Of a stretch of DNA of 64,000 bases, positions 1-64,000 are shown one piece after another. Where the stretch lies: the NCBI GenBank assembly GCA_963774275.1, contig CAVZEP010000008.1:43858-107857 (forward strand). The letters run 5' to 3'. Source of the DNA: an uncultured Chloroflexia bacterium (lineage in GTDB: Bacteria; Chloroflexota; Anaerolineae; Anaerolineales; UBA4823). A program made the position numbers and the translations under genes. Positions within the stretch are counted from its first letter, which is position 1; every line of letters starts with the position of its first letter. The notes beneath the pieces were generated by a model. That model was not told where the DNA came from and did no database searches. It worked only from the letters and a program-made list of their open reading frames with translations.

Positions 1-124
1 ACCGGCAGCCCCACCCGAATTTCGGGAGAACGCCATGCAGTATTTTGTGGATATTTATCTGCATGGCATCCTTGCATCCACACAAACAGAATAAGCCACA
101 TATGGAAGACTAGTAGGAAATCCC

Positions 125-1259
125 ATGTTCAACTCTCGCCTTCGTTCTCTCGTACGCAAAGAGTTCATCCAGATCCGGCGCGATAAGCGCACCCTCATTC
201 TGGTGCTTATTATCCCTATCATGCAGCTTTTTCTGTTGGGCTATGCAGCCACCAACGATGTGCGCAACGTGCCGTCTGGCAGTTTATGACCAGGACCGCA
301 GCCCTGAAGCCCGTGCATTACTGGATGCCTACCGCTCAGCAGATTATTTTACGATCGCCTTTGAAGCCAATTCTGAAACCGAGCTGCGCGATCTACTCGA
401 CAGCGGTCAGGCACGTGCCGGCTTGATCATCCCTCCGGACTACAGTAACGATATCCAGGGCGGGCAACCGGCTCAGGTTGTGTTTGTCCTGGATGGATCA
501 GACCCCACGGTTGCTTCGACCGCTCTTTCTGCCGCCCAATTGATCGGCCAGGCCCACGCCACGAACATCCTGGAATCACGCTTGCTGCGCCGTGGGCAGG
601 CGGCAGTCATCCAGCCTCCGGTTGTGGTCAGCACCACGGTATGGTACAACCCCGACCTGATCAGTGCGTACTTCATGATCCCGGGCGTCATTGGCATGAT
701 CTTATATGCCATCACTTCGATCCTGACTGCCAGTGCCATTGTGCGCGAGCGGGAACGCGGCACCATCGAGCAGCTGATTGTTACCCCCATCCGCCCCTGG
801 GAGCTGGTGGTCGGAAAGCTGTTACCTTATGTGATTCTTGCCTTCCTGAATGCCTTTGAAGTGCTGGCGATTGGTCACTACTGGTTTGGGGTGCCCATCC
901 GCGGCAGCTTGTGGCTGATCGCAGCAGCCTCATTCTTATTCCTGCTCACCAGCCTGGGCATCGGTTTGTTAGCTTCCACGATTGCAAATACTCAGCAGGA
1001 AGCCATGCTGACGGTTTGGATGATGCTGCTGCCCAGTATTTTCCTGGCGGGTTTTTTCTTCCCCCTGGAAGCGATGCCTAAAGTTTTACAATGGATCTCG
1101 TATGTCTTTCCGTTGCGTTATTACCTGGTTATCATCCGCTCCTTGATGTTGAAAGGGGTCGGAGTTGCTGCATATCAGGTGGATTTAATTGCCCTGGCAA
1201 TCTTTGGGGTTGTCATTATGACCCTGGCTGCCCTGCGTTTCCGGAAGCGTCTCGATTAA
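125..1259 (+). pseudogene. ABC-2 type transporter permease (YbhS/YbhR-like); frame broken by one extra nt near 272-277
   Basis: The first 54 codons from ATG 125 (MFNSRLRSLVRKEFIQIRRDKRTLILVLIIPIMQLFLLGYAATNDVRNVP) end at TGA 287-289. The 243..1259 ORF continues with LAVYDQDRSPEA... in the next frame. Joining them gives a canonical ABC-2 permease N-terminus plus 6 TM segments. Confidence 0.8.
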
Positions 1260-1283
1260 TCATTAGCCATTTTGGAGGTATCC

Positions 1284-2670
1284 ATGAAAATCCTTCGCAT
1301 ACTTATCATCATCTTGTTGATCACGGCGGTCGCTGTTGCAGGGTATTGGTATCTGGCCATCCGAGATACCACCTCAGTCACCGCTGCGCTGACGGGTTCC
1401 GGCACGGTTGAAACCACACAGGTCACCATATCTCCCGAGCTCACTGGGCGGGTTGTCGAAGTATCTGCCAACCAGGGGCAGTCGGTCAAAGCTGGTGATA
1501 TTTTATTTAAGCTCGACGATGGGTTGTTAGCCGCCCAGCGCAACCAGGCTCAGGTCAACCTGGAGGCTGCCCAGGCAGGGTTGGATGGTGCCAATACTGC
1601 CCTTGTGGCTGCCCAAGCTGCCGTTGCCACCGCCCAGGCTCAGTATGACCTGGCTTTGGCCTCGGCGCGCCAGCAGGCACAGCCTGCCCGCAGCCTTGCC
1701 TGGAGCCAGATTGCGCCTTCAGAGTTCGACCAACCCATCTGGTATTTTACCCATGCTGAAGAAATCACCGCGGCTCAGGATGCGGTCAGTACGGCTGGCG
1801 ATGCTTTAACAGCTGCTGCTACGAGCCTGAGTTCGCTGATGTCAGGTGGACCATACACGGATCTGGTTGCTATTGAAGCCCGCCTTGCCCTGGCCCAGGC
1901 AACTTTCCTGGATGCAACGGATGTGCTCAATCGCGCTCAAACCCAGGATGACCAATCTCTCCAAGACGCAGCCCAAGAATCTTACGATGACTCCGAAGCT
2001 GAGTTGGAGGCTGCCCAACAGGCCTATGATGAGCTCCTGAGCACCCAGGAGACCCAGGATATTTTGGATGCCCGAGCCCGCCTGGCAGTAGCCCAGGAAC
2101 ACCATGACACTGCCGTGGATCGTTATAATGCACTCCTCACCGGGGAAGATTCTCTGGCTGTCAAAGTTGCTGCTAACTCAGTGGCCCAAGCCCAGGCTAA
2201 TGTCGCCGCCACCGAATCGAAAGTGGTCCAGGCACAGAAGGCGATTGACCAGGCTCAAGCCGCCTCTAGACTTGATTGAGGTTCAATTGGGAAAGCTGGT
2301 TATCACTGCCCCTGTGGATGGAGTGGTTTTGGCACGCAATATCGAGCCGGGAGAGGTCGTGTTATCTGGTGCCACCGCCTTCACTTTGGGGCAGCTGGAA
2401 CACCTCACCATCACCGTTTACATCCTGGAGAATCGCTACGGGGAGGTTAAATTGGGTGATCAAGCCAGGGTCAGTGTGGATTCGTTCCCCGACCAGACTT
2501 TCGATGCCACGGTCATGCGCATAGCAGATCAGGCTGAATTTACCCCACGTAATGTGCAGACTGCTGAAGGACGGCAGACCACCGTCTTCGCGGTTGAGCT
2601 TTCGGTCCAAAACCCTGCTGGTCTGCTCAAGCCCGGCATGCCTGCTGATGTCACCTTCAGCCTACCTTAA
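1284..2670 (+). pseudogene. HlyD-family membrane-fusion/periplasmic adaptor protein (YbhG-like); frame broken near 2262-2267
   Basis: GGAGG at 1274-1278 precedes ATG 1284. The protein has an N-terminal TM, a lipoyl-like segment (VEVSANQGQSVKAGDILFKLDD) and a long Ala/Gln coiled coil. ORF 1272..2279 ends ...QAQAASRLD*, and the +1 frame continues LDLIEVQLGKLVITAPVDGVV... (beta-barrel part, 2104..2670). Confidence 0.8.
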
Positions 2671-2699
2671 ATTACCCACTTGCTCCGGGTTTTTGTGCG

Positions 2700-3675
2700 A
2701 TGACACAAATTTTAGTTTCTCACCTCTCCAAATCATTTGGCGACACCCAGGCGGTGAATGATATCAGTCTGCAGGTTGGAGCTGGTGAGATTTATGGATT
2801 GATTGGCCCCGATGGTGCTGGAAAGACCACTACCATGCGTTTACTGTGTGGAGCCCTGCAGCCCGACAGGCATAAAAGTGGATCAGTGCCGGTCATCCAG
2901 ATTGCAGGTGTGGACATGCTCAAACAGGCAGACCCTGCCAGGGCTCAGCTCGGTTACCTGCCGCAGCGTTTCTCGATGTATGAGGATTTGACCGTGTTGG
3001 AGAATCTGCGCTTCTTTGCCGAAGTTCGGGGTCTCTCCAAAACTTACTGGCAACCACGCTGTATGCAGATCCTCGAGTTTGTCGGCTTGGCTGGGTATAT
3101 TAATCGCCGCGCCGGTCAGCTCTCCGGTGGAATGCGCCAGAAGCTTGGTCTGGCAGTCGCCCTGGTTCATTCGCCTAAAGTGCTCCTGCTGGATGAGCCT
3201 ACCACCGGGGTGGACCCGGTTACCCGCCAGGACTTCTGGCAGCTCATCATCCGTCTGGTTGCCGAGGAAAGTGTCGCAGTTTTGGTCAGCACTCCCTATA
3301 TGGACGAGGCTGGGCGCTGTGCTCGGGTGGGTTTTATGCGCCTGGGGAAAATCCTGCTTGAAGGGAACCCCGATGTGCTGCAGGCGAAATTAAAAGGTCG
3401 CATCCTCGAAGTACACGGGGAGCCATTAACGCTTCTGCCGCGATATTGCACGTGCAGATGGCAACGTGGAAGATGCGCAGATGTTTGGTGACCGCCTGCA
3501 CTTACGCGTTCATCCTGGCTCAGCTCAGACGGTAAGTGAACGCCTGAAAACGCTCGCCCCTGCTCGTGGGGGCAAGCTCACCCTGTTGCGCTCCATCACG
3601 CCGCAGCTCGAGGATATCTTCATCGATTTATTGGAAAACCAGCCAACCAATAACCATCAGCAAGGGGAAGGATGA
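2700..3675 (+). pseudogene. ABC transporter ATP-binding protein (first of two, YbhF-like); frame broken near 3435-3445
   Basis: Walker A GPDGAGKTT, signature LSGGMRQK and Walker B LLLDEP are present. The ORF derails after ...EVHGEPLTLL, and the +1 frame continues RDIARADGNVEDAQMFGDRLHLRVHPG...LEDIFIDLL (3466..3675 ORF). Confidence 0.8.
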
Positions 3676-3678
3676 GCT

Positions 3679-4627
3679 ATGCCTGAAGAAGTCATTCTTG
3701 CCCATAACCTCACCAAAAAGTTCGACGATTTCACCGCAGTGGATCATATCTCTTTCAGCGTTGGGGCGGGGGAGGTGGTGGGTTACCTGGGACCCAACGG
3801 TTCTGGAAAAACAACCACGATCCGCATGTTGCTTGGCTTGCTACGCCCAAGCGAGGGGCAAGCCACCGTCTTGGGTTATGATATTGTGCGACAATCCGAG
3901 TTGGTGCGAGAGCGGGTGGGGTACATGTCGCAGAAATTTGCCTTATACCATGATCTTACCGTCGGGGAGAACCTGGCGTTTTATGCTGGTGTATACGGGG
4001 TCAGCCAGCGCGCCCGGTTGCAAGAGGTGTTGGAATTAATCGGCTTACGCTCCCTGGAAACTGTGCGTGTTAGCGACCTTTCCACGGGTTGGAAGCAACG
4101 ACTGGCACTCGGTACAGCCATTGTTCATCAACCACGCTTGCTCTTCCTGGATGAACCGACCTCTGGTGTGGACCCAACTGCCCGGCGCCAGTTTTGGGAT
4201 TTGATCTACACGGTGGTCGCCCAGGGGGTGACCGCGCTCGTGACCACCCATTATATGGATGAGGCGGAATATTGCGGGCGGGTTGGGATCATGCGTGATG
4301 GGAAATTACTGGCCATCGACAGCCCCTCACAATTAAAACACCACGCCCTGCCAGGTATCGCCTGGGATGTATTTGCCCAACCCCTCCTGCCTGCCCTGAA
4401 TGCCCTTAAACTTTGCCCGGGTGTGTTGCGGGCAGGTCTCACCGCAAATCATCTGCGTGCCATTGCCCCCGACTAATTTGGATGCTCATACAATTCGCAC
4501 GTGGTTAATGGATGCCGGGATACAGGTCGAACGCCTTGAGCCAGTCGAACCCACCCTTGAAGATGTGTTCCTGGCCTTGGCAGACACGAACTACACTCCT
4601 TCGCCTGATTCCCCACCTGCAACGTAA
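3679..4627 (+). pseudogene. ABC transporter ATP-binding protein (second); frame broken near 4466-4472
   Basis: Walker A GPNGSGKTT, signature LSTGWKQR and Walker B LFLDEPTSG are present. ORF 3679..4476 ends ...HLRAIAPD*, and the +1 frame continues TNLDAHTIRTWLMDAGIQVERLEPVEPTLEDVFLALA (4400..4627). Confidence 0.8.
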
Positions 4628-4681
4628 GCCAGTATAGTTATCCATCAAAAATCACCAGAAAATTGAATATAACTTACAATA

Positions 4682-4701
4682 TTTCAATATATTTATTGAA
4701 A
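4682..4701. promoter_or_regulatory. Inverted repeat TTTCAATA-N4-TATTGAAA just upstream of the -35; candidate operator
   Basis: A perfect 8-bp-arm palindrome was read directly. It is flanked by repeated TCAAATATT boxes (about 4706-4714 and 4727-4735) in a very AT-rich 160-bp spacer. Confidence 0.35.
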
Positions 4702-4716
4702 TAATTCAAATATTCA

Positions 4717-4744
4717 TTGACAAATATCAAATATTGTGTATAAT
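4717..4744 (+). promoter_or_regulatory. Sigma70-type promoter, TTGACA (4717-4722) - 16 nt - TATAAT (4739-4744)
   Basis: Both hexamers are consensus, about 45 nt upstream of AAGGAGG plus ATG 4790. Confidence 0.6.
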
Positions 4745-4789
4745 CTTGATTAGGAACAAAACAGCGTAGAATTACCCAAGGAGGCTGTG

Positions 4790-5023
4790 ATGGTTAACCT
4801 AGAGAATGATTTAATTAAAATCCATCAAGAATCAATTCGGCGGGAAGCCTATCTGAGAAAGGCCCTCGTTCAATCCGGGTTGGTCAACCCACCCATCATG
4901 GACCGTGCCTCATCCGCACTGGGTGAAACACTGATCCGTATTGGCACCAGGCTAAAAGAACGTGCCTACAACCGCTTGATTGTCGAAGAAGCCTCAGTCC
5001 CATCTTATCTGATCATGTTATGA
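4790..5023 (+). CDS. Small hypothetical protein (77 aa)
   Basis: The ORF follows AAGGAGG (4778-4784) and the consensus promoter. I recognise no family. Confidence 0.5.
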   Translation: MVNLENDLIKIHQESIRREAYLRKALVQSGLVNPPIMDRASSALGETLIRIGTRLKERAYNRLIVEEASVPSYLIML

Positions 5024-5087
5024 CCCGGATCAGCGGCACTACCCGCTTTGCATTCTTGCCATATCGTATGTTTGGAGGCGACCCTGA

Positions 5088-5474
5088 ATGAACACCTTAC
5101 CCACCCGATGTCCCCTTTGCGGCGGAGAAGTTACTGTCACCCGTATTTACTGCCAGAATTGTGATACCACGATCGAAGGACGCTTTGCAGGGGGTCCTTT
5201 CTCTCAGCTCACCCAGGAGCAGCTCTCCTTTGTTGAAACGTTCATCCGCTGTGAGGGCAAGATCACCCGCATGGAGGTTGAATTGGACCTGTCGTATCCC
5301 ACCATTCGCAACCGGTTACATGAGGTCATACGGGCTCTGGGATATGAGCCGGGTGGTGAAGAGCCGATCACCGGCCTGACCGATACCGAGCGGCAACGCA
5401 TTTTGGAAGACCTGGACCAGGGGCTGATCGGCGCTGAGGAAGCCATGCGATTACTGCAGGAAAGTGAGAAGTAA
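5088..5474 (+). CDS. DUF2089-type zinc-ribbon/HTH protein with C-terminal SHOCT-like helical motif
   Basis: The N-terminus reads CPLCGGEVTVTRIYCQNCDTTIEG, followed by LTQEQLSFVETFIRCEGKITRMEVELDLSYPTIRNRLHEVI (the DUF2089 pattern). The C-terminus carries ERQRILEDLDQGLIGAEEAMRLLQE. Confidence 0.75.
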   Translation: MNTLPTRCPLCGGEVTVTRIYCQNCDTTIEGRFAGGPFSQLTQEQLSFVETFIRCEGKITRMEVELDLSYPTIRNRLHEVIRALGYEPGGEEPITGLTDTERQRILEDLDQGLIGAEEAMRLLQESEK

Positions 5475-5476
5475 CT

Positions 5477-6745
5477 ATGGATAAGCAATTCGTTACTACC
5501 AGCGCCTCTCCCCGCATCGTATTGGATATCAGTGGTGACCTGCGCCTAAAAGGACAGGATACTTTCGAAGTCGTGGCAAAATCAGATGATCCCCAAAATC
5601 TTTTCCTTGAAACCCGGGAGGATCAGGTTTTTATTCGCTGCACCAGCGACTGTAACGTGCGTGTTCCGCGGGCTGCAATCATCCAGATCCAGGCCGCCCA
5701 TGGAGATGCCGTGATTAAGGCGCTGGATGGTGCTTTGACCATGGATACTGTGAGCGGAAACCTCGATCTGCGTAACGTAGGAGCGACTAAAATCGGCAAA
5801 ATGTATGGCAACTTATCCGCCAAAAATGTGGATGGTGACCTGAGCATCGATTCAATTTCTGGGGATACATCTGTGCGCAGTGTTCAGGGAGATTTCACCG
5901 TCACCAACACGATATCAGGCAATCTCAACCTGAGCGAGGTGGGTGGAAGTGCTAAAGCCACAGTCGATGGGAACATCAATCTCCGCCTGGATCCAGCCCC
6001 AGGGCACGATTATAATTTTACTTGCCGCGGGAATCTGTTTTGCCGGTTATCTGCCGATGCAAGTGCGGAAATCAGTGTGCCACATGCTTCCCAGGTGATG
6101 GTTGATTTGCCGGGTATTCACGCCTCGGCTCCTGTACAAACTCCCTATGCAATCACTTTGGGAGAGGGGGACGCGAAAATTATCCTTTCTGCTAACGGAA
6201 ATGTCGTCTTGGATACCCATGCACCCGATTGGGACATGGAGGATTTCGACCTGGACATTAATAGTGAAGTGAATGGGATGGCGGATGTGGTCAGCCAGCA
6301 GATCTCGCAACAGGTGGAATCACAGATGCGCATGATTGAAGACCAGCTGGATGCCCAGCTATCCAATTTGTCCATGCGCTTGAGCGCTGCCAAACTCAGC
6401 GCAGACCAGGCTCGCCGGATTGAAGATCGCGCTCGTGAAGCCAGCGAGCGAGCCACTGCTCGGGCTCAAGAGCGCGTCCGCCACGCCCAGGAGAGGATGG
6501 AGCAAAAACTATCTGCTGCGCAGCGTAAGATCGAGCTAAAAAAACAGGCGCGCGAACATGCCTCACGACATGCTCACCATGGTTGGAGTTTCAACATTCC
6601 AACACCTCCTACCCCCGCCACACCTCCGGGTGAACCGGTGAGCGAGGATGAGCGTTTGATGATCTTACGTATGTTGGAACAGAAAAAAATATCCATGGAA
6701 GAAGCTGAGGAGCTGCTTTCAGCGCTGGAAGGCAAAATAGAATAA
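5477..6745 (+). CDS. DUF4097-like (YvlB/LiaX-type 'putative adhesin' beta-helix) protein with coiled coil and C-terminal SHOCT-like motif
   Basis: It contains repetitive GDL/GNL...SGD/SGN beta-solenoid-like units, an Arg/Ala/Glu/Gln-rich coiled coil, a Pro-rich linker, and then ERLMILRMLEQKKISMEEAEELLSALEGK. It starts 2 nt after the previous gene. Confidence 0.7.
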   Translation: MDKQFVTTSASPRIVLDISGDLRLKGQDTFEVVAKSDDPQNLFLETREDQVFIRCTSDCNVRVPRAAIIQIQAAHGDAVIKALDGALTMDTVSGNLDLRNVGATKIGKMYGNLSAKNVDGDLSIDSISGDTSVRSVQGDFTVTNTISGNLNLSEVGGSAKATVDGNINLRLDPAPGHDYNFTCRGNLFCRLSADASAEISVPHASQVMVDLPGIHASAPVQTPYAITLGEGDAKIILSANGNVVLDTHAPDWDMEDFDLDINSEVNGMADVVSQQISQQVESQMRMIEDQLDAQLSNLSMRLSAAKLSADQARRIEDRAREASERATARAQERVRHAQERMEQKLSAAQRKIELKKQAREHASRHAHHGWSFNIPTPPTPATPPGEPVSEDERLMILRMLEQKKISMEEAEELLSALEGKIE

Positions 6746-6812
6746 AATGCTGTCGCCTGTCAAAAGCCATCCTTGCTGCCCAATCCCGATGTGAAAGGTT
6801 AATGGTAAGAAG

Positions 6813-7493
6813 ATGAACGAATCTGAACGTCTACAAATCCTTGAAATGATTGAAAAAGGTATCATCTCCGCTTCAGAGGGTGTCAAGTTGCTGAATTCCC
6901 TGCAGGGAGATCCCGATGAAGCTGCCCTTCCGCTGATCAGCAAGTCCGTTGCAGCCACCGAGGAGCAGCCTGGGATTAATCCAGCACCCGAAGTCATCGA
7001 TCAGGTACCTCCTCCTGAACCATCAACCTCTTCTACCCAGTACAAATTTGAATCTGGGATCAAGAAGTGGCGCAGGTTTTGGTGGATCCCCCTGACCATA
7101 GGGCTCGTCATCACCGTGGTCAGTGGGTTGCTCATGTTCCTGGCTTACCAAAAAAGTGGCTTTGGTTTCTGGTTTGCCTGTTTGTGGTTTCCATTGCTTT
7201 TCGGTGTAATCGTCATCAGTCTGGGAGCTGCCAGCCGAACTGCCCGCTGGCTGCACGTCAGAATTCAGCAGGCGCCGGGGGAACGCCCACAATCGATTGG
7301 CATCAGCCTGCCCGTCCCTATTCGTTTTACTGCCTGGATATTGCGCATTATTAAACCTCATATTTCCGGGTTGGATAAAGCCAGCCTGGATGAAGCCGTT
7401 CTTGCCTTGGAAAAAATATCACCCGATGAGCCTTTCTATGTGAAGGTGGATGAGGGTGAATCAGGTGAAAAGGTTGAAGTTTTTATTGGGTAA
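6813..7493 (+). CDS. Membrane protein: N-terminal SHOCT-like motif, hydrophobic TM core, and a C-terminal ~75-aa domain shared with the next gene
   Basis: The N-terminus reads ERLQILEMIEKGIISASEGVKLLNSL. TM stretches include WWIPLTIGLVITVVSGLLMFLAY and FWFACLWFPLLFGVIVISLGAA. The C-terminus ends ...YVKVDEGESGEKVEVFIG. Confidence 0.65.
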   Translation: MNESERLQILEMIEKGIISASEGVKLLNSLQGDPDEAALPLISKSVAATEEQPGINPAPEVIDQVPPPEPSTSSTQYKFESGIKKWRRFWWIPLTIGLVITVVSGLLMFLAYQKSGFGFWFACLWFPLLFGVIVISLGAASRTARWLHVRIQQAPGERPQSIGISLPVPIRFTAWILRIIKPHISGLDKASLDEAVLALEKISPDEPFYVKVDEGESGEKVEVFIG

Positions 7494-7559
7494 TGGTTTT
7501 ATCATTAAAAAGGTCTTATTACCACACCGATACAACATTGAAATTATTTGGAGGTCCAA

Positions 7560-7934
7560 ATGGCTACAACAGAAGAAAGAATGCGAATATTAAGAATGAT
7601 CCAGGAAGGCAAGATTACTGCTGAAGAGGGCGCCAAGCTGCTGGCTGCGTTGCGCGAGAGCCGCAAGGATGTGCGCACGGTGATCACGTCCACTCGTTCT
7701 GGGAAGGGGATGCTGCGCGTGCGCGTCACCGATATGGTCACTGGAAAAGCCAAGGTCAGTGTAAATCTCCCCATTGGGCTCGTGGATGCGGGGATGAGCA
7801 TTGCCAGTCAGTATGCACCAGGCATTGATTTTGCTCAAATCACTGACGCGATCCGCTCAGGGTCGATGGAAGGCAAGATCGTGGACGTGGTGGATGAAGA
7901 GGACGGTGAACATATTGAAGTATTTATCGAGTAA
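7560..7934 (+). CDS. Soluble paralogue of the previous gene (SHOCT-like motif plus shared C-terminal domain)
   Basis: TTTGGAGG precedes ATG 7560. The N-terminus reads EERMRILRMIQEGKITAEEGAKLLAAL, and the C-terminus (...KIVDVVDEEDGEHIEVFIE) parallels the C-terminus of 6813..7493. Confidence 0.65.
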   Translation: MATTEERMRILRMIQEGKITAEEGAKLLAALRESRKDVRTVITSTRSGKGMLRVRVTDMVTGKAKVSVNLPIGLVDAGMSIASQYAPGIDFAQITDAIRSGSMEGKIVDVVDEEDGEHIEVFIE

Positions 7935-7978
7935 GGGTAAGTCTTGGTTCTCTGATACTTCTTTATTTGGAGGTTATT

Positions 7979-8944
7979 ATGTCTGACGAAAGCATTGAAA
8001 AGACGTTTCAAGTTACTGATCCTGCTCGCCTGAGCATCTCAAATATCCGTGGCTCGATCACCATTTCACCTGGAGAAGCGGGTGTGATTGAGGTCAAAGC
8101 CATCAAGCATGGAAATTTTGACAGCGGCCACTATAGCGTGGAAATGACCCAGGCTTCAGACGGCAGCGTAAGTGTAGAAACCCGCGCGGATGAGGTTTTA
8201 TTCGGATTCCTGTCCCACCCACCCAAGGTGGAGTATTCCGTGCGTGTGCCTCAGGGCATCCATTTAGACGCCTCCTGCGTCAGCAGCACCCTCAATGTGA
8301 GTGGGCTTAAAGGTGTTTTTAAATTAAAAACTGTCAGTGGTGATACCGATCTGACGAACCTATCCGGTCCAACCAAGGTTAAAGGGGTAAGTGGGGATAT
8401 TTCCGGTTCCCATTTGGAGGGCGTTCTGGAGGCGGGCATGGTATCAGGAAGGCTGCGTTTGCTTGAATCGACCTTCCCTAGCGCAGATGCAACCACGGTA
8501 AGTGGTGATTTGATCCTTCAAACCACGCTCTCAGATGGACCCTACTATTTCAGCTCGGTATCGGGTAATGTACGCTTGCTGGTACCTGCGGACACGCACT
8601 GTAACGTGGAACTTAATAGCGTCAGCGGAAGTATTCGGTCTTCACTGCCTGCCACCACCATCCGTATGGGTCATGGGTTAAAAGTCACCCAGATACAAAG
8701 TGGAGGCGTCCCTGTTCGCCTCAAGAGCGTCTCTGGCGGAGTATCGATTGAAACAGAAGGTATTCCTGCTTCTGTTGTTCCGGTCACCTCTCCAGAGACT
8801 GCAGCACCGGTCCCACCTGTCCCTCCATCTCCTCCATTCACGCCAGCACCTGCCCCACTCAGCACTGCAGAAATCCTCCAGCGCATCGAGCGGGGTGAGA
8901 TGACCGTGGATGACGCTATCAAGTTGATGAAAGATCAGCCTTAG
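7979..8944 (+). CDS. DUF4097-like beta-helix protein with Pro-rich linker and C-terminal SHOCT-like motif
   Basis: TTTGGAGG precedes ATG 7979. It has repeated VSGD/VSGS/VSGN units, a PVPPVPPSPPFTPAPAP linker, and a C-terminal STAEILQRIERGEMTVDDAIKLMK. Confidence 0.7.
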   Translation: MSDESIEKTFQVTDPARLSISNIRGSITISPGEAGVIEVKAIKHGNFDSGHYSVEMTQASDGSVSVETRADEVLFGFLSHPPKVEYSVRVPQGIHLDASCVSSTLNVSGLKGVFKLKTVSGDTDLTNLSGPTKVKGVSGDISGSHLEGVLEAGMVSGRLRLLESTFPSADATTVSGDLILQTTLSDGPYYFSSVSGNVRLLVPADTHCNVELNSVSGSIRSSLPATTIRMGHGLKVTQIQSGGVPVRLKSVSGGVSIETEGIPASVVPVTSPETAAPVPPVPPSPPFTPAPAPLSTAEILQRIERGEMTVDDAIKLMKDQP

Positions 8945-9021
8945 CCACAACCTTGTGTGTTAAATAGCATCGCCTCACTTTTGTAAACCTCTCCAGCAGG
9001 TATAATAGCCCTTTGCTTAAT

Positions 9022-10545
9022 ATGAGCAACTCGCAAACTTCCTCCAATCGCCCAACCGGCATGTTCGGTTTTTCCATTGTCTGGGTCGGTCAGATTATCT
9101 CTTTGCTTGGCACCAGCATGACCGGCTTTGCCATGACCATCTGGGCTTACGAAAAGACGAACGCCGCCACTGCCCTGGCTATGGTCGGCTTCTTCTTCGT
9201 GGCACCCATGCTCATCGCATCACCATTCGCTGGTGCTATCGTGGATCGTTCCAATCGCAAGCTGATGATGATGCTGAGCGATATGGCCTCCGGTATTGCC
9301 ACTGTGATTATCCTCATCCTGTATGCATCGGGAAATCTGCAGATCTGGCATCTGTTCATCACCAGTGCCTTCCAGGGGGTGTTCCAGTCCTTCCAATGGC
9401 CTGCCTACTCAGCCGCCATCTCCACCATGATCCCCAAGGAGCAATATGGGCGGGCCAATGGCATGCTCTCGCTGGCAGATACGGCTTCCAACATCTTTGC
9501 GCCTATCCTGGCAGGTTCATTGTTGGGCATTATTGGTTTCTCTGGCATCCTGCTGATCGACCTGGCCACATTTGCATTTGCCCTGGGTGCGTTATTGTTC
9601 GTCCACATCCCTCAACCCAGGATTACCGAGGAAGGGCGACAGGCACAAGGGAATATATTCAAAGAAGCAGCATATGGTTTCCGTTATATTCTGATGAGAC
9701 CATCCCTGCTTGCCCTGCAGCTGGTTTTTCTCGCGGGAAATTTCTTTATTGGCATTCCGGGTGCAGTCCAGGCAGCTATGATCCTGGCAAATACTGGTAG
9801 CAGTGAAAAAGCCCTGGCCTATGTGAACTCGGCTGCGGCAATTGGGGGTGTGGTGGGTGGCCTGGTTATGAGTGCCTGGGGTGGTCCCAAGCGCCGGGTG
9901 CATGGAGTGCTGGTGGGTTGGTTTATCTCCAGCCTGCTCGGTGGTGTGCTCATGGGGTTTGGAAGAACTATTCCTGTGTGGGCAGTTGCCGGCTTTTTTG
10001 GTATGTTTTTTGTACCCATCATCAACGGTTCCAATCAAGCCATCTGGCAGGCGAAAGTCCCACCAGACCTGCAGGGGCGGGTTTTTTCCATCCGCCGGCT
10101 GATTGCCTGGTTTGTCAGCCCGCTGGCCATGCTTATCGCCGGTCCCGTAGCTGATAAAGTGCTTGAGCCTGCCATGCGCAACCCTCAAAGCTTCCTGGCT
10201 TCTTCTCTGGGTTGGCTTATTGGCACAGGGCCTGGCCGGGGCATGGCACTGCTCTTTATTATTGGCGGTGGATTGTGCGCTTTGGTTGTGATCAGCGGTT
10301 ATGCCTTTCGAATTTTACGCGAGGTGGAAACCTTGCTTCCAGACCATGACACGCTCCCTTCTGCCGCAACCGCCGGAGAGCCAGCCCCAGACGAGCGCTT
10401 GACCCGCATGCAGGAATTGCTTGAAGCCCGCAACCATTGGGTCACACAACCCGCATCTCTCGAGCGTGAGCTGGCGCTTAATGCAATCACGAATTCATTA
10501 CGCAAGCTGGGTCATGGGGCATCTATTCCCCCCGAAGCCGCATAG
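9022..10545 (+). CDS. MFS transporter (MFS_3/EntS-like) with a cytoplasmic C-terminal tail
   Basis: It has about 12 hydrophobic segments and the DRSNRK loop motif after TM2. ATG 9022 lies inside the 9013 ORF. Confidence 0.75.
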   Translation: MSNSQTSSNRPTGMFGFSIVWVGQIISLLGTSMTGFAMTIWAYEKTNAATALAMVGFFFVAPMLIASPFAGAIVDRSNRKLMMMLSDMASGIATVIILILYASGNLQIWHLFITSAFQGVFQSFQWPAYSAAISTMIPKEQYGRANGMLSLADTASNIFAPILAGSLLGIIGFSGILLIDLATFAFALGALLFVHIPQPRITEEGRQAQGNIFKEAAYGFRYILMRPSLLALQLVFLAGNFFIGIPGAVQAAMILANTGSSEKALAYVNSAAAIGGVVGGLVMSAWGGPKRRVHGVLVGWFISSLLGGVLMGFGRTIPVWAVAGFFGMFFVPIINGSNQAIWQAKVPPDLQGRVFSIRRLIAWFVSPLAMLIAGPVADKVLEPAMRNPQSFLASSLGWLIGTGPGRGMALLFIIGGGLCALVVISGYAFRILREVETLLPDHDTLPSAATAGEPAPDERLTRMQELLEARNHWVTQPASLERELALNAITNSLRKLGHGASIPPEAA

Positions 10546-10578
10546 GCAGCCTTCGCACAAAATTTCAAACCCGATAAG

Positions 10579-11133
10579 CTAAACTAATTTCCTTTCCAGT
10601 ACAACCGATGCGATGGTGTCGTCTGCGTGTACGGTATCCCCTTCATAATGGACAATCGTCCGCCAGCCCATATCGATCCAAAACCGCAAAGCTGGCCAAT
10701 TTTTTAAGCATACTTTCAACCAAATCGCCTCATACTCGCCCAGCTGTCTGAATTGATCCCATATCCCGTATGCCAGTTCCGAGCCATAACGGTTCTTCTG
10801 AAAATGAGGATGAACCACAAACATGGAAATAAACACCCGGCGTGGCATGGGGGCATCATGATACAGGTGAAAATAACCGATGATGTTCTCTCCACCTCTC
10901 AGCAGCACACTTTGCATCTTGAAAATTTCTTTCGCAGTAGGGTTGAGCCCCAGGCTCTTCGATACCAGATGTACAAAAGCCTCCTCGGTTTCTTCATAAA
11001 ACGTGCTGTCCCACTCGCCCACATAGGAACAGGCGTTGAACACGTTCCTCAAATGTGGAACATCCCCCATGGTGGCATCTCTCACGAATAATCTCTCCGT
11101 CCCCCAGCTTTCAGGTAAGACTTTCATGCTCAC
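10579..11133 (-). CDS. GNAT family N-acetyltransferase
   Basis: The 184-aa protein resembles RimJ/RimL-type GNATs (HPHFQKNRYGSELAYGI in the acetyl-CoA pocket region). Confidence 0.65.
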   Translation of the reverse strand: MSMKVLPESWGTERLFVRDATMGDVPHLRNVFNACSYVGEWDSTFYEETEEAFVHLVSKSLGLNPTAKEIFKMQSVLLRGGENIIGYFHLYHDAPMPRRVFISMFVVHPHFQKNRYGSELAYGIWDQFRQLGEYEAIWLKVCLKNWPALRFWIDMGWRTIVHYEGDTVHADDTIASVVLERKLV

Positions 11134-11327
11134 ATCCCTCTAAAGCTTAACTTATATGAGTTTACTCTCCCGTTAAACACTCTTGGTCGATGCAGCTCGA
11201 CATATATTGTATCTTATTAGCATCATATTTTCTGGCAGGAGCTTAATCATTAGATAAAACTAAAAAAACGCGGTACACTTGTTTTGTGAAAAGTTACACA
11301 GCCCTAGGTTGATTGGAGAAAAATTTA

Positions 11328-14300
11328 ATGAGAAGAATGCGCAAACTGCTCCCTGTTTTGATTCTTGTATTGATCTTTGTTGTTGGGTTACTTCTCACCA
11401 GTCCGACGAAAGCTCAAAATGGCACCATCTGGCTCCCCTTCGATGGCACATCCGAGCCTGCTGAACCATCCCTGGCGCTGCTCAGTTCCAGCCCCTCCCA
11501 GGTTAACCTACAAGCCGTCCTTCCAGGTTCATATGCGGACACGATCCGCGTTGAAGGCACTACCTACACGCGACTGTTGGCTTCGGGATATGGTTATCCC
11601 GCCGTTTACGGACTACCTGAGCTTCCCGTTCTGCGCAGGGAAGTCGAAATTCCCTTCGGCGCTCAGGTTTCTGTTGAGCTCATATCTTCCCAATATACAG
11701 ATAGCACACTGCTGGGGCTTGGTCTAAATCCCATCTACCCCATGCAACCACCTGTCCCTAAAGTGGAAGGTGTCGAAGAAAATCAGCCCTTCATCATAGA
11801 CAGTCAATACTATGCCAATGGGTCGCTCTATCCGTCCAGCGTGATCTCTTTGGGTGAGCCCTATATCATTCGAGGCCATCGCCTCCTGACTGTCGAGATA
11901 TGGCCAGTTGGATATGATCCCATGCAAGGTAGCTTGCGCCTTTATTCCCAGGTGACCTTCCGACTCCACCTCTCCGGCGCAGATATGCCTGCCACAAACA
12001 CTCTGGCAAATCGTTATTCATCGCAGGAGTATGATCTTACTTTATCTGAGCGCGTGCTTAATTACAATCAGGGTCGCCCGCTTGGCGTGAATCAACAGGC
12101 TGGCTACCTGATTATCACAGCCGATGCATATGTTGATGCCATTGTTCCGCTGGCTGATTTACGTCAGAGCCGTGGTTTTGACGTCACCCTGACTCGCCAG
12201 TCTGATATACCCAACGGTACGACCACCGCAGGAATTAAAGCCTACATCCAAACCGCATACGACACCTGGCCTGTGCCACCCTCCTATGTCTTGTTGGTCG
12301 GCGATACCAATACTATCCCCACCTGGACTGGTCCCACGATTGGGACTTCGACGGATCTCTATTACGGTACCATGGATGGAGAATCTGACTGGCACCCGGA
12401 TATTGGACGAGGTCGTTTCCCGGTGCGTTCGATTGCACAGACGACCGCCATGGTGAATAAGTACCTGGCCTATTCCGGTCTCACCGGACAGGAGCCCTGG
12501 CTGAAAACTGCTTCCTTCCCCGCCACCTGTGACAATTACGAGGTCGCCGAAGGAAGCCATAATTATGTCATGGATACCCACACTGCTCCAGGCGGCTGGA
12601 CCGGGACCTTCCCGGTTAATCCCACCCCAGGTGGCGATAAACTCTACTGCATCACCCACGATGCTACCCATGCGGATTTGGTGGAGCAGTTCAATCTGGG
12701 TCGTTGGGCGATTATCTATTCCGGCCATGGCAGTTATAGTGGCTGGGAAATGGACTATACCCCTGCCGATATCCAAAATATTACTAACTACGGCATGTAC
12801 CCTTTTGTTGCCTCTCATGCCTGCCTAAGCGGAGATTACGGCCAAACTGAGGTCTTCGGTGAGACCTGGGTGCTACAGGAGAATAAAGGTGCCCTGGTTT
12901 ACTGGGGCTCTTCCACGTACAGTTATTGGGGTGAAGATGATGTGCTCGAGCGTGTCATGTTCGATTCCCTCTTTGACGATACGACCTCATATCCTGATGT
13001 GGCTACGATGACCGATGCTGGTCTGGCAGGGGTTGAAGCTGCTTACCCCTCCAGTGCCCGCTATTATCGCGAAACTTACAATGTCCTGGGAGACCCGACC
13101 GTCAAGTTGTTCATGGAACCCGAGCTGCCAATCTTTACACTGAGTGCCGAGCCCTCCAGCCTGGAGGTTTGCACCCAGGGTACGCTCACCTCGGATGTCG
13201 TAATTGGCAGCATCATGGGTTATTCATCAACCGTCTACCTTGAAACGGATGAGCCGCCCTTCAATGTCGTTGCCAGTTTCGATCCGTCTCAAGCTACTGC
13301 ACCATACACCTCCACCCTGACGTTGGACGTCTCTTCGGGTGCTCCTGAGGGAGATCACACCCTTACCATCACCGCCACCGATCAGGTCAGCTTCACCATG
13401 CATACCCAGCTCAACCTGCGCATCAACACCGCCTCACCCAACGTACCAACTCTGATCAGCCCGGCAGACGGTGCTACCAACCAGCCATTCACGCCTTCCT
13501 TCGGCTGGGAAAACCAGCTCCTCACCAGAAGCTATAACTTTGAGCTGGCGTCCAGCCCATTGTTTGAGTCCCCCATCGTCATCGAGACTGGCCTGACTGC
13601 TCCCTCCTATACACTGTCAAATCCATTAGCTGGTGGTACCTGTTACTGGTGGCGCACCCAGGCCGCCAATGTCTGTGGCACCGGCGCTTGGGCTGACCCC
13701 TTCCACTTCAGCATCGTTTCCCTGTTCGCTTCATTCATCGACGATATGGAATCGGGTGATGGTCAGTGGACGCATGCAGCCACCCAGGGAATTGACCATT
13801 GGGTAATCTCGGATGATCAATCTCACAGCCCTACCCAGGCCTGGTTTGTTCCAGACGATGGGGATATCACCGACACTCGCCTTTGGAATACTAGTCCCGT
13901 CCTGGTGGGTGAGGGCAGCGTTCTGACCTTTTGGCACCAGTATCAGTTCGAGGGCACAAGCTATGATGGCTCAGTCCTGGAGATTTCAGCCGATGGGGGT
14001 GATTCATGGGTCGATCTTGGGCCATATATCACCGCTAATGGTTACAATGGCACGATATCCTCAGGTTACAGCAACCCTCTGGCAGGTCGGGACGGTTGGA
14101 CAGATGATTTAACTACATGGACGGAAGTGACTGTAGACCTGGGCAGTTTTGCCGGGCAAAGTGTGATCATCCGCTGGCGCTTAGGTTGTGATTCGTCAGT
14201 AGGCGACACCGGCTGGTTCATCGATGATGTACAAATTACCTCTCCTTTGCCACCCAACCCGGCACCAACCCTTTTGACCATTTTCCCCAATTCGGGCGAT

Positions 14301-16049
14301 AGCAGTGAGCCGACCCCGGTCGTGATCACGGGGGAAAATTTCATCGGTTCGCCTGCTTTGAAGCTGGGGGATACCTGGCTGGAATCTGTAGTAGTGGAGA
14401 GTCCAACCACGATCAACGCCATCGTGCCAGCAGGCATGCCGGATGGAGTGTATGATCTGACAATCTATAATGGTGATTGCCAGCAAGCTGTTTTGATTGA
14501 GGCTTTCACGGTTACTTCGGTGCCGGTACCCATTTCCGGACTGGAAGCCACCAACGATAGCCCCACCTATATTGGAGATACAACCCACTTTACGGCCACG
14601 GTAGAAACCGGCAATGGTGTGAGCTATGCCTGGGCATTTGGGGATGGCAGCCATGGCAATGGACGCACTCCCCAGCATCTCTATCCTGACCTGGGGATTT
14701 ATACTGCCATCGTCACAGCCACCAACGTGCTCAATTCTGAGATTGCCACCACCACCGTGACCATCGTCGAAGAGCCTATCACCGGCTTGCAGGCCGTCAA
14801 TGACAGCCCGACCGAGCTGGGTAACCCGACCGCGTTGGCTGCGACCATTGCTACCGGTACCAATGTCACGTATGAATGGGACTTTGGAGATGGCATGGCG
14901 GGCACCGGTGATGTATTAACCCATACATTCTCGTCTGCGGGTCTCTACACGGCAATTGTCACTGCTTTCAATGACGTCGGCTCTGAAAGCGCATCGACGG
15001 AAATCATCATCACGGATGTTCCTATTACCGGGCTAACCGCTGCCAATAGCAGTCCAACCGAGCTGGGCAGCCTCACTACGTTGACTGCCACCATTGAGGC
15101 GGGCACGAACGTCACCTATGCCTGGGACTATGGGGATGGTGCTTCCGGTATGGGTGACCTGACTACCCATGCATATCCTGCCGTCGGTATCTATACCGCC
15201 ATCGTGACCGCTACCAACTCCACCGGTTCAGCTGTATCGGATACCATGCTGACCATCGTAGATGCTCCCATCATTGGCTTGACAGCTTCCAATGACAGCC
15301 CAACTTTACTCGGATACACGACCACGTTGACCGCCACCCTGCTTAACGGTACCAATGTTACCTATGAGTGGAACTTTGGTGATGGCACATCCGGCAGCGA
15401 AGCCGTGGAACCACATACCTATCCAGCAGTGGGCAGTTATACTGCAGTGGTCACTGTTACGAATAGCGTTAGCACAGCTAGCATATCGACAGTCGTAACC
15501 GTCACCGATGTACCCATCACCGGCTTGCTGGCTGCCAATGATGGCCCCACTGAGTTGGGTAACCTGACCACACTGACCGCCACCCTGCTCAACGGTACCC
15601 ATGTTACCTATGCATGGGACTTTGGCGATGGGACGCTGGGTATTGGAGCTGTGGGTATACACACCTATCCAGCCGTGGGCAATTACACCGCCGTGGTCAC
15701 TGCCACCAATGGCATCAGCTCCGAGAGTACATCGACGATCGTTTCGATCGTCGATGTACCCATCACCGGCTTGCTGGCTACTAATGACAGTCCGATGGAG
15801 CTGGGCAACCTGACTACACTAAGCGCAACCATCGTTAACGGCACCCATGTGATCTATACCTGGGACTTTGGCGATGGAACCGCCGGAATCGGCCCAGTGG
15901 TGACGCATCTATATACCGCGGCTGGTGATTACATCGCCACGGTGACAGCCGCCAACTCGATGGGCAATGTGTCTGCAACCACGCCGGTAGTTATCACCGA
16001 GCCGCCGCAGGTGGTTCACTTCACCTACCTGCCAGTGACATTTAGATAA
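11328..16049 (+). CDS. Secreted multidomain protein: peptidase C25 (gingipain-like) catalytic domain, jelly-roll-like domain, IPT/TIG-like domain and six PKD domains
   Basis: There is a signal-peptide-like N-terminus. The C25 pattern reads YLIITADAY...YVLLVGDTNTIPT...DLYYG...GRGRFP, with the His in IIYSGHGS and the Cys in FVASHACLSG. Six WDFGDG-type PKD units follow. Confidence 0.75.
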   Translation: MRRMRKLLPVLILVLIFVVGLLLTSPTKAQNGTIWLPFDGTSEPAEPSLALLSSSPSQVNLQAVLPGSYADTIRVEGTTYTRLLASGYGYPAVYGLPELPVLRREVEIPFGAQVSVELISSQYTDSTLLGLGLNPIYPMQPPVPKVEGVEENQPFIIDSQYYANGSLYPSSVISLGEPYIIRGHRLLTVEIWPVGYDPMQGSLRLYSQVTFRLHLSGADMPATNTLANRYSSQEYDLTLSERVLNYNQGRPLGVNQQAGYLIITADAYVDAIVPLADLRQSRGFDVTLTRQSDIPNGTTTAGIKAYIQTAYDTWPVPPSYVLLVGDTNTIPTWTGPTIGTSTDLYYGTMDGESDWHPDIGRGRFPVRSIAQTTAMVNKYLAYSGLTGQEPWLKTASFPATCDNYEVAEGSHNYVMDTHTAPGGWTGTFPVNPTPGGDKLYCITHDATHADLVEQFNLGRWAIIYSGHGSYSGWEMDYTPADIQNITNYGMYPFVASHACLSGDYGQTEVFGETWVLQENKGALVYWGSSTYSYWGEDDVLERVMFDSLFDDTTSYPDVATMTDAGLAGVEAAYPSSARYYRETYNVLGDPTVKLFMEPELPIFTLSAEPSSLEVCTQGTLTSDVVIGSIMGYSSTVYLETDEPPFNVVASFDPSQATAPYTSTLTLDVSSGAPEGDHTLTITATDQVSFTMHTQLNLRINTASPNVPTLISPADGATNQPFTPSFGWENQLLTRSYNFELASSPLFESPIVIETGLTAPSYTLSNPLAGGTCYWWRTQAANVCGTGAWADPFHFSIVSLFASFIDDMESGDGQWTHAATQGIDHWVISDDQSHSPTQAWFVPDDGDITDTRLWNTSPVLVGEGSVLTFWHQYQFEGTSYDGSVLEISADGGDSWVDLGPYITANGYNGTISSGYSNPLAGRDGWTDDLTTWTEVTVDLGSFAGQSVIIRWRLGCDSSVGDTGWFIDDVQITSPLPPNPAPTLLTIFPNSGDSSEPTPVVITGENFIGSPALKLGDTWLESVVVESPTTINAIVPAGMPDGVYDLTIYNGDCQQAVLIEAFTVTSVPVPISGLEATNDSPTYIGDTTHFTATVETGNGVSYAWAFGDGSHGNGRTPQHLYPDLGIYTAIVTATNVLNSEIATTTVTIVEEPITGLQAVNDSPTELGNPTALAATIATGTNVTYEWDFGDGMAGTGDVLTHTFSSAGLYTAIVTAFNDVGSESASTEIIITDVPITGLTAANSSPTELGSLTTLTATIEAGTNVTYAWDYGDGASGMGDLTTHAYPAVGIYTAIVTATNSTGSAVSDTMLTIVDAPIIGLTASNDSPTLLGYTTTLTATLLNGTNVTYEWNFGDGTSGSEAVEPHTYPAVGSYTAVVTVTNSVSTASISTVVTVTDVPITGLLAANDGPTELGNLTTLTATLLNGTHVTYAWDFGDGTLGIGAVGIHTYPAVGNYTAVVTATNGISSESTSTIVSIVDVPITGLLATNDSPMELGNLTTLSATIVNGTHVIYTWDFGDGTAGIGPVVTHLYTAAGDYIATVTAANSMGNVSATTPVVITEPPQVVHFTYLPVTFR
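14529..16004 (+). repeat. Six in-frame tandem 246-bp coding repeats (PKD domains) inside the C25-family gene
   Basis: Unit starts (P-I-T/S-G-L codons) were read at 14529, 14775, 15021, 15267, 15513 and 15759, an exact 246-bp period. Confidence 0.9.
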
Positions 16050-16068
16050 ATATAAACCGGATAACAAC

Positions 16069-16102
16069 CTCACGGGCGCATCCATGCGCCCGTGAGTGGT
16101 TT
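16069..16102 (+). terminator. Hairpin terminator candidate after the C25-family gene
   Basis: A 12-bp perfect stem (CTCACGGGCGCA / TGCGCCCGTGAG) with loop TCCA is followed by TGGTTT. The U-tract is weak. Confidence 0.55.
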
Positions 16103-16167
16103 AAAAACCTGTTCGTAAATGAATAAACGTAGAGAATTGCCGAATTATTTGCGAGTTGCGTTTCTGG

Positions 16168-16606
16168 TCATTTATTTTTGGCTACATCCATCCGGCACCA
16201 GGCGTACAACGCATCATACAGGTCAAATTGGTGCGCCAGGTTTTCGCTATCTTCAGGGAAGCGCAGGCTGAATCCGCTGGCCATGGCTTCCAGCCCACGC
16301 GCAATCGGATCCTTGTCGATATCCTCGCTCACATCTGCTGAATGGACAATCTTTGCCAGTCGCAATAACCCCGCTTCTTTCAAGCCATATTTCAAGATGA
16401 TCGACTCGAATGAGCACCTGCCTTCTGCATGCCCGAGTTCCACCCCCGGGACATCAAAGGGGATCGCTCCGGTCTCTGCCACCTACCGTCTCAATCTGGC
16501 TGGCGGGGACGAACAGGAAGTCTGCCTCGCTATCGATAAAGCGTGTGATCAGCCAGGGGCAGGCCACGCGGTCAACATGTACATGTGAACGGGTTACCCA
16601 AAGCAT
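16168..16606 (-). pseudogene. Chromate-resistance (ChrB C-terminal / Chrome_Resist) domain protein; frame broken near 16481-16486
   Basis: From ATG 16606 the frame reads MLWVTRSHVHVDRVACPWLITRFIDSEADFLFVPASQIETV. The +1 frame continues AETGAIPFDVPGVELGHAEGRCSFESIILKYGL... (ORF 16168..16482). Confidence 0.7.
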
Positions 16607-16672
16607 GGTATATATCCTTTCTTTTCTGGTAATTATACACTCCCCAATCTACATTCTGTTGTCTATAATGAT

Positions 16673-18493
16673 TTGCTCTTTGCCCAAATGTGGCAAATAT
16701 GGATATACTTGTCCACAAGAAAGGTCATTGGTTTGAAACCCATTCAACTTGTTTTTGCCTACGCCAAACGTTATAAGCTGGTCCTGATCATTACCATCAT
16801 CAGCATGTTCTTATTGGTAGGAGCACAGCTGCTTGTGCCAGAGGCGATCCGCAGGTTGATCAAAATCGTCACCGCACCCACGGTTACGCCCTCGTCCTTC
16901 ACCGTAGTAAACACATTAGCCCTTGCCGTGCTGGGGATTTATATTGTCCGTGCTGGTATGCGCTTCCTGCGCTCCTATATGGCGCATTTGGCTGGCTGGG
17001 GGGTGGTGGCGGATGTACGCAAGCACATTTACGAGCATCTGCAGGCCCTCTCCCTGCGTTATTATGAGGACAAGCAGACCGGTCAGTTAATGTCTCGCGT
17101 GATCAACGATACCGAATTGTTCGAGCAGCTAATTTCGCATGCCGTACCGGATGTGGTGGTGAATCTGATCACGTTGGTCGGGGTAAGTGTCATTTTATTA
17201 TTCCTTAATTGGCGCTTGACCCTGCTGAGCATGATCCCCATCCCGCTGGTCATCATTTCGCTTCAGGTGTACGCTCGTTATGTACGCCCGGCGTTCCGTG
17301 AGCGCCAAAAGGAGCTGGGCAACCTGAATGCCATCCTGAATGACAGCCTGTCGGGCATCCGCGAGATCAAAGCTTTTACGCGTGAAGTGGATGAGATGAA
17401 GCGCGTTAACCAGGGGATTGACCGCTACCGGGTCAGCCTGCTTGGAGCGCTCAAGCTGATGGCTACATTCCAGCCATTCATCGAATTCACTTCTTCCATT
17501 GGGTGGCTGATCGTGATCTATTTCGGAGGCAAGTTGGCATTGCAAGGCACACTTTCGGTGGCGGACCTGGTGGCTTTCTTCCTGTACCTGGATATCTTCT
17601 ACCAGCCGGTGCGCGAACTGAGCAATGCCTGGGAGCAAATTCAGGGTTCGCTGGCAGGGGCTGACCGTGTGGGTGACCTACTGGAGGAGCAGCCCGAGAT
17701 GCAGAATTGCCCCGGTGCCGTCCCCTTTGAAGGCCGTGCACAGGGGAATATCTCCCTTCAAAGTGTGAATTTTGAATACGCACCCGAAACCCCGGTGTTG
17801 GAGGATATTAACCTGGAGATCCCCGCTCACCATGTCATCGCCCTGGTGGGTCCCACCGGTGTGGGGAAATCGACCCTGGTCAGCCTGATCCCTCGCTTCT
17901 ATGACATCACCTCGGGTTGTATCACCCTGGATGAAAGGGATATTCGCCAGTTCACGCTCGATAGCCTGCGCCGCCAGATCAGCATCGTCCTCCAGGATGT
18001 ATTCCTGTTCCATGGATCCGTGAAGGAGAACATCCTGTTTGGTCGCCCGGATGCCACCGAGCAGGAGGTGATTACGGCTGCCCGGATCGCCAACGCCGAT
18101 GGTTTCATCTCTGCCCTGTCTGAGGGCTATGACACGTTGATTGGCGAGCGCGGGGTGAAGCTTTCTGGCGGTCAAAAACAGCGCCTTTCCATTGCCCGGG
18201 CAGTACTCAAGGACGCTCCCATCCTGATCCTGGACGAAGCCACCTCATCCGTCGACACCGAGACCGAGCTGCTCATCCAGCAAGCCCTGGAACGCCTGAT
18301 GGTGGGACGGACGACGATCATCATTGCCCACCGGCTTTCCACCATCCGCAATGCCGATAAGATCGTTGTGCTGGAGGGCAGGCAGATCAAGGAAGTGGGT
18401 ACGCATGCCGAGCTTCTGGCACAGGATGGATTGTACCGGCGGCTGAGCACCGTTCAAAACCAGCTGGAAGCCACCGCATTCGAGGACCAGTAA
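16673..18493 (+). CDS. ABC exporter, fused permease/ATPase (MsbA-like type I exporter)
   Basis: A six-TM domain is followed by Walker A GPTGVGKST, signature LSGGQKQR and Walker B ILILDEATS. The true start may be ATG 16688 or TTG 16733. Confidence 0.85.
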   Translation: MLFAQMWQIWIYLSTRKVIGLKPIQLVFAYAKRYKLVLIITIISMFLLVGAQLLVPEAIRRLIKIVTAPTVTPSSFTVVNTLALAVLGIYIVRAGMRFLRSYMAHLAGWGVVADVRKHIYEHLQALSLRYYEDKQTGQLMSRVINDTELFEQLISHAVPDVVVNLITLVGVSVILLFLNWRLTLLSMIPIPLVIISLQVYARYVRPAFRERQKELGNLNAILNDSLSGIREIKAFTREVDEMKRVNQGIDRYRVSLLGALKLMATFQPFIEFTSSIGWLIVIYFGGKLALQGTLSVADLVAFFLYLDIFYQPVRELSNAWEQIQGSLAGADRVGDLLEEQPEMQNCPGAVPFEGRAQGNISLQSVNFEYAPETPVLEDINLEIPAHHVIALVGPTGVGKSTLVSLIPRFYDITSGCITLDERDIRQFTLDSLRRQISIVLQDVFLFHGSVKENILFGRPDATEQEVITAARIANADGFISALSEGYDTLIGERGVKLSGGQKQRLSIARAVLKDAPILILDEATSSVDTETELLIQQALERLMVGRTTIIIAHRLSTIRNADKIVVLEGRQIKEVGTHAELLAQDGLYRRLSTVQNQLEATAFEDQ

Positions 18494-18529
18494 GTCGAAA
18501 TTCATGCTGCCCCAGGCTAAGAAAATGCT

Positions 18530-19615
18530 ATGAGCCGTTTGCGTATCTGGTTGGTAACCCTGTTATTGTCTTTGCTGCTGATGTTGCTTACGGCATGTGA
18601 GCCCCAGGTGCAGGCCACCAGTCAAGAGGGTCAAACTATGCCTGCCGTAACCCAGACGTCCACAGCAGCAACCCCATCAATACCAGCCAACCCGGTAATT
18701 GCGTCCACGGAAACGGGCTCTCCTCTTGTATTCACACAAATACCTGCAAGTAAAGACACTCCATATGTTTTACCGGCCACTCCAACAACCGAACCGGCTA
18801 TCCCGGTGAACACTCCCACCCTTGCACCCCGCGCCTGGAGGACTGCACCGGTTATCCCCACCTCGGTCAGCCAGCGCATGCGCGAGATCTACCAGCTGGG
18901 CCAATCCTTGGGCAATAACCCGCATGCCTTCTCCATCGTGGGGGATTGCCAGAGCATGCTCCCCGATTTTCTGGGTGACTTTGATAACGGCAGGTATAAC
19001 CTTGGAGAATACGCCTACTTGCAGCCGGTGGTGGATTATTTTTCTGGTTCCTTTGGGCGTAGAAGCCGGGGGGTTAAGGATGGTCTGACTGCCAGCGGGG
19101 TTCTGGCAACACTATGGAACACCTGGAAGGATTGCAACGTCAATGAAACCCCATTGGAGTGCGAATATCGGATTAACCAGCCAAGTTATGCGCTGATTTC
19201 ATTTGGAACCAACGATGCCAATGGCGTGCTTCCTTTTGAAGACACCCTGCGTAGGGTGATCGATGTAACCCTTGAACATGGAATTGTGCCCATCCTGGCA
19301 ACCAAGGCGGACAATGCCGAGGGAAATTGGTCCATCAACGCCACCATCCTTCAGCTGGCGTACGAATATCAGATCCCGGTGTGGAATTTCTGGCTTGCCG
19401 TGCAGCCCCTGCCTTTGCGCGGGCTGCGCAGCCCTGAGCACCTGACGTATGGCGAATACACCCTGTCTGCTGATTTCAGCACTAGTGAAAACATGCAATA
19501 TGCCTATAATGTGCGCAATCTGACCGCCATGCAGGTTTTAGACGTCGTCTGGCGGGCAATGACAGACCAGCCGGCCTCTACTTTCATCCCCACCCCCTTC
19601 ACTTATCTACCCTGA
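18530..19615 (+). CDS. Lipoprotein with SGNH/GDSL-hydrolase-like domain
   Basis: It has a signal peptide plus lipobox (LLTAC), a Pro/Thr-rich linker and an ISFGTNDANG block typical of SGNH esterases. It ends ...PFTYLP*. Confidence 0.5.
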   Translation: MSRLRIWLVTLLLSLLLMLLTACEPQVQATSQEGQTMPAVTQTSTAATPSIPANPVIASTETGSPLVFTQIPASKDTPYVLPATPTTEPAIPVNTPTLAPRAWRTAPVIPTSVSQRMREIYQLGQSLGNNPHAFSIVGDCQSMLPDFLGDFDNGRYNLGEYAYLQPVVDYFSGSFGRRSRGVKDGLTASGVLATLWNTWKDCNVNETPLECEYRINQPSYALISFGTNDANGVLPFEDTLRRVIDVTLEHGIVPILATKADNAEGNWSINATILQLAYEYQIPVWNFWLAVQPLPLRGLRSPEHLTYGEYTLSADFSTSENMQYAYNVRNLTAMQVLDVVWRAMTDQPASTFIPTPFTYLP

Positions 19616-19688
19616 TCGTAAACCCTTAGCACCCTCCACGAAATATAAACGATCGCCAATTTCTACCGGAAGCCAGGTCTGATTTCGT

Positions 19689-20757
19689 TTACCTTGTCAG
19701 CGTCACTTTTCTAAGCGTGCGCGGTTGATCGGGGTCAAACCCACGCTTCTTAGCCAGATGGTAGGCAAGTAATTGCCCCGGCAGGATGGCCGCCATCGGG
19801 CTCAGCCACTCGGGAAGCCCGGCTGGGACCGGGATGAATAAATCCTGGTCCGGGATGTGCCCTTCAATGACCGTGTCACCGATGGTGATCAGCCGTGCAC
19901 CGCGCTCGTGCAGGCTCTTCCCCAATGCGCTCAATTCTTCTCTGAACGTGTCACCCATTGAAACCAGGCACACTGGAAAGCCTTGTATCCACCACCGCAA
20001 TCGGGCCATGCAGGAAGTCGGCCGAAGAGTAGGGTTCAGCCTGGATATTCGCCAGTTCCTTGCACTTCAAAGAGATCTCCCAGGCAGTTGAATAATTGAA
20101 ACCGCGCCCGATAAACACCGTGTGGTCGGATTCGGCCAGGCACCCGGCCGCTGCTTCAGCTTGTGGCTCCGATCCAAGCGCTGCTTCGAGTACCTCCGGC
20201 ACAGCTTCCATGGGTTTGAGCGGGTTGGGGGTTCCCTTCAGGCTTAATGCCAGCATTGCCAGGGCAGCCAGCTGGGCGGTGTAGGTCTTCGTAGCCGCCA
20301 CGCTGAGCTCCTTCCCAACCCCCAGCCCAATTTTGTATTCTGCCGCCTGTGCCAGCGGAGATTCGAGCTCGTTGGTGATGGCAATCGTGGGTGCCCCCTG
20401 CCGTCTCCCTTCCTCCACCACGCTGACGATATCTGGAGATTGGCCGGATTGTGAGATGCCGATCACCAGCGCACCCTTCAGGTTGGGTGGCGAATGGTAA
20501 CGCGTGAATAATGACGGTGCGGCCAATGCCACGCTCAGGCGGTTGATCGCTCCGAAGATATATTGCCCGTAGCGGGCAGCATTATCAGACGTGCCGCGCG
20601 CTGCCACCAGGATGTACGAAAACCCTTCGGACGATAGCTGCTGGCTTATCCATGCCACCCGCTCCGATTCGTTCTCCAGCATCCGCCGGATGGCCTGCGG
20701 CTGCTCATAAATTTCGCTTAGTAGTTGTGATTTCAAAAGCTTGGGCTTTTGGGGCAT
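19689..20757 (-). pseudogene. SIS-domain sugar-phosphate isomerase/deglycase-like protein (GlmS C-terminal half/AgaS/FrlB-like); frame broken near 19981-19986
   Basis: It has two SIS blocks (VAARGTSDNAA; GISQSGQSPD). ORF 19951..20757 derails after ...FLHGPIAVVDT, and the +1 frame continues GFPVCLVSMGDTFREEL... (19689..20009). Confidence 0.75.
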
Positions 20758-20792
20758 TATTGCTATATCCTTACCCGCCAGGCATCCACGGG

Positions 20793-22091
20793 TCAGCGAT
20801 TAAAAAATTGGGGCAGGTAGGAGCGATTGGTTTCAAGCAGGTCATCCAACACGGCTTGCACCTGGTCTGCCTTGGGTCCCAACGGGTTTGCCAGCAGTGC
20901 CTGGAACGCGGCATTCCGGTCTCCATGCACGGCTGCTTCGACGGTGAGCAGCTCATAAGACTTCACCTGTGCGATCAGTCCGAAGCAGACCGGCGGCAAT
21001 GGCTCGGCTGGCAGGGGATGGATGCCCGCTTTATCCACCCGGCAGGGCATCTCAAGCACCCAATCCTTTGGCCAACCCGGGACTGCCCCGCCATGGGTGG
21101 TGTTGACCACGTGGGTCTCGCCCAAATTATTGTAATGTGCGTTCAGCAGCTGGGTGGCCACGGTGGAGTAATAAGCCCCGCCCCGCAGCATCAGGTCGGC
21201 CGGAGGTTCCATCAGGGATGGGTCGGCATATTGCCTGAGCAGGTCTTTCTCAATTTCGATCACCTCTTCACCCCTGGAAGGCGGCCATTTCTGCTGGGAA
21301 TTCAATTTCCGGTCGGTGTGGTAGAAATATTGCAGGTAATAATTGGGCAGCATCCTCAGCACCTCGATCGTGCGTGGGTCCCATTCCGGCTCTGGGTCGG
21401 AGCGCAGCTCTTCCAGGGTGGCTGCAATCACCTGTGGCCAGACGTCTTCCCCGTCCACCGTGAAGCCCCGGTGCCATGAAAGGTGGTTCAGCCCCAGCGT
21501 ATTCAGCTCCGTCCGCTCGGGGGTCACACTCGTGCCTTTGAGCCCTTGCAGGTGCTCGATGATGCCCATTTTTGTGGTGATCGCCACGTTGCACACGCCC
21601 ACCGAGGTCACGTCGGGGGCATACATCTGCAGCGCTTGCGTCACCAGCCCGGCCGGGTTGGTGAAATTAGCCAGCAATGCCCCCGGGCTGGCCAGCTCAC
21701 GCATATCGGCGGCGATTTTCAAAACCACCGGGATGGTCCGCATGGCTTTTGCCATTCCACCCACGCCGGTTGTTTCCTGCCCGATTAAACCGTGGCGGCG
21801 TCCCAGGTATTCGTCCCCCACCCGGGCAGGCATCTGCCCCACCCGCAGCTGGGTGATGACGTAGGACGCATTCTGAACCGCAGCTTTTTGGTCCTGGGTC
21901 AGCACCACTTTGAACGGTTCCCCTTTGGCTTGCACCATGCGCTGGGCAAACCCTCCCACAATATTTAGCCGGACCGGGTCAATATCCATCAGCCACAGCT
22001 CCGTCACCGGCAAGGAGGCGCTACGCTCCAGGAAGCCATTGACCAGCTCAGGTGTGTAGGTGGACCCGCCACCAATGACTGCGATTTTCAT
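20793..22091 (-). CDS. 6-phospho-beta-glucosidase, glycoside hydrolase family 4
   Basis: The N-terminus MKIAVIGGGSTYTPELV is a Rossmann motif. GH4 blocks include QLRVGQMPARVGDE, NFTNPAG and GVCNV. Confidence 0.85.
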   Translation of the reverse strand: MKIAVIGGGSTYTPELVNGFLERSASLPVTELWLMDIDPVRLNIVGGFAQRMVQAKGEPFKVVLTQDQKAAVQNASYVITQLRVGQMPARVGDEYLGRRHGLIGQETTGVGGMAKAMRTIPVVLKIAADMRELASPGALLANFTNPAGLVTQALQMYAPDVTSVGVCNVAITTKMGIIEHLQGLKGTSVTPERTELNTLGLNHLSWHRGFTVDGEDVWPQVIAATLEELRSDPEPEWDPRTIEVLRMLPNYYLQYFYHTDRKLNSQQKWPPSRGEEVIEIEKDLLRQYADPSLMEPPADLMLRGGAYYSTVATQLLNAHYNNLGETHVVNTTHGGAVPGWPKDWVLEMPCRVDKAGIHPLPAEPLPPVCFGLIAQVKSYELLTVEAAVHGDRNAAFQALLANPLGPKADQVQAVLDDLLETNRSYLPQFFNR

Positions 22092-22189
22092 AGTTGTGCT
22101 CCTGATGTTTTCTCAGATGATTTCCATTTTGTACGAGGATTGTAGCATTAATTAATCGTTTTCACGTTGATATGTTTTGGGTGTTGTAG

Positions 22190-22208
22190 GGGCGATCGGT
22201 GATCGCCC
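22190..22208. repeat. GC-rich hairpin element GGGCGATC-GGT-GATCGCCC in an AT-rich spacer
   Basis: A perfect 8-bp inverted repeat was read directly. It is not followed by a clean U-tract on either strand. Confidence 0.6.
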
Positions 22209-22233
22209 TCAAGCTTGTTTTTGTTGGCATCAA

Positions 22234-22308
22234 GGGCGTTCTTTGCCCGAAGTGTCGCGAGTGATTTGTGCGGCGATGCAGGGGCGTTCTTTGCCCGAAG
22301 TGTAGCGA
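22234..22308. repeat. Two 27-bp direct repeats GGGCGTTCTTTGCCCGAAGTGT(C/A)GCGA (22234-22260 and 22282-22308)
   Basis: The copies match at 26 of 27 positions, with starts 48 bp apart. Each contains a small GGGCG/TGCCC hairpin. They look like REP-like intergenic elements. Confidence 0.7.
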
Positions 22309-22508
22309 AATGGTTTTTGAGCGATATGTTGGACCTACGATCTTTGTAGGACTTGGTAATCTTCAACTATCTTTTAAAGCCCTCATCCCCACCGAGGCAA
22401 CCCTCCTTCAGCATCAGATCGATGTAATAATCTGTCAGATTGACGTTATGGTGACTAGGTGATACATTAAAATTGTGTAGGTGAAAATCAATCAGACGAA
22501 TTATAGGG

Positions 22509-25500
22509 CTACTTGGGATTAGGTTCTGTTCCGTTAGAGAGGGGATTAATAGCTAGTGCCCCCTTCGCAGAAAAAGCAGGTTCAAAGGAAATATGCATGT
22601 TTTTATTCATTAACAACCCGTTGAATTTTGATCCAGGACATAGAAATGGTGGAAATCCCTCAGATTCTACAATTGCATATCCAGCTCTTAGGAGAATAAC
22701 TCTGCCTTTCATTCTGACTGGTATAGAGGCATCATTAAAATCCAATGGGTGGAATTCGATAGTGTTTAATTCAATACTACTAAATTCACGCTTCAACGCT
22801 TCATCGAAAACTGTTTTTGCTTCAGTAAAGTTTGAAGACATGAAAAGCATTCCACCAAGAGTTGCTATGAAACGAGGATCCGAGTAACCATATAAAGTAC
22901 TGATCTTGAGTATAGCTATAGCCTCATTATATGATTTATGAAGTTGGGCTATAGCAATCCCATATTCCACGAAAGAGCGGAATTCATTAGGATGATCTCT
23001 TATCACTGGAAATAGTATATCTATGGCATCTTTAATTCTTCCAGATCTTCGGTAAGACCGGCCAAGTAAATATCTTGGAACAATACTTCCCGGAGAGTCC
23101 TCAACAGCCTTTTCCAGAGCTTGTATACATGAAGGTTGATTTCCTAAATAAGATTGGATATTTGACGATTCGATCCATAGGCTGTCTCTAACGCGGACTT
23201 GCCTAAGTCCCTCATCGATAACTCCTTCTGCTTTCGTTATATATTCTGCAAACTCCTCAGATGAGGATAATTTCTTTGCCCATCCGATATAGAGTTGGGC
23301 CAGACCTTGGAAGCAGTATTCGTCCCGGGGGTAGATGGCAATACCTCGCCTGAAGCAGGCTTCACTTTGAGCAAGTCTTCGTCGACCGATATCGTTACTG
23401 TCTGCTGTGAGCGCTAGTTGCATTAAGACCATTCCTCGGGTATGATGGAGAACACGAACATTGGAGTCCAAACTTAATGCTTGATCGATCTGGCCGAGTG
23501 CGAGGTCAACCTTACCCTCTCTCAACAGCATTCGCGCATAGTGTTGTCGGACATATGGACTGTCTGGATCTTTCTTGCATGCAGTTTCAAAGAAACGAAT
23601 TTTGCCATCGAGGGTTCGAATCTGATCTATAGTTCTGTCTGAACGAATAAAGCTTTCAAAAGCCGATTTATCTAGACTATAGTTTAAGTTAAGTCCATTT
23701 AGACCAGTTCTTAGGAGAGAGTTCTTTTCCTCCAAAGCTGCGCAGCGCTCCCAAACGACTGCCGCAATAGTACTATGGCGTGTGCGCGCTGCAAATGCTT
23801 CACCCGCGGCATCAACACATTCATAAATAACAATACCCTCAGTAGAATCTGCTGTACGTTCATAGAGTTCTGTCAGGGGAGTTTCGAGAATTTGAGATAG
23901 GAGAGTGTCTCTCACTAAAGCTCCGTGTTGATGAAAGCAGCATACGGTCAAGTATAATCTTCTGGAAGTCGCGTTGTTGATACCTCGAAATTCATCCTCA
24001 AGTATAGCGTCGAAACTTTTGCCCTCTGTAGCCTCTCTAAGAGCGACAAGCAATTCTTTACCATGTTTTTGTTTGATAACGGCATATTGCATATCTCTGC
24101 TTAAATTGGAAAGTACCCCGAGTTCGTCATGCTTGGCTAGAAAATCAATAAGGCGATAGATTTCGGGATCGCTAAGGGATTCCATCTGATATTCTTTGAC
24201 TGATAATTTGCCATGCCCTTGCCTCCACTCGTTGAGATGTTCACCAAGTACAAACATAGCCGGACGCTTTAAATCTTCAAGTCGATGTAACATCGTATGA
24301 ATTGTTGTGGAATGATCCGTAGCATTATTTATGAAGAAATATAGCTTATTTTCGAAAAGAGTAGTAGCGTACTCAACATCCCCTTCGAGAACTATGCTAC
24401 CGGGGCGTAACATTAGTGTTGGCCCTGCTCTATCCATTACTAGTCTCGATGCTAGCGTCATTAAGGTGGTTGTAACACCATAGCCTGCAGGCGCGAGGAC
24501 TAAGATAGCTCTAGATTTGTTAGATGAACTTGTAGCAAAGTCTAGCAGTTCATCATAGATTGGTTCTTCGATGTCCCTTTCAAAAAGTTCGCGAGAACCA
24601 ACAAGCGCCCAGTTTGGTCGATTCCCCCTTACAAATTCTTGAACATTAGGTGAACCATGAAATGGGGCTTGGTTTATATATTCCCAAGAAGAAAACAAAC
24701 GTGCAGTGGGAGCAGGATTCTTTTCAAAGGCAGGGATAAGATCGGGTGGTATCTCCTTTTCAATAGTTCGGTAACGGCTTGATTCCTGCGGTGCTGAAGA
24801 AATAATAAGGGACGCTGATTCTTGAAATTGCTGGTAGGAGCAATTAATTGACGTTATATTCTTAGCACGAAGAAGCTCATCATCTATGGGATCGGTATTG
24901 GGATCGACACGATAGGATTGAGGTAATTGTGCGGGGTAGAACTCAGCAGAGATTTCGTTGATCAGAATCTTCCAATTAGGATCACGGTTGGAGTAGGCGA
25001 TGTAGAGGATAGGCGATCTAGCAAATTCAATCTTGAGTAGCTCGAAAAGCATTCGACGTTTTTCGCGGAATCGAGAATAGTCATCTTCTGTTATAAGAAT
25101 ATTTGGGTGCTGGGAACCAAACAAAGCGCCATGGAGATGATAAATTGGCACCTCGAAACGTGGATCGTGGCGAACAATTTCTGATGCCAGAGTAACTATA
25201 ACTGGCTTCTGTGGTGGATTTGGTATAAGCTCGTAAGCTCTCTCAATTGTCTCATTGTAATTTGTGGTGAAAATAGCAGCCCACCTAAGTTTAAATAGCC
25301 ATTGGAGTGTTGGGTCTGGCGTGAACCCGGCAAGTCGTTTTTGAAGGAATGCTTCAAGTTCGACTCTTCCATGGCGCAATTCGACAATACCCGCTACTTT
25401 TGATAAATCGGTATCGTTGTGTATCCCTAATGAGAACCCATCTGCAAGACTTCTTGCTAGGGAAGCCGCATCCGGTGCGGGATTACCCTTTGTGTCATGG

Positions 25501-25586
25501 ACGTGATCACCAATGCCAGCACCAAGGAAAAGAACGCATGTGCCAGAATCTATGGCAGTCCGCAGACCAAGAGGAATTTCAACCAT
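22509..25586 (-). CDS. SIR2-like (SIR2_2) domain, degenerate P-loop/STAND-like domain, TPR-like repeats and a small C-terminal domain; candidate single-gene anti-phage protein (1025 aa)
   Basis: SIR2_2 motifs are CVLFLGAGIG, FTTNYNETIE, IYHLHGAL and ILITEDDY. The Walker-A-like block LVLAPAGYGVTTT lacks the Lys. A helical repeat region spans about aa 660-930. GC is ~40%, against ~55-65% for the neighbours. Confidence 0.75.
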   Translation of the reverse strand: MVEIPLGLRTAIDSGTCVLFLGAGIGDHVHDTKGNPAPDAASLARSLADGFSLGIHNDTDLSKVAGIVELRHGRVELEAFLQKRLAGFTPDPTLQWLFKLRWAAIFTTNYNETIERAYELIPNPPQKPVIVTLASEIVRHDPRFEVPIYHLHGALFGSQHPNILITEDDYSRFREKRRMLFELLKIEFARSPILYIAYSNRDPNWKILINEISAEFYPAQLPQSYRVDPNTDPIDDELLRAKNITSINCSYQQFQESASLIISSAPQESSRYRTIEKEIPPDLIPAFEKNPAPTARLFSSWEYINQAPFHGSPNVQEFVRGNRPNWALVGSRELFERDIEEPIYDELLDFATSSSNKSRAILVLAPAGYGVTTTLMTLASRLVMDRAGPTLMLRPGSIVLEGDVEYATTLFENKLYFFINNATDHSTTIHTMLHRLEDLKRPAMFVLGEHLNEWRQGHGKLSVKEYQMESLSDPEIYRLIDFLAKHDELGVLSNLSRDMQYAVIKQKHGKELLVALREATEGKSFDAILEDEFRGINNATSRRLYLTVCCFHQHGALVRDTLLSQILETPLTELYERTADSTEGIVIYECVDAAGEAFAARTRHSTIAAVVWERCAALEEKNSLLRTGLNGLNLNYSLDKSAFESFIRSDRTIDQIRTLDGKIRFFETACKKDPDSPYVRQHYARMLLREGKVDLALGQIDQALSLDSNVRVLHHTRGMVLMQLALTADSNDIGRRRLAQSEACFRRGIAIYPRDEYCFQGLAQLYIGWAKKLSSSEEFAEYITKAEGVIDEGLRQVRVRDSLWIESSNIQSYLGNQPSCIQALEKAVEDSPGSIVPRYLLGRSYRRSGRIKDAIDILFPVIRDHPNEFRSFVEYGIAIAQLHKSYNEAIAILKISTLYGYSDPRFIATLGGMLFMSSNFTEAKTVFDEALKREFSSIELNTIEFHPLDFNDASIPVRMKGRVILLRAGYAIVESEGFPPFLCPGSKFNGLLMNKNMHISFEPAFSAKGALAINPLSNGTEPNPK

Positions 25587-25670
25587 TGGTTGACTCTTAA
25601 GGTAGAGATGATAAGGCGTGTCATATTTACATTACTGTAAAGCGTGAAGCATCTCGTACAATGTCAAAGC

Positions 25671-25683
25671 ATATATATATATA
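25671..25683. repeat. (AT)6.5 dinucleotide repeat in the spacer upstream of the SIR2-like gene
   Basis: ATATATATATATA was read directly, adjacent to a minus-strand TTGACA (25662-25667). Confidence 0.8.
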
Positions 25684-26039
25684 AACAGCAGGTTCATGAT
25701 GATTTTAGACTAGGAACGCAATAATTGCAAGTTATTCAATATTGTATTTTCGTAAAAGATGGACGGATAGAAACCATCCGGAGTAGGATGTATCTATTCT
25801 ATACCAAACCAATAGAAATACTAACTTAACCTAATAACATCATTGAAGATTACTGATGTAGTGTAAATGTGTTTACTCAGCCATCGCCGTATCCTCTATA
25901 TCCTGTTTCAATCAGGATAATGGATAGAATATAAGCTGATTGCTTGGACACACAACCACGCAACTTATCAGCTGTATTCAAGGCTTACTGCTGGCGATCT
26001 ACGGGTGTTTTACTATTCTATTGTGGACGCCATCTATGT

Positions 26040-26654
26040 TTAGGGCGGTCCAATATATGTCCACATACCACAGTCCTGATCAAGTTGTACTTGAAAGTCT
26101 GAAGGGGCGATGTAAATTGTGCCTCCTCCCAAACCAAAAAAATTATCTATGATATTTCCATAACGATCTGATCTTTTCCAGTAGCAGGAATCAATTTGTC
26201 CATTGTTACGCCAAACACCCGGTGCAATATCAACATTGATTAAGTAAATACCTGCGTATTTATCCGCGATCAGAGGACCAAAAACAACAGCTGTTTGAGT
26301 AGCTGCATTTGGAGTTTCTGTCGGTGGGAGTGGAGTGGCTGTTGGTCCTGGTGTTCTTGTTGGTAAAGGCGTGCGAGTGGGTTTTGCAGCCTCTGTTAAA
26401 GCTACTTGTGTTTTATATGCTTTCATATCCCAGGTAGGAGGTATAGATGTGCGCGTTGGACCTGCGGGTGAAGGGGTTGGACCTATAGGTGAAGTTGCCT
26501 GTGGAACTGCTGGTGACGATACTTGTTCCTGTTGGGCAGGCTGTAGAGCTACGACCGTTCCAGCAACCGATGTCGCGACAGTATCAGCAGATAGTGCTGC
26601 TGAACAAGACGTAAGCAAAACAGCTACAACAATTAGAAAATAAACCGATTTCAT
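26040..26654 (-). CDS. Lipoprotein, hypothetical (Pro/Thr-rich linker plus ~90-aa C-terminal domain)
   Basis: It has a signal peptide and lipobox (LLTSC), PT-rich low complexity, and a C-terminal domain with 2 Cys. AGAGGCGGA precedes ATG 26654. Confidence 0.6.
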   Translation of the reverse strand: MKSVYFLIVVAVLLTSCSAALSADTVATSVAGTVVALQPAQQEQVSSPAVPQATSPIGPTPSPAGPTRTSIPPTWDMKAYKTQVALTEAAKPTRTPLPTRTPGPTATPLPPTETPNAATQTAVVFGPLIADKYAGIYLINVDIAPGVWRNNGQIDSCYWKRSDRYGNIIDNFFGLGGGTIYIAPSDFQVQLDQDCGMWTYIGPP

Positions 26655-27037
26655 TTCCGCCTCTTTTCCGATTAATTGTGGATAGTAGTAATTGTGGTAA
26701 TCCCTGAATATTATTATGGCATATAAAACAAATCATGTCACTGCGATGGGATATCAGTGCAGCATGGAGGTGAGAAATCAAACACCAATGTGTCGCGCCT
26801 ATTACCTTCGTATCACGATACCAAAATATAAAGATTAGCCGTCCTTAATCACCCATTTTTTCTAAACATTTAGAGGAGAAGGTATGATTGGAAATCCACG
26901 TTTCGGGTTTATTGCTATTTACAGCTGTGATTTCAACCCCCGGTAGATAATTTTTTATATCCGCTACCCTGTACCCTCCAGCCCACTTAGGTGGGTTTCA
27001 CCCTCTCCCCCACGCGAACCCACACTGGCAATCCTGC

Positions 27038-27493
27038 TTAGCTATTTTCCTCCTCCAACTTCTTCCTCACCCAGCCCAGCGCCTCACCTGGCATCCCGAT
27101 CCTCAGCCCACTCCTTACCGCGATTTCCGGGTCATCCATGAAATGGACCCGATTAAATGTCACCAGATAATCCACCTTCGCTTTCATTGCTGCCAGCAGG
27201 ATGGGCACATCCGCAGGGTGGGAAATCAAACCCAGGTTCGCCCTCACCTCCTCTGGGGTCGGGTCGCGATTGATCTTTGCCTTTGATTCCAAAATGGCCG
27301 TCCTCAGGTCGGCTAACGCTTTTGGCACCTTCCGTGCGATTGCTCTTTCGGTTTCTGTCACCACCTGCTCCGAGATTGTGATGGTGATCTGTTCACACTC
27401 GGCCAATAGCAGCAATGCTCGTGCTGCGCCTGTGGCAGATATAACCCCCGCAAACAAGGCGCTGCTGTCCAGGAATAGGTTAATTTCCCGCAT
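27038..27493 (-). CDS. vapC: PIN-domain ribonuclease toxin (VapC-like)
   Basis: The acidic PIN pattern is FLDSSALFAG...ISEQVVTETERA...DVPILLAA...DYLVTFNRVHF. It overlaps the upstream antitoxin gene by 14 nt. Confidence 0.75.
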   Translation of the reverse strand: MREINLFLDSSALFAGVISATGAARALLLLAECEQITITISEQVVTETERAIARKVPKALADLRTAILESKAKINRDPTPEEVRANLGLISHPADVPILLAAMKAKVDYLVTFNRVHFMDDPEIAVRSGLRIGMPGEALGWVRKKLEEENS

Positions 27494-27758
27494 AATGTTC
27501 CTGGTAGTAGCGTTCTCGTTCCTCGTCCAGTGCCCTAAAGATATCGTCTACTGAAACTCCTTCCTCCGCCATTACTTGTGCCACCCGATTCCCTAAACGA
27601 TCTACTTTTGTCACGACCGGTGTAAGCAGGAACGATCCATCACCCAGGTCAATCAACGTGATAATATCCCCTTCATCCAATCCATATTTTCGCCGTAGCT
27701 CGATCGGTAGCGTTAGTGTGCCTTTTCCACGAATTTGAATGGTAGCTGTTGCAGTCAT
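27480..27758 (-). CDS. vapB: AbrB/SpoVT/MazE-fold antitoxin (VapB-like)
   Basis: It has the swapped-hairpin motif IRGKGTLTLPIELRRKYGLDEGD and lies immediately upstream of the PIN gene. Confidence 0.75.
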   Translation of the reverse strand: MTATATIQIRGKGTLTLPIELRRKYGLDEGDIITLIDLGDGSFLLTPVVTKVDRLGNRVAQVMAEEGVSVDDIFRALDEERERYYQEHYAGN

Positions 27759-28133
27759 TTCAGCAATTCTCCTTTTCGGTATTTCCGTAATTCCATCTCA
27801 ATTATATCACTCATCCCTGTCCCTGCTCGTAAATATCACTCGCCATGCTGCGGACAAAGAATATACTTGGTGACAACAAGTCCGGGATCAGCGAAACTCG
27901 GCTACAAAATCTTTGCTTATAAAATCGTATATATATTTTTCAGATCACGTTCTGTGTATATCGACAGAAAGCACCATTTTCAGGATAGCGGAGAATTATT
28001 TCGCTTTATAAAGATTGAGGCAGTCTTAATAAAGTAAATATTCCAGTGCGCTCATGCTAACACTTGACTTTTATTAGAAAATCCTGTAATATTTGAACCA
28101 GTTGTCAGGTTTATCCTGACAACCAGTGCAAAT

Positions 28134-28721
28134 ATGGACAAAGGAGATTTCCTCACTTCTATATTGCGTTCTAACAAGACTGTCTTTTCCTCCAAAGACA
28201 TAGCTTTGCTGTGGCATGATCCTGGTACATCAGCAACCAGGGAGCGTTTATCCTATTACATAAAAAAAGGAGATTTATATAGAATCCGGAAAGGGTTATA
28301 TGCCAAAAGCCAGGACTATAACCGGCTAGAACTGGCAACGCGGATATATACCCCATCCTATGTGAGTTTTGAGACGGTATTAGCCAGGGAAGGCCTTATA
28401 TTCCAATATTATGAGAAGATTTTTGTTGCTTCTTATTTAAGCAGGGAAATTACTGTTGATGGACAAGCCTATTCATACCGAAGGATAAATACCAGGATGT
28501 TGGTCAATTCTATCGGGGTAGAGCACATCCTTGAGACCTCGATTGCTGGCAAAGAACGGGCTTTCTTAGACACCTTGTATGCTAACGCCGATTACCAATT
28601 CGATAATGTCCGAGGCCTGGCTTGGGATAAGGTTTTTGAAATCTTGCCAATTTATGGCAATCAACGGTTGGATAAAAAAGTTAATCGCTTGTATAAGGCC
28701 TTAGACGACCAATTATTATGA
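28134..28721 (+). CDS. AbiEi-family antitoxin/transcriptional regulator (type IV TA)
   Basis: The N-terminal wHTH carries ...RERLSYYIKKGDLYRIRKGLYAK (the G-L-x-R-x-x-K/R-G-x-Y signature). It has a 4-nt ATGA overlap with the next gene. Confidence 0.7.
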   Translation: MDKGDFLTSILRSNKTVFSSKDIALLWHDPGTSATRERLSYYIKKGDLYRIRKGLYAKSQDYNRLELATRIYTPSYVSFETVLAREGLIFQYYEKIFVASYLSREITVDGQAYSYRRINTRMLVNSIGVEHILETSIAGKERAFLDTLYANADYQFDNVRGLAWDKVFEILPIYGNQRLDKKVNRLYKALDDQLL

Positions 28722-29407
28722 CCCTGGATATAGCCACTCACAAGACCATATTGTTCCAGATCTTAAAAGGCATTTACGCCGATACCAGCATTTCCCCTTT
28801 TTTAGGGTTTAAAGGCGGCACTGCAGCCTTGATGTTTTATGGTCTGGACCGTTTTTCAGTAGATCTGGATTTTGATTTGTTAGATGAAAATCAAGAAGAA
28901 TATGTTTTTAATCGAATTATTGAGATTGTAAGGAATTTCGCCACTGTTAAAGAGGCTCGGAGAAAACGGTTTAATTTATTTATATTGCTATCCTATGAGG
29001 ATAAAGCCCGCAACATAAAAGTGGAAATAAACCGCAGGCAATACGGCTCCAGATACGAGATAAAAACATATCTGGGGGTTTCCATGCAAGTAATGGTTGT
29101 TGAAGATATGTTTGCCCATAAATTAATGGCGATGTACGAACGGATTGAGAAGACCAGCAGGGATATCTATGATGTGTGGTTTTTCCTTAAGTCCCGTACC
29201 CCGATCAATAAAAGAATCGTAGAAAATCGTGCCCAGATGCCTTTTAACCAATTGGTAGAGAAATGTATCAGGCAGCTCGAAAAAATGAATAATCGCCGTA
29301 CCTTAACCGGTATCGGCGAACTCTTGACCCTCAGCCAAAAAGATTGGGCTAAAGCTAAACTTCGAGAGGAAACCATTGCTTTATTGAAGCTCAGGATAGA
29401 GAGCTGA
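28718..29407 (+). CDS. AbiEii/AbiGii-family nucleotidyltransferase toxin (DUF1814)
   Basis: It carries the FKGGTAALMFYGLDRFSVDLDFD nucleotidyltransferase motif. GC is low (~40%). Confidence 0.75.
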   Translation: MTLDIATHKTILFQILKGIYADTSISPFLGFKGGTAALMFYGLDRFSVDLDFDLLDENQEEYVFNRIIEIVRNFATVKEARRKRFNLFILLSYEDKARNIKVEINRRQYGSRYEIKTYLGVSMQVMVVEDMFAHKLMAMYERIEKTSRDIYDVWFFLKSRTPINKRIVENRAQMPFNQLVEKCIRQLEKMNNRRTLTGIGELLTLSQKDWAKAKLREETIALLKLRIES

Positions 29408-29561
29408 ATTTAAAATCATCCTCACTGCTTGGCAGGATGGTTTGAAACGGCTTATTTCTGTGTAGTTATAACAGCTCGAATAAACAGCAATCTATCTATT
29501 AACTAATTATCATGATCTTAACATCCCACTCTGGGATGTTTTCGTCCCCCAGGATATAAAA

Positions 29562-30246
29562 TTATTCGGGAATGAGGTACCTCGTGCTGGCACCAGAAAC
29601 CTGCGCATACCTCCCCCGGTATTCCGCCGGCAGCAGGCTCGCCAGCTGGACCATCATCTCTTCCATCATCTGCTCCCTTATTGGGCGGGTCACTTTTTCG
29701 CCCGGGTCTCTCAGGCGGAAAGCCTTTCCCACCCGCATGTGAAAATCGGTCCGCTTCAGCCTGCGCAGGTTGTCTTTATAACCTTCCGCACCGTAAAAAG
29801 CCACCGGGATCAGTGGGGCGTGGCTATGCAGCGCCAGCAGCACCACTCCCGGGTGGGCGTCTCCCAACTGTCCATCGTGGCTGCGGGTACCTTCGGGAGC
29901 GATAATGAGTATCTTGCCATTTGCCAAAACTTCCAGCCCCTTGCGGATGGCAAGGATATCCGCCTCACCGCGATGGATGGGGATGGTCTCGGTTACATCC
30001 AACATCCAGCGTAACACGGGGATATTCCAACGCTCGGCCAGCACCATCCCATGCACATGGCGCGGCTGCAAGTGGGTATAAATGATGGGGATTTCCAGGA
30101 TATTGACGTGGTTGGTGTAGATGATCAGCGGTCCCTGGCGTGGCATCTTGCCCCAGCTCGGCATCATCGATGCGGCAGATCAAGCCGGTAATACATCGAA
30201 GAGTGATTATTACCAGGCAATGGGACAGGCGCTGGGAGAAGCTCAC
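29562..30246 (-). pseudogene. plsC: 1-acyl-sn-glycerol-3-phosphate acyltransferase (PlsC family); frame broken near 30147-30154
   Basis: From GTG 30246 the frame reads MSFSQRLSHCLVIITLRCITGLICRIDDAELG. The +1 frame continues KMPRQGPLIIYTNHVNILEIP...IAPEGTRS (ORF 29562..30167). Confidence 0.75.
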
Positions 30247-30248
30247 AT

Positions 30249-31181
30249 TCAGGCCTGTGCTTTGCAGATGATCTCAAGCTGGCGGGGTAGCACTTCCACC
30301 TCCAGGTGCGTGCCATCCTCGGAGATGATCTCACCATCGGTTTGGGCTGGCAGGGGACCATCCTGGGCTGTGATGCTGATTTTCGCTGCCTGCCCGGTTT
30401 TTATCGCCGCCTGGGTAGCCTGGTCACCACGCGTGAAATGCGGGATCATCTTGATCACTTCGAACGAGCTCATCTGCTCGGCGATGCACAGGTCAAACAG
30501 GCCATCATCGGGTTCGGAGTGCGGTGCCATCAGGAATCCACCCCCAAGGCGGCGACCGTTCATGATCGAGATCAGCAGGCTGCGCTGGGTCAAGGTCTTA
30601 TCGTCGTACACGGTGGTGGCCATGGGAGCCTTGTTATACAGGAAAACGGTTTTCAGCACCGCCACCATAAAACCTACGAAACCGCCCCAGCGTGGCAGCT
30701 TGTGCACTTCGATGGTGGTGATGGCATCAAACCCCACCCCCACGCAGTTGCCAAAATACCTTCCACCGGGGACCATGCCACCCGACACCTTGCCGATATC
30801 GATGGTACGGTGATGGTCATCCACCAATGCCTGCACTCCACCCTCAAGGTCGGTCGGGATGCCCATGCTGCCGGCAAAATCATTGCCTCGCCCCACGCAC
30901 AGCACACCCAGCGGTGGCAGGCTCAAGCCTTCCAGCTTGCACTGCATCAGCCCATTGATGACTTCGTTAACCGTCCCATCACCCCCTGCGGCGACCACCG
31001 CCTTAAAGCCATCCTTCACAGCCTGGCGGGTGATTTCAATGCCGTGCCCGATGCGTTCCGTACGAACCAGGTCATAGCTTACGCCGTGTTGGTTGAGTAG
31101 CTGTTCGATTTGTGGCAGCGCACGCAAACCATTGCCATTGCCTGCAGTTGGATTCAGGATGATCCTATAAGGGTTGGTCAT
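30249..31181 (-). CDS. Diacylglycerol/lipid kinase family protein (YegS/BmrU/DagK-like)
   Basis: The motifs are RIILNPTAGNGNG...VVAAGGDGTVNEV and a GRGNDFA block. Its stop directly abuts the PlsC start. Confidence 0.8.
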   Translation of the reverse strand: MTNPYRIILNPTAGNGNGLRALPQIEQLLNQHGVSYDLVRTERIGHGIEITRQAVKDGFKAVVAAGGDGTVNEVINGLMQCKLEGLSLPPLGVLCVGRGNDFAGSMGIPTDLEGGVQALVDDHHRTIDIGKVSGGMVPGGRYFGNCVGVGFDAITTIEVHKLPRWGGFVGFMVAVLKTVFLYNKAPMATTVYDDKTLTQRSLLISIMNGRRLGGGFLMAPHSEPDDGLFDLCIAEQMSSFEVIKMIPHFTRGDQATQAAIKTGQAAKISITAQDGPLPAQTDGEIISEDGTHLEVEVLPRQLEIICKAQA

Positions 31182-31285
31182 GCGCCGATTATATCAGCCA
31201 GTAGATTTTCACAATAGAGAGTTTCTTGCCTTTGCGACCATTCAGTAGTAAATTTAGGCAATCAAATTCCATTCGGAGGTACGCA

Positions 31286-32059
31286 GTGGATGAACTAAAA
31301 ATGCCGGTCTTGTTTATTGGGCACGGCAGCCCGATGAATGCCATCGAAGACAATGAATTCACCTCTGCCTGGATCGCAGCTGCTCTGGACATCCCGCAGC
31401 CAAAGGCGATCTTGTGCATTTCTGCCCATTGGGAAACCCAGGGGACGCAAGTCACTGCCATGGATGCACCCCGTACCATTCATGATTTCTATGGTTTTCC
31501 GCCTCCGTTGTTTGAGAAACAATACCCCGCCCCGGGCTCTCCAGACCTTGCCAACCGGATCACGAAACTGGTCAAGGGACACACAGTGCAGCCGGACCAC
31601 GCCTGGGGGTTAGACCACGGGACATGGTCGGTACTATGCCGGATGTATCCACAAGCTCGAATTCCGGTGGTACAGCTGAGCCTCGACCGCCTCTTGCAAC
31701 CTGACGAAGCCTATCATCTCGGTCGTGAGCTTCAGCAGCTGCGCCAGGAAGGCATCCTCATCATCGGGAGTGGCAACATCGTGCACAACCTGCGCATGAT
31801 GGTATGGGAAGATACTGCCTTCGATTGGGCAATGGAATATGATACCCTGGTGCGGCAATGGATCCTGGACGGGGACCATGTCCCCATCATTCACTATGAA
31901 AAGCAAGGCCGGGCAGCCATGCTGGCGGTAAATTCCGCCGAGCACTACCTGCCCCTGCTATATATCCTGGGATTGCAGGAAAAAGATGAACCGGTCAGCT
32001 TCTTTGCTGAAAAGCTGTGGGGCGGTTCGCTCTCGATGCGTTGCGTCAGGATTGGCTGA
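31286..32059 (+). CDS. 4,5-DOPA dioxygenase extradiol-like (YgiD; LigB-family class III extradiol dioxygenase)
   Basis: The motifs are PVLFIGHGSPMNA, ILCISAHWET and GSGNIVHNL. GGAGG at 31275-31279 precedes GTG 31286 (alternative ATG 31301). Confidence 0.8.
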   Translation: MDELKMPVLFIGHGSPMNAIEDNEFTSAWIAAALDIPQPKAILCISAHWETQGTQVTAMDAPRTIHDFYGFPPPLFEKQYPAPGSPDLANRITKLVKGHTVQPDHAWGLDHGTWSVLCRMYPQARIPVVQLSLDRLLQPDEAYHLGRELQQLRQEGILIIGSGNIVHNLRMMVWEDTAFDWAMEYDTLVRQWILDGDHVPIIHYEKQGRAAMLAVNSAEHYLPLLYILGLQEKDEPVSFFAEKLWGGSLSMRCVRIG

Positions 32060-32068
32060 GAGGGAAAC

Positions 32069-33181
32069 ATGAAACTAACCCAGGTGGAGACCCCGGCTGA
32101 GCTGAAATCCTTCATCGACCTGCCATACCGGTTCTATAAAGATGACCCTGTCTGGGTGCCGCCCTTGCGGGATGAACAGCGGGGGCAGTTTGATCGGGTT
32201 CGCAATCCCTTGTTGGACCATTGCGAGTACGCCCTCTTCCTACTGCAGGAAAACGGGGCTGTCATCGGGCGCATTGCAGCCTTTATTGATCAGCTGGCAG
32301 TTGAAGCCTGGGGCGAGCCGGTTGGGCTGTTCGGCTACTATGAATCACCCCCAGACCCTGATGCTTCGCGTTTGTTGTTGGATACTGCCCGTGGATGGCT
32401 CGCCCAGCGCAGCATGAAAGCCATGCGCGGTCCATGGAGCTTTGTCTCTCAGGAATGGGGAGCAGTGGTGGAGGGTTATTCTCCTTCACCGGTGGTCATG
32501 GCACCCTACAACCCTGCCTACTACAAGGAGCAGTTCAGTGCTTATGGGTTGGTCAAAGCCAAGGACCTGCTGGTTTACATCATCGATGCGCGCGACGGCT
32601 ACCAGATCCCCGAGCGCATCCTCACCCTGACCGACCGGGTGGCGAAGCGCTTCAATGTGCGTGTGCGCCAGCTCGACATGAAGAATTTCGATCAGGAGGT
32701 CGAGAACCTCATTACTCTCTCCAACCAGAGTCTGGTGAATAATTGGGGCTACTCACCCGTCACAGAGGCTGAAGTGCGTGCCATGGCACACGACTTGAAA
32801 CCGATCATCCACCCCAAGGCAGTGCTGTTCGCGGAAGACCAGCAAGGCAAGCCTATCGGTTTTGCGATTGCCATACCGGATGTCAACCTGATCCTGAAAG
32901 GCATGCATGGCAGCCTGTTCCCGTTTGGCTGGGCCAGGATGTTATGGATGCTGCCGCGCCTGAGGCAATATCGCATGTTTGCCCTGGGCGTTATCCCGGA
33001 ATACCATGCATTAGGTATCGATAGCTTGATCTACCGCGCCCTGTATGAATCGTGCTATACGGATGATATCCGCTTCGAGATCAATTATGTTCTAGAAGAC
33101 AACTACCCGATGAATAATGCCATCTTAAAATTAGGGGCAAAACCACTCCGCCGGTATCGAGTTTATGAGATGAATATTTGA
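32069..33181 (+). CDS. GNAT-like N-acyltransferase family protein (370 aa)
   Basis: The N-terminal pattern FIDLPYRFYKDDPVWVPPLRDEQ is one I recall being annotated as GNAT-family. The call is by resemblance only. Confidence 0.5.
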   Translation: MKLTQVETPAELKSFIDLPYRFYKDDPVWVPPLRDEQRGQFDRVRNPLLDHCEYALFLLQENGAVIGRIAAFIDQLAVEAWGEPVGLFGYYESPPDPDASRLLLDTARGWLAQRSMKAMRGPWSFVSQEWGAVVEGYSPSPVVMAPYNPAYYKEQFSAYGLVKAKDLLVYIIDARDGYQIPERILTLTDRVAKRFNVRVRQLDMKNFDQEVENLITLSNQSLVNNWGYSPVTEAEVRAMAHDLKPIIHPKAVLFAEDQQGKPIGFAIAIPDVNLILKGMHGSLFPFGWARMLWMLPRLRQYRMFALGVIPEYHALGIDSLIYRALYESCYTDDIRFEINYVLEDNYPMNNAILKLGAKPLRRYRVYEMNI

Positions 33182-33245
33182 AGGTATGCGGGGTCAGGCA
33201 GACAATTCCCTGCTTCCCCGATATGTTTATGAATGGAGGTTTCCA

Positions 33246-33569
33246 ATGCTGTTTTGGATTTATCTGTTGATTGCCATCCTCACCGAGGTGGTTGGCACGA
33301 CACTAATGAAGGTCTCCCAGGGGTTGACACGGCTCATCCCATCGGTGCTGATGTTCTTGCTGTATGGCATCAGCTTCGTCTTTATGGCCTTTGCACTTAA
33401 AAAGATTGAGGTGAGCACGGCTTATGCCATCTGGTCTGGGTTGGGCACCGCCCTGATTGCAATCATTGGTATTGTCTGGTTCCGCGAGTCGATCAACCTG
33501 CCCAAGCTGGTGGGGTTGGTACTGATCATTGGTGGTGTGGTTCTGCTTAATATAAAAGGAGCAAGCTGA
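33246..33569 (+). CDS. SMR-family small multidrug efflux protein (EmrE/QacE-like)
   Basis: The 107-aa protein has 4 TM segments and the conserved membrane Glu in ILTEVVGTTLMK. GGAGG precedes ATG 33246. Confidence 0.8.
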   Translation: MLFWIYLLIAILTEVVGTTLMKVSQGLTRLIPSVLMFLLYGISFVFMAFALKKIEVSTAYAIWSGLGTALIAIIGIVWFRESINLPKLVGLVLIIGGVVLLNIKGAS

Positions 33570-33594
33570 TCCAGCGCATTCCCTGGGTTGGTAT

Positions 33595-34035
33595 TTATAC
33601 GAGATCACTGATGCAGGCATATACTTTTGCTCGCATCTGTAAACGTTCTGCGTCAATTAGACCTTCAAAAACACAGAAGGTTTCGTTGAGCCAGCGATAG
33701 GGTTCTGCTTCTGCCTCGAAATTGACCGAGAGCAATTGTTTGCCTCGTTCCTGCTCGAACACCGTCCGACCCTGGAAGTGGACCAAAATAACCGCATTGT
33801 CGTTTGTTAAAATGATCCCATGAGCATCCGGCAGCATGCTACCATCATTCCGACGATGAGGGTGGTTCACCCAATGCATCCTTCCATTGATCCTGGGACC
33901 TGACACTGTCCCGGTTCCCTCTCCAAAACCTGTGCCTTCTTCACCACCATAGGGACGCACCAGCAAGAATTTCTCACCGGTAAGCGGTTCTTCAGTATAG
34001 ACCATATCCATATCACAGATAAATTCCAGCTGCAC
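33595..34035 (-). CDS. Small hypothetical protein, possibly DUF3237-like beta-barrel
   Basis: The 146-aa ORF has a GTG start, and G-x-G-x-V-x-GP...DG patterns resemble DUF3237. Support is weak. Confidence 0.4.
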   Translation of the reverse strand: MQLEFICDMDMVYTEEPLTGEKFLLVRPYGGEEGTGFGEGTGTVSGPRINGRMHWVNHPHRRNDGSMLPDAHGIILTNDNAVILVHFQGRTVFEQERGKQLLSVNFEAEAEPYRWLNETFCVFEGLIDAERLQMRAKVYACISDLV

Positions 34036-34355
34036 AGTGCACTTCCCGGTTTACATTAAACGAATGATGATTAGAATACAAGGCTTGCAATGATAACCTC
34101 TACACCTTTACTTCTGGGAGACAAAAATCAGGTGTAGCTGCATAAATTCCTATAATATAGATAATAATTATAGCATATTGACAATCGTGGCAAGCTGGTT
34201 TTTCTATAATACTCTCCAGCAGTGGTTGCCATGCCTGGCATCCGTCTCACAATACCCCCAACCGCGCAACTTACTATACCCTGATAAACCCCCATCCATT
34301 CAGCACAGTTCAAGATAGCAAAAATACTCGATATCCTTTAGCAACTACCAGGTAG

Positions 34356-34384
34356 TTGTCCCAATACCATGGTAATTGGGACAA
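34356..34384. promoter_or_regulatory. 29-bp near-perfect palindrome TTGTCCCAAT-ACCATGGTA-ATTGGGACAA; candidate regulator site upstream of the acs promoter
   Basis: The 10-bp arms are perfect and the centre has a 1-nt asymmetry. It is preceded by a second hairpin, CAACTACC-AGGTAGTTG (34342-34358), and lies 16 nt upstream of the -35. Confidence 0.45.
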
Positions 34385-34399
34385 TTAAGGCAAGAATAA

Positions 34400-34428
34400 T
34401 TGACAATCGGTTAGCTGGGTTGTACAAT
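34400..34428 (+). promoter_or_regulatory. Sigma70-type promoter, TTGACA (34400-34405) - 17 nt - TACAAT (34423-34428)
   Basis: The hexamers and spacing were read directly, 66 nt upstream of the acs ATG, which has an AAGGAG RBS. Confidence 0.55.
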
Positions 34429-34494
34429 ATTCCGAATTAAACAACCACCATTTATCGCCAATTCATTTCGTACAGAATCCCAAAGGAGATACTT

Positions 34495-36396
34495 ATGGAA
34501 GAGCCGGTGAAGAGCAAATTGGAGGGAGAAGTATTTTACCCATCTGCCGAAATTGTCAATGGGGCTTTAATTAAAGATTACGAAACACTCTATAAGCAGT
34601 CAATCCAAGACCCTCAAGGCTTTTGGGCAGAACGCGCATCAGAGCTAGAGTGGTTCAAGAAATGGGATAAAGTGCTGGATGACGGTAATCCACCATTCTT
34701 CAAGTGGTTTGTTGGTGGTGTGACTAACATCGTTCACAATGCAATTGACCGGCATTTGAAAACCTGGCGTAAGAATAAGCTGGCATTGATCTGGGAAGGC
34801 GAGCCCGGTGACTCGCGCACCTTCTCATACTTCGCCCTGAACCGCGAGATATGTAAGTTCTCTAATGTCCTGCGCTCGATGGGGGTTAAAAAGGGCGATG
34901 TCGTTACGATCTATATGCCGCGTATTCCTGAACAGGTGATTTCCATGCTGGCGTGTGCCAAGATTGGTGCGATCCATTCGGTTGTGTACGGGGGCTTCAG
35001 TGTGGAAGCACTGGCAGAGCGGATTGAAGATGCCGAAAGCCGGGTGTTGATTACCGCCGATGGTGGGTGGTTACGTGGTAAGGCTGTTGGGCTCAAGTCC
35101 ATCGCAGATGAAGCCATAGCTCGCCAACCGACCATTGAGAGCTGCATCGTGGTCAAACGCACAGGTCAGGATGTCTATATGGAAGCTGGACGCGACTACT
35201 GGTACCATGATCTGATGTCTTTACCGATCTCAAATCCGCTGTGCTACACGGAGCGCATGGATGCTGAGGATCCGCTGTTCATTCTCTATACCTCAGGGAC
35301 GACCGGTCGCCCAAAGGGAATTTTACATACCCATGGCGGGTACATGGTATATATTTATACAACGTTGAAGTACGTTTTTGACCTCAAGGATGAGGATCGC
35401 TTCTGGTGTGCGGCAGATCCCGGCTGGATTACCGGACATAGCTATATTGTGTATGCCCCTTTACTCAATGGTGCGACCCTGTTCATGTACGAGGGTGCGC
35501 CTACCCATCCCTACCCCAACCGCTGGTGGCAGATGGTGGAACGGTATGGCATTACCATCCTCTACACAGCTCCAACTGCCATCCGAGGCTTGATGCGTTA
35601 CGGGAATGCCTGGGCAAGGCGGCACGATCTGAGCAGCCTGCGCTTGTTAGGCACGGTTGGCGAGCCGATCAATCCCGAAGCCTGGAAGTGGTACTACACC
35701 GTTATAGGAAGTGAACGCTGCCCGATCATGGACACGTGGTGGCAAACTGAAACTGGCGGATTTATGATATCTCCATTGCCGGTCGTACCGCTCAAGCCGG
35801 GATCAGCCACCCGTCCGCTCTTCGGTATCGAGGTGGATGTGGTCAATGAGCAAGGGCAACCTGTTCCAGCAGGTGAGGAGGGGTACCTGGTGGTTAAAAA
35901 ACCCTGGCCGGGCATGCTGCGCACCATCTTTAAAGACCCTGAGCGCTACAAGAGCCTGTACTGGGGCAAATTTGGCGACATGTACCTGGCAGGCGACTCA
36001 GCCCGTAAGGACAAGGATGGCTACATTTGGGTGATTGGACGGATCGACGATGTGATCAAGGTCAGTGGTTATCGTCTTGGCACAGCGGAGGTGGAAAGTG
36101 CGCTCGTCAGTCATGCCGATGTGACTGAGGCGGCAGTTTTCGGGTTGCCCCATGACCTTAAAGGCAATGCTATTTATGCCTATGTGATCCTGCGTACTGG
36201 TGTCGAAAAGAGTGAGAAGCTGGTTGAAGAGCTGCGAAACCACGTGGCTCACGAGATGGGACCCATTGCCAAACCTGAACAGATCACTTTCGTCGATAGC
36301 TTACCCAAGACACGCAGTGGGAAGATTATGCGTCGGCTGCTCAAAGCCCGGGCTCAGGGATTACCAGAAGGCGATATCAGCACATTGGAAGATTAA
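34495..36396 (+). CDS. acs: Acetyl-CoA synthetase (AMP-forming acetate--CoA ligase)
   Basis: The 633-aa protein carries YTSGTTGRPKG, WWQTETGG, the GDSARKDKDGYIWVIGRIDDVI hinge and the SGKIMRR C-terminal Lys motif. Confidence 0.9.
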   Translation: MEEPVKSKLEGEVFYPSAEIVNGALIKDYETLYKQSIQDPQGFWAERASELEWFKKWDKVLDDGNPPFFKWFVGGVTNIVHNAIDRHLKTWRKNKLALIWEGEPGDSRTFSYFALNREICKFSNVLRSMGVKKGDVVTIYMPRIPEQVISMLACAKIGAIHSVVYGGFSVEALAERIEDAESRVLITADGGWLRGKAVGLKSIADEAIARQPTIESCIVVKRTGQDVYMEAGRDYWYHDLMSLPISNPLCYTERMDAEDPLFILYTSGTTGRPKGILHTHGGYMVYIYTTLKYVFDLKDEDRFWCAADPGWITGHSYIVYAPLLNGATLFMYEGAPTHPYPNRWWQMVERYGITILYTAPTAIRGLMRYGNAWARRHDLSSLRLLGTVGEPINPEAWKWYYTVIGSERCPIMDTWWQTETGGFMISPLPVVPLKPGSATRPLFGIEVDVVNEQGQPVPAGEEGYLVVKKPWPGMLRTIFKDPERYKSLYWGKFGDMYLAGDSARKDKDGYIWVIGRIDDVIKVSGYRLGTAEVESALVSHADVTEAAVFGLPHDLKGNAIYAYVILRTGVEKSEKLVEELRNHVAHEMGPIAKPEQITFVDSLPKTRSGKIMRRLLKARAQGLPEGDISTLED

Positions 36397-37046
36397 ACAA
36401 GAAGAAGCCAGCTTAACCTGATCCGCTCCCTGCTAGCTCGACCAGCGTTGAATGCCAGGCGGTTGAGCTCGACGTACTTGGGTGGTACCCGCCCGGTGAT
36501 TACGTTCAGCCAAATTTCAGCCGGCAGCTCGCTGCCTGCCAGTCCTTCCCGTTCCATCAGCGCCGAGAGGGCACCCAGCAGGACTACATTGGCTGCCCTG
36601 ACGTTCCCCAATCCCGAGGCAATGGCTTCACCATCCAGATAAATCACTTTCTGTGTCACCTGGGAGATCTTTTGACGCATGGTTTCATCATCGGGATAGA
36701 CCTGGCCTCCGGAGGTGACGGTCACTGGCTCAATGGCTGCCAGGTTGACCAGCGCCAGAGCACCCGCTCTCAGCTGGTTCAGGTTCCGTAATGCTTCAAC
36801 CTTCTCAAAGGCCAGCAGCACATCCACTTCTCCCCCACCTACCAGGGGAGAGTACACCGTCTGGCCCCAACGCACGAAGCTGGTCACGCTCCCACCACGC
36901 TGCGACATGCCATGCACTTCGGCTTGCTTGGCCTGGTAACCGACTGCCAGCCCCACGTTTACCAGCACATCACTGGCCAGGATAGTCCCTTGCCCGCCGA
37001 CACCCGCTAACAGAAAATTGATCGTTTCTCTCATGCTAAACCTCAC
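36393..37046 (-). CDS. iorB: Indolepyruvate:ferredoxin oxidoreductase, beta subunit
   Basis: The N-terminus reads FLLAGVGGQGTILAS, and the gene lies immediately downstream of iorA. The start may be ATG 37034. Confidence 0.8.
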   Translation of the reverse strand: MRFSMRETINFLLAGVGGQGTILASDVLVNVGLAVGYQAKQAEVHGMSQRGGSVTSFVRWGQTVYSPLVGGGEVDVLLAFEKVEALRNLNQLRAGALALVNLAAIEPVTVTSGGQVYPDDETMRQKISQVTQKVIYLDGEAIASGLGNVRAANVVLLGALSALMEREGLAGSELPAEIWLNVITGRVPPKYVELNRLAFNAGRASRERIRLSWLLLV

Positions 37047-38835
37047 TCACCTCAACCGCTCTGAAAGTGATCGCCTTGCGCGGGCAGATTTGGGCACACA
37101 CCTCACAGCCGGTGCAGAGTTCCGCATCGATCAATGCTTTGGGGCGCTGCAGCCGGGCATCCAGCTCATCGCTCTTCAGGATTGCCGGGCAGCCAATGCG
37201 GAAGCACAGCGCACAACCATTGCACTGCTCCGCCAACACTTCCAGGGGCACCCAGCGCTTGCGTGCCTCGGGTAAGAGCACACACGGCTCACGGGTGATG
37301 AGCACAGCGGGTTCGTCGAGCTTCAGATACTCCTTCAAGGTAGCTTCGATTTGTGCCATGTCGTAGGCCGGTACAGTTTTCACCTGCCGGATGCCCAGAG
37401 CGCGCACCAGCGGCTCGAGCTCGATCACCGTGGTTTCCACACCCTGCAAAGTACGACCCGTGCCGGGGTTCTCCTGGTGACCCGTCATGCCGGTTACGCG
37501 GTTGTCCATGATGATCGTGATCACTCGGCTGCGGTTGTACACCGTGTTGATCAGTGCCGGGATGCCGGTGTGGAAGAAGGTTGAATCTCCAATCACGGCG
37601 ACGTGTCGCTCGGGGCTGCCGGCTTTGACTGCCCCATGCGCCACAGCAATGCCTGCCCCCATGCATCCGCAGGAATGAATGGCGCTGAGTGGTGGAATGA
37701 GCCCCAGGGTGTAGCAGCCGATATCACCATTCACCGGTACTTTGAGTTTGTTCAACACATAGAACGCCCCGCGGTGCGGGCAACCCGGGCAAAGCACGGG
37801 CGGGCGGGCAGGTAGGGATCCAACATCAACGGCTGGGAGTGGAATATGAGCTGATTTGGGCAGCAGACCAGCTTTAATGGCTGATTCACGCACCACACGC
37901 GGGTCAAGCTCTCCCATCAGTGGGAAGATCCTTTTCCCATCGACGGGGATGCCCATCAGCCTGACGGCTTCTTCGATGAATGGGTCCAGCTCTTCGATGA
38001 CAATCAGCCTCTCGACTGAACTCGCAAATTGCCTGATCAACCGCTCGGGGAGCGGCCAGGTCATACCCAGTCGTAAGATGGATGCATTCGGGAAGACTTC
38101 CCTGGCATATTGGTAGGCTACCCCGGCGGTGATGATCCCAAGTGATTTATCTCCTGTCTCGATCCGGTTGAACGGGAAACTCTCGGCGAACTCAGCCACA
38201 TCCAGGATGCGCTGTTCGATGATCGGATGGCGCTTGACTGCGTTCCCAGGCACCATCACATATTTCGCCGGGTTGCGCGGGAAGGGTTTGGGTTCTCCCG
38301 GCACCTCGTCGATGCGTTCGCCGAGCTCCACTGCGCTGGTGGAGTGACAGATGCGCGTGGTCAGGCGCAGCAATACGGGGGTATCAAAGCGCTCGCTCAG
38401 CCCAAAGGCTGCAATGGTCATATCCTTCGCTTCCTGGCTATCACTGGGCTCCAGGCAAGGGATGCGGGCAAATTTGGCGTAGGTGCGGTTATCCTGCTCG
38501 TTCTGGCTGGAATGCATGGCGGGGTCATCCGCGGATACGATCACCAAACCAGCTTCCATGCCGGTCATTGAGGCATACATAAAAGAATCCGCCGCCACGT
38601 TAAGCCCCACATGCTTCATGGCAGCCATCGCACGCTTGCCGGCATATGCAGCCCCAATAGCCACGTCCACAGCCACCTTTTCGTTGGGTGCCCATTCGGC
38701 ATATGTGTTGGGGTAATGTGCCAGGTCTTCCAAGATTTCAGTGCTGGGGGTGCCCGGATAGGCAGATGCAACGACAACACCAGCTTCCCATGCGCCGCGT
38801 GCCACCGCTTCATCACCCGAGAGCATTTTGATCAT
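37036..38835 (-). CDS. iorA: Indolepyruvate:ferredoxin oxidoreductase, alpha subunit (TPP and 2x[4Fe-4S])
   Basis: The motifs are MLSGDEAVARGAWEAGV...YPGTPSTEI, a GDSTFFHTG TPP block, and C-terminal CNGCALC...CP and CTGCEVC...CP clusters. Confidence 0.85.
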   Translation of the reverse strand: MIKMLSGDEAVARGAWEAGVVVASAYPGTPSTEILEDLAHYPNTYAEWAPNEKVAVDVAIGAAYAGKRAMAAMKHVGLNVAADSFMYASMTGMEAGLVIVSADDPAMHSSQNEQDNRTYAKFARIPCLEPSDSQEAKDMTIAAFGLSERFDTPVLLRLTTRICHSTSAVELGERIDEVPGEPKPFPRNPAKYVMVPGNAVKRHPIIEQRILDVAEFAESFPFNRIETGDKSLGIITAGVAYQYAREVFPNASILRLGMTWPLPERLIRQFASSVERLIVIEELDPFIEEAVRLMGIPVDGKRIFPLMGELDPRVVRESAIKAGLLPKSAHIPLPAVDVGSLPARPPVLCPGCPHRGAFYVLNKLKVPVNGDIGCYTLGLIPPLSAIHSCGCMGAGIAVAHGAVKAGSPERHVAVIGDSTFFHTGIPALINTVYNRSRVITIIMDNRVTGMTGHQENPGTGRTLQGVETTVIELEPLVRALGIRQVKTVPAYDMAQIEATLKEYLKLDEPAVLITREPCVLLPEARKRWVPLEVLAEQCNGCALCFRIGCPAILKSDELDARLQRPKALIDAELCTGCEVCAQICPRKAITFRAVEVSEV

Positions 38836-38996
38836 GTGTCCTCCACGAGTAAGTTGGTTTCTAAAATGTTTAGGTTGTTATTTTACCCCGGAAGTTGAGA
38901 TATGAGTTGAGGTGGCAATTTTAGCCTTGTGTTACAAAGCAATGCAGGGTGGTGATTGAAAGAACAAATAGAAAAACCAAAAGGGGTGGGTGAATG

Positions 38997-39026
38997 AAAA
39001 AGCCTCCGAGGTTGCGCTTCGGAAGC
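38997..39026 (-). terminator. Rho-independent terminator after the cytochrome-like gene
   Basis: On the minus strand, GCTTCCGAAG-CGCAA-CCTCGGAGGC (8-9 bp stem including one G-U) is followed by TTTTT. Confidence 0.6.
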
Positions 39027-39056
39027 AGATTTCGGCAGAGATGGAAATGATCTTTG

Positions 39057-39353
39057 CTATTTTCCAAAGTTGGTCGACAGATAATTAACCACCACTGTTT
39101 CCTCTTCCGGAGTGAGCTTTGCTCCTCTGCTGACCATCATTCCTACTATGGTTTGCCAATCTGCGGCTGAATACTTCGTCCTCTCGATCCTTGCGACCGG
39201 GTGGCATACAGAGCAGCGTTCTTGGACCAGTGAAGCGCCATCCAAATTGGTCGTAGCAGCAGGAGTGACGGTGGACGCTGCTGAGGAGCAGGCACTGGCG
39301 ACAAACATCACGAATAGCATTGATAAAAACAGTACAAACCCTCGGATTTTCAT
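39057..39353 (-). CDS. Small secreted monohaem c-type cytochrome-like protein
   Basis: It has a signal peptide with a lipobox-like VASAC and a single CSVCH haem-binding motif. It is 98 aa. Confidence 0.55.
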   Translation of the reverse strand: MKIRGFVLFLSMLFVMFVASACSSAASTVTPAATTNLDGASLVQERCSVCHPVARIERTKYSAADWQTIVGMMVSRGAKLTPEEETVVVNYLSTNFGK

Positions 39354-39604
39354 AATGCCTCCTTAATTGACTCGATTGACTATATCACATTTCAGTATGG
39401 GAATGAACAGCGTTATGATTAATGAGCAGTTAGTTATTGATAACACGAATTAATATTAAACGAACTGTTGGAATCCATTTAATGAGTTGTGCTATACTCA
39501 TTACAAGTTAGATAAGCCCGGCATCACCAACCAATTAAATAGCATCCGCGGAGGCCGCGCAAACAACATGCTTTCTGTACAAACGGTTTACCAAGGTTAC
39601 TGAT

Positions 39605-42226
39605 ATGACCGAAATCCTCTTGCATACCAAACTTGGCGTTCCATCCATACGCAATGCAGCCGTTGCCCGGTCTCGCTTGTTGAAACAGGTAAATGGTGGG
39701 TTGGTGCAGGGGAGTGAATTCCTGCGCAAACTGACCCTTGTATCTGCACCGGCAGGGTATGGGAAGACTACCCTGATCGCTGAATGGCTGCATGGGTTGG
39801 ATTTGCCTGCTGCATGGTTATCACTGGATGAGTCAGATAACGATCCCAATCGTTTTATGGCTTACCTAATCGCTGCGCTTCAATCCATCCAACCGGGATT
39901 TGGGGGATCCATCCAGGCAATGATCCAAACACCACAATCTCCACCGGCTGAGATTCTCCTGACCATCATGCTCAATGAGCTTGCGTCTCTTCCAGCATTG
40001 ACGGTTTTGGTTCTGGATGACTACCATGTGATCAACAACCTTGCCATCCACAAACAAATCTCCTTCCTTTTGGAACATCTGCCACCCCGAAACCACCTGG
40101 TCTTGATCACCCGAGAAGATCCCCTGATCACCGTTTCCCGATTACGGGCTGGTAATCAGCTGCTTGAAATCCGGCAGGATGACCTGAGGTTCACCCTGGA
40201 GGAAATATCGAATTTTATGCGACTTGCGATGCAGCTGGACCTGTCGGATGACGATATGATCGCCCTGGAGCGCCGGACCGAAGGCTGGATCGCAGGCCTG
40301 CAGCTGGCAGCCCTTTCATTGCATGGGCTGAGGGATAAAAACAGCTTCATTCAGGCATTCACCGGCAGCAACCGGTATATTTTAGAGTACCTGATTGAGG
40401 AAGTGTTCGATCGGCAATCGGCTGAAGTGCAGAGCTTTTTATTGAAAACTGCAATCCTGGATCGTTTATCCGGCTCCCTGTGTGATGCCGTGGCAGAAAG
40501 AACCGGAAGCCGTGTATTGCTCGAGAGGTTGGAGCAATCGAACATGTTCATTGTGCCTCTGGATCAGTCCAGAACCTGGTATCGCTATCATCATTTGTTT
40601 TCTGAGCTGCTCCAGCACCAGCAACATCTGGCTGGACTCTCCCCAGATGTCTCCGTGCTTCACCAGCGTGCCAGCCGGTGGTTTAAGGCGGAGGGATACA
40701 TCGACGAGGCGATTGGGCATTCATTAGCAGCCCGCGATTGGGGGATGGCAGCCCAGCTCATTGGTCAGGAGAGCGATAGGATGTTCAAACAGGGTGAAGT
40801 TGTCACCCTCATTGGCTGGCTGGAGAAACTGCCCAAGGAGCTCATCCTATCCCAACCTGCTCTATGCATGACTTACGCCTGGGCTTTGCTGTTAACTGGA
40901 AAATATGACCTGGCTGAACCCGTATTGGATCAGGCGCAAAAACTTGCCCAACCTGGCTCAGTCTTCCTCGGGCAGGTGGCAACAGCCCAGGCATACCTGG
41001 CGAGATCGGTGGGGAATAACCCGCGCGTGATTGAAACATCCCAGCTGGCATTATCCCTTCTGCCAGAGGCGGATTACAATTCCCGCAGTACCTTGTTAAT
41101 GAACCTCGGTCTGGTCCACTGGCACGAGGGACGTCTGGAGCAAGCCGAGCACACATTATTGGAGGCGCAAAGTAACGCCCAACAATGCAACAACCTGTAC
41201 ATTCAATTGACGTCTGAGCTCTTCATTGCCCGAACGTTGGCTTCACGCGGGGCTATCCGTGAAGCAGCCGGGAGATATCCAGGGATTATCCAAAAAGGAA
41301 CCCAGGTACCGGTGACTGCCCTGGCATATTTTGATTTGGGTTCGCTATATTATGAATGGGATGAGCTGGAGCAAGCCGAATTCAACCTGCAGAAAGGTTT
41401 GGAATTATGCCAGCGAACTCGAAACGTGGAATTTCAGACCGCCGGATTAATTTTGCAGACTCATCTGGCACTTGCTCGGCAGGACTGGGATGCGGCTTCC
41501 AATACCATCGACCAGGCGTGTTCGCTAGCTAGTGACTTTTCTCTGCAGATCCGCAGGCGTTGTGCAGCTTGCCAGGCCCAGGTTGCACTGGCTATAGGGG
41601 ATGTGAAATCTGCCACCCGCTGGCTGGAGCAAGCCTCGGAGAATGTAGATTCTCATCCGTTCTATCGTTTTTTAGGCCTTAACCGACCACGGCTACTTAT
41701 CGCTCAAGGGATGCATGAGCTGGCAGCCGAACAGCTAAGGATTAGTTATGAAACCGCCTCGCAGGCTGGTTGGGGTTATGGTCTGATTGCTGTGCGTATC
41801 TTGCAAGCCTTTTCTGCCCCGAAAGGCGAATCTGCGCTTGAATTTCTTACCGATGCACTGCACCGTGCGCAACCAGGAGGATATCTGCGCACATTTGTGG
41901 ATGCCGGCATGGGTCTCGTCCCGCTTCTCATGGATGCAGCCCAGCGAGGCGTCACGCCAGAATATTCGGGACGGATACTTGCTGCCCTGGGGAAAAAAAT
42001 TATGCTCCCCGCTAAGGAACATACGAGATTAGTCGAGCCGTTAAGTGAGCGTGAGCTCGAGGTGCTCAGGCTGGTGACCGTGGGATTATCGAACCGCGAA
42101 ATCGCCGGGAAATTGTTCATCAGCCCTGGTACCGCAAAAACCCATATCCATAACCTGTGTGGGAAGCTGGGCGTTCGTAACCGCACAGAGGCCGCTACGC
42201 GTGCCAAAGAACTGGGTTTAGTCTAA
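39605..42226 (+). CDS. MalT-like LuxR-family transcriptional regulator (STAND ATPase, helical repeats and LuxR HTH)
   Basis: Walker A is LVSAPAGYGKTT and Walker B is LVLDDYH. The C-terminus reads LSERELEVLRLVTVGLSNREIAGKLFISPGTAKTHIHNLCGKLGV. Confidence 0.85.
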   Translation: MTEILLHTKLGVPSIRNAAVARSRLLKQVNGGLVQGSEFLRKLTLVSAPAGYGKTTLIAEWLHGLDLPAAWLSLDESDNDPNRFMAYLIAALQSIQPGFGGSIQAMIQTPQSPPAEILLTIMLNELASLPALTVLVLDDYHVINNLAIHKQISFLLEHLPPRNHLVLITREDPLITVSRLRAGNQLLEIRQDDLRFTLEEISNFMRLAMQLDLSDDDMIALERRTEGWIAGLQLAALSLHGLRDKNSFIQAFTGSNRYILEYLIEEVFDRQSAEVQSFLLKTAILDRLSGSLCDAVAERTGSRVLLERLEQSNMFIVPLDQSRTWYRYHHLFSELLQHQQHLAGLSPDVSVLHQRASRWFKAEGYIDEAIGHSLAARDWGMAAQLIGQESDRMFKQGEVVTLIGWLEKLPKELILSQPALCMTYAWALLLTGKYDLAEPVLDQAQKLAQPGSVFLGQVATAQAYLARSVGNNPRVIETSQLALSLLPEADYNSRSTLLMNLGLVHWHEGRLEQAEHTLLEAQSNAQQCNNLYIQLTSELFIARTLASRGAIREAAGRYPGIIQKGTQVPVTALAYFDLGSLYYEWDELEQAEFNLQKGLELCQRTRNVEFQTAGLILQTHLALARQDWDAASNTIDQACSLASDFSLQIRRRCAACQAQVALAIGDVKSATRWLEQASENVDSHPFYRFLGLNRPRLLIAQGMHELAAEQLRISYETASQAGWGYGLIAVRILQAFSAPKGESALEFLTDALHRAQPGGYLRTFVDAGMGLVPLLMDAAQRGVTPEYSGRILAALGKKIMLPAKEHTRLVEPLSERELEVLRLVTVGLSNREIAGKLFISPGTAKTHIHNLCGKLGVRNRTEAATRAKELGLV

Positions 42227-42391
42227 GTATGCTCGTGGCAGGGTCACCAAGCATAAAGTAATCTGAACAAATTTCATCATAAACCCTCAAATCAACCCTC
42301 TAAATACACCATTTGGTAGATGATTTTCATATTCTAATCTGGTAAAGTAAAACCAATCTAAATATTTTTATTAAACAAGAGGAGATTGATA

Positions 42392-42973
42392 ATGAATAAG
42401 ACGCAAATCGTTTGGGGAGTAATTTGCCTGGTTGTGGCTGCAGCCCTTGCGGTCCTGAACCTTATCCTGCCCCCCGAGAGTTTTATGTTCCAAATCGGTG
42501 AGAGAAATATGCCCTGGGTCCCGCCAGTCGTGATTGGCATCGTTGGAATTGTCCTGTTGGCAACCGCCAGAAAGAGTGATGAGCAAACTACACCAGTTGA
42601 ACAGGATAAACCCGGACAGGATCCTGAAAAAACTGCCCTCAACAAACGTCTCGAATCTGTCGCCTGGGGACTGTTCCTGATCATGCTGGGTGGTTTTGCC
42701 CTGGTGCCGGATGATACCATCCCGAGTGGGGTTTGGTCCATCGGTATCGGCGTCATTATGCTCGGCTTGAATGCTGCCCGCTACTTCTTCAAGATCAGGA
42801 TGAGCGGTTTCACCACTGTTTTAGGTTTCCTCTCACTTTTGGGTGGGTTCGCTGAGCTGTTCATGAAGACCTCACTGGATGGAGCGCTTCTGCTTATCAT
42901 CCTGGGTGCGTATCTGATCCTCAAGCCATGGTTCGAAAAAAGAAAGTTGTTTGGCAAGGCAGAAGAAGCCTGA
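42392..42973 (+). CDS. Hypothetical integral membrane protein
   Basis: It has 5-6 hydrophobic segments. AGAGGAG precedes ATG 42392. Confidence 0.55.
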   Translation: MNKTQIVWGVICLVVAAALAVLNLILPPESFMFQIGERNMPWVPPVVIGIVGIVLLATARKSDEQTTPVEQDKPGQDPEKTALNKRLESVAWGLFLIMLGGFALVPDDTIPSGVWSIGIGVIMLGLNAARYFFKIRMSGFTTVLGFLSLLGGFAELFMKTSLDGALLLIILGAYLILKPWFEKRKLFGKAEEA

Positions 42974-43138
42974 ACTCTCATTGCATATCGTTACGCCTCG
43001 AGGGCATGCGGATTATTGCGGCCCTCGAAGCAGGAGATCAAGGTTGGATAAATGGATTGAAGGAATGATTTTTCTACAGGCAACCGCAATTCAAACTGGT
43101 TGCTTCAGGAACTAACCCCAAAGAGAGGAAGAGAATTT

Positions 43139-44148
43139 ATGCCAGCGATATTGGAAGTCGAAAATCTTGTCAAGAAATATGGTGACTTTGAGGCCGTCAA
43201 AGGGATCAGCTTTTTCCGTCGAGCAGGGGGAAGTATTTGGGCTGTTAGGTCCGAATGGTGCAGGAAAAACCCAAACCATTTCCATGCTCACCGGCGTCAT
43301 CCCACCCACAGCCGGTACAGCGCGCATCGGTGGTTATGATCTCCACAAAGAGCCGGACCAGGTTAAGAAGATCAATGGTCTGGTACCGCAAGACCTGGCG
43401 CTTTACCCCACCCTCAGCGCACGCGCCAATTTGAATTTCTTTGGACGTATCTATGGCTTACATGGTCACGAGCTTAAGGAACGCGTCGAAGATGTGTTGC
43501 GTATTGTCGCTCTCACCGAGCGCGCCGACCAGGTGGTGGACAAATTCTCGGGTGGGATGAAGCGCAGGGTAAATATCGCCGCCGGCCTGGTGCACCAGCC
43601 ACGATTGCTCTTCCTGGATGAGCCAACCGTCGGTGTAGACCCACAGAGCCGCAACCATATCTTCGAGAGCGTGCAGCGTCTCAACCGTGAGCGTGGTATG
43701 AGTGTCGTTTATACCAGCCATTATATGGAAGAAGTGGAGACCCTGTGTAACCGGGCAGCCATCATCGATGAAGGTCGCATCATCGCCTATGGACACGATC
43801 AAGAACCTGATTGCCTTGTTGGGCGGTGGGGTAGTTTACGTAGGTGTTAACCAGGTGGATGAGACCAACCTTAAAGAGCTCTCAACCCTCCCAGCGGTCA
43901 AGGAAGCTGCCCTGGTGCCCCAACCTCCTGCCCCGCCGGCACCTGATGGTAAAGAATCCACGGTGGAAGCAAAACCAGTAACAATTAACCCGGTGGTCAA
44001 GATTGTAGCCAAGAACAATCAGCAAGCCGTGGTGAATGTGCTTGGCTACCTTAACCAACATGATATCGTCATCACCTCACTGGAGATCATGCAGCCCAAC
44101 CTGGAGAGTGTCTTCCTGCATCTCACCGGGAAGAAACTGAGGGAGTAA
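43139..44148 (+). pseudogene. ABC transporter ATP-binding protein with C-terminal extension; two frame breaks (T5 run 43211-43215 and ~43793-43795)
   Basis: Piece 1 reads MPAILEVENLVKKYGDFEAVKGISF. Piece 2 reads SVEQGEVFGLLGPNGAGKTQ...FSGGMKRR...LFLDEPTVG...IIAYG. Piece 3 reads TIKNLIALLGG...LESVFLHLTG. Each junction needs a +1 shift. Confidence 0.8.
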
Positions 44149-44154
44149 GCTGAG

Positions 44155-45399
44155 ATGAAAACGATAAGTATTGCGCTCAAAGATCTTCAGATCTTGTTCA
44201 AAGACCGTGGCACGCTATTCCAGTTATTCATCCTTCCCCTGTTGTTCATCATGGTTTTTAGCGGTGCCCTGGGAGCTATCGGCAACGTCGAAGCGGTTAG
44301 TTTACCCAATCTTGCGATCGTTGATCTGGATGGAGGCACAGCTGCACAATCCCTGATAAGTAAGATTGCAGCGGATGGAAGTCTGACCGTTCAATCTTTA
44401 TCCGTTAGCGATGCTCAAACACAGCTGGATGAAAATAATGCGCTTGGTATTCTGACCATCCCTTCCGGGTTCACAAGCGGTGTCCAACAAAGCACCCCGG
44501 TCACTTTGGTCTTATCGACCGGAACGAGCTCTGATCCCCAGCAGGTGGAGGCAGCCCGGCTGGTCCTTGAAAGTATCGCCGCAGATATGACCCTGGAAAG
44601 CCAGATCATCGCCAGCTTAAAGCAGATGGGTGACATGCAAGCCAGTGCTCCACCAGAAAACCGGGTCTTTAATACTGAGCGAATCCTGGCACAGGCACAC
44701 AGCCAGTTCGAGCAAGCTCAAGCCCGACCATTGATCAATATCGTCCAATCTGTCCCGCAGCAGGAGGCAGGGAAGGAAAGCACGCCCGACCTCAGCCAGT
44801 CGGCTGTCCCGGGTTTTACAGTCCTGTTTGTTTTCCTGGCTGCCCAGACCACAGCACGCTCCATTTATGAAGAGAAAAAGATCGGCTCATTCCGCCGTTT
44901 GGTGGCCGCCCCGATAAGCAAGGTTGAGCTTCTGATTGGCAAAATCCTGCCCAATTTCATCACTGGTCTGGTCCAAATTGCGGTTATTTTTGCTTTTGGC
45001 AGCCTGGGGATGCGCTTGCTTGGATTGACCCCATTGCCCATTGAGAAAGCCCCGCTAGGCACGCTCCTGATTGCTGTGGTGCTCGCGCTTTGCTCCAGTG
45101 CATTCGGCATTGCCATCGCCGCCATCGCCCACACCGAAAATCAAATCAGTGGGTTGAGCACCCTTTTGTTATGGGGCATGGGTCTTTTAGGCGGAAGCCT
45201 CATTCCTCTGTTTGTATTGGAGCGTTTTCTTGGTTCTATCCCGATGATCGTGCCTCATTACTGGGCGAACAGGGCACTGGATGACCTGCTGATCCGCGGC
45301 CTGGGTATGGCTGACGTAGCCCTCGATGTAGGCGTGCTGCTCGGTTTTAGCCTGCTCTTTTTTGCTATCGGGCTGTGGCGCTTCGATTTTGAACGCTAG
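44155..45399 (+). CDS. ABC-2 family transporter permease
   Basis: The N-terminus reads ALKDLQILFKDRGTLFQLFILPLLFI, followed by a large extracytoplasmic loop and 5 C-terminal TM segments. Confidence 0.75.
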   Translation: MKTISIALKDLQILFKDRGTLFQLFILPLLFIMVFSGALGAIGNVEAVSLPNLAIVDLDGGTAAQSLISKIAADGSLTVQSLSVSDAQTQLDENNALGILTIPSGFTSGVQQSTPVTLVLSTGTSSDPQQVEAARLVLESIAADMTLESQIIASLKQMGDMQASAPPENRVFNTERILAQAHSQFEQAQARPLINIVQSVPQQEAGKESTPDLSQSAVPGFTVLFVFLAAQTTARSIYEEKKIGSFRRLVAAPISKVELLIGKILPNFITGLVQIAVIFAFGSLGMRLLGLTPLPIEKAPLGTLLIAVVLALCSSAFGIAIAAIAHTENQISGLSTLLLWGMGLLGGSLIPLFVLERFLGSIPMIVPHYWANRALDDLLIRGLGMADVALDVGVLLGFSLLFFAIGLWRFDFER

Positions 45400-45418
45400 T
45401 GGATACAGGAGCATGAAT

Positions 45419-46684
45419 ATGAAATCAATCTTCTTCACACTATCCGTTGCCTGGAAAGAAATCCAGGTCATCTCTAAAGAACGCGCCTGGCTGGTGATCC
45501 TGTTCCTGCTGCCGCTGATGATCGGTGGTTTTATGGGTGGTGCTAACCTGGTGATGTCCCGCTCTGAAGGTGATGTTATTCTATTGGAGGTAGGTTTGGT
45601 GAACCAGGATCCCGGCACCTTTGGGATGGAAATGGCCAAGGTGATCCACTCCATTGAGCAGCTGCAGGTCAGCGACTTCAGCGATGTTTCTGCGGCTGAG
45701 CAACAGGTGGCAAAAGGCAAGGCAACCGCAGCTATTATCATCCCCGCTGATTTCAGCCAAAAAATTGATGGTTATACTCCCTCCATGATTGAAGTGATTG
45801 TGGATCCGGCAGAACCTGACGCAGCCAGTATCGTTACTGGGATCGTGAAGCAGGTGGCAAGTGAGTTCGCCATATGGGGCGAGGTTCAATATGGCGTGCG
45901 TACCATCCTGAATGAAGCGGGTGTTTTAGCAGCTGCCAGCCCCCAGGAGCTAGTTGCCATTGAAGCCCAAAACCAGGGCGTGGTGATGACACGCATCAAT
46001 GAAATGCGCACCAACCCTGTAATTGCCGTTTCTGTTGAAGATCCTGCGGGAGTCGAAATAGGTCCCACGATGGGAACTTTCTTTGCCTACATGTTTCCAG
46101 GACTCACGGTGATGTTCATTTTTTTCATCGTTGGCATGTCTGGTGGCACTTTATTAGCTGAGCGCGAGGCAGGCACTTTACGCCGCTTGCTGACAGCGCC
46201 CATACCACGTGGGGCAATCCTGGCCGGGAAAATTCTGGCGTATATGCTCCTGGCATGTATGCAAGTGGTGGTGGTATTTACCGTTGCTGGGCTGGTTTTC
46301 GGTACCCCATTGGGAAAATCCCCCTTCGGCTTGGTTGTGCTGACCCTGGTGGTGGCGTTCAATGCAGCTGCTTTAGGTATGCTGGTAGCTGCCCTGGCAA
46401 AAACTGCCAAACAGGCGGATGGCATTGGTGTGATCATGGCATTTGTCCTGGCAGGATTAGGAGGGGCGCTTGCCATGAGCCCCACACCTTTATTCCGAGC
46501 AGGTGGCTTTTTCGGCATGATCTCCAGGCTCACCCCACAGAATCACGCCGTGGAAGGTTATTACATGTTCATGGCGGAAAACGCATCCTTTATCCAAGTT
46601 TTACCGCAGATGGGTATCTTATTGGGTATGGGCATCGTATTCTTCCTGATTGCTCTATGGAAGTTCAAGTTTGATAAGGTATAA
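45419..46684 (+). CDS. ABC-2 family transporter permease (second)
   Basis: It has the same architecture (WKEIQVISKERAWLVILFLLPLMI..., then ERE-GTL-RRLLTAP). AGGAG lies 7 nt before ATG 45419. Confidence 0.75.
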   Translation: MKSIFFTLSVAWKEIQVISKERAWLVILFLLPLMIGGFMGGANLVMSRSEGDVILLEVGLVNQDPGTFGMEMAKVIHSIEQLQVSDFSDVSAAEQQVAKGKATAAIIIPADFSQKIDGYTPSMIEVIVDPAEPDAASIVTGIVKQVASEFAIWGEVQYGVRTILNEAGVLAAASPQELVAIEAQNQGVVMTRINEMRTNPVIAVSVEDPAGVEIGPTMGTFFAYMFPGLTVMFIFFIVGMSGGTLLAEREAGTLRRLLTAPIPRGAILAGKILAYMLLACMQVVVVFTVAGLVFGTPLGKSPFGLVVLTLVVAFNAAALGMLVAALAKTAKQADGIGVIMAFVLAGLGGALAMSPTPLFRAGGFFGMISRLTPQNHAVEGYYMFMAENASFIQVLPQMGILLGMGIVFFLIALWKFKFDKV

Positions 46685-46714
46685 CCCTGGAGTACAGAAT
46701 TAACGGAGCCAGAT

Positions 46715-46945
46715 ATGCAGATAGTGACCATCAGGATTAAGGGTGTGATCGATGAAAGCTGGTCGGAATGTTTCGAGGGATTTAAACTCAGCCACCCGAG
46801 ACCCGATGAGACCGTCATCACCGGCCTGGTGGATGATCAAGCTGCTTTTTACGGGCTGATCGGCAAGCTACGGGACCTGGGACTTCAGCTTTTGGCAGTC
46901 AATTCAATCGATGAGCCGGATGAAACAAAGCTGGAGGCAGGATGA
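46715..46945 (+). CDS. Small hypothetical protein (76 aa)
   Basis: The ORF lies 30 nt after the permease gene. The motif VDDQAAFYGLIGKLRDLGLQLLAV is one I recall in small uncharacterised proteins. Confidence 0.5.
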   Translation: MQIVTIRIKGVIDESWSECFEGFKLSHPRPDETVITGLVDDQAAFYGLIGKLRDLGLQLLAVNSIDEPDETKLEAG

Positions 46946-47001
46946 TGGATAATAAATATGAACAGGGCTTCCGATAAATAACTAGCTATCGAAACTCACT
47001 G

Positions 47002-47034
47002 ATCACCCCACCATGCATCATATCGTGGGGTGAT
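47002..47034. terminator. Hairpin between convergent genes (10-bp stem ATCACCCCAC/GTGGGGTGAT, 13-nt loop)
   Basis: Read directly. The U-tracts are weak on both strands (TTGCTT on plus). Confidence 0.4.
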
Positions 47035-47044
47035 TTGCTTAAAT

Positions 47045-47920
47045 TCATCCCCACCGATCGTTTCTCCAAAACTTTGGTCGCAGACCAAGGTAGCCTCCGA
47101 AGAGAGCAAATCCTGTCAGAATGGCCACAAGCTCGACGGATATAAATATCCCCGCCATTAAAAGCCCGATACCCAAGGAGGGCGGTAGTCCTTCCTGAAA
47201 TCCGGCTAACCAGACCATCATACCAACCAGCAAACCCACCCCGCAAACGAATCGCCAGGGATGTTGGCGTGGATCAATCCAGGGAGTGCGTTTAAAGAGC
47301 CTGTCACTGTTGAAGCTTTTAATCCAACCAACCAGCCTGGATGGGAATACAACGCTCGCTTTCAACACTGGCACTCGCACCAGGCTCCACAGGTCATCGA
47401 TGGCATCCGCAGGGGTGAGATCGGTGGGTGATGGTACAGTCGGAACACCTCTAAAGGCAATCCATAAAGCAAAACCACAGACGAATGTGAGCAAGAACAT
47501 GCCAGACAATTCGATCCGCAGGATATACCCCCAAACGGAGGCGGGCATGGGTTGAAGGATCTCTGCCAATGTGTCAGCACATAAAGTGGTGAAAATAGTG
47601 GCTAGAGCCAGTATGTTCCCATGCAGGATTAAACGCGCCTTGCCCGCCTGGGTTGGGTCATCTCGCCAACGTAAAACCCGGGAATAGGTCAGGAGGCCGG
47701 TGAACAGGGCCAGCTGAATGGCGATCGACCCAACCGCATCATAGGGATCAACCGCGAAGGGGTTGGCGTCAACGAAAGGGGTGCGTTTATTGATCTGGAA
47801 GAAAAGATAGAAGACAATCGTAGTTACAAGGATCAGTGCTGTAAAGTGGTGCAAACGTTTAATGATTTGGTGATTCATGGTTGTGTAGTATAGTCCTTCG
47901 AAGGTGGATTGCCAATCCAT
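47045..47920 (-). CDS. Hypothetical integral membrane protein (291 aa)
   Basis: It has about 7 hydrophobic segments. I recognise no family. Confidence 0.55.
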   Translation of the reverse strand: MDWQSTFEGLYYTTMNHQIIKRLHHFTALILVTTIVFYLFFQINKRTPFVDANPFAVDPYDAVGSIAIQLALFTGLLTYSRVLRWRDDPTQAGKARLILHGNILALATIFTTLCADTLAEILQPMPASVWGYILRIELSGMFLLTFVCGFALWIAFRGVPTVPSPTDLTPADAIDDLWSLVRVPVLKASVVFPSRLVGWIKSFNSDRLFKRTPWIDPRQHPWRFVCGVGLLVGMMVWLAGFQEGLPPSLGIGLLMAGIFISVELVAILTGFALFGGYLGLRPKFWRNDRWG

Positions 47921-48008
47921 GTTTCTCTCTTGTTATTCTGGTTTTCCATCCTCGACTATAATTTATAGGTGATGGTTTTCACCTTGGTAATACAGGAGTG
48001 CCAATAAA

Positions 48009-50234
48009 ATGCATGAGATTTTTTACCCCACCAGCGTGGCTGTGATCGGTGTTTCGGAGAAGCCGGACAATCTGGGCCGCAACATCATCGCCAACCTGAT
48101 CGAGTTTGGCTTCAAGGGTGTCGTCTACCCCGTGGGACCTTCCGGTGGTTTTGTCCAGACCCATTGCATCTATCGCTCCATCGCGGATATCCCCGATCAA
48201 ATCGACCTGGCGGTGATCCTAACGCCTGCCCGAACGGTTGCGGGAGTGCTGGAGGAATGCGGGAAAAAAGGGGTGCATTGGGCGATTATCGAAACAGCTG
48301 GCTTTCGCGAATATGGTGAGGAAGGTCTTCAACTGGAGCAACACATCGTCCAGGTGGCGCACCAGTATGGCATCCGCTTCCTGGGTCCGAATTGTGTCGG
48401 TGTGGTGAGCATCGATAACGGTTTCAGCGTCCCCTTTTTGCGGGCGAATAAACCTGCCAGGCCGGGTGAGGTCACGCTCATCTCCCAGAGCGGCGGGGTG
48501 GGTTTTTCAGTGCTCAACCTGATGGGCAACGAGGGCATCGGGATGAACAAATTCGTCTCCGTGGGAAACATGCTCGATATCACTGCGGAAGACGTTTTGG
48601 AATACATGCTTGATGACGAGGGAACCAAGGTAATCTTCCTTTACCTGGAAAGCCTGCGCGATGGGCGCCGGCTGATGGAAATCGCCTGCCGCTCCACCAA
48701 ACCCATCCTGGTGTTCAAATCCAACATAGGCAAACTTGGAAAGGGGATTGCTGCTTCACACACCGCAGCCTTATCCAGCGATGACAAGGTCGCTGAAGCA
48801 GCCTTCAAGCAGGCGGATATCGTCCGCGTGCATGATGCCACCAGCTTGCTGTATAACCTGAAGGCACTCTGCCTGCCTCCGATGAAGGGAAAAAATCTGG
48901 CCATCGTCTCTCGTTCGGGTGGTCATGCAGTGGTGGCAGCCGATTCCAGCGAGCTTTCGGGATTTGAGCTGGCTGAGCTTCCCCGGCCTTTCCTGGAGGA
49001 GATTGAGAAGCACTTCCGCGCCTCGGTGATCAAGTTGAACAACCCGCTTGACCTGGGTGATTTATTTGATTTGGAGGTTTACGGGCAAATCCTCGAACAA
49101 ACCATGCAGCTCCCGAATGTGGATGGGGTCGTGTTTCTCCATACCGCTTCGGGACCTGAGATCCAACCCAGCCGCATACTCTTGGAACGAGTCATGGAAT
49201 TGGTGAAGCGCTATGATAAACCTGTGGTTTATTATGTATCTACAACCGCCCAGGAGGTCAATTACCTGCGCCAAACCTATGGTTTCCCCATCTTTACTGC
49301 GGTGGTTGAAACCATCCGTGCATTAGAGATGAGTTACAACCATTACATCCGTCTGCAGGAAATCCGCAGTGCCGAACAAGCTCCGATCTTTGAAGTAAAT
49401 CATGAGGCTGTGCGCAATCTAATTGACCATGCGCAATCGGAGAAGCGTGACCTGTTACTTTCCGAATCCATGCAGGTTTTGGGGCATTATGGCATCCCGA
49501 CTGCGGTGGGTGTGCGTGCTGAAACTGTGGATGAAGCCCGCCTCGCAGCCGAGCAGATGGGCTATCCGGTGGCGATCAAAGTGATCTCCGAGCAGATTTC
49601 CCACAAATCGGATGTGGGTGGCGTGCAGCTCAACCTGCGCAATGGTCCGGCAGTGGAGGAGGCGTTTGAGGATATGCTGCGCCGTATCCACCAATCTTAC
49701 CCGGATGTCAAGATCGATGGCGTGCTGGTGCAGCCGATGGTCACTGGAGGTCAGGAGCTTATCCTTGGTGGCCGGCAGGATCCCAACTTCGGTCCGGTAG
49801 TGTTAATCGGACTGGGTGGTATTTTCGTGGAGGTTTTTGAAGAGGCGGCGCTGCGGGTTGCACCAATCTCCCCCAAGGAGGCTATGCAGATGATTGATGA
49901 GCTGCGCGGTGCCCCCATCCTCAAAGGTGCGCGCGGGCACAAGCCTTCCGATATCGCGGCAGTGAGCGACGCCCTTCTGCGCCTTTCACAGCTATTGATC
50001 GACTTCCCGGAGATACGCGAGCTCGACATCAATCCTTTGCGTGTATTCCAGGAAAATAACGGCTGCCGGGCTTTGGATGCACGTATCATTGATACATTAA
50101 GAGGCAATCCTACATTTCATCTTACAGTGGGAGATGACGACAGCCGATGGGTTCCGCATGTACTGGCTTGCAGTGGAGCACCGCTATCATCACAACCCGT
50201 GTCATTCTGGGGAAGTTTGTTTAATGACTCATAA
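48009..50234 (+). CDS. ADP-forming acyl-/acetyl-CoA synthetase (ACD; CoA-binding, succinyl-CoA-synthetase-like and ATP-grasp domains)
   Basis: The N-terminus reads FYPTSVAVIGVSEKPDNLGRNI. Other blocks are GPNCVG, ISQSGG and a C-terminal ATP-grasp (GYPVAIKVISEQISHKSDVGGV). The last ~45 codons after ...ALDARII look like read-through into unrelated sequence. Confidence 0.8.
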   Translation: MHEIFYPTSVAVIGVSEKPDNLGRNIIANLIEFGFKGVVYPVGPSGGFVQTHCIYRSIADIPDQIDLAVILTPARTVAGVLEECGKKGVHWAIIETAGFREYGEEGLQLEQHIVQVAHQYGIRFLGPNCVGVVSIDNGFSVPFLRANKPARPGEVTLISQSGGVGFSVLNLMGNEGIGMNKFVSVGNMLDITAEDVLEYMLDDEGTKVIFLYLESLRDGRRLMEIACRSTKPILVFKSNIGKLGKGIAASHTAALSSDDKVAEAAFKQADIVRVHDATSLLYNLKALCLPPMKGKNLAIVSRSGGHAVVAADSSELSGFELAELPRPFLEEIEKHFRASVIKLNNPLDLGDLFDLEVYGQILEQTMQLPNVDGVVFLHTASGPEIQPSRILLERVMELVKRYDKPVVYYVSTTAQEVNYLRQTYGFPIFTAVVETIRALEMSYNHYIRLQEIRSAEQAPIFEVNHEAVRNLIDHAQSEKRDLLLSESMQVLGHYGIPTAVGVRAETVDEARLAAEQMGYPVAIKVISEQISHKSDVGGVQLNLRNGPAVEEAFEDMLRRIHQSYPDVKIDGVLVQPMVTGGQELILGGRQDPNFGPVVLIGLGGIFVEVFEEAALRVAPISPKEAMQMIDELRGAPILKGARGHKPSDIAAVSDALLRLSQLLIDFPEIRELDINPLRVFQENNGCRALDARIIDTLRGNPTFHLTVGDDDSRWVPHVLACSGAPLSSQPVSFWGSLFNDS

Positions 50235-50396
50235 TGCTAGCCACAGAACCTGCTGCCGGACAGGGGAAATATCGAGGCATGACTTTGTAATAACCGCTTC
50301 AGACGTATTTATAGTTCTCGTAGCAAAAGGTGATACTATGAAGTTACATTTCCCGTTTATGAATAAAAACATCACAAGCCGTTACTACGAAACCGA

Positions 50397-53300
50397 TTAG
50401 CGCTGGGTTAATGGCAGGAATACCTCATAGAGTTGAACTTTGATGCTGAACACCTGGGTGGATACCCCGCCTTCCGGGTCGGCCGCTGTGACGGTCACGA
50501 TGTAATCTCCGGATGTGGGGTACAAGTGGCTGAGTTGGAATTCGTACACGCCTGCAGCCAGGTCCTGGGTTTCGGTGACGCCGGGTGCCCACTCGATGGT
50601 GAGGGTATGAGTATCGAGCCAACCTGGATCGGTGAGTACGCCGGTAATTGTGATCACCTGACCGGGTCTGACGGTCCGATCTGGAAGGCTTTCCAGGCTG
50701 GGTGGGATGTTGGCGGTGAATACCTGCAGGGAGTCATGCCCTGCACTCCCGTAAGTGTCAGTAACGGTCAGGGTGACGGTGAAGTTTCCATTGTCCCCAA
50801 AGGAGTGTGTCGGGGTCAAAACACCAGTGGTTGTTACACCATCCCCGAAATCCCACAAAATGATTTCACCGGCTTGAGGCGAAGCAAGCAGCCCTGGGTC
50901 CACGAAACTCCCCATGAAGTGGACCGATTGTCCTTCATTAGCTACCTGATCAGGACCAGCATCCACGACATTGAGTTGAACTTTGATGCTGAACACCTGG
51001 CTGGACCTCCCGCCATCTGGGTCGGCTGCCGTGATGGTCACGATGTAATCTCCGGGGGTGGTGTATACGTGGCTGAGTTGGAATTCGTACACGCCTGCAG
51101 CCAGGTCCTGGGTTTCGGTGACGCCAGGTGCCCACTCGATGGTGAGGGTATGAGTATCGAGCCAACCTGGATCGGTGAGTATACCGGTAATTGTGATCAC
51201 CTGACCGGGTCTGACGGTCCGATCTGGTAAGGCTTCCAGGCTGGGTGGGAGTTGGTGGTGGATACCTGCAGGGAGTCATGCCCTGCACCCCCGTAAGTGT
51301 CAGTAACGGTCAGGGTGACGGTGAAGTTTCCATTGTTCCCAAAGGAGTGTGTCGGGGTCAAAACGCCTGAGGTCGTAACACCATCCCCGAAATCCCACAA
51401 AATAGATTCGCCTGCTTGAGGCGAAGCAAGCAGCCCTGGGTCCACGAAATTCCCCGCGAAGTGGACTAATTGTCCTTCATTAGCTTCCTGATCAGGACCT
51501 GCATCCACGATTGGGTCCAGATTGACTTCATTGACGGTCACATGGATAATTTCAAAGTCACTCTTGGGTGAAATTCCGTTATCTGTGACGATCACCTTCA
51601 CAGAATAGATGCCCGGACCCTGAGATTCAGCAGGCATCCAGGTAAAAACACCGGTGAGCGGGTCGATGCTGGCACCTGATGGGGCACCTGGTCCGAGCGA
51701 AAATGTGAGAGACTGACCCGGTAGATCGGGATCGGTGGCAGTAGCGGTAAAGACTAATGTGGTGAGCTCATCCACAGTCTTGTTTCCAATGGGATCAAGT
51801 ACCGGAGAGTGGTTGCTGGAGTTGATGACTACGGTGGCGGTGCCGGTGCCATTTCGATTATCGAACACGGTCAAGGTTGCTGTAAAGGGGTCGGTCGTAT
51901 AGACGGTGGCGTAAGCAATGTTACCCCAGTATTCCCCACCATCGCTGAAAGTCCAGTGGAAATTACCCAACCAACCATCGAGATCATAGGAACCTGTGGC
52001 ATCAAAGACCACATTGAACGGTGGAATGCCCTCGATGGGATCAGCAGAGGCGTTAGCCACGGGGAGCTGGTTAGGGTTGAGAGCTTTGACAAACACCGTG
52101 GTCGTCGTCTGTGCGCCCAGGTCATCAGTGACGGTCAGAGTTACCACAAAGGGGCCTCCGCTTGTGTAGGTGTGGCTGGGATTGGCATCGCTTGAGCCGG
52201 TTCCATCACCAAAATCCCATCCATAGGAGACTATACTGCCATCCATATCCATGGAGCCCGCAGAGCTGAATGTCACCAGCAGCGGGACATCACCGCTCAC
52301 AGGGTTGGCTGAGGCCACTGCTACAGGCCAGGCATTGCCGCCTAAACCAAGCAGCTCATAACCAATACGATAGGATGCATAGGGTTGATCTCGCATGATA
52401 GAGGCCGCAATTAGTGAGGTTCCATTCGCTGCGGCGATATTCGGGTAGGCTTCCGCTCCGGTTGAGTTTGAGAAGATGAATCCTGTTGGATCGAGAATGG
52501 CCCCATCTGGGGCAATGCGCATGCCGAACAGGTCACTGCGGACGTCCATCGGATCCAGCTCCCACTCCGCCAGGCGGTTGCGTTGATCCTGGTAGACGAC
52601 GATGAACTGGCTGCCATCCCAGGCGACCCGCGGGCGGTACTGGTTGCCTGACCACGGCGTAAGAGTGATCGGAGGCAGCAGCGAGCCATCGGATTGGACG
52701 ATGCGTGCAGCCAGGTCCATCTCTACACCTGAGGAGATCTCTGCATTCTGTAACACCAGTGCTTCACTACCATTGGAGGCTAAGCTGGTACCGTAAGAGT
52801 ATGAGCTGGTCGTATAAGAGCCATAAACAAAGAACTCCGGCGGGTGAACACCACTGGCATCTACAAAGGCTGCCATCGTGTCTGCGATGGGATTGTCATG
52901 TGTCGGGTGTGACTCCCAAACAACCAGCCAGCGCCCACCCAACACAGCTACCGATGGATTATAGGCGAAGGAATTCCCTAAAGTCAGTGCAGGGTTATCG
53001 AGCACCACGCCATCCAAGCCGCGTACACGGGCCGCCTTCGGGAAGACATATTCAGGGTTAATGCCAATCATCAAGCCAGTCACCAGGAAGACATCACCCA
53101 GGGCGGCGACATCCGTAGCGCCGAAGCCGGGCATCACGAAGAATGGTGACGCGTCCACAAGCGTTCCATCTTGCTGGATGCGTTGAGCGACAATGCCGCT
53201 GCTGTTATTCCATGAAACCATGTACAGGGAACCATTCCATGCCACGGTGGGAAACCCTGGTGCATAGGTGCTGTCAAACGTATCGAGCAGGATGGGTTCT

Positions 53301-54688
53301 GTCGTGAGCGGGTTGCCGGTGGCATCCATTGGCTGAGCCATAACCCGGTGGATTCCCGAGACATCACTATCAAAGGCGAGCATATATCCCGAGCTGCCCA
53401 CAGCAATATCCGGATGCATTTGAGCAGGCGCGCCGGATGAGAGAGTCTGGATTGGCTCCGCCACGTTATCCGCAGAGATCGAGGCGGAAAAGACATCATA
53501 CGAGTTCGCCAGGGAGATATTGAAGTATGACCAGACGAGCTGTACCCCACCCGACGGGCTGGGAGCTGTCGGCCCAGGGGTAAGGCCCGCCACCGCCACG
53601 CCGCCGGGATCCAACACCTGCCCATCCGGATTGACCCTTGCCACTGAAACGCCTTGATATTCCCAGGTCACCCTCCAATTCGTGCCATCCCATACCACAT
53701 TTGTTATGTAATACGGTAAAGGCTCGTTGGCTTGCGAGATATTTACCCCATTACCGTCCAGCATAACCCCATCTGTGCTGATGCGCGAGCCTGTAACGGA
53801 AATTAGATAATTAGGTGGGTCCTGGGAGATCCATACTGCGTAGTACTGGCTGCCGTTGGAGGTCAGATCTGCCAGGTTCCAGCTGCTCAGCAGCAGGAAA
53901 GGTTCAGCATCCAGCAGATTGAGTTCCTGGTCGAAGCGGATTGCCATTGTGTCATAAAAATCTGCCCATGTCAGCAGGAAGACTCCGCCAGCATACGCCA
54001 GGCGCAAGTTGGGGCGCGAGTACCACAAGGCAGGAACCAGGGTATAAATGGGGGGGTCGAGTACCACACCCTCTGGTGAGATACGCATCGCCATCAGATC
54101 GGTACTCGCTGAAGTGCCTTCGAAAGCAACCACCCAGTTGTTGCCATCTGAAGCCACCGACCACATGCCTCCAGATGGAGTCAGGCTGTAAAACTTGATG
54201 GGTTTGAGGTCCAACACGACACCCGCTGGAGACACTCGCACAGCCTGCAGGGTTTTCTGGGCGTAATAACCCGTGCCACCAATATCGTAGCTCTCATATA
54301 CCACCAGCCAATCGGTACCATTCCATACCACCTTCGGATTCTCTTGAGATCCAGGCCCAGCATCAATTGGGAACGGGACCATCTCCAACGGGTTGCCGGT
54401 TGCGTCCAGACGCACACCGTAGATATCATTGGAAGTTTCAAATTCGAAGTATATGCCACCATTTGGATTCGAACGCTTGTCGGACCACACCACCAGGAAA
54501 TTATCTCCCCCGCGAGCGATGGCTGGAGCAGACTGGTCACCAGCGGCTGCACCGATAGCATCATCGCCTGGGATAAAGTGAGAGGGTAATTGGGTGATGG
54601 CGCGTGCTGGAACCGACATGGAAAGCGTCAGGGAAAGAAACAGCACCAGAAAGGATACCTTGCGAAAGACAGACATGGAGTTCCTCAT
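50397..54688 (-). pseudogene. Giant secreted surface protein (~1430 aa if joined): ~13 N-terminal ~55-aa repeats, PKD/Ig-like domains and a duplicated 181-aa module; single -1 frame break near 51251
   Basis: It has a signal peptide (VPARA). The ORF 51197..54688 ends ...HDSLQVSTTNSHPAWKPYQIGPSDPVR*. The downstream copy reads HDSLQVFTANIPPSLESLPDRTVRPGQVITITG, and restoring one base at AAC(A)TC lets the frame run into ORF 50397..51200. Confidence 0.75.
50433..51512 (-). repeat. Tandem duplication of a ~543-bp coding module (PKD plus Ig-like domain), with a ~190-bp near-identical core
   Basis: TTGAACTTTGATGCTGAACACCTGG occurs at 50433 and 50976. 50530-50690 and 51073-51233 are almost identical by eye. 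Confidence 0.85.
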
Positions 54689-54933
54689 TAGGATAAATAC
54701 TGAATTGGCAGCATGTAAATTAGTGCTGTTGATCTTTCTGTTTATTGGTAGTTGGAAAAAATGCTCTCCAATTATTACTTCTAGTTTGCTTAACCTTCTA
54801 TATTTTATACGTAATCAGATAAAAATTGGATGTAATTTGATTAACAAAACATGAACGGGTCCGTAAAAACAAGGCTGGTGGGCTAAAAATATGGCCATCT
54901 TCTCTCGAAAGTCGATCATTCCTTGGTAGCGGT

Positions 54934-55084
54934 CGATGGTCACCGGAGGGCAGGAGCATATCCTTGGAGGCCGGCAGGATTCCAAATTCAGTCCGGTAGT
55001 GTTAATCGGACTGGGTGGTATTTTCGTGTGCGTGTATTCCAGGAGAAAAACGGCTGCCGGGCTTTGGATGCACGCATATTGATC
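54934..55084 (+). pseudogene. Degenerate, internally deleted duplicate of the 3' end of the ACD gene (matches ~49734-49829 plus ~50038-50093)
   Basis: In hand alignment the first 95 nt show 7 mismatches and the second ~55 nt a few mismatches plus one indel. About 208 nt are missing at the junction, and the two halves are in different frames. Confidence 0.85.
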
Positions 55085-55128
55085 CGTTCTACCGATAGCT
55101 ATCCTCACATATAGGCTTGGGGTACAAC

Positions 55129-55159
55129 AAAAAAAAGCACCCTTTTTCTGCAGGGTGCT
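55129..55159 (-). terminator. Rho-independent terminator (potentially bidirectional)
   Basis: On the minus strand, AGCACCCT-loop-AGGGTGCT is followed by T8. On the plus strand an A8 run precedes it and TTTCT follows. It lies 32 nt past the stop of 55191..55985. Confidence 0.8.
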
Positions 55160-55190
55160 TTCTGGGTAAATAACAGATTGAGGAGCACGC

Positions 55191-55985
55191 TTATCGAGAT
55201 TTAGAGGACGATCCCAATGCCTGTAAAAATGAATTAACCACCAGCGCGGTGGATTGGGTGCGCTGAGTTGAGTCTCCCATCCCACTCGCTGTCATGAATG
55301 CCTGCACCAGAGCTTGCGCAGTGCTGCCGCCACTCTGTTTGGCTTGCATGAAGCTCATTCCAGCATTAATTAAATCTCCCAGATCCAGACCACTACCTGA
55401 GCTGGCACTGGTGTTGCTGCTCCCCCCACCCGTCAATCCGCCTAGCAGCGAGCCGAGCATATCACTGCCTGTTTCCGTAGAAGCCGAAGGTTTGGGCTGT
55501 GCCTCCCCTGTCGCCTGGCCTAGTAGGGCTTCCAACATGTCACCGCTGGATTGAGAGCTTGCTGCGGGTTGAGATTGAGCCCCTCCGGTCAGCTGACTCA
55601 TAAGAGACCCCAACACGTCACCGCTGGTGGATGGTGAGGCCTGCCCTCCACCGATCAGGGTCTGAAGCAGGTCCAAAGCGCCTTTCGAATCCACTTGCTT
55701 ACCCTTGAACTTTGTGGCTGCCTGTGTCAAACCCTTGGCATAGAGCTGCCCTGAGCCGCTGGTGCTGGTCTTGGACAGATTTTTCGCTGCATACGACAGA
55801 GCAGTGCGGGCTGATTTTCCTTGCTTCGCCTGCAGCGAATTCGTGATGGTTTGGAAGGTCTGCACCATGTTGGTTCCATGGTCATGGTTATAGTCGTCTA
55901 CCTGGTCAAGCTCTTGCTGGTTCTGTGCCAGGGTCTGCGTGACTGATTGAAAGATGTTAACCAGATCTACACGATTTTGTGCCAT
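55191..55985 (-). CDS. Hypothetical protein with Gly/Ser-rich triple repeat; N-terminal DHGTNM motif reminiscent of DhaL/Dak2
   Basis: The start is ATG 55985 (MAQNRVDL...). There are three ~20-aa units: SGDVLGSLMSQLTGGAQSQP, SGDMLEALLGQATGEAQPKP and GSDMLGSLLGGLTGGGSSNT. Confidence 0.55.
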   Translation of the reverse strand: MAQNRVDLVNIFQSVTQTLAQNQQELDQVDDYNHDHGTNMVQTFQTITNSLQAKQGKSARTALSYAAKNLSKTSTSGSGQLYAKGLTQAATKFKGKQVDSKGALDLLQTLIGGGQASPSTSGDVLGSLMSQLTGGAQSQPAASSQSSGDMLEALLGQATGEAQPKPSASTETGSDMLGSLLGGLTGGGSSNTSASSGSGLDLGDLINAGMSFMQAKQSGGSTAQALVQAFMTASGMGDSTQRTQSTALVVNSFLQALGSSSKSR

Positions 55986-56043
55986 ACGCAATCCGCCTTT
56001 CCAATAATGGATATACAGTATGATCATTATACTACTGACAGAT

Positions 56044-56536
56044 TTGTCCAAACCACATTCCAAATTTGCCAGCAACAGCCACCGGATCCCGTTTGGTATG
56101 CTGCATGCAGAATCTCTGGTAGGCAAGAACGCGAGCAACATGGATTTACGAGTTCAACTGCTTGCTTGAGCCTTATCTGGTGACAACCCTGGGTTACTCC
56201 TGGGATACTGTTCATGAAAAAGCCAGCCGGCTTGACCATGTGATCAGCGAGGAGTTGGAGATGCGTATTGCAGCGGTCATGGGTGACCCACAGCGCGATC
56301 CGCATGGTGAGTCTATCCCAAACGCTGAGCTGGAGATGCCAATCGATAGCTCTCGGCCGTTTTCGACGTTAAAACTTCACCAGAGAGCTACGATTAGTCT
56401 GGTGTGTACGGATGAGCCAGTACTGTTGCAGTATTTTGAGAGTATCGGCATCACAATTGGTGTAGAAGTGGAAGTGTTGCGCTCCTCGCCTTTCGACCAG
56501 AGCTTAGTGCTCCAAGTGCCTGGTCATGAGCCATAG
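56044..56536 (+). pseudogene. DtxR/MntR-family metalloregulator remnant (dimerisation plus FeoA/SH3-like C-terminal parts; N-terminal wHTH degenerate or absent)
   Basis: ORF 56162..56536 reads LEPYLVTTLGYSWDTVHEKASRLDHVISEELEMRIAAVMGDPQRDPHGESIP plus a FeoA-like tail. Only a weak, frame-shifted resemblance to helix 3 and the wing survives upstream, and there is no room for a full HTH before the divergent gene start at 55985. Confidence 0.6.
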
Positions 56537-56662
56537 ACGCTTGGATCGGTCATTACTCGCCAGGTTTACGCCGATATGTAATGATCTACGCCCGACCGGG
56601 GAGTTGTTTGCCATCCCTGTCGACCCGGTTTGGCAGGTTAAATCATCCACGCAGGGATATTT

Positions 56663-57443
56663 TTAGGGCTGCTTGTAACGATCGTTGAGCAATCTTTGTA
56701 AGAAGGAAGCATTCGCGGGTGCGTAGCCTCCGAAATCATTATTAAAGAAAATATACACCCGCTTCGCTCCCCGCTTTACCAGATCGCGCCCAAGCTCGGC
56801 AATTTCCCTCAGCTCATCGTCTGAATAATTGTACGCATACCACTCTTTCCGCCCATGCAGACGGAGGTAAGCCCGGTCGGAGGTGAGGCTGTCGGTGATC
56901 TTTTGCTCGGGTGAATCAATATTGCAAATCGTCACCCCAGCTGTGCGTAGCAGGCTCAATCGTATCTTGGTTAAACCATATCTGGTGGCGAAATTCGACT
57001 ACCACCCTGCTCGGATCAGGAAATGCCAGTAAGGCTTTTTGCAATCGCTCCAGGTCATAAGGAGTGTTGGGAGCCACCTGCAACAAGATCATTTCGAATT
57101 TTTCCTGAAGCAAGGTGCAGGAACGGTAAAAAGCACTGGCATCCGCTTCGACATCGATTAAGAACTTGCGATGGGTGATCAATTTAGGGGCTTTGAGAAC
57201 AAAGCCAAAGCCTTGTGGAGCACGTTCCCCCCAATTTTGATATGTCTGGTCCTTGAAGGTGTGGTAGAAAGTGGCGTTGACCTCGACGGCTGAAAATTGG
57301 CGGGCGTAAAAATCAAACCAGCTCTTCTGAGGCAGGTTTGCTGGGTAAAACAGTCCCTTCCAGTGGTTATAGGTCCACCCGCAGGTGCCGATGAAAAAGA
57401 CGGGCTGGTTTCGAGTGAATAGATCAATGCGGGTCAGGTTCAC
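56663..57443 (-). pseudogene. DUF72 family protein; frame broken near 56954-56960
   Basis: The motifs are FFIGTCGWTYNHWKGLFYP and FSAVEVNATFY. ORF 56916..57443 derails after ...WFNQDTI, and the +1 frame continues SLLRTAGVTICNIDSPEQ...YIFFNND (56663..56959). Confidence 0.75.
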
Positions 57444-57769
57444 TCGGCGAACATTTCCATCAAAATTGCCAAAACATTTTTCTGGGTGATGAGATTGATT
57501 TTCCCAAGCTTTTTGACGAGTCGTAACTTATCTACTGTGCGAATTTGATCCAACACGATCTGCCCATCCTTCCCTTCGAACCGGCACTTGACCCGTGTTG
57601 GGTAATCATGTGATTTGGTTGTCATGGGGGCAATGATCACCGTGGCTATATGGTCGTTCATTTCGTCTGGAGATATGATCAGACAGGGACGTATTTTTTG
57701 AATCTCTTTCCCAATCGTTGGGTCCAAATTAATGAGGTAGACTTCGAAGCGCTTCACTACCATGTCCAT
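57440..57769 (-). CDS. mazF: MazF/PemK-family endoribonuclease toxin
   Basis: The motifs are RFEVYLINLDPTIGKEIQKIRPCLIISPDEMN...VIIAPMTT and LDQIRTVDKLRL. Confidence 0.85.
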   Translation of the reverse strand: MDMVVKRFEVYLINLDPTIGKEIQKIRPCLIISPDEMNDHIATVIIAPMTTKSHDYPTRVKCRFEGKDGQIVLDQIRTVDKLRLVKKLGKINLITQKNVLAILMEMFAE

Positions 57770-58020
57770 TCATCCTCATCCCATTGAGTGGAAGATACCT
57801 GGTCTAGTAGCTGGTCATCTCCTTGTGCCGCCATCGCCGAAAAATGTGCTTCCCAATCCTGACGCGGGTTGTGGGCAGAATGGATGATAAGTTTATCGCC
57901 TTCAATAGTCATTTCAACGTCATTGGTTAACCCTGCTTGCTCCAATAACGCACGCGGGATGCGGATGCCTCGTGAATTACCGATTTTTACCACTTTTGAG
58001 CGAACTGTCATGCTCATCAT
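57757..58020 (-). CDS. mazE: MazE/AbrB/SpoVT-fold antitoxin
   Basis: It has the VVKIGNSRGIRIPRALLEQAGL swapped-hairpin motif and overlaps mazF by 13 nt. Confidence 0.8.
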   Translation of the reverse strand: MMSMTVRSKVVKIGNSRGIRIPRALLEQAGLTNDVEMTIEGDKLIIHSAHNPRQDWEAHFSAMAAQGDDQLLDQVSSTQWDEDEWTW

Positions 58021-58074
58021 TCACCTCCAGAAAGTAATTACATTGTAACCACATTCGAGGTGCTTGTCAATAAA

Positions 58075-58740
58075 TTATCCGATGATTGAACCATAAAACT
58101 GATATATTTTTTTGCCCCATAACTCGTAGTCGATCATATGTATCACAAGGTGTACTGACCCATGCGCCGGAAAAATCTGCCTGGCACCTTTCGCAATGAG
58201 CGTGCGCCAGCTGGCTTTTACCAGCTCCCCTGCCTCACCCCAGGCATATTCCAGCGGTGTCAGGTCACCTGTAAATACCGAGCCATCGTCCAGGAGCAGC
58301 GACACGCTATCGTCCGAATGCCCCGGTGTGGACAGGATCTCACCAGGGATACCAATCTGTGCGAGCAATGCACGACTCTCCGGGAAGGAGATGGTCACAT
58401 TGCCATCTAATGAGATGTCTACATAATGGTCCTGAGGTTTGGTGAACTGTTTCATCAGCGGAATAGCTTGGATCTGGGTCTCCAACACGAGCAGCGGAAT
58501 ACCTGCCAGCTTGAGCTCCTGAGCCAGACCCAGCATGGTCAATGTGGTAATGGGTTGCCAGCGCATAACGAATTTCCGTTAAGCGGGATGTCCATTTGCT
58601 TGAGCCGTGCCCGCATGGTCCCCATCGTGCCCGGGTACCCCAGGTCCACCAAGCAACCGATTCCTACCCACACTGACCACCCAATAATTGGTGGACAGAT
58701 ATCCGACGTTGACGATGGTGAGAGGCATAGGTTCAGGCAT
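58075..58740 (-). pseudogene. MBL-fold metallo-hydrolase; three +1 frame breaks within ~125 nt (near 58651, 58578 and 58529)
   Basis: The four pieces read MPEPMPLTIVNVGYLSTNYWVVSVGRNRLL / VDLGYPGTMGTMRARLKQMDIPLN / EIRYALATHYHIDHAG / LAQELKLAGIPLLV...TPGHSDDS... Each piece is in the next frame. The HxHxDH motif (HYHIDH) is visible only after correction. Confidence 0.75.
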
Positions 58741-58981
58741 GGAATCATTGTCCCTTAAGGCAATTATGCCATAGGATAATTGAAGCAGTCTTAATCTGTG
58801 GAGAGAACTCCAATAGAAAAATCAATAGCTTGCTAAATGGTGCACAAGTCAAACAATATTACGATGCTTTAGTTTTCACAACATAATTTTATAAATTACT
58901 GACTGGATGATGCAAGATTGGCAGGCAAGGATTGCCACTTGTTCTGCTGGGCTTGTTACCCCGGGTTTCATGTCAATCAGG

Positions 58982-60829
58982 CTATATAGCTGGGCTTCCA
59001 CCATCCAATTGGGATAAACTCGTGCCTGTCAATTCCTGGTGCGCATCGCGTAATGCCTTTGGGTCCATTTTCTCAACCTTGCGATCATAGGTCAAAAAAC
59101 CGTTGATTTCGGTTTCAACGTCGGTCGTTTGGGTATAGATGGCGGCTGCCAGGCCTTGCGGGATCAGGGGTTTCAGCTCATTTTCCAGCAGCGCAAGATA
59201 GGCATCGGTCAGGGCTTGCGGGGTATCGAAAAAGCGATAGCCAAATTTCATTCTTTCATCCCATACATGACCGGGAATTTTCAAACTATAACCACCGAAC
59301 TCGGTGATGGCGAAGGCACGCTTGTTGTCTCTATGGCGTTTTAGTTTTTTGATATAGATGTGCTTGCTTTTAAAGTCTCCTCCACCTTGATCGAACCAAC
59401 CGGAAGCGTGATCCACGAGACGGGTTGGGTCATACGCTTTTAGCCATTTCGATATTTTATAGGCTTGGAACTGCCCCCAGCTTTCGTTAAATGGAACCCA
59501 GACGGCAATGCAGGGAGAATTATACAGATGGTCCACCATTCCCTGTAGCTCACTGCGAAAATTAGCGCGATTGCCTTCGTTCGTTCGACCAAACCGGCTT
59601 AACCCGCGCGTATCATTGCGGTGAAATCCAAATATCTGCGTAATGATTGATACCGTTTCGCCGTCTATCAATCCGCCATTAGGCATATCCTGCCACACAA
59701 TCATCCCAAGACGGTCGCAGTGGTAATACCAGCGCAGCGGCTCGATCTTGACGTGCTTGCGGATCATATTGCAGCCGATCTGGCGGGTATACTCGATGTC
59801 GAATAGCATCGCTTCTTCTGTTGGTGGTGTGTACAATCCATCGGGAAAGTAGCCCTGGTCCAGCGTTCCGTACAGAAATAAAGGCTTGCCATTCAGTGCA
59901 AATCGCAGATATCCATCAGACCCGCGCACCAACCCGAATTGACGCATGGCAAAATAACTGCCAACTTCATCCAGCACCTGACCCTCCTGGGTAAGCCGTA
60001 CACGCAAATCATAGAGCGTTGGATTGGTGGGGCTCCATGGTTTTGGATCGCGGATGCTGAGTTTGAGTGCTGCGTTTACGTCTCCAGTGACCGAGGTGAT
60101 AAAATCTCCATTTAAACTGGCTTCCGCCTCGAGGCGCACTGATTTGGCTTGCATCGCGCCCCGAATGACCACTTCCACAGTCAGCTCTTGGAGGTCCAGA
60201 TGGGGAGTCAACTTCAACGATTTGATACTGATACCGGGTACGCCTTCCAACCAGACTGTCTGCCAGATGCCAGAGACGGACGTGTACCATATGCCCTTTG
60301 GGTGGAGGGTTTGCTTGCCGCGCTGCTGCATTCCCGTGTCGGTTGGATCGCATACCGAGACGATCAGTTCATTCTCGTCCAATTGTAGCGAGTCTGTAAT
60401 ATCCAGGGTGAATGGCAGGTAACCGCCACGGTGCTCCCCAACGAGATTGTCATTCACCCAAACTTTACACTCCTCATCGACCGCCCCAAAGTGCAATAAA
60501 ATTCTCCATCCTCCTTCAGCACTACCATCCCGGCACAAATAGGGACGTGGATCCTGGAAAGTTCGCCGGTACCATAATTTTTGATTAGGCATCAGGGATT
60601 TTTGCACGCCTGATAGGTACGACTCGAGTGCATACGGCACCAGAATGGTACCATCGGTTGATTGTAGAGCAGTACTGTCCAGGGGGAGGATCGCAAAATC
60701 CCACAACCCATTTAGATTTATCCAATCCGGGCGCTTCATCTGTGGGCGGGGATATTCGGGTAGGGGGCAGGGTACTGCGGGAGTCCATGCTGTTTGCAAA
60801 GGGATGCGTGGATTGGATTCGTTGAGCAA
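58982..60829 (-). CDS. Glycoside hydrolase family 2 protein
   Basis: The GH2 sugar-binding block reads [35 protein letters not shown], followed by a TIM-barrel part with WVPFNESWG. Confidence 0.8.
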
Positions 60830-60842
60830 GCTTTTTCCTTTT

Positions 60843-62823
60843 CTAAGCTTTCACCCAGACAGTCATTTGAGAAGGACCGCGGTTTCCCCATAGGAAGTAG
60901 GGGATAAAGGTGAGCGCGGTTCCTTCTTTTGTTGCTCCCTGGAGCTTGATAATTCCACCCAGCATAGATTTATCGAGGACCGGCACCAGCGAATCTGGGT
61001 TTAGCCGCGCAGTGAAGATATCTATGCCAGGATTATCGATACTTTCAAGACAATATACCAGCGGACCGCGCGTCACAGCGGCTTTCCCACTGTGTCCTTT
61101 AACGCTCGGGAGGGCGCGGCGCAGGCGGACCGGCATTTCAAAATCGATCTCGATCTCGTCTGCTGAGGACCAGGGATGATTTATCGGCACAAATACTGCG
61201 GATCGTGGGTCAAAGCCGGAGGCCGGGTTATCCATTCCAATAATTTTCCTCGAGCCAGTACCAATGAGCTTACCGTTGAGGTGAAGGTGCATAACGTCGG
61301 TCCATGACGGTTGGCGCAACTTAAGCTCAAACGGGATAGCTTGATCCGGTTGGGAGGCGATCTTGATCCGAACATGTCCATCCCACGGAAAACCTGAATC
61401 CATCCCCACATTGACCAGGACGGTACCACCGCTGTCAAGCGGGATGGTTTGATTGTGCAATTCGCTGCTGATATATTGGTGGATTTGTAATTTACCCAGC
61501 TCAGCAGAGAAAATGTACTTCCCCAGGTCTGCCAGGGTCCGAGATAGGTTTGACGGACAGCAAGGGACCGCGAACCAGGGTTGGCGAATGAATGTTTCTC
61601 GGCAAGTGAGAGGATTGTTGTAGAAGTAAGAGTTTCCATCCAGTCCCATACCCACCGAAGCCGCGTTATAGAGCTGCCATTCGAACAGGTCGCTGTATTT
61701 TGCCTCACCCGTCAATTGCGTCATCTCCCAATTCCAGTACAGGCTGGCAATGGCAGCACAGGTTTCCGCATACGCATACTCGGGATCGAGCTCGTCATCG
61801 TTACCGAAGCCTTCCAGCCCGGGCACTGAACCGATGCCACCGGTGACGTACATACGGCGCATCAGCATGTGTTCCCAGGCTTGACTGAGGGCGGGCAGCA
61901 GGGTCTGATCACCGGTTTCACGCGCCAACATGGATACCGCAGTTTCCAAATAGCCGAAACGGACGGAATGCCCAACCGGTACAGTTTGCTTTCGAACCGG
62001 CACATGCTGTTGGAAGTATTTGCCGCTCAACGCGCTGGCGTACCAACGAAGAGGTGTGTTGGATTTTTTGGGAGAGGAATTTCCGGGCGGTAGCTGGAAG
62101 GGTTTGAACCCGGGATGGTGAGCCAAATATTCCTGCCTCTGATGCTGTACAAGTTTTCTGCGCTGACCTACGCGTATATTCTGCAGGATAAGCGACAGGG
62201 CAAAGCGCCTGGAGCGTCCACGTTGTTCGATGAACTGGCGTCCCATTTCCAGGTAGACCGTGTCACCCGGGACGATTTGATGCAGCCGCAACAGGGCGAT
62301 TTCGATTTCTTCGTGCCCTGGAGTATATTCCGCACTTTTTCCGTGAAAATCCGCCACGATCCGGTCAGCCGCACCTCGGGCGATGTCCAGCAGATTCCGT
62401 GCGACTGGTGGCAATATAATGCGAGACACCTGCTTCGATTAAATGGCCATGACAATAAAGCTCGTGTTCAATCTGCAAGTTCTGCCAGCGCACACCAGGG
62501 AAGTGGATCTGGTTATAGGTGAACAAATAACCATCGGGCATTTGGGCGTGTGCCAGAAGGTCGATCAAGGTGTCCATCAATGTTGCCAGCCGGGGGTTCG
62601 GGTGGGAAGTCCAGATGCGGGAGGCAGCATCGAGCCACTTGTAAGCGTCTGAATCCGCGAAAAACCAACCTTCGCGAAAACCTTCCGCTTTTCCGGCACA
62701 AATGCGAAAATTTTCGATACAGCCCGATGCCTCTAGCTGGTCCCACTGATGAAAGATTGCCCGTTGTGCGTTGAGCTCAAGCCGGGTAGACCAGTAATCA
62801 CCCCGGATGGTTGCGTGGGTCAT
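60843..62823 (-). pseudogene. Glycoside hydrolase family 127 (beta-L-arabinofuranosidase-like, DUF1680); frame broken near 62425-62432
   Basis: The start is ATG 62823 (MTHATIRGDYW...). ...ELYCHGHLIEAGVSHYIATS derails, and the +1 frame continues RNLLDIARGAADRIV...GHEEIEIALLRLH... (60843..62429). Confidence 0.75.
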
Positions 62824-62824
62824 T

Positions 62825-64000
62825 TTATTTCCGGGTCTGAAGGAAGAATAATGGAATGAGCGCCAACAAGGAGATTGCTGACCCCACCTGGAAAATAATC
62901 GGTACCGGAATGAAACCAGCCTGACCATTAAGCGTGGTAGGGATGCCAAAGTTTTGGATCAAGAGCGAGCCAATCCACGGACCGATCACCATGGGGATGG
63001 CGATCCAGAATATCATGCGGATGCCGAGGAACTTGCCACGGTTCTGTTCGGGAAGCAAATCTTTGAGCCAGGCAACAGAGGCGATGGATACAGCCACAGA
63101 AAAAGCCTGCCATAAAAAGCCGGTCAGCGCGAGCAACGGCAGAGTTTTGACCAGAGATAACAGGACTCCACCCATGCTGCTCACTACCAGCGCGATGGCG
63201 ATCATCAGGCGCTTATTCCAGCGGTCGGCGAGGATGCCAAAGGGAATGGCAACCAGGGCACTGCCCAGCATCACCGATCCGCCGATGATGCTAAATTCTG
63301 TCTTTGTTACGCCAAGGTAGTTATTCAGATAGACGATAAGGTAGGGAAATGAGACTTGCATACCGATGCTGGTGATCATGATAAAGAGCAGCAAAATAAA
63401 AAGCTTGCGGTTTTGCCGGAGAGTGCTGAGGTTGAACAATTCGGCAAATTCCACCCAAAAGGGCTTACGGGGTGCGTCGGTAACCGATAATGGGGCATCT
63501 CGCAGGTAACTGCCAGCTACCAGCCCAACCACAATGACTATTCCACCTAAAGCATAGAAGAACATGAAATAACCAACTTTGTCAATCAACATTCCTGCAG
63601 CGACCATGGCGACGATCTGAGCAAGGAAAACACTGAGGTTGAGCACCCCTTCCACCCTACCGCGCTGGTCGCTGGAGGCAATATCGGTTGTCCAGGCGTT
63701 GAAAGCAGCATCGTTGGCGGTGGAGCCAAAGAAGGTCATCAGCGAGTCTGCGACGACAACCATGATGATCGCCACACTGCTTGTTTTGATATAGGCTACG
63801 GTTGGAAAAAGGATGGTTGAAAGTCCCCAGAAGATATATCCAAGCAAGATGAACGGGCGACGGCGTCCCCAACGCGAACGGGTGCGGTCACTCAAAGTGC
63901 CCATCAAGAGCGTGGTGAGCGTGGCGGTGATGGCGCTGGCAGCAACCATCCACGCAATGGGACGCGGGTCGGGTGTGATGGTATCAAAGACAAAGGTATT
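62825..64000 (-). CDS. MFS/GPH-family sugar transporter, 5'-partial (continues beyond the window)
   Basis: It is multi-TM with DRTRSRWGRRRPF (the GPH/MFS loop 2-3 motif). The frame stays open to position 64000, and the stop lies 1 nt before the GH127 ATG. Confidence 0.75.
   Translation of the reverse strand, partial: NTFVFDTITPDPRPIAWMVAASAITATLTTLLMGTLSDRTRSRWGRRRPFILLGYIFWGLSTILFPTVAYIKTSSVAIIMVVVADSLMTFFGSTANDAAFNAWTTDIASSDQRGRVEGVLNLSVFLAQIVAMVAAGMLIDKVGYFMFFYALGGIVIVVGLVAGSYLRDAPLSVTDAPRKPFWVEFAELFNLSTLRQNRKLFILLLFIMITSIGMQVSFPYLIVYLNNYLGVTKTEFSIIGGSVMLGSALVAIPFGILADRWNKRLMIAIALVVSSMGGVLLSLVKTLPLLALTGFLWQAFSVAVSIASVAWLKDLLPEQNRGKFLGIRMIFWIAIPMVIGPWIGSLLIQNFGIPTTLNGQAGFIPVPIIFQVGSAISLLALIPLFFLQTRK

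Follow-up and report, generated by a model that had tools for sequence, protein, structure and literature searches.

In an Anaerolineae (Chloroflexota) genome, five consecutive genes (P1-P5; 5088-8944, + strand) each carry the same ~27-aa two-helix motif at one end, which raises the question of what the motif does and what kind of system these genes encode. The locus was analysed within a 64 kb window, the whole stretch of DNA under study (64,000 nucleotides). The best explanation of the features listed below is a single operon centred on P1, running from the control region to P5, with the adjoining MFS transporter gene as its probable output.

4620..4745, + strand: control region, AT-rich (about 20-22% GC), candidate operator of P1
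4787..5023, + strand: orf78, small clade-specific ORF between promoter and P1
5088..5474, + strand: P1, DUF2089-family regulator; zinc ribbon, HTH, flexible linker and C-terminal hairpin (nt 5388-5462)
5477..6745, + strand: P2, N-terminal Toastrack (DUF4097-like) beta-helix, C-terminal hairpin (nt 6650-6727)
6813..7493, + strand: P3, N-terminal hairpin (nt 6825-6902), acidic/Pro linker, two TM helices, C-terminal domain X
7560..7934, + strand: P4, soluble, 124 aa; N-terminal hairpin (nt 7575-7652), disordered linker, C-terminal domain X
7979..8944, + strand: P5, accessory Toastrack (DUF4097), Pro-rich linker, weak C-terminal hairpin (nt 8864-8932)
9022..10545, + strand: DHA3/Mef-like MFS transporter (start ATG 9022, about 507 aa), the next gene downstream of P5

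A hairpin shared by five neighbouring genes

A Pfam profile search of P1-P5 identified the motif as a catalogued domain, PF22746 (SHOCT-like_DUF2089-C; gathering cut-off 27 bits). P4 (47.3 bits, E 1.2e-12), P2 (31.4 bits, E 1.3e-7) and P3 (30.4 bits, E 2.6e-7) scored above the cut-off, P1 (22.6 bits, E 7.9e-5) and P5 (16.6 bits, E 6.2e-3) below it. Leave-one-out HMMs, trained on the other four copies and searched against the window in six-frame translation (1,501 fragments), recovered P4 (1.6e-6), P3 (1e-5) and P2 (1.7e-3); P1 was marginal (0.22), yet the top non-training match, and P5 was not recovered from these fragments. An HMM iterated over 80 related loci detected all five window copies (E 3e-14 to 1e-5). 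Its matches within the ±6 kb flanks of those loci were confined to cluster genes and six ORF pieces, cut or frameshifted, lying between or beside cluster genes. No sixth copy was found in the window with either the leave-one-out or the iterated HMMs. The PF22746 matches and the iterated HMM bear out the original prediction that five genes share the motif at the ends it named. The peptides it listed translate exactly at their positions, except that for P5 the stated range, 8864-8929, omits one codon of the 23-aa string. P5 is the weakest copy, its motif being marginal.

The motif was retained in 66/70 orthologues of P1, 70/74 of P2, 66/70 of P3 and 80/81 of P4 (94-99%). Could it still be a chance or low-complexity likeness among helical, Glu/Leu-rich termini? 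The scores of P1 and P5 under the gathering threshold and the leave-one-out failure of P5 would fit such a view, but three copies exceed the curated cut-off, the 1,501 fragments held no further matches, and 66-80 orthologues of each family bear the motif at one and the same end. Cut-off scores, fragment search and terminus conservation led us to reject chance resemblance for P1-P4, and we find it hardly credible as an account of the cluster.

AlphaFold2 models of P4 and P1 (pLDDT 80.5 for P1) show the motif as a helix-turn-helix hairpin that a disordered linker separates from the rest of the protein. The copy in P4 is the most conserved, with 83% identity between orthologues, as might be expected of a hub, and each family's hairpin has diverged towards its own consensus. 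Paralogous hairpins are about as similar within genomes as between them (differences ≤0.02), so that this weak test gave no co-evolution signal between hairpin copies.

The likeness of the motif to the N-terminal SHOCT-like helix pair of YvlB and LiaX, also predicted, was confirmed by the PF22746 match and by a weak match of the NCBIfam LiaX model to the first ~27-48 residues. Orthology to LiaX or LiaG was rejected, since scores (12.7-24 and 24-40 bits) fell far below the NCBIfam cut-offs (350 and 285).

Proteins of the cluster and their conservation

P1 was correctly labelled as a zinc-ribbon protein with a DUF2089 HTH (PF22747 50.5 bits, PF09862 74.4 bits). Its zinc-ribbon cysteines (C8, C11, C22, C25) and its 'SYPTIRNRL' helix are invariant. 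The HTH is sigma4/GerE-like; its best local fold matches were DosR-C, GerE and sigma-L region 4, at Foldseek E-values that are not globally significant (best 0.33).

Among the Toastrack proteins, the DUF4097 label suits P5 well (PF13349 64 bits; true start ATG 7979, placed by a GGAGG ribosome-binding site). For P2 the Pfam score is below threshold (20.1 versus 22.9 bits), and the label rests instead on profile-profile homology to the P5 Toastrack. The middle of P2 is a long, charged helical region (~aa 265-365) followed by a Pro-rich linker, and no TM segment was found in P2 or P5.

P3 is a membrane protein, as labelled: its TM profile shows two helices (aa 89-112, nt 7077-7148; aa 119-140, nt 7167-7232) with K/R on their flanks. 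Both ends of P3 are predicted to be cytoplasmic. Its domain X (aa ~158-226, nt 7284-7490) matches that of P4 (BLASTP E 5e-4; hhalign 99%, E 3e-18). By this sequence comparison P3 is a membrane-anchored paralogue of P4, in keeping with the original description of P4 as soluble and a paralogue. P4 starts at ATG 7560, placed by a GGAGG ribosome-binding site, and its domain X (aa 51-124, nt 7710-7931) has a predicted bb-aa-bb fold. No relative of X was found in Pfam, or in the PDB by sequence or fold; the X family comprises 532 representative clusters, with X C-terminal in all. No other gene of the cluster is as well conserved as P4, which has 2,856 homologues, of which the best 120 show 81-98% identity.

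Across 69 loci with enough flank, P1 was present in 64, P2 in 66 and P3 in 60, and P1-P2-P3-P4 were collinear in 56/69 Anaerolineae species loci. Co-conservation of the genes as a unit thus holds for P1-P4; P5 and its motif are one clade's addition. P5 occurred in 23/74 loci, and the motif in 9/24 P5 orthologues, all of the closest clade. The conserved unit is therefore four genes, with P5 accessory.

Within this unit, P1 and P4 form an invariant core which recurs in Bacillota and Actinomycetota. Minimal loci consist of P1 followed by a P4-like gene (L085), or by a P4-like gene and an MFS gene (L087), so that exactly the two hairpin-bearing proteins are kept. The pair was also found in Paraclostridium and Niallia, and in Embleya, where an ABC ATPase follows. 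In three phyla the hairpin is present on both the regulator and its invariant neighbour P4. In a single case, a tail-less DUF2089 protein of Phocaeicola, there was no hairpin-bearing neighbour.

Export genes are frequently linked. The MFS protein scored 111 bits with PF07690 and 194 bits with TIGR00900 and gave Mef/EntS-like matches. A same-strand MFS gene directly followed the cluster in 37/70 loci, as its sole recurrent neighbour, and such a gene lay within the cluster in L052/74/76/77/79 and L082. No terminator was predicted between P5 and the MFS gene, which is probably the output gene of the operon; a TATAAT at 9001-9006 lies ahead of it, and it may have its own promoter. The recurrent partner of the cluster or pair is an MFS or ABC exporter. 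The envelope-stress link originally suggested is reduced to an analogy: neither the cluster nor those distant loci that had gene annotation yielded any PspA, PspC, LiaF, LiaRS or other two-component genes.

The control region upstream of P1

The control region contains a perfect sigma70-type promoter (TTGACA 4717-4722, 16 nt, TATAAT 4739-4744), a 21-nt direct repeat (4689-4709 / 4710-4730), a palindrome TATTTCAATA-n4-TATTGAAATA at 4680-4703, and TCAATATT/ATATTGA-type elements. Elsewhere in the 64 kb window there was no other perfect promoter and no other cluster of such elements. A ~20% GC block preceded P1 in 64/64 loci and a promoter was present in 58/64; element 8-mers occurred upstream of P1 in 23-26 loci against ~2 expected. 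The TCAATATT-like elements are phased at ~10 bp and extend into the promoter spacer. An UP element, as opposed to operators, is another possible reading of these phased AT-rich sequences.

Between promoter and P1 lies orf78, likely starting at ATG 4790, with a conserved C-terminus (P-x-[FY]-[LM]-IML) and no Pfam match. It was upstream of P1 in L001-L007 only, and its homologues form only 11 clusters in 5.8 billion proteins.

The hairpins as putative contact modules

Each hairpin might act as an independent membrane anchor, tying its own protein to the inner leaflet and co-localising the products with no mutual docking. The amphipathic helices (hydrophobic moment 0.22-0.38) are consistent with this, and the soluble members would have to reach the membrane somehow, since P3 and the exporter are located there. 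Classical in-plane membrane anchors, however, are basic and aromatic-rich; the hairpins carry a net negative charge (-0.7 to -2.7) and hardly any aromatic residues. P3 retains its hairpin (66/70) despite two TM helices, which argues that the hairpin is more than a membrane anchor, and a membrane-stuck DNA-binding regulator would require an additional release step. We therefore consider anchoring, an explicit prediction of Ravi et al. 2024 (PMC11237479), unlikely; the present data lean to protein-protein contact.

Contacts between the different products would not follow if each protein used the hairpin for itself, as a generic homo-oligomerisation module or stabilising cap, with the genes sharing only their regulation and a functional relationship. 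Both SHOCT and SHOCT-like modules are promiscuous, occurring on many unrelated globular domains, and the absence of covariation between hairpin copies, weak test as it is, fits. Against this, the motif is confined to cluster genes over 80 loci and the P1+P4 pairing persists across three phyla. Self-association of a canonical SHOCT domain was negative by SEC in the only published test, which concerned a family other than PF22746 and homo-association only (PMC3581485). A shared module with no shared complex appears quite improbable.

A third view makes the hairpin the binding site of a single small molecule, peptide or lipid species, which each protein would sense independently. The substrate of the pump would be a possible ligand, and the alpha-helical N-terminal domain of LiaX the model. 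That domain, which starts with the motif, senses daptomycin and LL-37, as summarised in PMC10269926 citing Khan 2019; the weak NCBIfam LiaX match, the linkage to MFS or ABC exporters, and the presence of DUF2089 genes in bacteriocin export/immunity loci point the same way. But 27 residues leave little room for a specific pocket, LiaX is extracellular whereas the hairpins of P1-P5 are predicted to be cytoplasmic, and divergence to family-specific consensuses is unexpected for one shared ligand. We judge a common ligand sensor very improbable.

We favour, with a probability of about 0.5, control of P1 by hairpin-to-hairpin contacts with its soluble, membrane-bound and Toastrack partners, P1 regulating its own operon and the efflux pump. 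The hairpins would be heterotypic protein-protein contact modules. The docking handle originally proposed is plausible on this view, with indirect support from the hairpin on P1 and P4 in three phyla, its retention in P3 and its acidic, non-aromatic make-up. P1 would bind the phased TCAATATT-like sites that lie around its promoter and within it, and would thereby control the operon with the downstream MFS pump; its availability would depend on whether its tail is held by soluble P4 or by membrane-bound P3. P2 and, in the source clade, P5 may serve as cytoplasmic scaffolds, and the input may be a membrane-proximal or pump-substrate signal. YvlB, a SHOCT-like plus Toastrack protein, has several partners in two-hybrid assays (PMC9239133), and Ravi et al. 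2024 (PMC11237479) proposed that Toastrack is a platform on which signalling complexes assemble beneath the membrane.

The circuit would be of the partner-switching or sequestration type, as in PspF-PspA-PspBC or sigma/anti-sigma pairs, where a regulator is held by a partner whose engagement with a membrane protein shifts under stress. The P1 HTH is of the sigma-region-4/GerE class. The analogy is functional only: PspA, PspF and anti-sigma domains are unrelated to these proteins in sequence and domain content, and contact would here be made by a hairpin of 27 aa. YvlB (B. subtilis) and LiaX (enterococcal), of the Lia/Psp envelope stress network, likewise combine a SHOCT-like hairpin with a DUF4097 Toastrack. 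Their hairpin is N-terminal, that of P2 and P5 C-terminal, and their output is a two-component system, here a one-component DUF2089 regulator. The beta domain of LiaX restrains a transcriptional pathway (PMC10269926). DUF2089 proteins of leaderless-bacteriocin loci (enterocin DD14 ORF C, bawcin BawC, aureocin A53-type; 89-98 aa) also have the DUF2089 HTH and adjoin export/immunity genes (HlyD, ABC, Yip1, PH-domain membrane proteins), a parallel to the exporter linkage; the L. plantarum representative (97 aa, L091) lacks a zinc ribbon, an HMM-detectable hairpin and a SHOCT-like+X neighbour. Canonical SHOCT (PF09851; Eberhardt et al. 2013) likewise consists of two amphipathic helices that form a short terminal hairpin on many unrelated domains, but is a separate Pfam family, mostly C-terminal and with no known link to DUF2089.

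The original prediction knew of no description of the arrangement. Its parts had been described: Ravi et al. 2024 (PMC11237479) described the ZnR-HTH-SHOCT-like architecture of DUF2089, which P1 shares, Toastrack proteins with a SHOCT-like hairpin at one end or the other, and a 'DUF2089 -> SHOCT-like+X' dyad, adjacent here in L085, L087, L088, L089 and L093. They too proposed membrane-proximal signalling to transcription. P4 has the matching architecture, SHOCT-like plus an uncharacterised X; their X is that of Bacillus, and homology to the X of P4 was computed for the Niallia protein (E 4.5e-11). The P1-P5 operon itself is absent from the text of that paper. Its four-gene context comprises a sigma factor, a zf-HC2 anti-sigma receptor and membrane-anchored Toastrack proteins, all absent at P1-P5, where the Toastracks are soluble with a C-terminal hairpin, P3 is added as a two-TM paralogue of the X protein, every operon gene bears a hairpin, and an MFS gene is linked. 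New are the P1-P4 synteny, the P3/P4 paralogy, the P1+P4 core, the exporter linkage and the conserved strong promoter with phased elements. The cluster is a lineage-specific expansion of a regulator-plus-partner pair seen in three phyla, often beside export pumps.

A shared two-helix hairpin in five consecutive genes

Five consecutive + strand genes of the window (P1 to P5) were predicted to share one short helical motif, which we refer to as the hairpin. The genes are separated by gaps of 2-67 nt, and no terminator-like site was found in these gaps.

Genes of the operon (window coordinates, strand, product)
5088-5474, +, P1, DUF2089 regulator, C-terminal hairpin
5477-6745, +, P2, Toastrack (DUF4097) protein, C-terminal hairpin
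6813-7493, +, P3, protein with two transmembrane (TM) segments, N-terminal hairpin
7560-7934, +, P4, soluble partner, N-terminal hairpin; ATG start fixed by a GGAGG RBS
7979-8944, +, P5, Toastrack (DUF4097) protein, C-terminal hairpin; ATG start fixed by a GGAGG RBS

The peptides of the original prediction were exact translations of the DNA, the sole slip being a P5 range one codon short, and the motif was rightly called SHOCT-like, matching PF22746 (SHOCT-like_DUF2089-C). With the family HMM, P4 (47.3 bits), P2 (31.4) and P3 (30.4) scored above the gathering score of 27 bits, and P1 (22.6 bits, E 7.9e-5) and P5 (16.6 bits, E 6.2e-3) below it. A precomputed PF22746 match is present in roughly two thirds of the close homologues of P1. 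Set against background with leave-one-out HMMs (1,501 six-frame window fragments), the claim of a single motif stood clearly for P4, P3 and P2 and marginally for P1, and failed for P5, which was missed. Since an HMM iterated over related loci scored 5/5 window copies at E 3e-14 to 1e-5, we consider the motif real in all five genes (5088-8944), P5 being the weakest copy. The PF22746 scores, the leave-one-out HMMs and the HMM over 80 loci rule out occurrence by chance. No sixth copy was found by HMM among the 1,501 fragments, and the helical C-terminal tail ('DERLTRMQELLEAR') of the MFS transporter encoded downstream was rejected as a further copy, having no HMM match. AF2 models of P4 and P1 place the terminal hairpin apart from the globular part. 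In the P4 model, helices 4-15 and 21-33 are followed by predicted disorder (36-47), and in the P1 model helices 99-110 and 116-125 are preceded by a low-confidence linker.

P1 combines a zinc ribbon (PF22747, 50.5 bits; cut-off 27.6), a DUF2089 HTH (PF09862, 74.4 bits; cut-off 33.4) and the hairpin, confirming that it belongs to the DUF2089 family. The four zinc-binding cysteines (C8, C11, C22, C25) are invariant across 66 orthologues, and the 'SYPTIRNRL' helix and 'GYEP' hinge are invariant or almost so. Two beta-hairpins and a three-helix HTH were predicted ahead of the linker and terminal hairpin (AF2, pLDDT 80.5). Foldseek found no globally significant match to this model in the PDB (E >= 0.33); its top local superpositions were on LuxR/GerE or sigma-region-4 DNA-binding domains (~50 residues, ~2 Å, probability 0.9-0.98). 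The sequences of P1 and P5 gave no meaningful match to PDB sequences, and no experimental work on any DUF2089 regulator or on PF22746 was found in the literature.

P5 is a clear Toastrack protein (PF13349, 64 bits; gathering score 22.9), and P2 scored slightly below the cut-off (20.1 bits). The two align over 236 columns at profile level, with an hhalign E-value that is inflated because the ortholog sets partly overlap and cross-detect each other. This cross-detection itself demonstrates that the P2 Toastrack is homologous to that of P5. P2 has an additional charged helical region of ~100 residues, and neither protein has a TM segment. PADLOC models identified no defence component in the cluster, the sole match being a weak one between the P2 coiled coil and BrxC (15.5 bits); with no PADLOC system matched, a known anti-phage defence system was rejected as its identity.

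Domain X and conservation of the operon

P3 is the only TM protein of the five. Lysine and arginine residues flank its TM pair on both sides, and both termini are therefore predicted to be cytoplasmic. Besides the N-terminal hairpin, P3 and P4 have a C-terminal domain, X, in common (P3-X versus P4-X: BLASTP E 5e-4; hhalign 99%, E 3e-18), indicating that P3 is a membrane-inserted paralogue of P4. X is predicted to adopt a bb-aa-bb fold (AF2, pLDDT ~80-90). It matched no Pfam or NCBIfam model, had no relative among PDB sequences (best E 1.2, a spurious PLpro) and no Foldseek neighbour among PDB structures (best E 0.45). Its derivation from a Toastrack fragment or from the P2 helical region was rejected (hhalign probability below 1%).

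An exhaustive X-only HMMER search of 1.84 billion representatives returned 532 clusters. In 150/150 matches listed, X was the C-terminal part of a short protein (66-273 aa); 120 of these proteins carried an N-terminal hairpin, the remainder being mostly fragment-like. Detectable homologues of P4 numbered 2,856, the best 120 clusters being 81-98% identical. Two variants of P4 should help in modelling hairpin packing: a metagenomic protein of 172 aa (P0165) with two tandem hairpins before X, and a 273-aa protein (P0150; L082, 6001-6822) with N-terminal TM helices, hairpin and X, which combines P3 and P4 in a single gene. A divergent X protein (P0267) lies on a 674-nt contig that offers no gene context.

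Scanning species-representative genomes with P4 identified 80 loci, all in Anaerolineae-class Chloroflexota, at 53-89% identity.

Conservation of the operon genes (presence among loci with sufficient flanking sequence; motif retention by iterated HMM)
P1: present in 64/69 loci; motif kept in 66/70
P2: present in 66/69 loci; motif kept in 70/74
P3: present in 60/69 loci; motif kept in 66/70
P4: motif kept in 80/81
P5: present in 23/74 loci; motif kept in 9/24
P1-P4 complete and collinear: 56/69 loci

Conservation of the genes as a unit thus held for P1-P4 but not for P5, whose nine motif-bearing copies belong to the closest relatives of the window. Across the 80 loci, the motif HMM hit cluster genes only, together with six cut or frameshifted ORF pieces between or beside them. 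The hairpin consensus differs from family to family. Orthologous hairpins are 57-83% identical, P4 being highest, and paralogous hairpins 41-60%, with similar values within and between genomes (~66 closely related pairs, giving low power for covariation). Separate consensuses and similar identity within and between genomes indicate that the hairpin copies are ancient and separately constrained.

Annotated distant loci displayed other gene orders.

Gene order in distant loci (5' to 3')
L082-L084: P1, Toastrack-hairpin, GNAT, MFS, single TM + hairpin + X protein
L085: P1, hairpin + X, no more
L087: P1, hairpin + X, MFS
L086: P1, ..., hairpin + X, hairpin protein, ABC-2 exporter, GNAT, hairpin protein

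Beyond Chloroflexota, Paraclostridium bifermentans plasmids and a Niallia taxi megaplasmid (both Bacillota) encode a P1-like protein, a hairpin + X protein (X match E 3.5e-12 and 4.5e-11, respectively) and a small X-only-like ORF. This third ORF, of 93-98 aa, follows the P4-like gene (L088, Paraclostridium, 6777-7070; L089, Niallia, 5746-6024). It resembles a hairpin-less X weakly in Paraclostridium (E 1.6e-3) and by eye in Niallia, and would add a third component to the Firmicute form of the system. On an Embleya replicon (Actinomycetota), P1-like and hairpin + X genes are followed by a DrrA-like ABC ATPase. In the single case of a tail-less DUF2089 protein, from Phocaeicola, no hairpin-bearing neighbour was found. 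Since a P1-like and a hairpin + X protein recur in the minimal versions and in the Bacillota and Actinomycetota loci, the invariant core is the regulator plus P4; P2, P3, P5 and orf78, a small ORF that follows the operon promoter and precedes P1, are Anaerolineae elaborations of it.

On a Legionella adelaidensis plasmid (L090, 5001-7307), a hairpin-tailed DUF2089 gene is flanked by the genes of an SbmA/BacA-like transporter and of a five-TM, Yip1-like protein. The N-terminus of the latter resembles a hairpin by eye only; neither Pfam nor our HMM agreed, and it was excluded from the count. DUF2089 and Yip1 are also paired in the bawcin bacteriocin cluster (PMC10707071). Short DUF2089 proteins occur in loci for export of, and immunity to, leaderless bacteriocins.

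The operon promoter and neighbouring genes

The spacer preceding orf78 and P1 (160 nt, 20-22% GC) contains a perfect TTGACA-16-TATAAT promoter, the single instance of its kind in the 64-kb window, a 21-nt direct repeat and palindromes. A block of ~20% GC precedes P1 in 64/64 loci, on a background of ~55% GC, and 58 of these 64 blocks contain a promoter, whose hexamers are 16 nt apart in 51 loci and 17 nt apart in 7. Within the block, 23-26 loci contain TCAATATT/ATATTGAA-type 8-mers, where ~2 would be expected; their density is 9.3 per kb there and 0.26 per kb elsewhere. The elements show a phasing of roughly 10 bp on the upstream side of the -35 hexamer and are found again within the promoter spacer. 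They are a good candidate for a putative P1 operator, although such phased AT-rich elements may instead constitute a UP-element-like tract. In the window, a cluster of this kind was found only at the operon promoter; the other two blocks below 30% GC (42261-42420 and 54721-54860) contain neither a perfect promoter nor an operator-like cluster. No Rfam match was found for RNA elements in the spacers.

orf78 has no Pfam domain. It is limited to the closest clade of the window (L001-L007; 11 of 5.8 billion protein clusters), conserves a C-terminal P-x-[FY]-[LM]-IML and evolves far faster than P1 and P4. It and the genes flanking the operon are as follows.

orf78 and neighbours of the operon (window coordinates, strand, product)
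243-4627, +, YbhGFSR-like exporter operon upstream: ABC-2 permease, HlyD-type adaptor, two ABC ATPase ORFs
4787-5023, +, orf78, 77-78 aa, between operon promoter and P1, own GGAGG RBS
9013/9022-10545, +, MFS transporter, DHA3/Mef-like, downstream
10579-11133, -, GNAT acetyltransferase, past the MFS gene; likewise in close relatives
11313-16049, +, 1,578-aa ORF downstream, signal-like N-terminus, many ~90-aa tandem repeats, PKD-like by eye

The only recurrent neighbour was a same-strand MFS gene, which follows the cluster in 37/70 loci. It lies between P3 and P4 in five loci (L052, L074, L076, L077, L079), and is present in the divergent loci L082 (4736-6004) and L087 (6487-7773). In the window, a TATAAT (9001-9006) without a well-spaced -35 lies just 5' of the MFS ATG; the pump may be co-transcribed with the operon or may have its own weak promoter. 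Upstream, several of the exporter ORFs are split or run on out of frame (HlyD 1272-2279 and 2104-2670; continuations 3466-3675 and 4400-4627), suggesting frameshifts or assembly errors. The ATPase pair also precedes the cluster in L001-L008, L010 and L032. A GNAT gene lies within the operon in two divergent Anaerolineae versions (L082, 3774-4739; L086, 10575-11600) and 2.4 kb upstream on the Paraclostridium plasmid (L088, 3610-4452). The association may reflect a function that combines modification with export, or it may be coincidental. The product of the 1,578-aa ORF is probably a secreted or surface protein.

Relation to known systems and a proposed mechanism

The five-gene arrangement had been thought undescribed, which is only partly true. 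Ravi et al. 2024 (PMC11237479) named Toastrack, defined the SHOCT-like hairpin, which may sit N- or C-terminal to various domains, divided DUF2089 into ZnR + HTH + SHOCT-like and listed a dyad of DUF2089 followed by SHOCT-like + X (Table S4), so that the DUF2089/SHOCT-like make-up was already on record. P1 and P4 reproduce this dyad in one operon, parted in the window by P2 and P3, and P1-like and P4-like genes are adjacent in L085, L087, L088, L089 and L093. Our X was compared with the published Bacillus 'X' only through the Niallia (Bacillaceae) partner (E 4.5e-11). The operon differs from the published four-gene context (sigma factor, zf-HC2 anti-sigma receptor, membrane-anchored Toastrack and DUF2089; PMC11237479), of which DUF2089 is the only component in the window cluster; no sigma or anti-sigma domain was found in or beside it. 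The operon is a new form of a computationally defined system type already known.

The original prediction also linked the operon to envelope stress by way of YvlB and LiaX. Two-hybrid partners of YvlB are PspA, LiaH and Yvl proteins (PMC9239133), and LiaX has a helical N-terminal domain that senses antimicrobials and a beta domain that restrains LiaFSR (PMC10269926). Our proteins fall outside the LiaX/YvlB family (NCBIfam NF038025; COG3595), the best score being 24 bits (P5) against a cut-off of 350. P1 and P3 match positions 1-48 of the LiaX model only, and P2 and P5 have the reverse domain order to LiaX/YvlB, in which the hairpin is N-terminal and the Toastrack C-terminal. No PspA/LiaH, PspC, LiaF-type or LiaRS gene was found by Pfam and NCBIfam among the five proteins or the window neighbours (243-11133), nor any Psp/Lia component in L082-L087; within ±6 kb of the 80 genome loci, the screen covered window-derived families only. 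Because the cluster and the annotated distant loci yielded no Psp/Lia components, 'envelope stress' is an analogy and not a finding.

Composition, synteny, P3/P4 paralogy, promoter conservation and exporter linkage are established. The proposal of one assembly held together by the motif is plausible. Ravi et al. predicted an anchoring role for the hairpin, which would tether proteins to the inner leaflet of the membrane, and a role for Toastrack as an assembly platform (PMC11237479). Canonical SHOCT had been proposed to oligomerise, with a negative SEC result (Eberhardt et al. 2013, PMC3581485). Pure membrane anchoring is the less favoured explanation here. The two proteins kept in every minimal version are exactly the hairpin carriers, and P3 retains its hairpin despite being membrane-integral already. 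Furthermore, the hairpins are acidic (net charge -0.7 to -2.7) and almost devoid of aromatic residues, and the P4 hairpin is the most conserved, as expected for a hub. For these reasons, we infer that the hairpin acts as a heterotypic protein-contact module.

With such a contact module, partner switching would be the most economical model. P1 would bind the phased sites at its own promoter, its activity being set by whether its tail engages soluble P4 or membrane-bound P3. The Toastrack proteins would serve as scaffolds, and the output would be the operon itself and the adjacent pump. Taken further, the operon may exemplify an undescribed one-component class, a hairpin 'zipper' in which P4 and P3 compete for the sigma4-like P1 on Toastrack scaffolds, X reads the signal and efflux is switched on by membrane or pump-substrate stress, with a P1 + P4 core in at least Chloroflexota, Bacillota and Actinomycetota. 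We regard this reading as tentative, with a probability of roughly 0.3.

SHOCT hairpins and their SHOCT-like counterparts occur widely, and there are at least thousands of DUF2089 regulators; oligomerisation, membrane anchoring and ligand binding have been put forward as hairpin functions. The operon provides a clean natural experiment, bringing together a regulator, its soluble partner, the membrane paralogue of that partner and one or two Toastracks with a single hairpin type; its strong promoter is defined, and the efflux pump is the likely output gene. Because cultivable Bacillota and Actinomycetota carry the two-gene form, docking versus membrane anchoring is directly testable; such carriers of the dyad include Paraclostridium bifermentans DSM 14991 (plasmid genes KXZ80_RS16365/16370), Niallia taxi (pMEGANia), Priestia megaterium (BMQ_3692 and its neighbour) and Embleya. 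If docking is true, it would offer a mechanism for many 'hypothetical' regulators beside exporters and bacteriocin-immunity genes, and would inform YvlB- and LiaX-type partner links in antibiotic-tolerance pathways. The operon is thus a compact, well-delimited system for the roles of the SHOCT-like hairpin and of DUF2089, with its core pair in cultivable carriers.

Follow-up and report, generated by a model that had tools for sequence, protein, structure and literature searches.

The locus described here raises the question of whether a single large protein, encoded in a low-GC pocket of the genome of an uncultured Chloroflexia bacterium, could act as both sensor and effector against phage, as was proposed in a first-pass annotation made from the sequence alone. 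The window, i.e., the whole stretch of DNA analysed, comprises 64,000 nucleotides of contig CAVZEP010000008.1.

The gene and its low-GC islet

The predicted minus-strand ORF of 1025 aa was present at 22509..25586, and the non-coding flanks of more than 400 bp reported for it measured 417 bp (22092-22508, GC 0.44) and 453 bp (25587-26039, GC 0.36), with no long ORFs in either. Its low G+C content was also borne out, the gene having a GC of 0.431 and a GC3 of 0.35 (adjacent GH4 gene, 0.597 and 0.73). An identical protein sequence was not found in the contig index. The description of the gene as isolated did not hold, as the low-GC pocket of ~22.1-29.6 kb also contains a lipoprotein-like ORF, a PIN/MazE-like pair and an AbiEi/AbiEii pair.

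22092..29561, no strand: low-GC islet of 7.5 kb between the GH4 and acyltransferase genes (GC 0.43 versus about 0.53)
22509..25586, minus strand: whole gene for the SIR2 / nSTAND5 / TPR / cold-shock-OB protein (1025 aa, ORF translated)
27038..27758, minus strand: PIN_3 toxin (27038-27493) overlapping a MazE/AbrB-type antitoxin (27480-27758) (Pfam, 8e-11 and 4.5e-9)
28134..29407, plus strand: AbiEi antitoxin (28134-28721) and AbiEii nucleotidyltransferase toxin (28718-29407) (Pfam, 1.9e-5 and 1.3e-19)

Upstream of the gene, a 204-aa ORF (26040-26654) encodes a product with a signal peptide, a motif resembling a lipobox and a linker rich in Pro/Thr. It was rejected as a part of the system, as it gave no Pfam match and is not related to the DUF4145 protein encoded next to the nearest homologue. 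No tRNA was found in the window, Rfam gave zero matches within it, and none of the scanned islet ORFs of ≥60 aa was recognised as an integrase homologue. Inspection of the islet flanks for repeats gave none that was convincing, only short direct repeats of a chance-like nature.

Domain organisation and the SIR2 effector

Pfam matches, an AlphaFold2 (AF2) model with a pLDDT of 87 and family alignments divided the protein into six segments, all on the minus strand.

24801..25586, minus strand: SIR2 effector domain, aa 1-262 (Pfam SIR2_2, SIR2 part of PADLOC ThsA, family profile)
24642..24800, minus strand: helical linker between SIR2 and NTPase, aa 263-315 (AF2 helices 269-300)
24177..24641, minus strand: STAND nucleotide-binding domain, Pfam nSTAND_NTPase5, aa 316-470 (PF25199 and motif counts)
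23682..24176, minus strand: helical and winged-helix domains of the STAND module, aa 471-635 (AF2 helices, then a strand pair at 586-602)
22764..23681, minus strand: putative TPR-like helical repeat sensor, aa 636-941 (Pfam TPR matches, AF2 paired helices 637-941)
22527..22763, minus strand: C-terminal cold-shock-domain-like OB fold, aa 942-1020 (AF2, sister-clade CSD matches, CspB alignment)

The four SIR2 motifs named in the first-pass annotation were found in place, including the GAGIG NAD-binding loop at aa 22-26, and the protein begins at this GAG loop with no domain N-terminal to SIR2. The putative catalytic residues are N109 (25260-25262), H152 (25131-25133) and D169 (25080-25082). All three were invariant in an alignment of 52 homologues (52/52), across which the GAG loop was invariant or nearly so. 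Pfam SIR2_2 matched aa 104-246 (E 3.6e-18), while PADLOC models matched the SIR2 region for ThsA (3e-18, profile positions 15-213 of 478, i.e., the SIR2 part only) and Dsr2 (2.5e-8). When the family profile was compared with PDB sequences, a ThsA-like chain, 7uxt (3e-25), and KomC (2e-16) were recovered. Pairwise identity was lowest in the cold-shock tail (43%) and the linker (47%) and reached 52-57% in the other domains, with 57% for the helical and winged-helix region and 56% for the TPR region, which is on a par with SIR2.

Family distribution and genomic neighbourhoods

At least 486 full-length homologues of ~1020 aa each were detected, and clustering at 50% identity gave 398 clusters at an E value of ≤1e-30, again of a constant length of ~1020 aa. 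The family was patchily distributed over more than 12 phyla, with two archaeal records included. The nearest homologue was 67% identical, as against 84-85% for relatives of one of the window's housekeeping genes. A protein search of 50,697 phage records yielded no family members and a DNA search of E. coli genomes no match.

A sister clade was recognised with an identical architecture (SIR2_2 / nSTAND5 / TPR / CSD) and length (~1030 aa) but only 22-30% identity over the full length. It is exemplified by the K. pneumoniae plasmid protein UNC84816.1, copies are carried on conjugative plasmids, and its members are annotated just as 'SIR2 family protein'. Within the searched literature, no experiment was found on any nSTAND5 SIR2 protein, no phage-defence test on the window's family and no mention of nSTAND5 or PF25199; passages retrieved from the eLife paper defining nSTAND clades name nSTAND1 and nSTAND2 alone.

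Neighbouring genes were compared by an all-against-all BLAST of 392 ORFs located within 5 kb of 40 homologues. No conserved partner gene was detected, the largest neighbour cluster being present at 8 loci and on either side of the gene. Neighbours within 3 kb included resolvases, integrases, type I and IIG restriction-modification (RM) genes, RT-DUF3800 and TnsD/TniQ. Individual loci had integrases and type I RM genes (L089), an integrase (L087), a transposase and a resolvase (L086) or a reverse transcriptase (L083) near the homologue. PADLOC families numbered 205 near homologues versus 106 far from them, a qualitative comparison rather than a statistical test. The homologues stand alone, in surroundings that vary from locus to locus and are often of a mobile or defence type.

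Some homologues were instead surrounded by housekeeping or metabolic genes (L081), which would suit a non-immune signalling or stress sirtuin whose SIR2 domain deacylates or ADP-ribosylates a cellular target upon a host cue to the TPR and cold-shock domains. The high conservation of the sensor across phyla is in keeping with such a role, as is the frequency of TPR-NTPase fusions in bacterial signal transduction (a point from the review of PMC5445408). Against this, characterised SIR2 domains of the SIR2_2/ThsA-DSR2-KomC type, to which this one belongs, are NADases, the spread is patchy and suggestive of horizontal transfer, the GC content is atypical, mobile-element and RM neighbours are frequent, and no conserved partner or substrate gene was present. 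We consider this role very improbable.

A STAND NTPase with a degenerate nucleotide site

The central region had been described as a MalT/STAND-type NTPase. The STAND assignment was upheld by a match to PF25199 (nSTAND_NTPase5) at aa 316-460 (E 1.2e-26, 93.7 bits versus a gathering cutoff of 34, profile positions 1-143 of 145), while a MalT-type NTPase was rejected, as Pfam gave no MalT or AAA_16 match in the window protein. The suspected atypical P-loop was present as APAGYGVTT at aa 365-373 (24468-24494), with V371 at the position of the Walker A Lys. In addition, the Walker B position carries an Asn (N420, 24327-24329), and a His occupies the putative sensor-1 position (H450, 24237-24239).

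Alignment of homologues indicated that the Walker A Lys position was occupied by V, T, I or M in 51/52 sequences, with a family pattern of GYG[VTIM][ST]T, and that the Lys was absent in all 23 of the 23 representatives detected for the window's clade. Members of the sister clade, by contrast, had a canonical Walker A motif (GxAGxGK[ST]) in 56/60 representatives and a conserved Walker B. As judged from these alignments, loss of the Walker A Lys defines the window's clade. Since the Lys is missing in every clade representative, the clade would be expected to work without it.

The window protein was alone among the 52 in having all three substitutions (V371, N420 and H450) and is the most degenerate at nucleotide-contact residues; hence, this particular copy could be impaired. 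It might be an allele in decay, or one that is regulatory-dead, carried along inertly with the islet because a switch with no Walker A Lys, Walker B Asp or sensor-1 Arg can no longer be licensed. Such an interpretation draws support from EfAvs5, for which Walker A K379 and Walker B D426 are required for defence (PMC11897194). Decay is, however, difficult to reconcile with an ORF that is full length, free of frameshifts or stop codons and intact at the catalytic residues of SIR2, as well as at nearly every position invariant in the family. Loss of the Lys is shared by the whole set of clade representatives, N420 recurs in 4/51 other aligned homologues, including the nearest (P0002), and SAMD9 family proteins lack the Walker A Lys yet are functional (PMC5445408). 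An inert allele is accordingly regarded as quite improbable.

Comparison with Avs5, DSR2 and ThsA

A design consisting of a SIR2 effector, a STAND NTPase and a repeat sensor had been proposed, and this was supported by the Pfam domains and by the leading structural matches. Foldseek searches of the PDB with the full-length model gave EfAvs5 as the best match (9jap_A, E 4.9e-23, 913 columns), followed by SAMD9 (~1e-19), an AVAST5 filament (2e-14) and DSR2 (1e-11). Like Avs5 (EfAvs5 and PaAvs5; PDB 9jap and 9nc9), the window protein combines an N-terminal SIR2_2 domain with Asn and His, a STAND NTPase and a helical-repeat sensor in one polypeptide. Filamentation or a phage protein switches on the SIR2 NADase of Avs5 (PMC11897194, PMC12931631), and EfAvs5 has no ATPase activity (PMC11897194); both EfAvs5 and SAMD9L have NTP bound but not hydrolysed (PMC11897194; bioRxiv 10.64898/2026.02.01.703102).

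Several differences from Avs5 were apparent. The NTPase of Avs5 is nSTAND3 (PF20720) and has both the Walker A Lys and the Walker B Asp (PMC11897194, PMC12931631), whereas a Pfam scan of the window protein at an E value of ≤1 gave no nSTAND3 match, nSTAND_NTPase5 being detected instead, and V371 and N420 replace these two residues. Sequence similarity between the family profile and 9jap was confined to SIR2. The solved Avs5 chains, of 833 and 764 residues, are ~150-250 aa shorter than the window protein, whose C-terminal cold-shock-type OB domain was not seen in the descriptions of those chains. The sensor of the window protein is well conserved, while the carboxy-terminal repeat domain of PaAvs5 is poorly conserved (PMC12931631). 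No Avs model of PADLOC-DB v2 matched the protein at an E value of ≤1; the only matches were to ThsA, PDC-S25, Dsr2 and LmuA, within the SIR2 region. A canonical Avs5 was, therefore, rejected, and the protein falls outside the published Avs5 family because its NTPase clade differs, the Walker A Lys is missing and a PADLOC Avs match is absent. These results agree with the earlier suggestion, based on the P-loop and the added C-terminal domain, of a variant not yet characterised.

Similarities to DSR2 and ThsA include the SIR2_2-type catalytic domain and, for DSR2, a ~1000-aa protein with a helical sensor. DSR2 has a HEAT-like sensor and no NTPase, in contrast to the STAND NTPase of the window protein, and the NCBIfam Dsr2 equivalog scored 30 bits against a cutoff of 1400, in the SIR2 region only. 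ThsA has a SLOG domain, absent here, and in Thoeris depends on a TIR partner encoded nearby, ThsB; a TIR gene was found neither in the islet nor among conserved neighbours of the homologues.

We favour, with a probability of about 0.6, the view that the gene encodes a single-gene, Avs-type abortive-infection NADase whose NTPase is a non-hydrolysing or nucleotide-independent assembly scaffold. In favour of this view are the domain and fold similarities, the conserved SIR2 residues, the patchy spread, the mobile and defence-type settings, the AbiE and PIN/MazE modules of the islet, the plasmid-borne sister-clade copies and the low identity of the nearest homologue relative to that seen for the housekeeping gene. 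Against it weigh the PADLOC matches limited to SIR2, the homologues among housekeeping genes, the degenerate nucleotide site of the window copy, a sensor as conserved as the effector and the absence of the family from the phage records. By analogy with these relatives, the protein would be closed and autoinhibited in an uninfected cell, with the TPR/cold-shock module lying against the NTPase. Binding of a conserved infection cue by the TPR-OB sensor, most likely a phage protein and less likely a nucleic acid, would free the STAND module for self-assembly through SIR2-SIR2 and NOD-NOD contacts, similar to EfAvs5 filaments or SAMD9/9L dimers. Assembly would activate SIR2, and the ensuing NAD+ hydrolysis would abort the infection. 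As the Walker A Lys, the Walker B Asp and the putative sensor-1 Arg are lost, the NTPase of the window protein is expected to be an oligomerisation scaffold, non-hydrolysing and possibly nucleotide-free, rather than an ATP-driven switch.

The sensor, the cold-shock tail and the resemblance to SAMD9

The predicted TPR-like repeats were confirmed by Pfam TPR matches over aa 661-935 (TPR_14, TPR_19, TPR_17, TPR_2 and ANAPC3) and by helical repeats at 637-941 in the AF2 model. The tail that follows was rightly called beta-rich, the model having a five-strand beta domain at aa 943-1017, but it is not an extra element, since a cold-shock/OB domain is part of the family architecture. Pfam CSD matches were obtained at the equivalent place in sister-clade homologues (2e-9, 6e-7 and 7e-5), although not in the window protein, and the family C-terminal profile aligned end to end with a B. 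subtilis CspB sequence (22 bits). RNP-like aromatic motifs are degraded in the window's clade (AGYAxIE / FLCPGS), whereas sister-clade tails retain near-canonical RNP1/RNP2-like motifs, such as SFGFIKRDG...IVFVH.

Removal of SIR2 from the Foldseek query placed SAMD9 first (E 3e-14, ~900 columns) and EfAvs5 at 7e-9; the full-length SAMD9 alignment covered ~1170 columns. On the basis of the structural model, SAMD9 is the closest PDB match for the NTPase-TPR-OB module, a parallel missed by the first-pass annotation, and the SIR2-NLR family resembles both bacterial Avs5 and human antiviral SAMD9. The alignment (PDB 9zjr and related entries) has 12% identity and a global TM of only ~0.25. No SAMD9 chain was present among the best 60 of 81 profile matches to PDB sequences (E≤1, those considered reaching ~0.1), a set from which the 2026 SAMD9 entries may be missing. 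The two proteins share the order of Sir2-like domain, STAND P-loop, TPR and cold-shock-like OB fold (PMC5445408), together with the missing Walker A Lys in SAMD9 and the window's clade. The replacement is V, T, I or M here, while the SAMD9 signature has Gly (GGT/S; Mekhedov et al. 2017), and the loss may be independent of that in SAMD9 because the sister clade keeps the Lys. [quoted passage not shown] 2017). Catalytic residues are kept in its SIR2 domain, whereas the Sir2 of SAMD9 is a 'variant' regarded as a scaffold. Bacterial SIR2-STAND proteins have already been noted as structural analogues of SAMD9 (PMC12680541, PMC12803255), including 'Avs9' and 'Avs5 from Desulfobacula', the latter being A0A1F9N8W4 in PMC12680541; this protein was not among the family cluster members looked up.

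These similarities bear on the nature of the trigger. A SAMD9-like sensor might bind phage ssRNA, ssDNA or a replication intermediate through the OB tail, perhaps with the TPR groove, and oligomerise as a result. Such a trigger would be consistent with the CSD-type fold of the C terminus, the motifs retained in the sister clade, the match of the STAND-TPR-OB module to SAMD9 and a sensor conservation across phyla that fits an invariant ligand; SAMD9 binds dsDNA and dsRNA and oligomerises upon binding (PMC12015307). The tail is, however, the least conserved domain and its motifs are degraded in the window's clade. Moreover, SAMD9 needs its OB fold to oligomerise but not to bind DNA (PMC12015307), the OB fold of SAMD9L touches the Sir2 of the partner protomer (bioRxiv 10.64898/2026.02.01.703102), and the two characterised Avs5 triggers, T7 gp1.7 and JADA, are proteins (PMC11897194, PMC12931631). 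A nucleic-acid trigger is, on balance, unlikely.

A broader and speculative extension of the favoured scaffold model, which we hold to be rather doubtful, is that the clade consists of NLR-like receptors without nucleotide control that switch by ligand-driven assembly alone. The superfamily may also be the closest prokaryotic lineage, possibly ancestral, to the Sir2-NTPase-TPR-OB core of SAMD9/9L, with an active SIR2 retained. Human SAMD9/9L disease mutations map to the STAND module. Whether a STAND switch can dispense with its Walker A Lys is a question that human SAMD9/9L pose as well, and the clade offers a natural experiment to address it. For SAMD9-type regulation, and for what the C-terminal OB fold contributes, a small bacterial protein with an easy NADase readout and a Lys-containing sister clade could serve as a tractable model. 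If active, the protein would represent a widespread SIR2-NLR defence gene, unflagged by PADLOC-DB v2 and comprising hundreds of clusters in many phyla, with relatives on clinical Klebsiella plasmids.

Sequences upstream of the gene

A consensus scan of the upstream region detected one weak promoter candidate, in a number of promoter-like sites that was not above the shuffled expectation.

25702..25730, minus strand: sigma-70-like promoter candidate TTGCAA-17-TAAAAT, ~115 nt upstream of the ATG (consensus scan only)

A terminator-like hairpin is located at 25764-25780, further upstream than this candidate.

Domain architecture of the window protein

The window protein is an Avs-type SIR2 NLR that belongs to a different STAND clade and carries a SAMD9-like NTPase-TPR-OB module; alignments indicated that the Walker A lysine has been lost throughout its clade. 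The design principle is already known, and for related proteins a link to SAMD9 is likewise on record in the literature. The gene was defined as follows:

22509-25586, minus strand: SIR2 / nSTAND5 / TPR / cold-shock-OB gene, an ORF of 1025 codons

The first-pass annotation had described an isolated SIR2/STAND-like/TPR anti-phage gene; the observation was essentially right and the interpretation largely so, the exceptions being the isolation of the gene and bona fide Avs5 membership, neither of which held. Translation of the ORF placed the SIR2 motifs where they had been reported (CVLFLGAGIG at aa 17-26, FTTNYNETIE at 106-115, IYHLHGAL at 148-155 and ILITEDDY at 163-170), with the N109 codon at 25260-25262 and the H152 codon at 25131-25133. 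The three domains recognised in the sequence were recovered with Pfam: SIR2_2 at aa 104-246 (3.6e-18), nSTAND_NTPase5 at aa 316-460 (1.2e-26; 93.7 bits, cutoff 34) and several TPR families at aa 661-935. An AlphaFold2 model with an input of 52 homologues was confident (pLDDT 87) and exhibited, in order, a Rossmann-type SIR2 domain, a helical linker, a P-loop alpha/beta domain, helical and winged-helix domains, paired helices spanning about 300 residues and a beta domain. The last of these, five-stranded and located at aa 943-1017, corresponds to the beta-rich tail that had been proposed. Pfam CSD matched at the tail position in distant full-length relatives (2e-9, 6e-7 and 7e-5), and a C-terminal profile of the window family aligned end to end, at 22 bits, with B. 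subtilis CspB. The C-terminal beta domain is a cold-shock-type OB fold.

Comparison with Avs5 and SAMD9

Foldseek comparison of the full model with the PDB detected EfAvs5 as the top match (9jap_A, E 4.9e-23), followed by human SAMD9 (~1e-19, ~1170 aligned columns) and, lower, by an AVAST5 filament (2e-14) and DSR2 (1e-11). For a second model lacking SIR2 (aa 296-1025, pLDDT 77), the top match was SAMD9 (3e-14, ~900 columns), with EfAvs5 reaching only 7e-9 over 597 columns. Global TM-scores were 0.2-0.36; such low values are expected when multi-domain proteins differ in conformation.

Published Avs5 proteins consist of SIR2, nSTAND3 and repeats, need both the Walker A Lys and the Walker B Asp, deplete NAD+ and have phage proteins as activators (T7 gp1.7 and jumbo-phage JADA); EfAvs5 forms filaments and binds ATP without hydrolysis (PMC11897194, PMC12931631). 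The window protein, in contrast, has an nSTAND5 rather than an nSTAND3 NTPase and is missing the Walker A Lys. As PADLOC also returned no Avs match for this protein, it was not filed as Avs5 and a bona fide Avs5 identity was rejected. It nonetheless most likely works like Avs5.

The SAMD9 family is defined by AlbA_2, a variant Sir2, a STAND P-loop, TPRs and a cold-shock-like OB fold, and has a replaced Walker A lysine (PMC5445408); the NTPase-TPR-OB module of the window protein resembles that of SAMD9. In SAMD9L, bound NTP stays intact, with no turnover, and the OB domain touches the Sir2 of a partner protomer (bioRxiv 10.64898/2026.02.01.703102). Recent work has reported structural analogues of SAMD9 among bacterial SIR2-STAND proteins ('Avs5 from Desulfobacula', 'Avs6', 'Avs9') and among prokaryotic proteins that are still uncharacterised and number in the hundreds, and has placed the Avs5 sensor in a cluster with SAMD9 (PMC12680541, PMC12803255); hence, the general resemblance was known. 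Nothing was found in the searchable literature on the nSTAND5 family as such, its lysine-less clade or its conserved cold-shock tail. Experiments would be worthwhile on the lysine-less clade and on modelling SAMD9-type regulation in bacteria.

Residue conservation and loss

In the 52 aligned homologues, SIR2 residues Asn109, His152 and Asp169 were invariant and the GAG loop was nearly so; the effector, therefore, looks catalytically competent from its sequence. The P-loop consensus was [GA][PS]AGYG[V/T/I/M][ST]T, and the Walker A lysine was present in just 1/52. Among 50%-identity representatives, the lysine was lacking in all 23 members of the close clade with a detectable P-loop, while 56 of 60 from the sister group, which has the same architecture, had a canonical GxAGxGK[ST], indicating that loss of this lysine defines the window's clade. 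In the window protein, the Walker A position is V371 (24474-24476), the Walker B aspartate position is Asn (N420, 24327-24329; Asn in 5/52) and the conserved Arg of the GERxNEW motif, which in the alignment falls on the sister clade's [ST]xR sensor-1 motif, is His (H450, 24237-24239; 2/52). V371, N420 and H450 (putative sensor-1) occurred together in the window protein alone among the 52 sequences. The window allele could be functionally decayed, a reading that concerns this combination of substitutions; its SIR2 catalytic residues are intact and the lysine loss is shared with its clade, and decay was considered quite unlikely. The P-loop is incapable of canonical catalysis. Given the loss of the nucleotide-contact residues, a structural role in oligomerisation is the most likely one for the NTPase, which may still bind nucleotide as SAMD9L does or, in the window copy, be nucleotide-free.

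Pairwise identity was 55% for SIR2, 52% for the nucleotide-binding domain, 57% for the helical and winged-helix domains, 56% for the TPRs and 43% for the cold-shock tail, so that conservation of the sensor equals that of the effector. This unusual conservation suggests a conserved ligand, either a phage protein fold or nucleic acid. A nucleic-acid trigger acting via the OB fold was judged unlikely; SAMD9 can bind DNA without this fold but needs it to oligomerise (PMC12015307). By extension from Avs5, DSR2, ThsA and SAMD9, the window protein would adopt a closed resting state until a cue engages the TPR/OB sensor; SIR2 and NOD contacts would then mediate self-assembly, and NAD+ hydrolysis would result in abortive infection.

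Distribution and genomic neighbourhoods of homologues

A word-indexed search detected at least 486 homologues, essentially all of ~1020 aa and with the same domains, with identities of 50-67% among the best 120. When 1.84 billion 50%-identity representatives were scanned exhaustively with HMMER, 398 scored E<=1e-30; these form two groups, the close clade (35-50% identity with the window protein; WP_324393817.1 and WP_447963579.1 are examples) and a broad sister group (24-30% identity, length ~1030 aa). Relatives were present in genomes of Chloroflexota, Desulfobacterota, Acidobacteriota, Bacteroidota, Planctomycetota, Actinomycetota, Bacillota, Pseudomonadota, Verrucomicrobiota, Nitrospirota, Binatota and Eremiobacterota, and in one Nitrososphaera and one Thermoplasmatota record, annotated only as 'SIR2 family protein', 'P-loop NTPase' or 'TPR repeat protein'. 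The family was absent from the 50,697 phage records searched.

No conserved neighbour emerged when the 392 ORFs located within 5 kb of 40 homologues were compared all against all, which indicates a single-gene unit. ORFs within 3 kb included five resolvases, three tyrosine integrases, type I methylases, type IIG enzymes, RT-DUF3800 reverse transcriptases, TnsD/TniQ, a Schlafen-type helicase and an McrB N-domain; ORFs 6.5-10 kb away exhibited about half as many PADLOC families, nearly all from one ORF each, in what was a crude comparison with no statistical test. On individual contigs, the homologue was flanked by integrases and immediately followed by a complete type I RM system (L089) or had an integrase immediately upstream (L087). 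Contig L086 contained a DDE transposase and resolvases, L088 a D5-type primase-helicase, and L084 had ParE and HicA modules close by. The location is solitary, horizontally mobile and often defence-adjacent. The setting of one homologue (L081) was largely housekeeping; that the family is a non-immune signalling sirtuin was considered very unlikely. An RVT_1 reverse transcriptase (8368-9687) was located directly upstream of another homologue (L083), among ORFans, and PADLOC counted two RT-DUF3800 (DRT-type) matches in near neighbours; RT / DUF3800 genes may be recurrently associated with the homologues. On contig L001, a DUF3800 protein (7826-8605) directly precedes the homologue.

Plasmids of Acinetobacter, Vibrio, Psychrobacter and Hymenobacter carry sister-clade genes, as do conjugative IncFII KPC-2 plasmids of K. 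pneumoniae, on which these genes lie between IS elements. One Klebsiella example, UNC84816.1 (L090, CP043374.1 30279-33413), is a 1044-aa homologue with a Walker A of GYAGSGKS and a CSD-like tail, encoded on such an IncFII plasmid between IS elements and near qnrS1; a similar gene is present on eight other Klebsiella plasmids. UNC84816.1 is a tractable relative for experiments.

The low-GC islet and the remainder of the window

The low GC noted previously was reproduced, with 43.1% (GC3 0.35) in the SIR2 gene as against 59.7% (GC3 0.73) in the adjacent GH4 gene and ~53% in the remaining window. Flanks of more than 400 bp without long genes were likewise present (417 bp and 453 bp, all ORFs <=72 aa). 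The gene is not isolated, however, as the low-GC stretch (~22.1-29.6 kb), flanked by GH4/SIS sugar genes on one side and an acyltransferase on the other, also contains the following:

26040-26654, minus strand: lipoprotein-like ORF of 204 aa, with a signal peptide, a lipobox-like LTSC motif and a long Pro/Thr-rich linker; GC3 0.26
27038-27758, minus strand: PIN_3 / MazE-AbrB pair (Pfam)
28134-29407, plus strand: AbiEi/AbiEii pair (Pfam)

The two pairs and the SIR2 gene form a small defence/toxin-antitoxin islet, in which no integrase homologue was detected among the ORFs scanned and no tRNA was found. The 204-aa ORF matched no Pfam family and looks like a lipoprotein gene gained by horizontal transfer, with no relation to the SIR2 gene. 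For the acetyl-CoA synthetase of the window, relatives had 84-85% identity, the few named ones being from Anaerolineales or Chloroflexota MAGs, so that the host probably belongs to the Anaerolineales.

The intergenic region separating the 3' end of the SIR2 gene from the GH4 start contains two copies of a 30-nt element with a GGGC...GCCC hairpin (22231-22260 and 22279-22308; 93% identical, 48 nt apart); these could be terminators or operator sites. Elsewhere, an 873-aa protein (39605-42226, plus strand) has matches confined to its C-terminal MalT-like TPR region and LuxR/GerE HTH and has no relation to the SIR2 gene. Two very large secreted-type proteins are encoded at 11313-16049 (plus strand) and 51197-54688 (minus strand), one being a peptidase C25 (gingipain-like) with six PKD domains and the other a PKD/Ig-domain protein.
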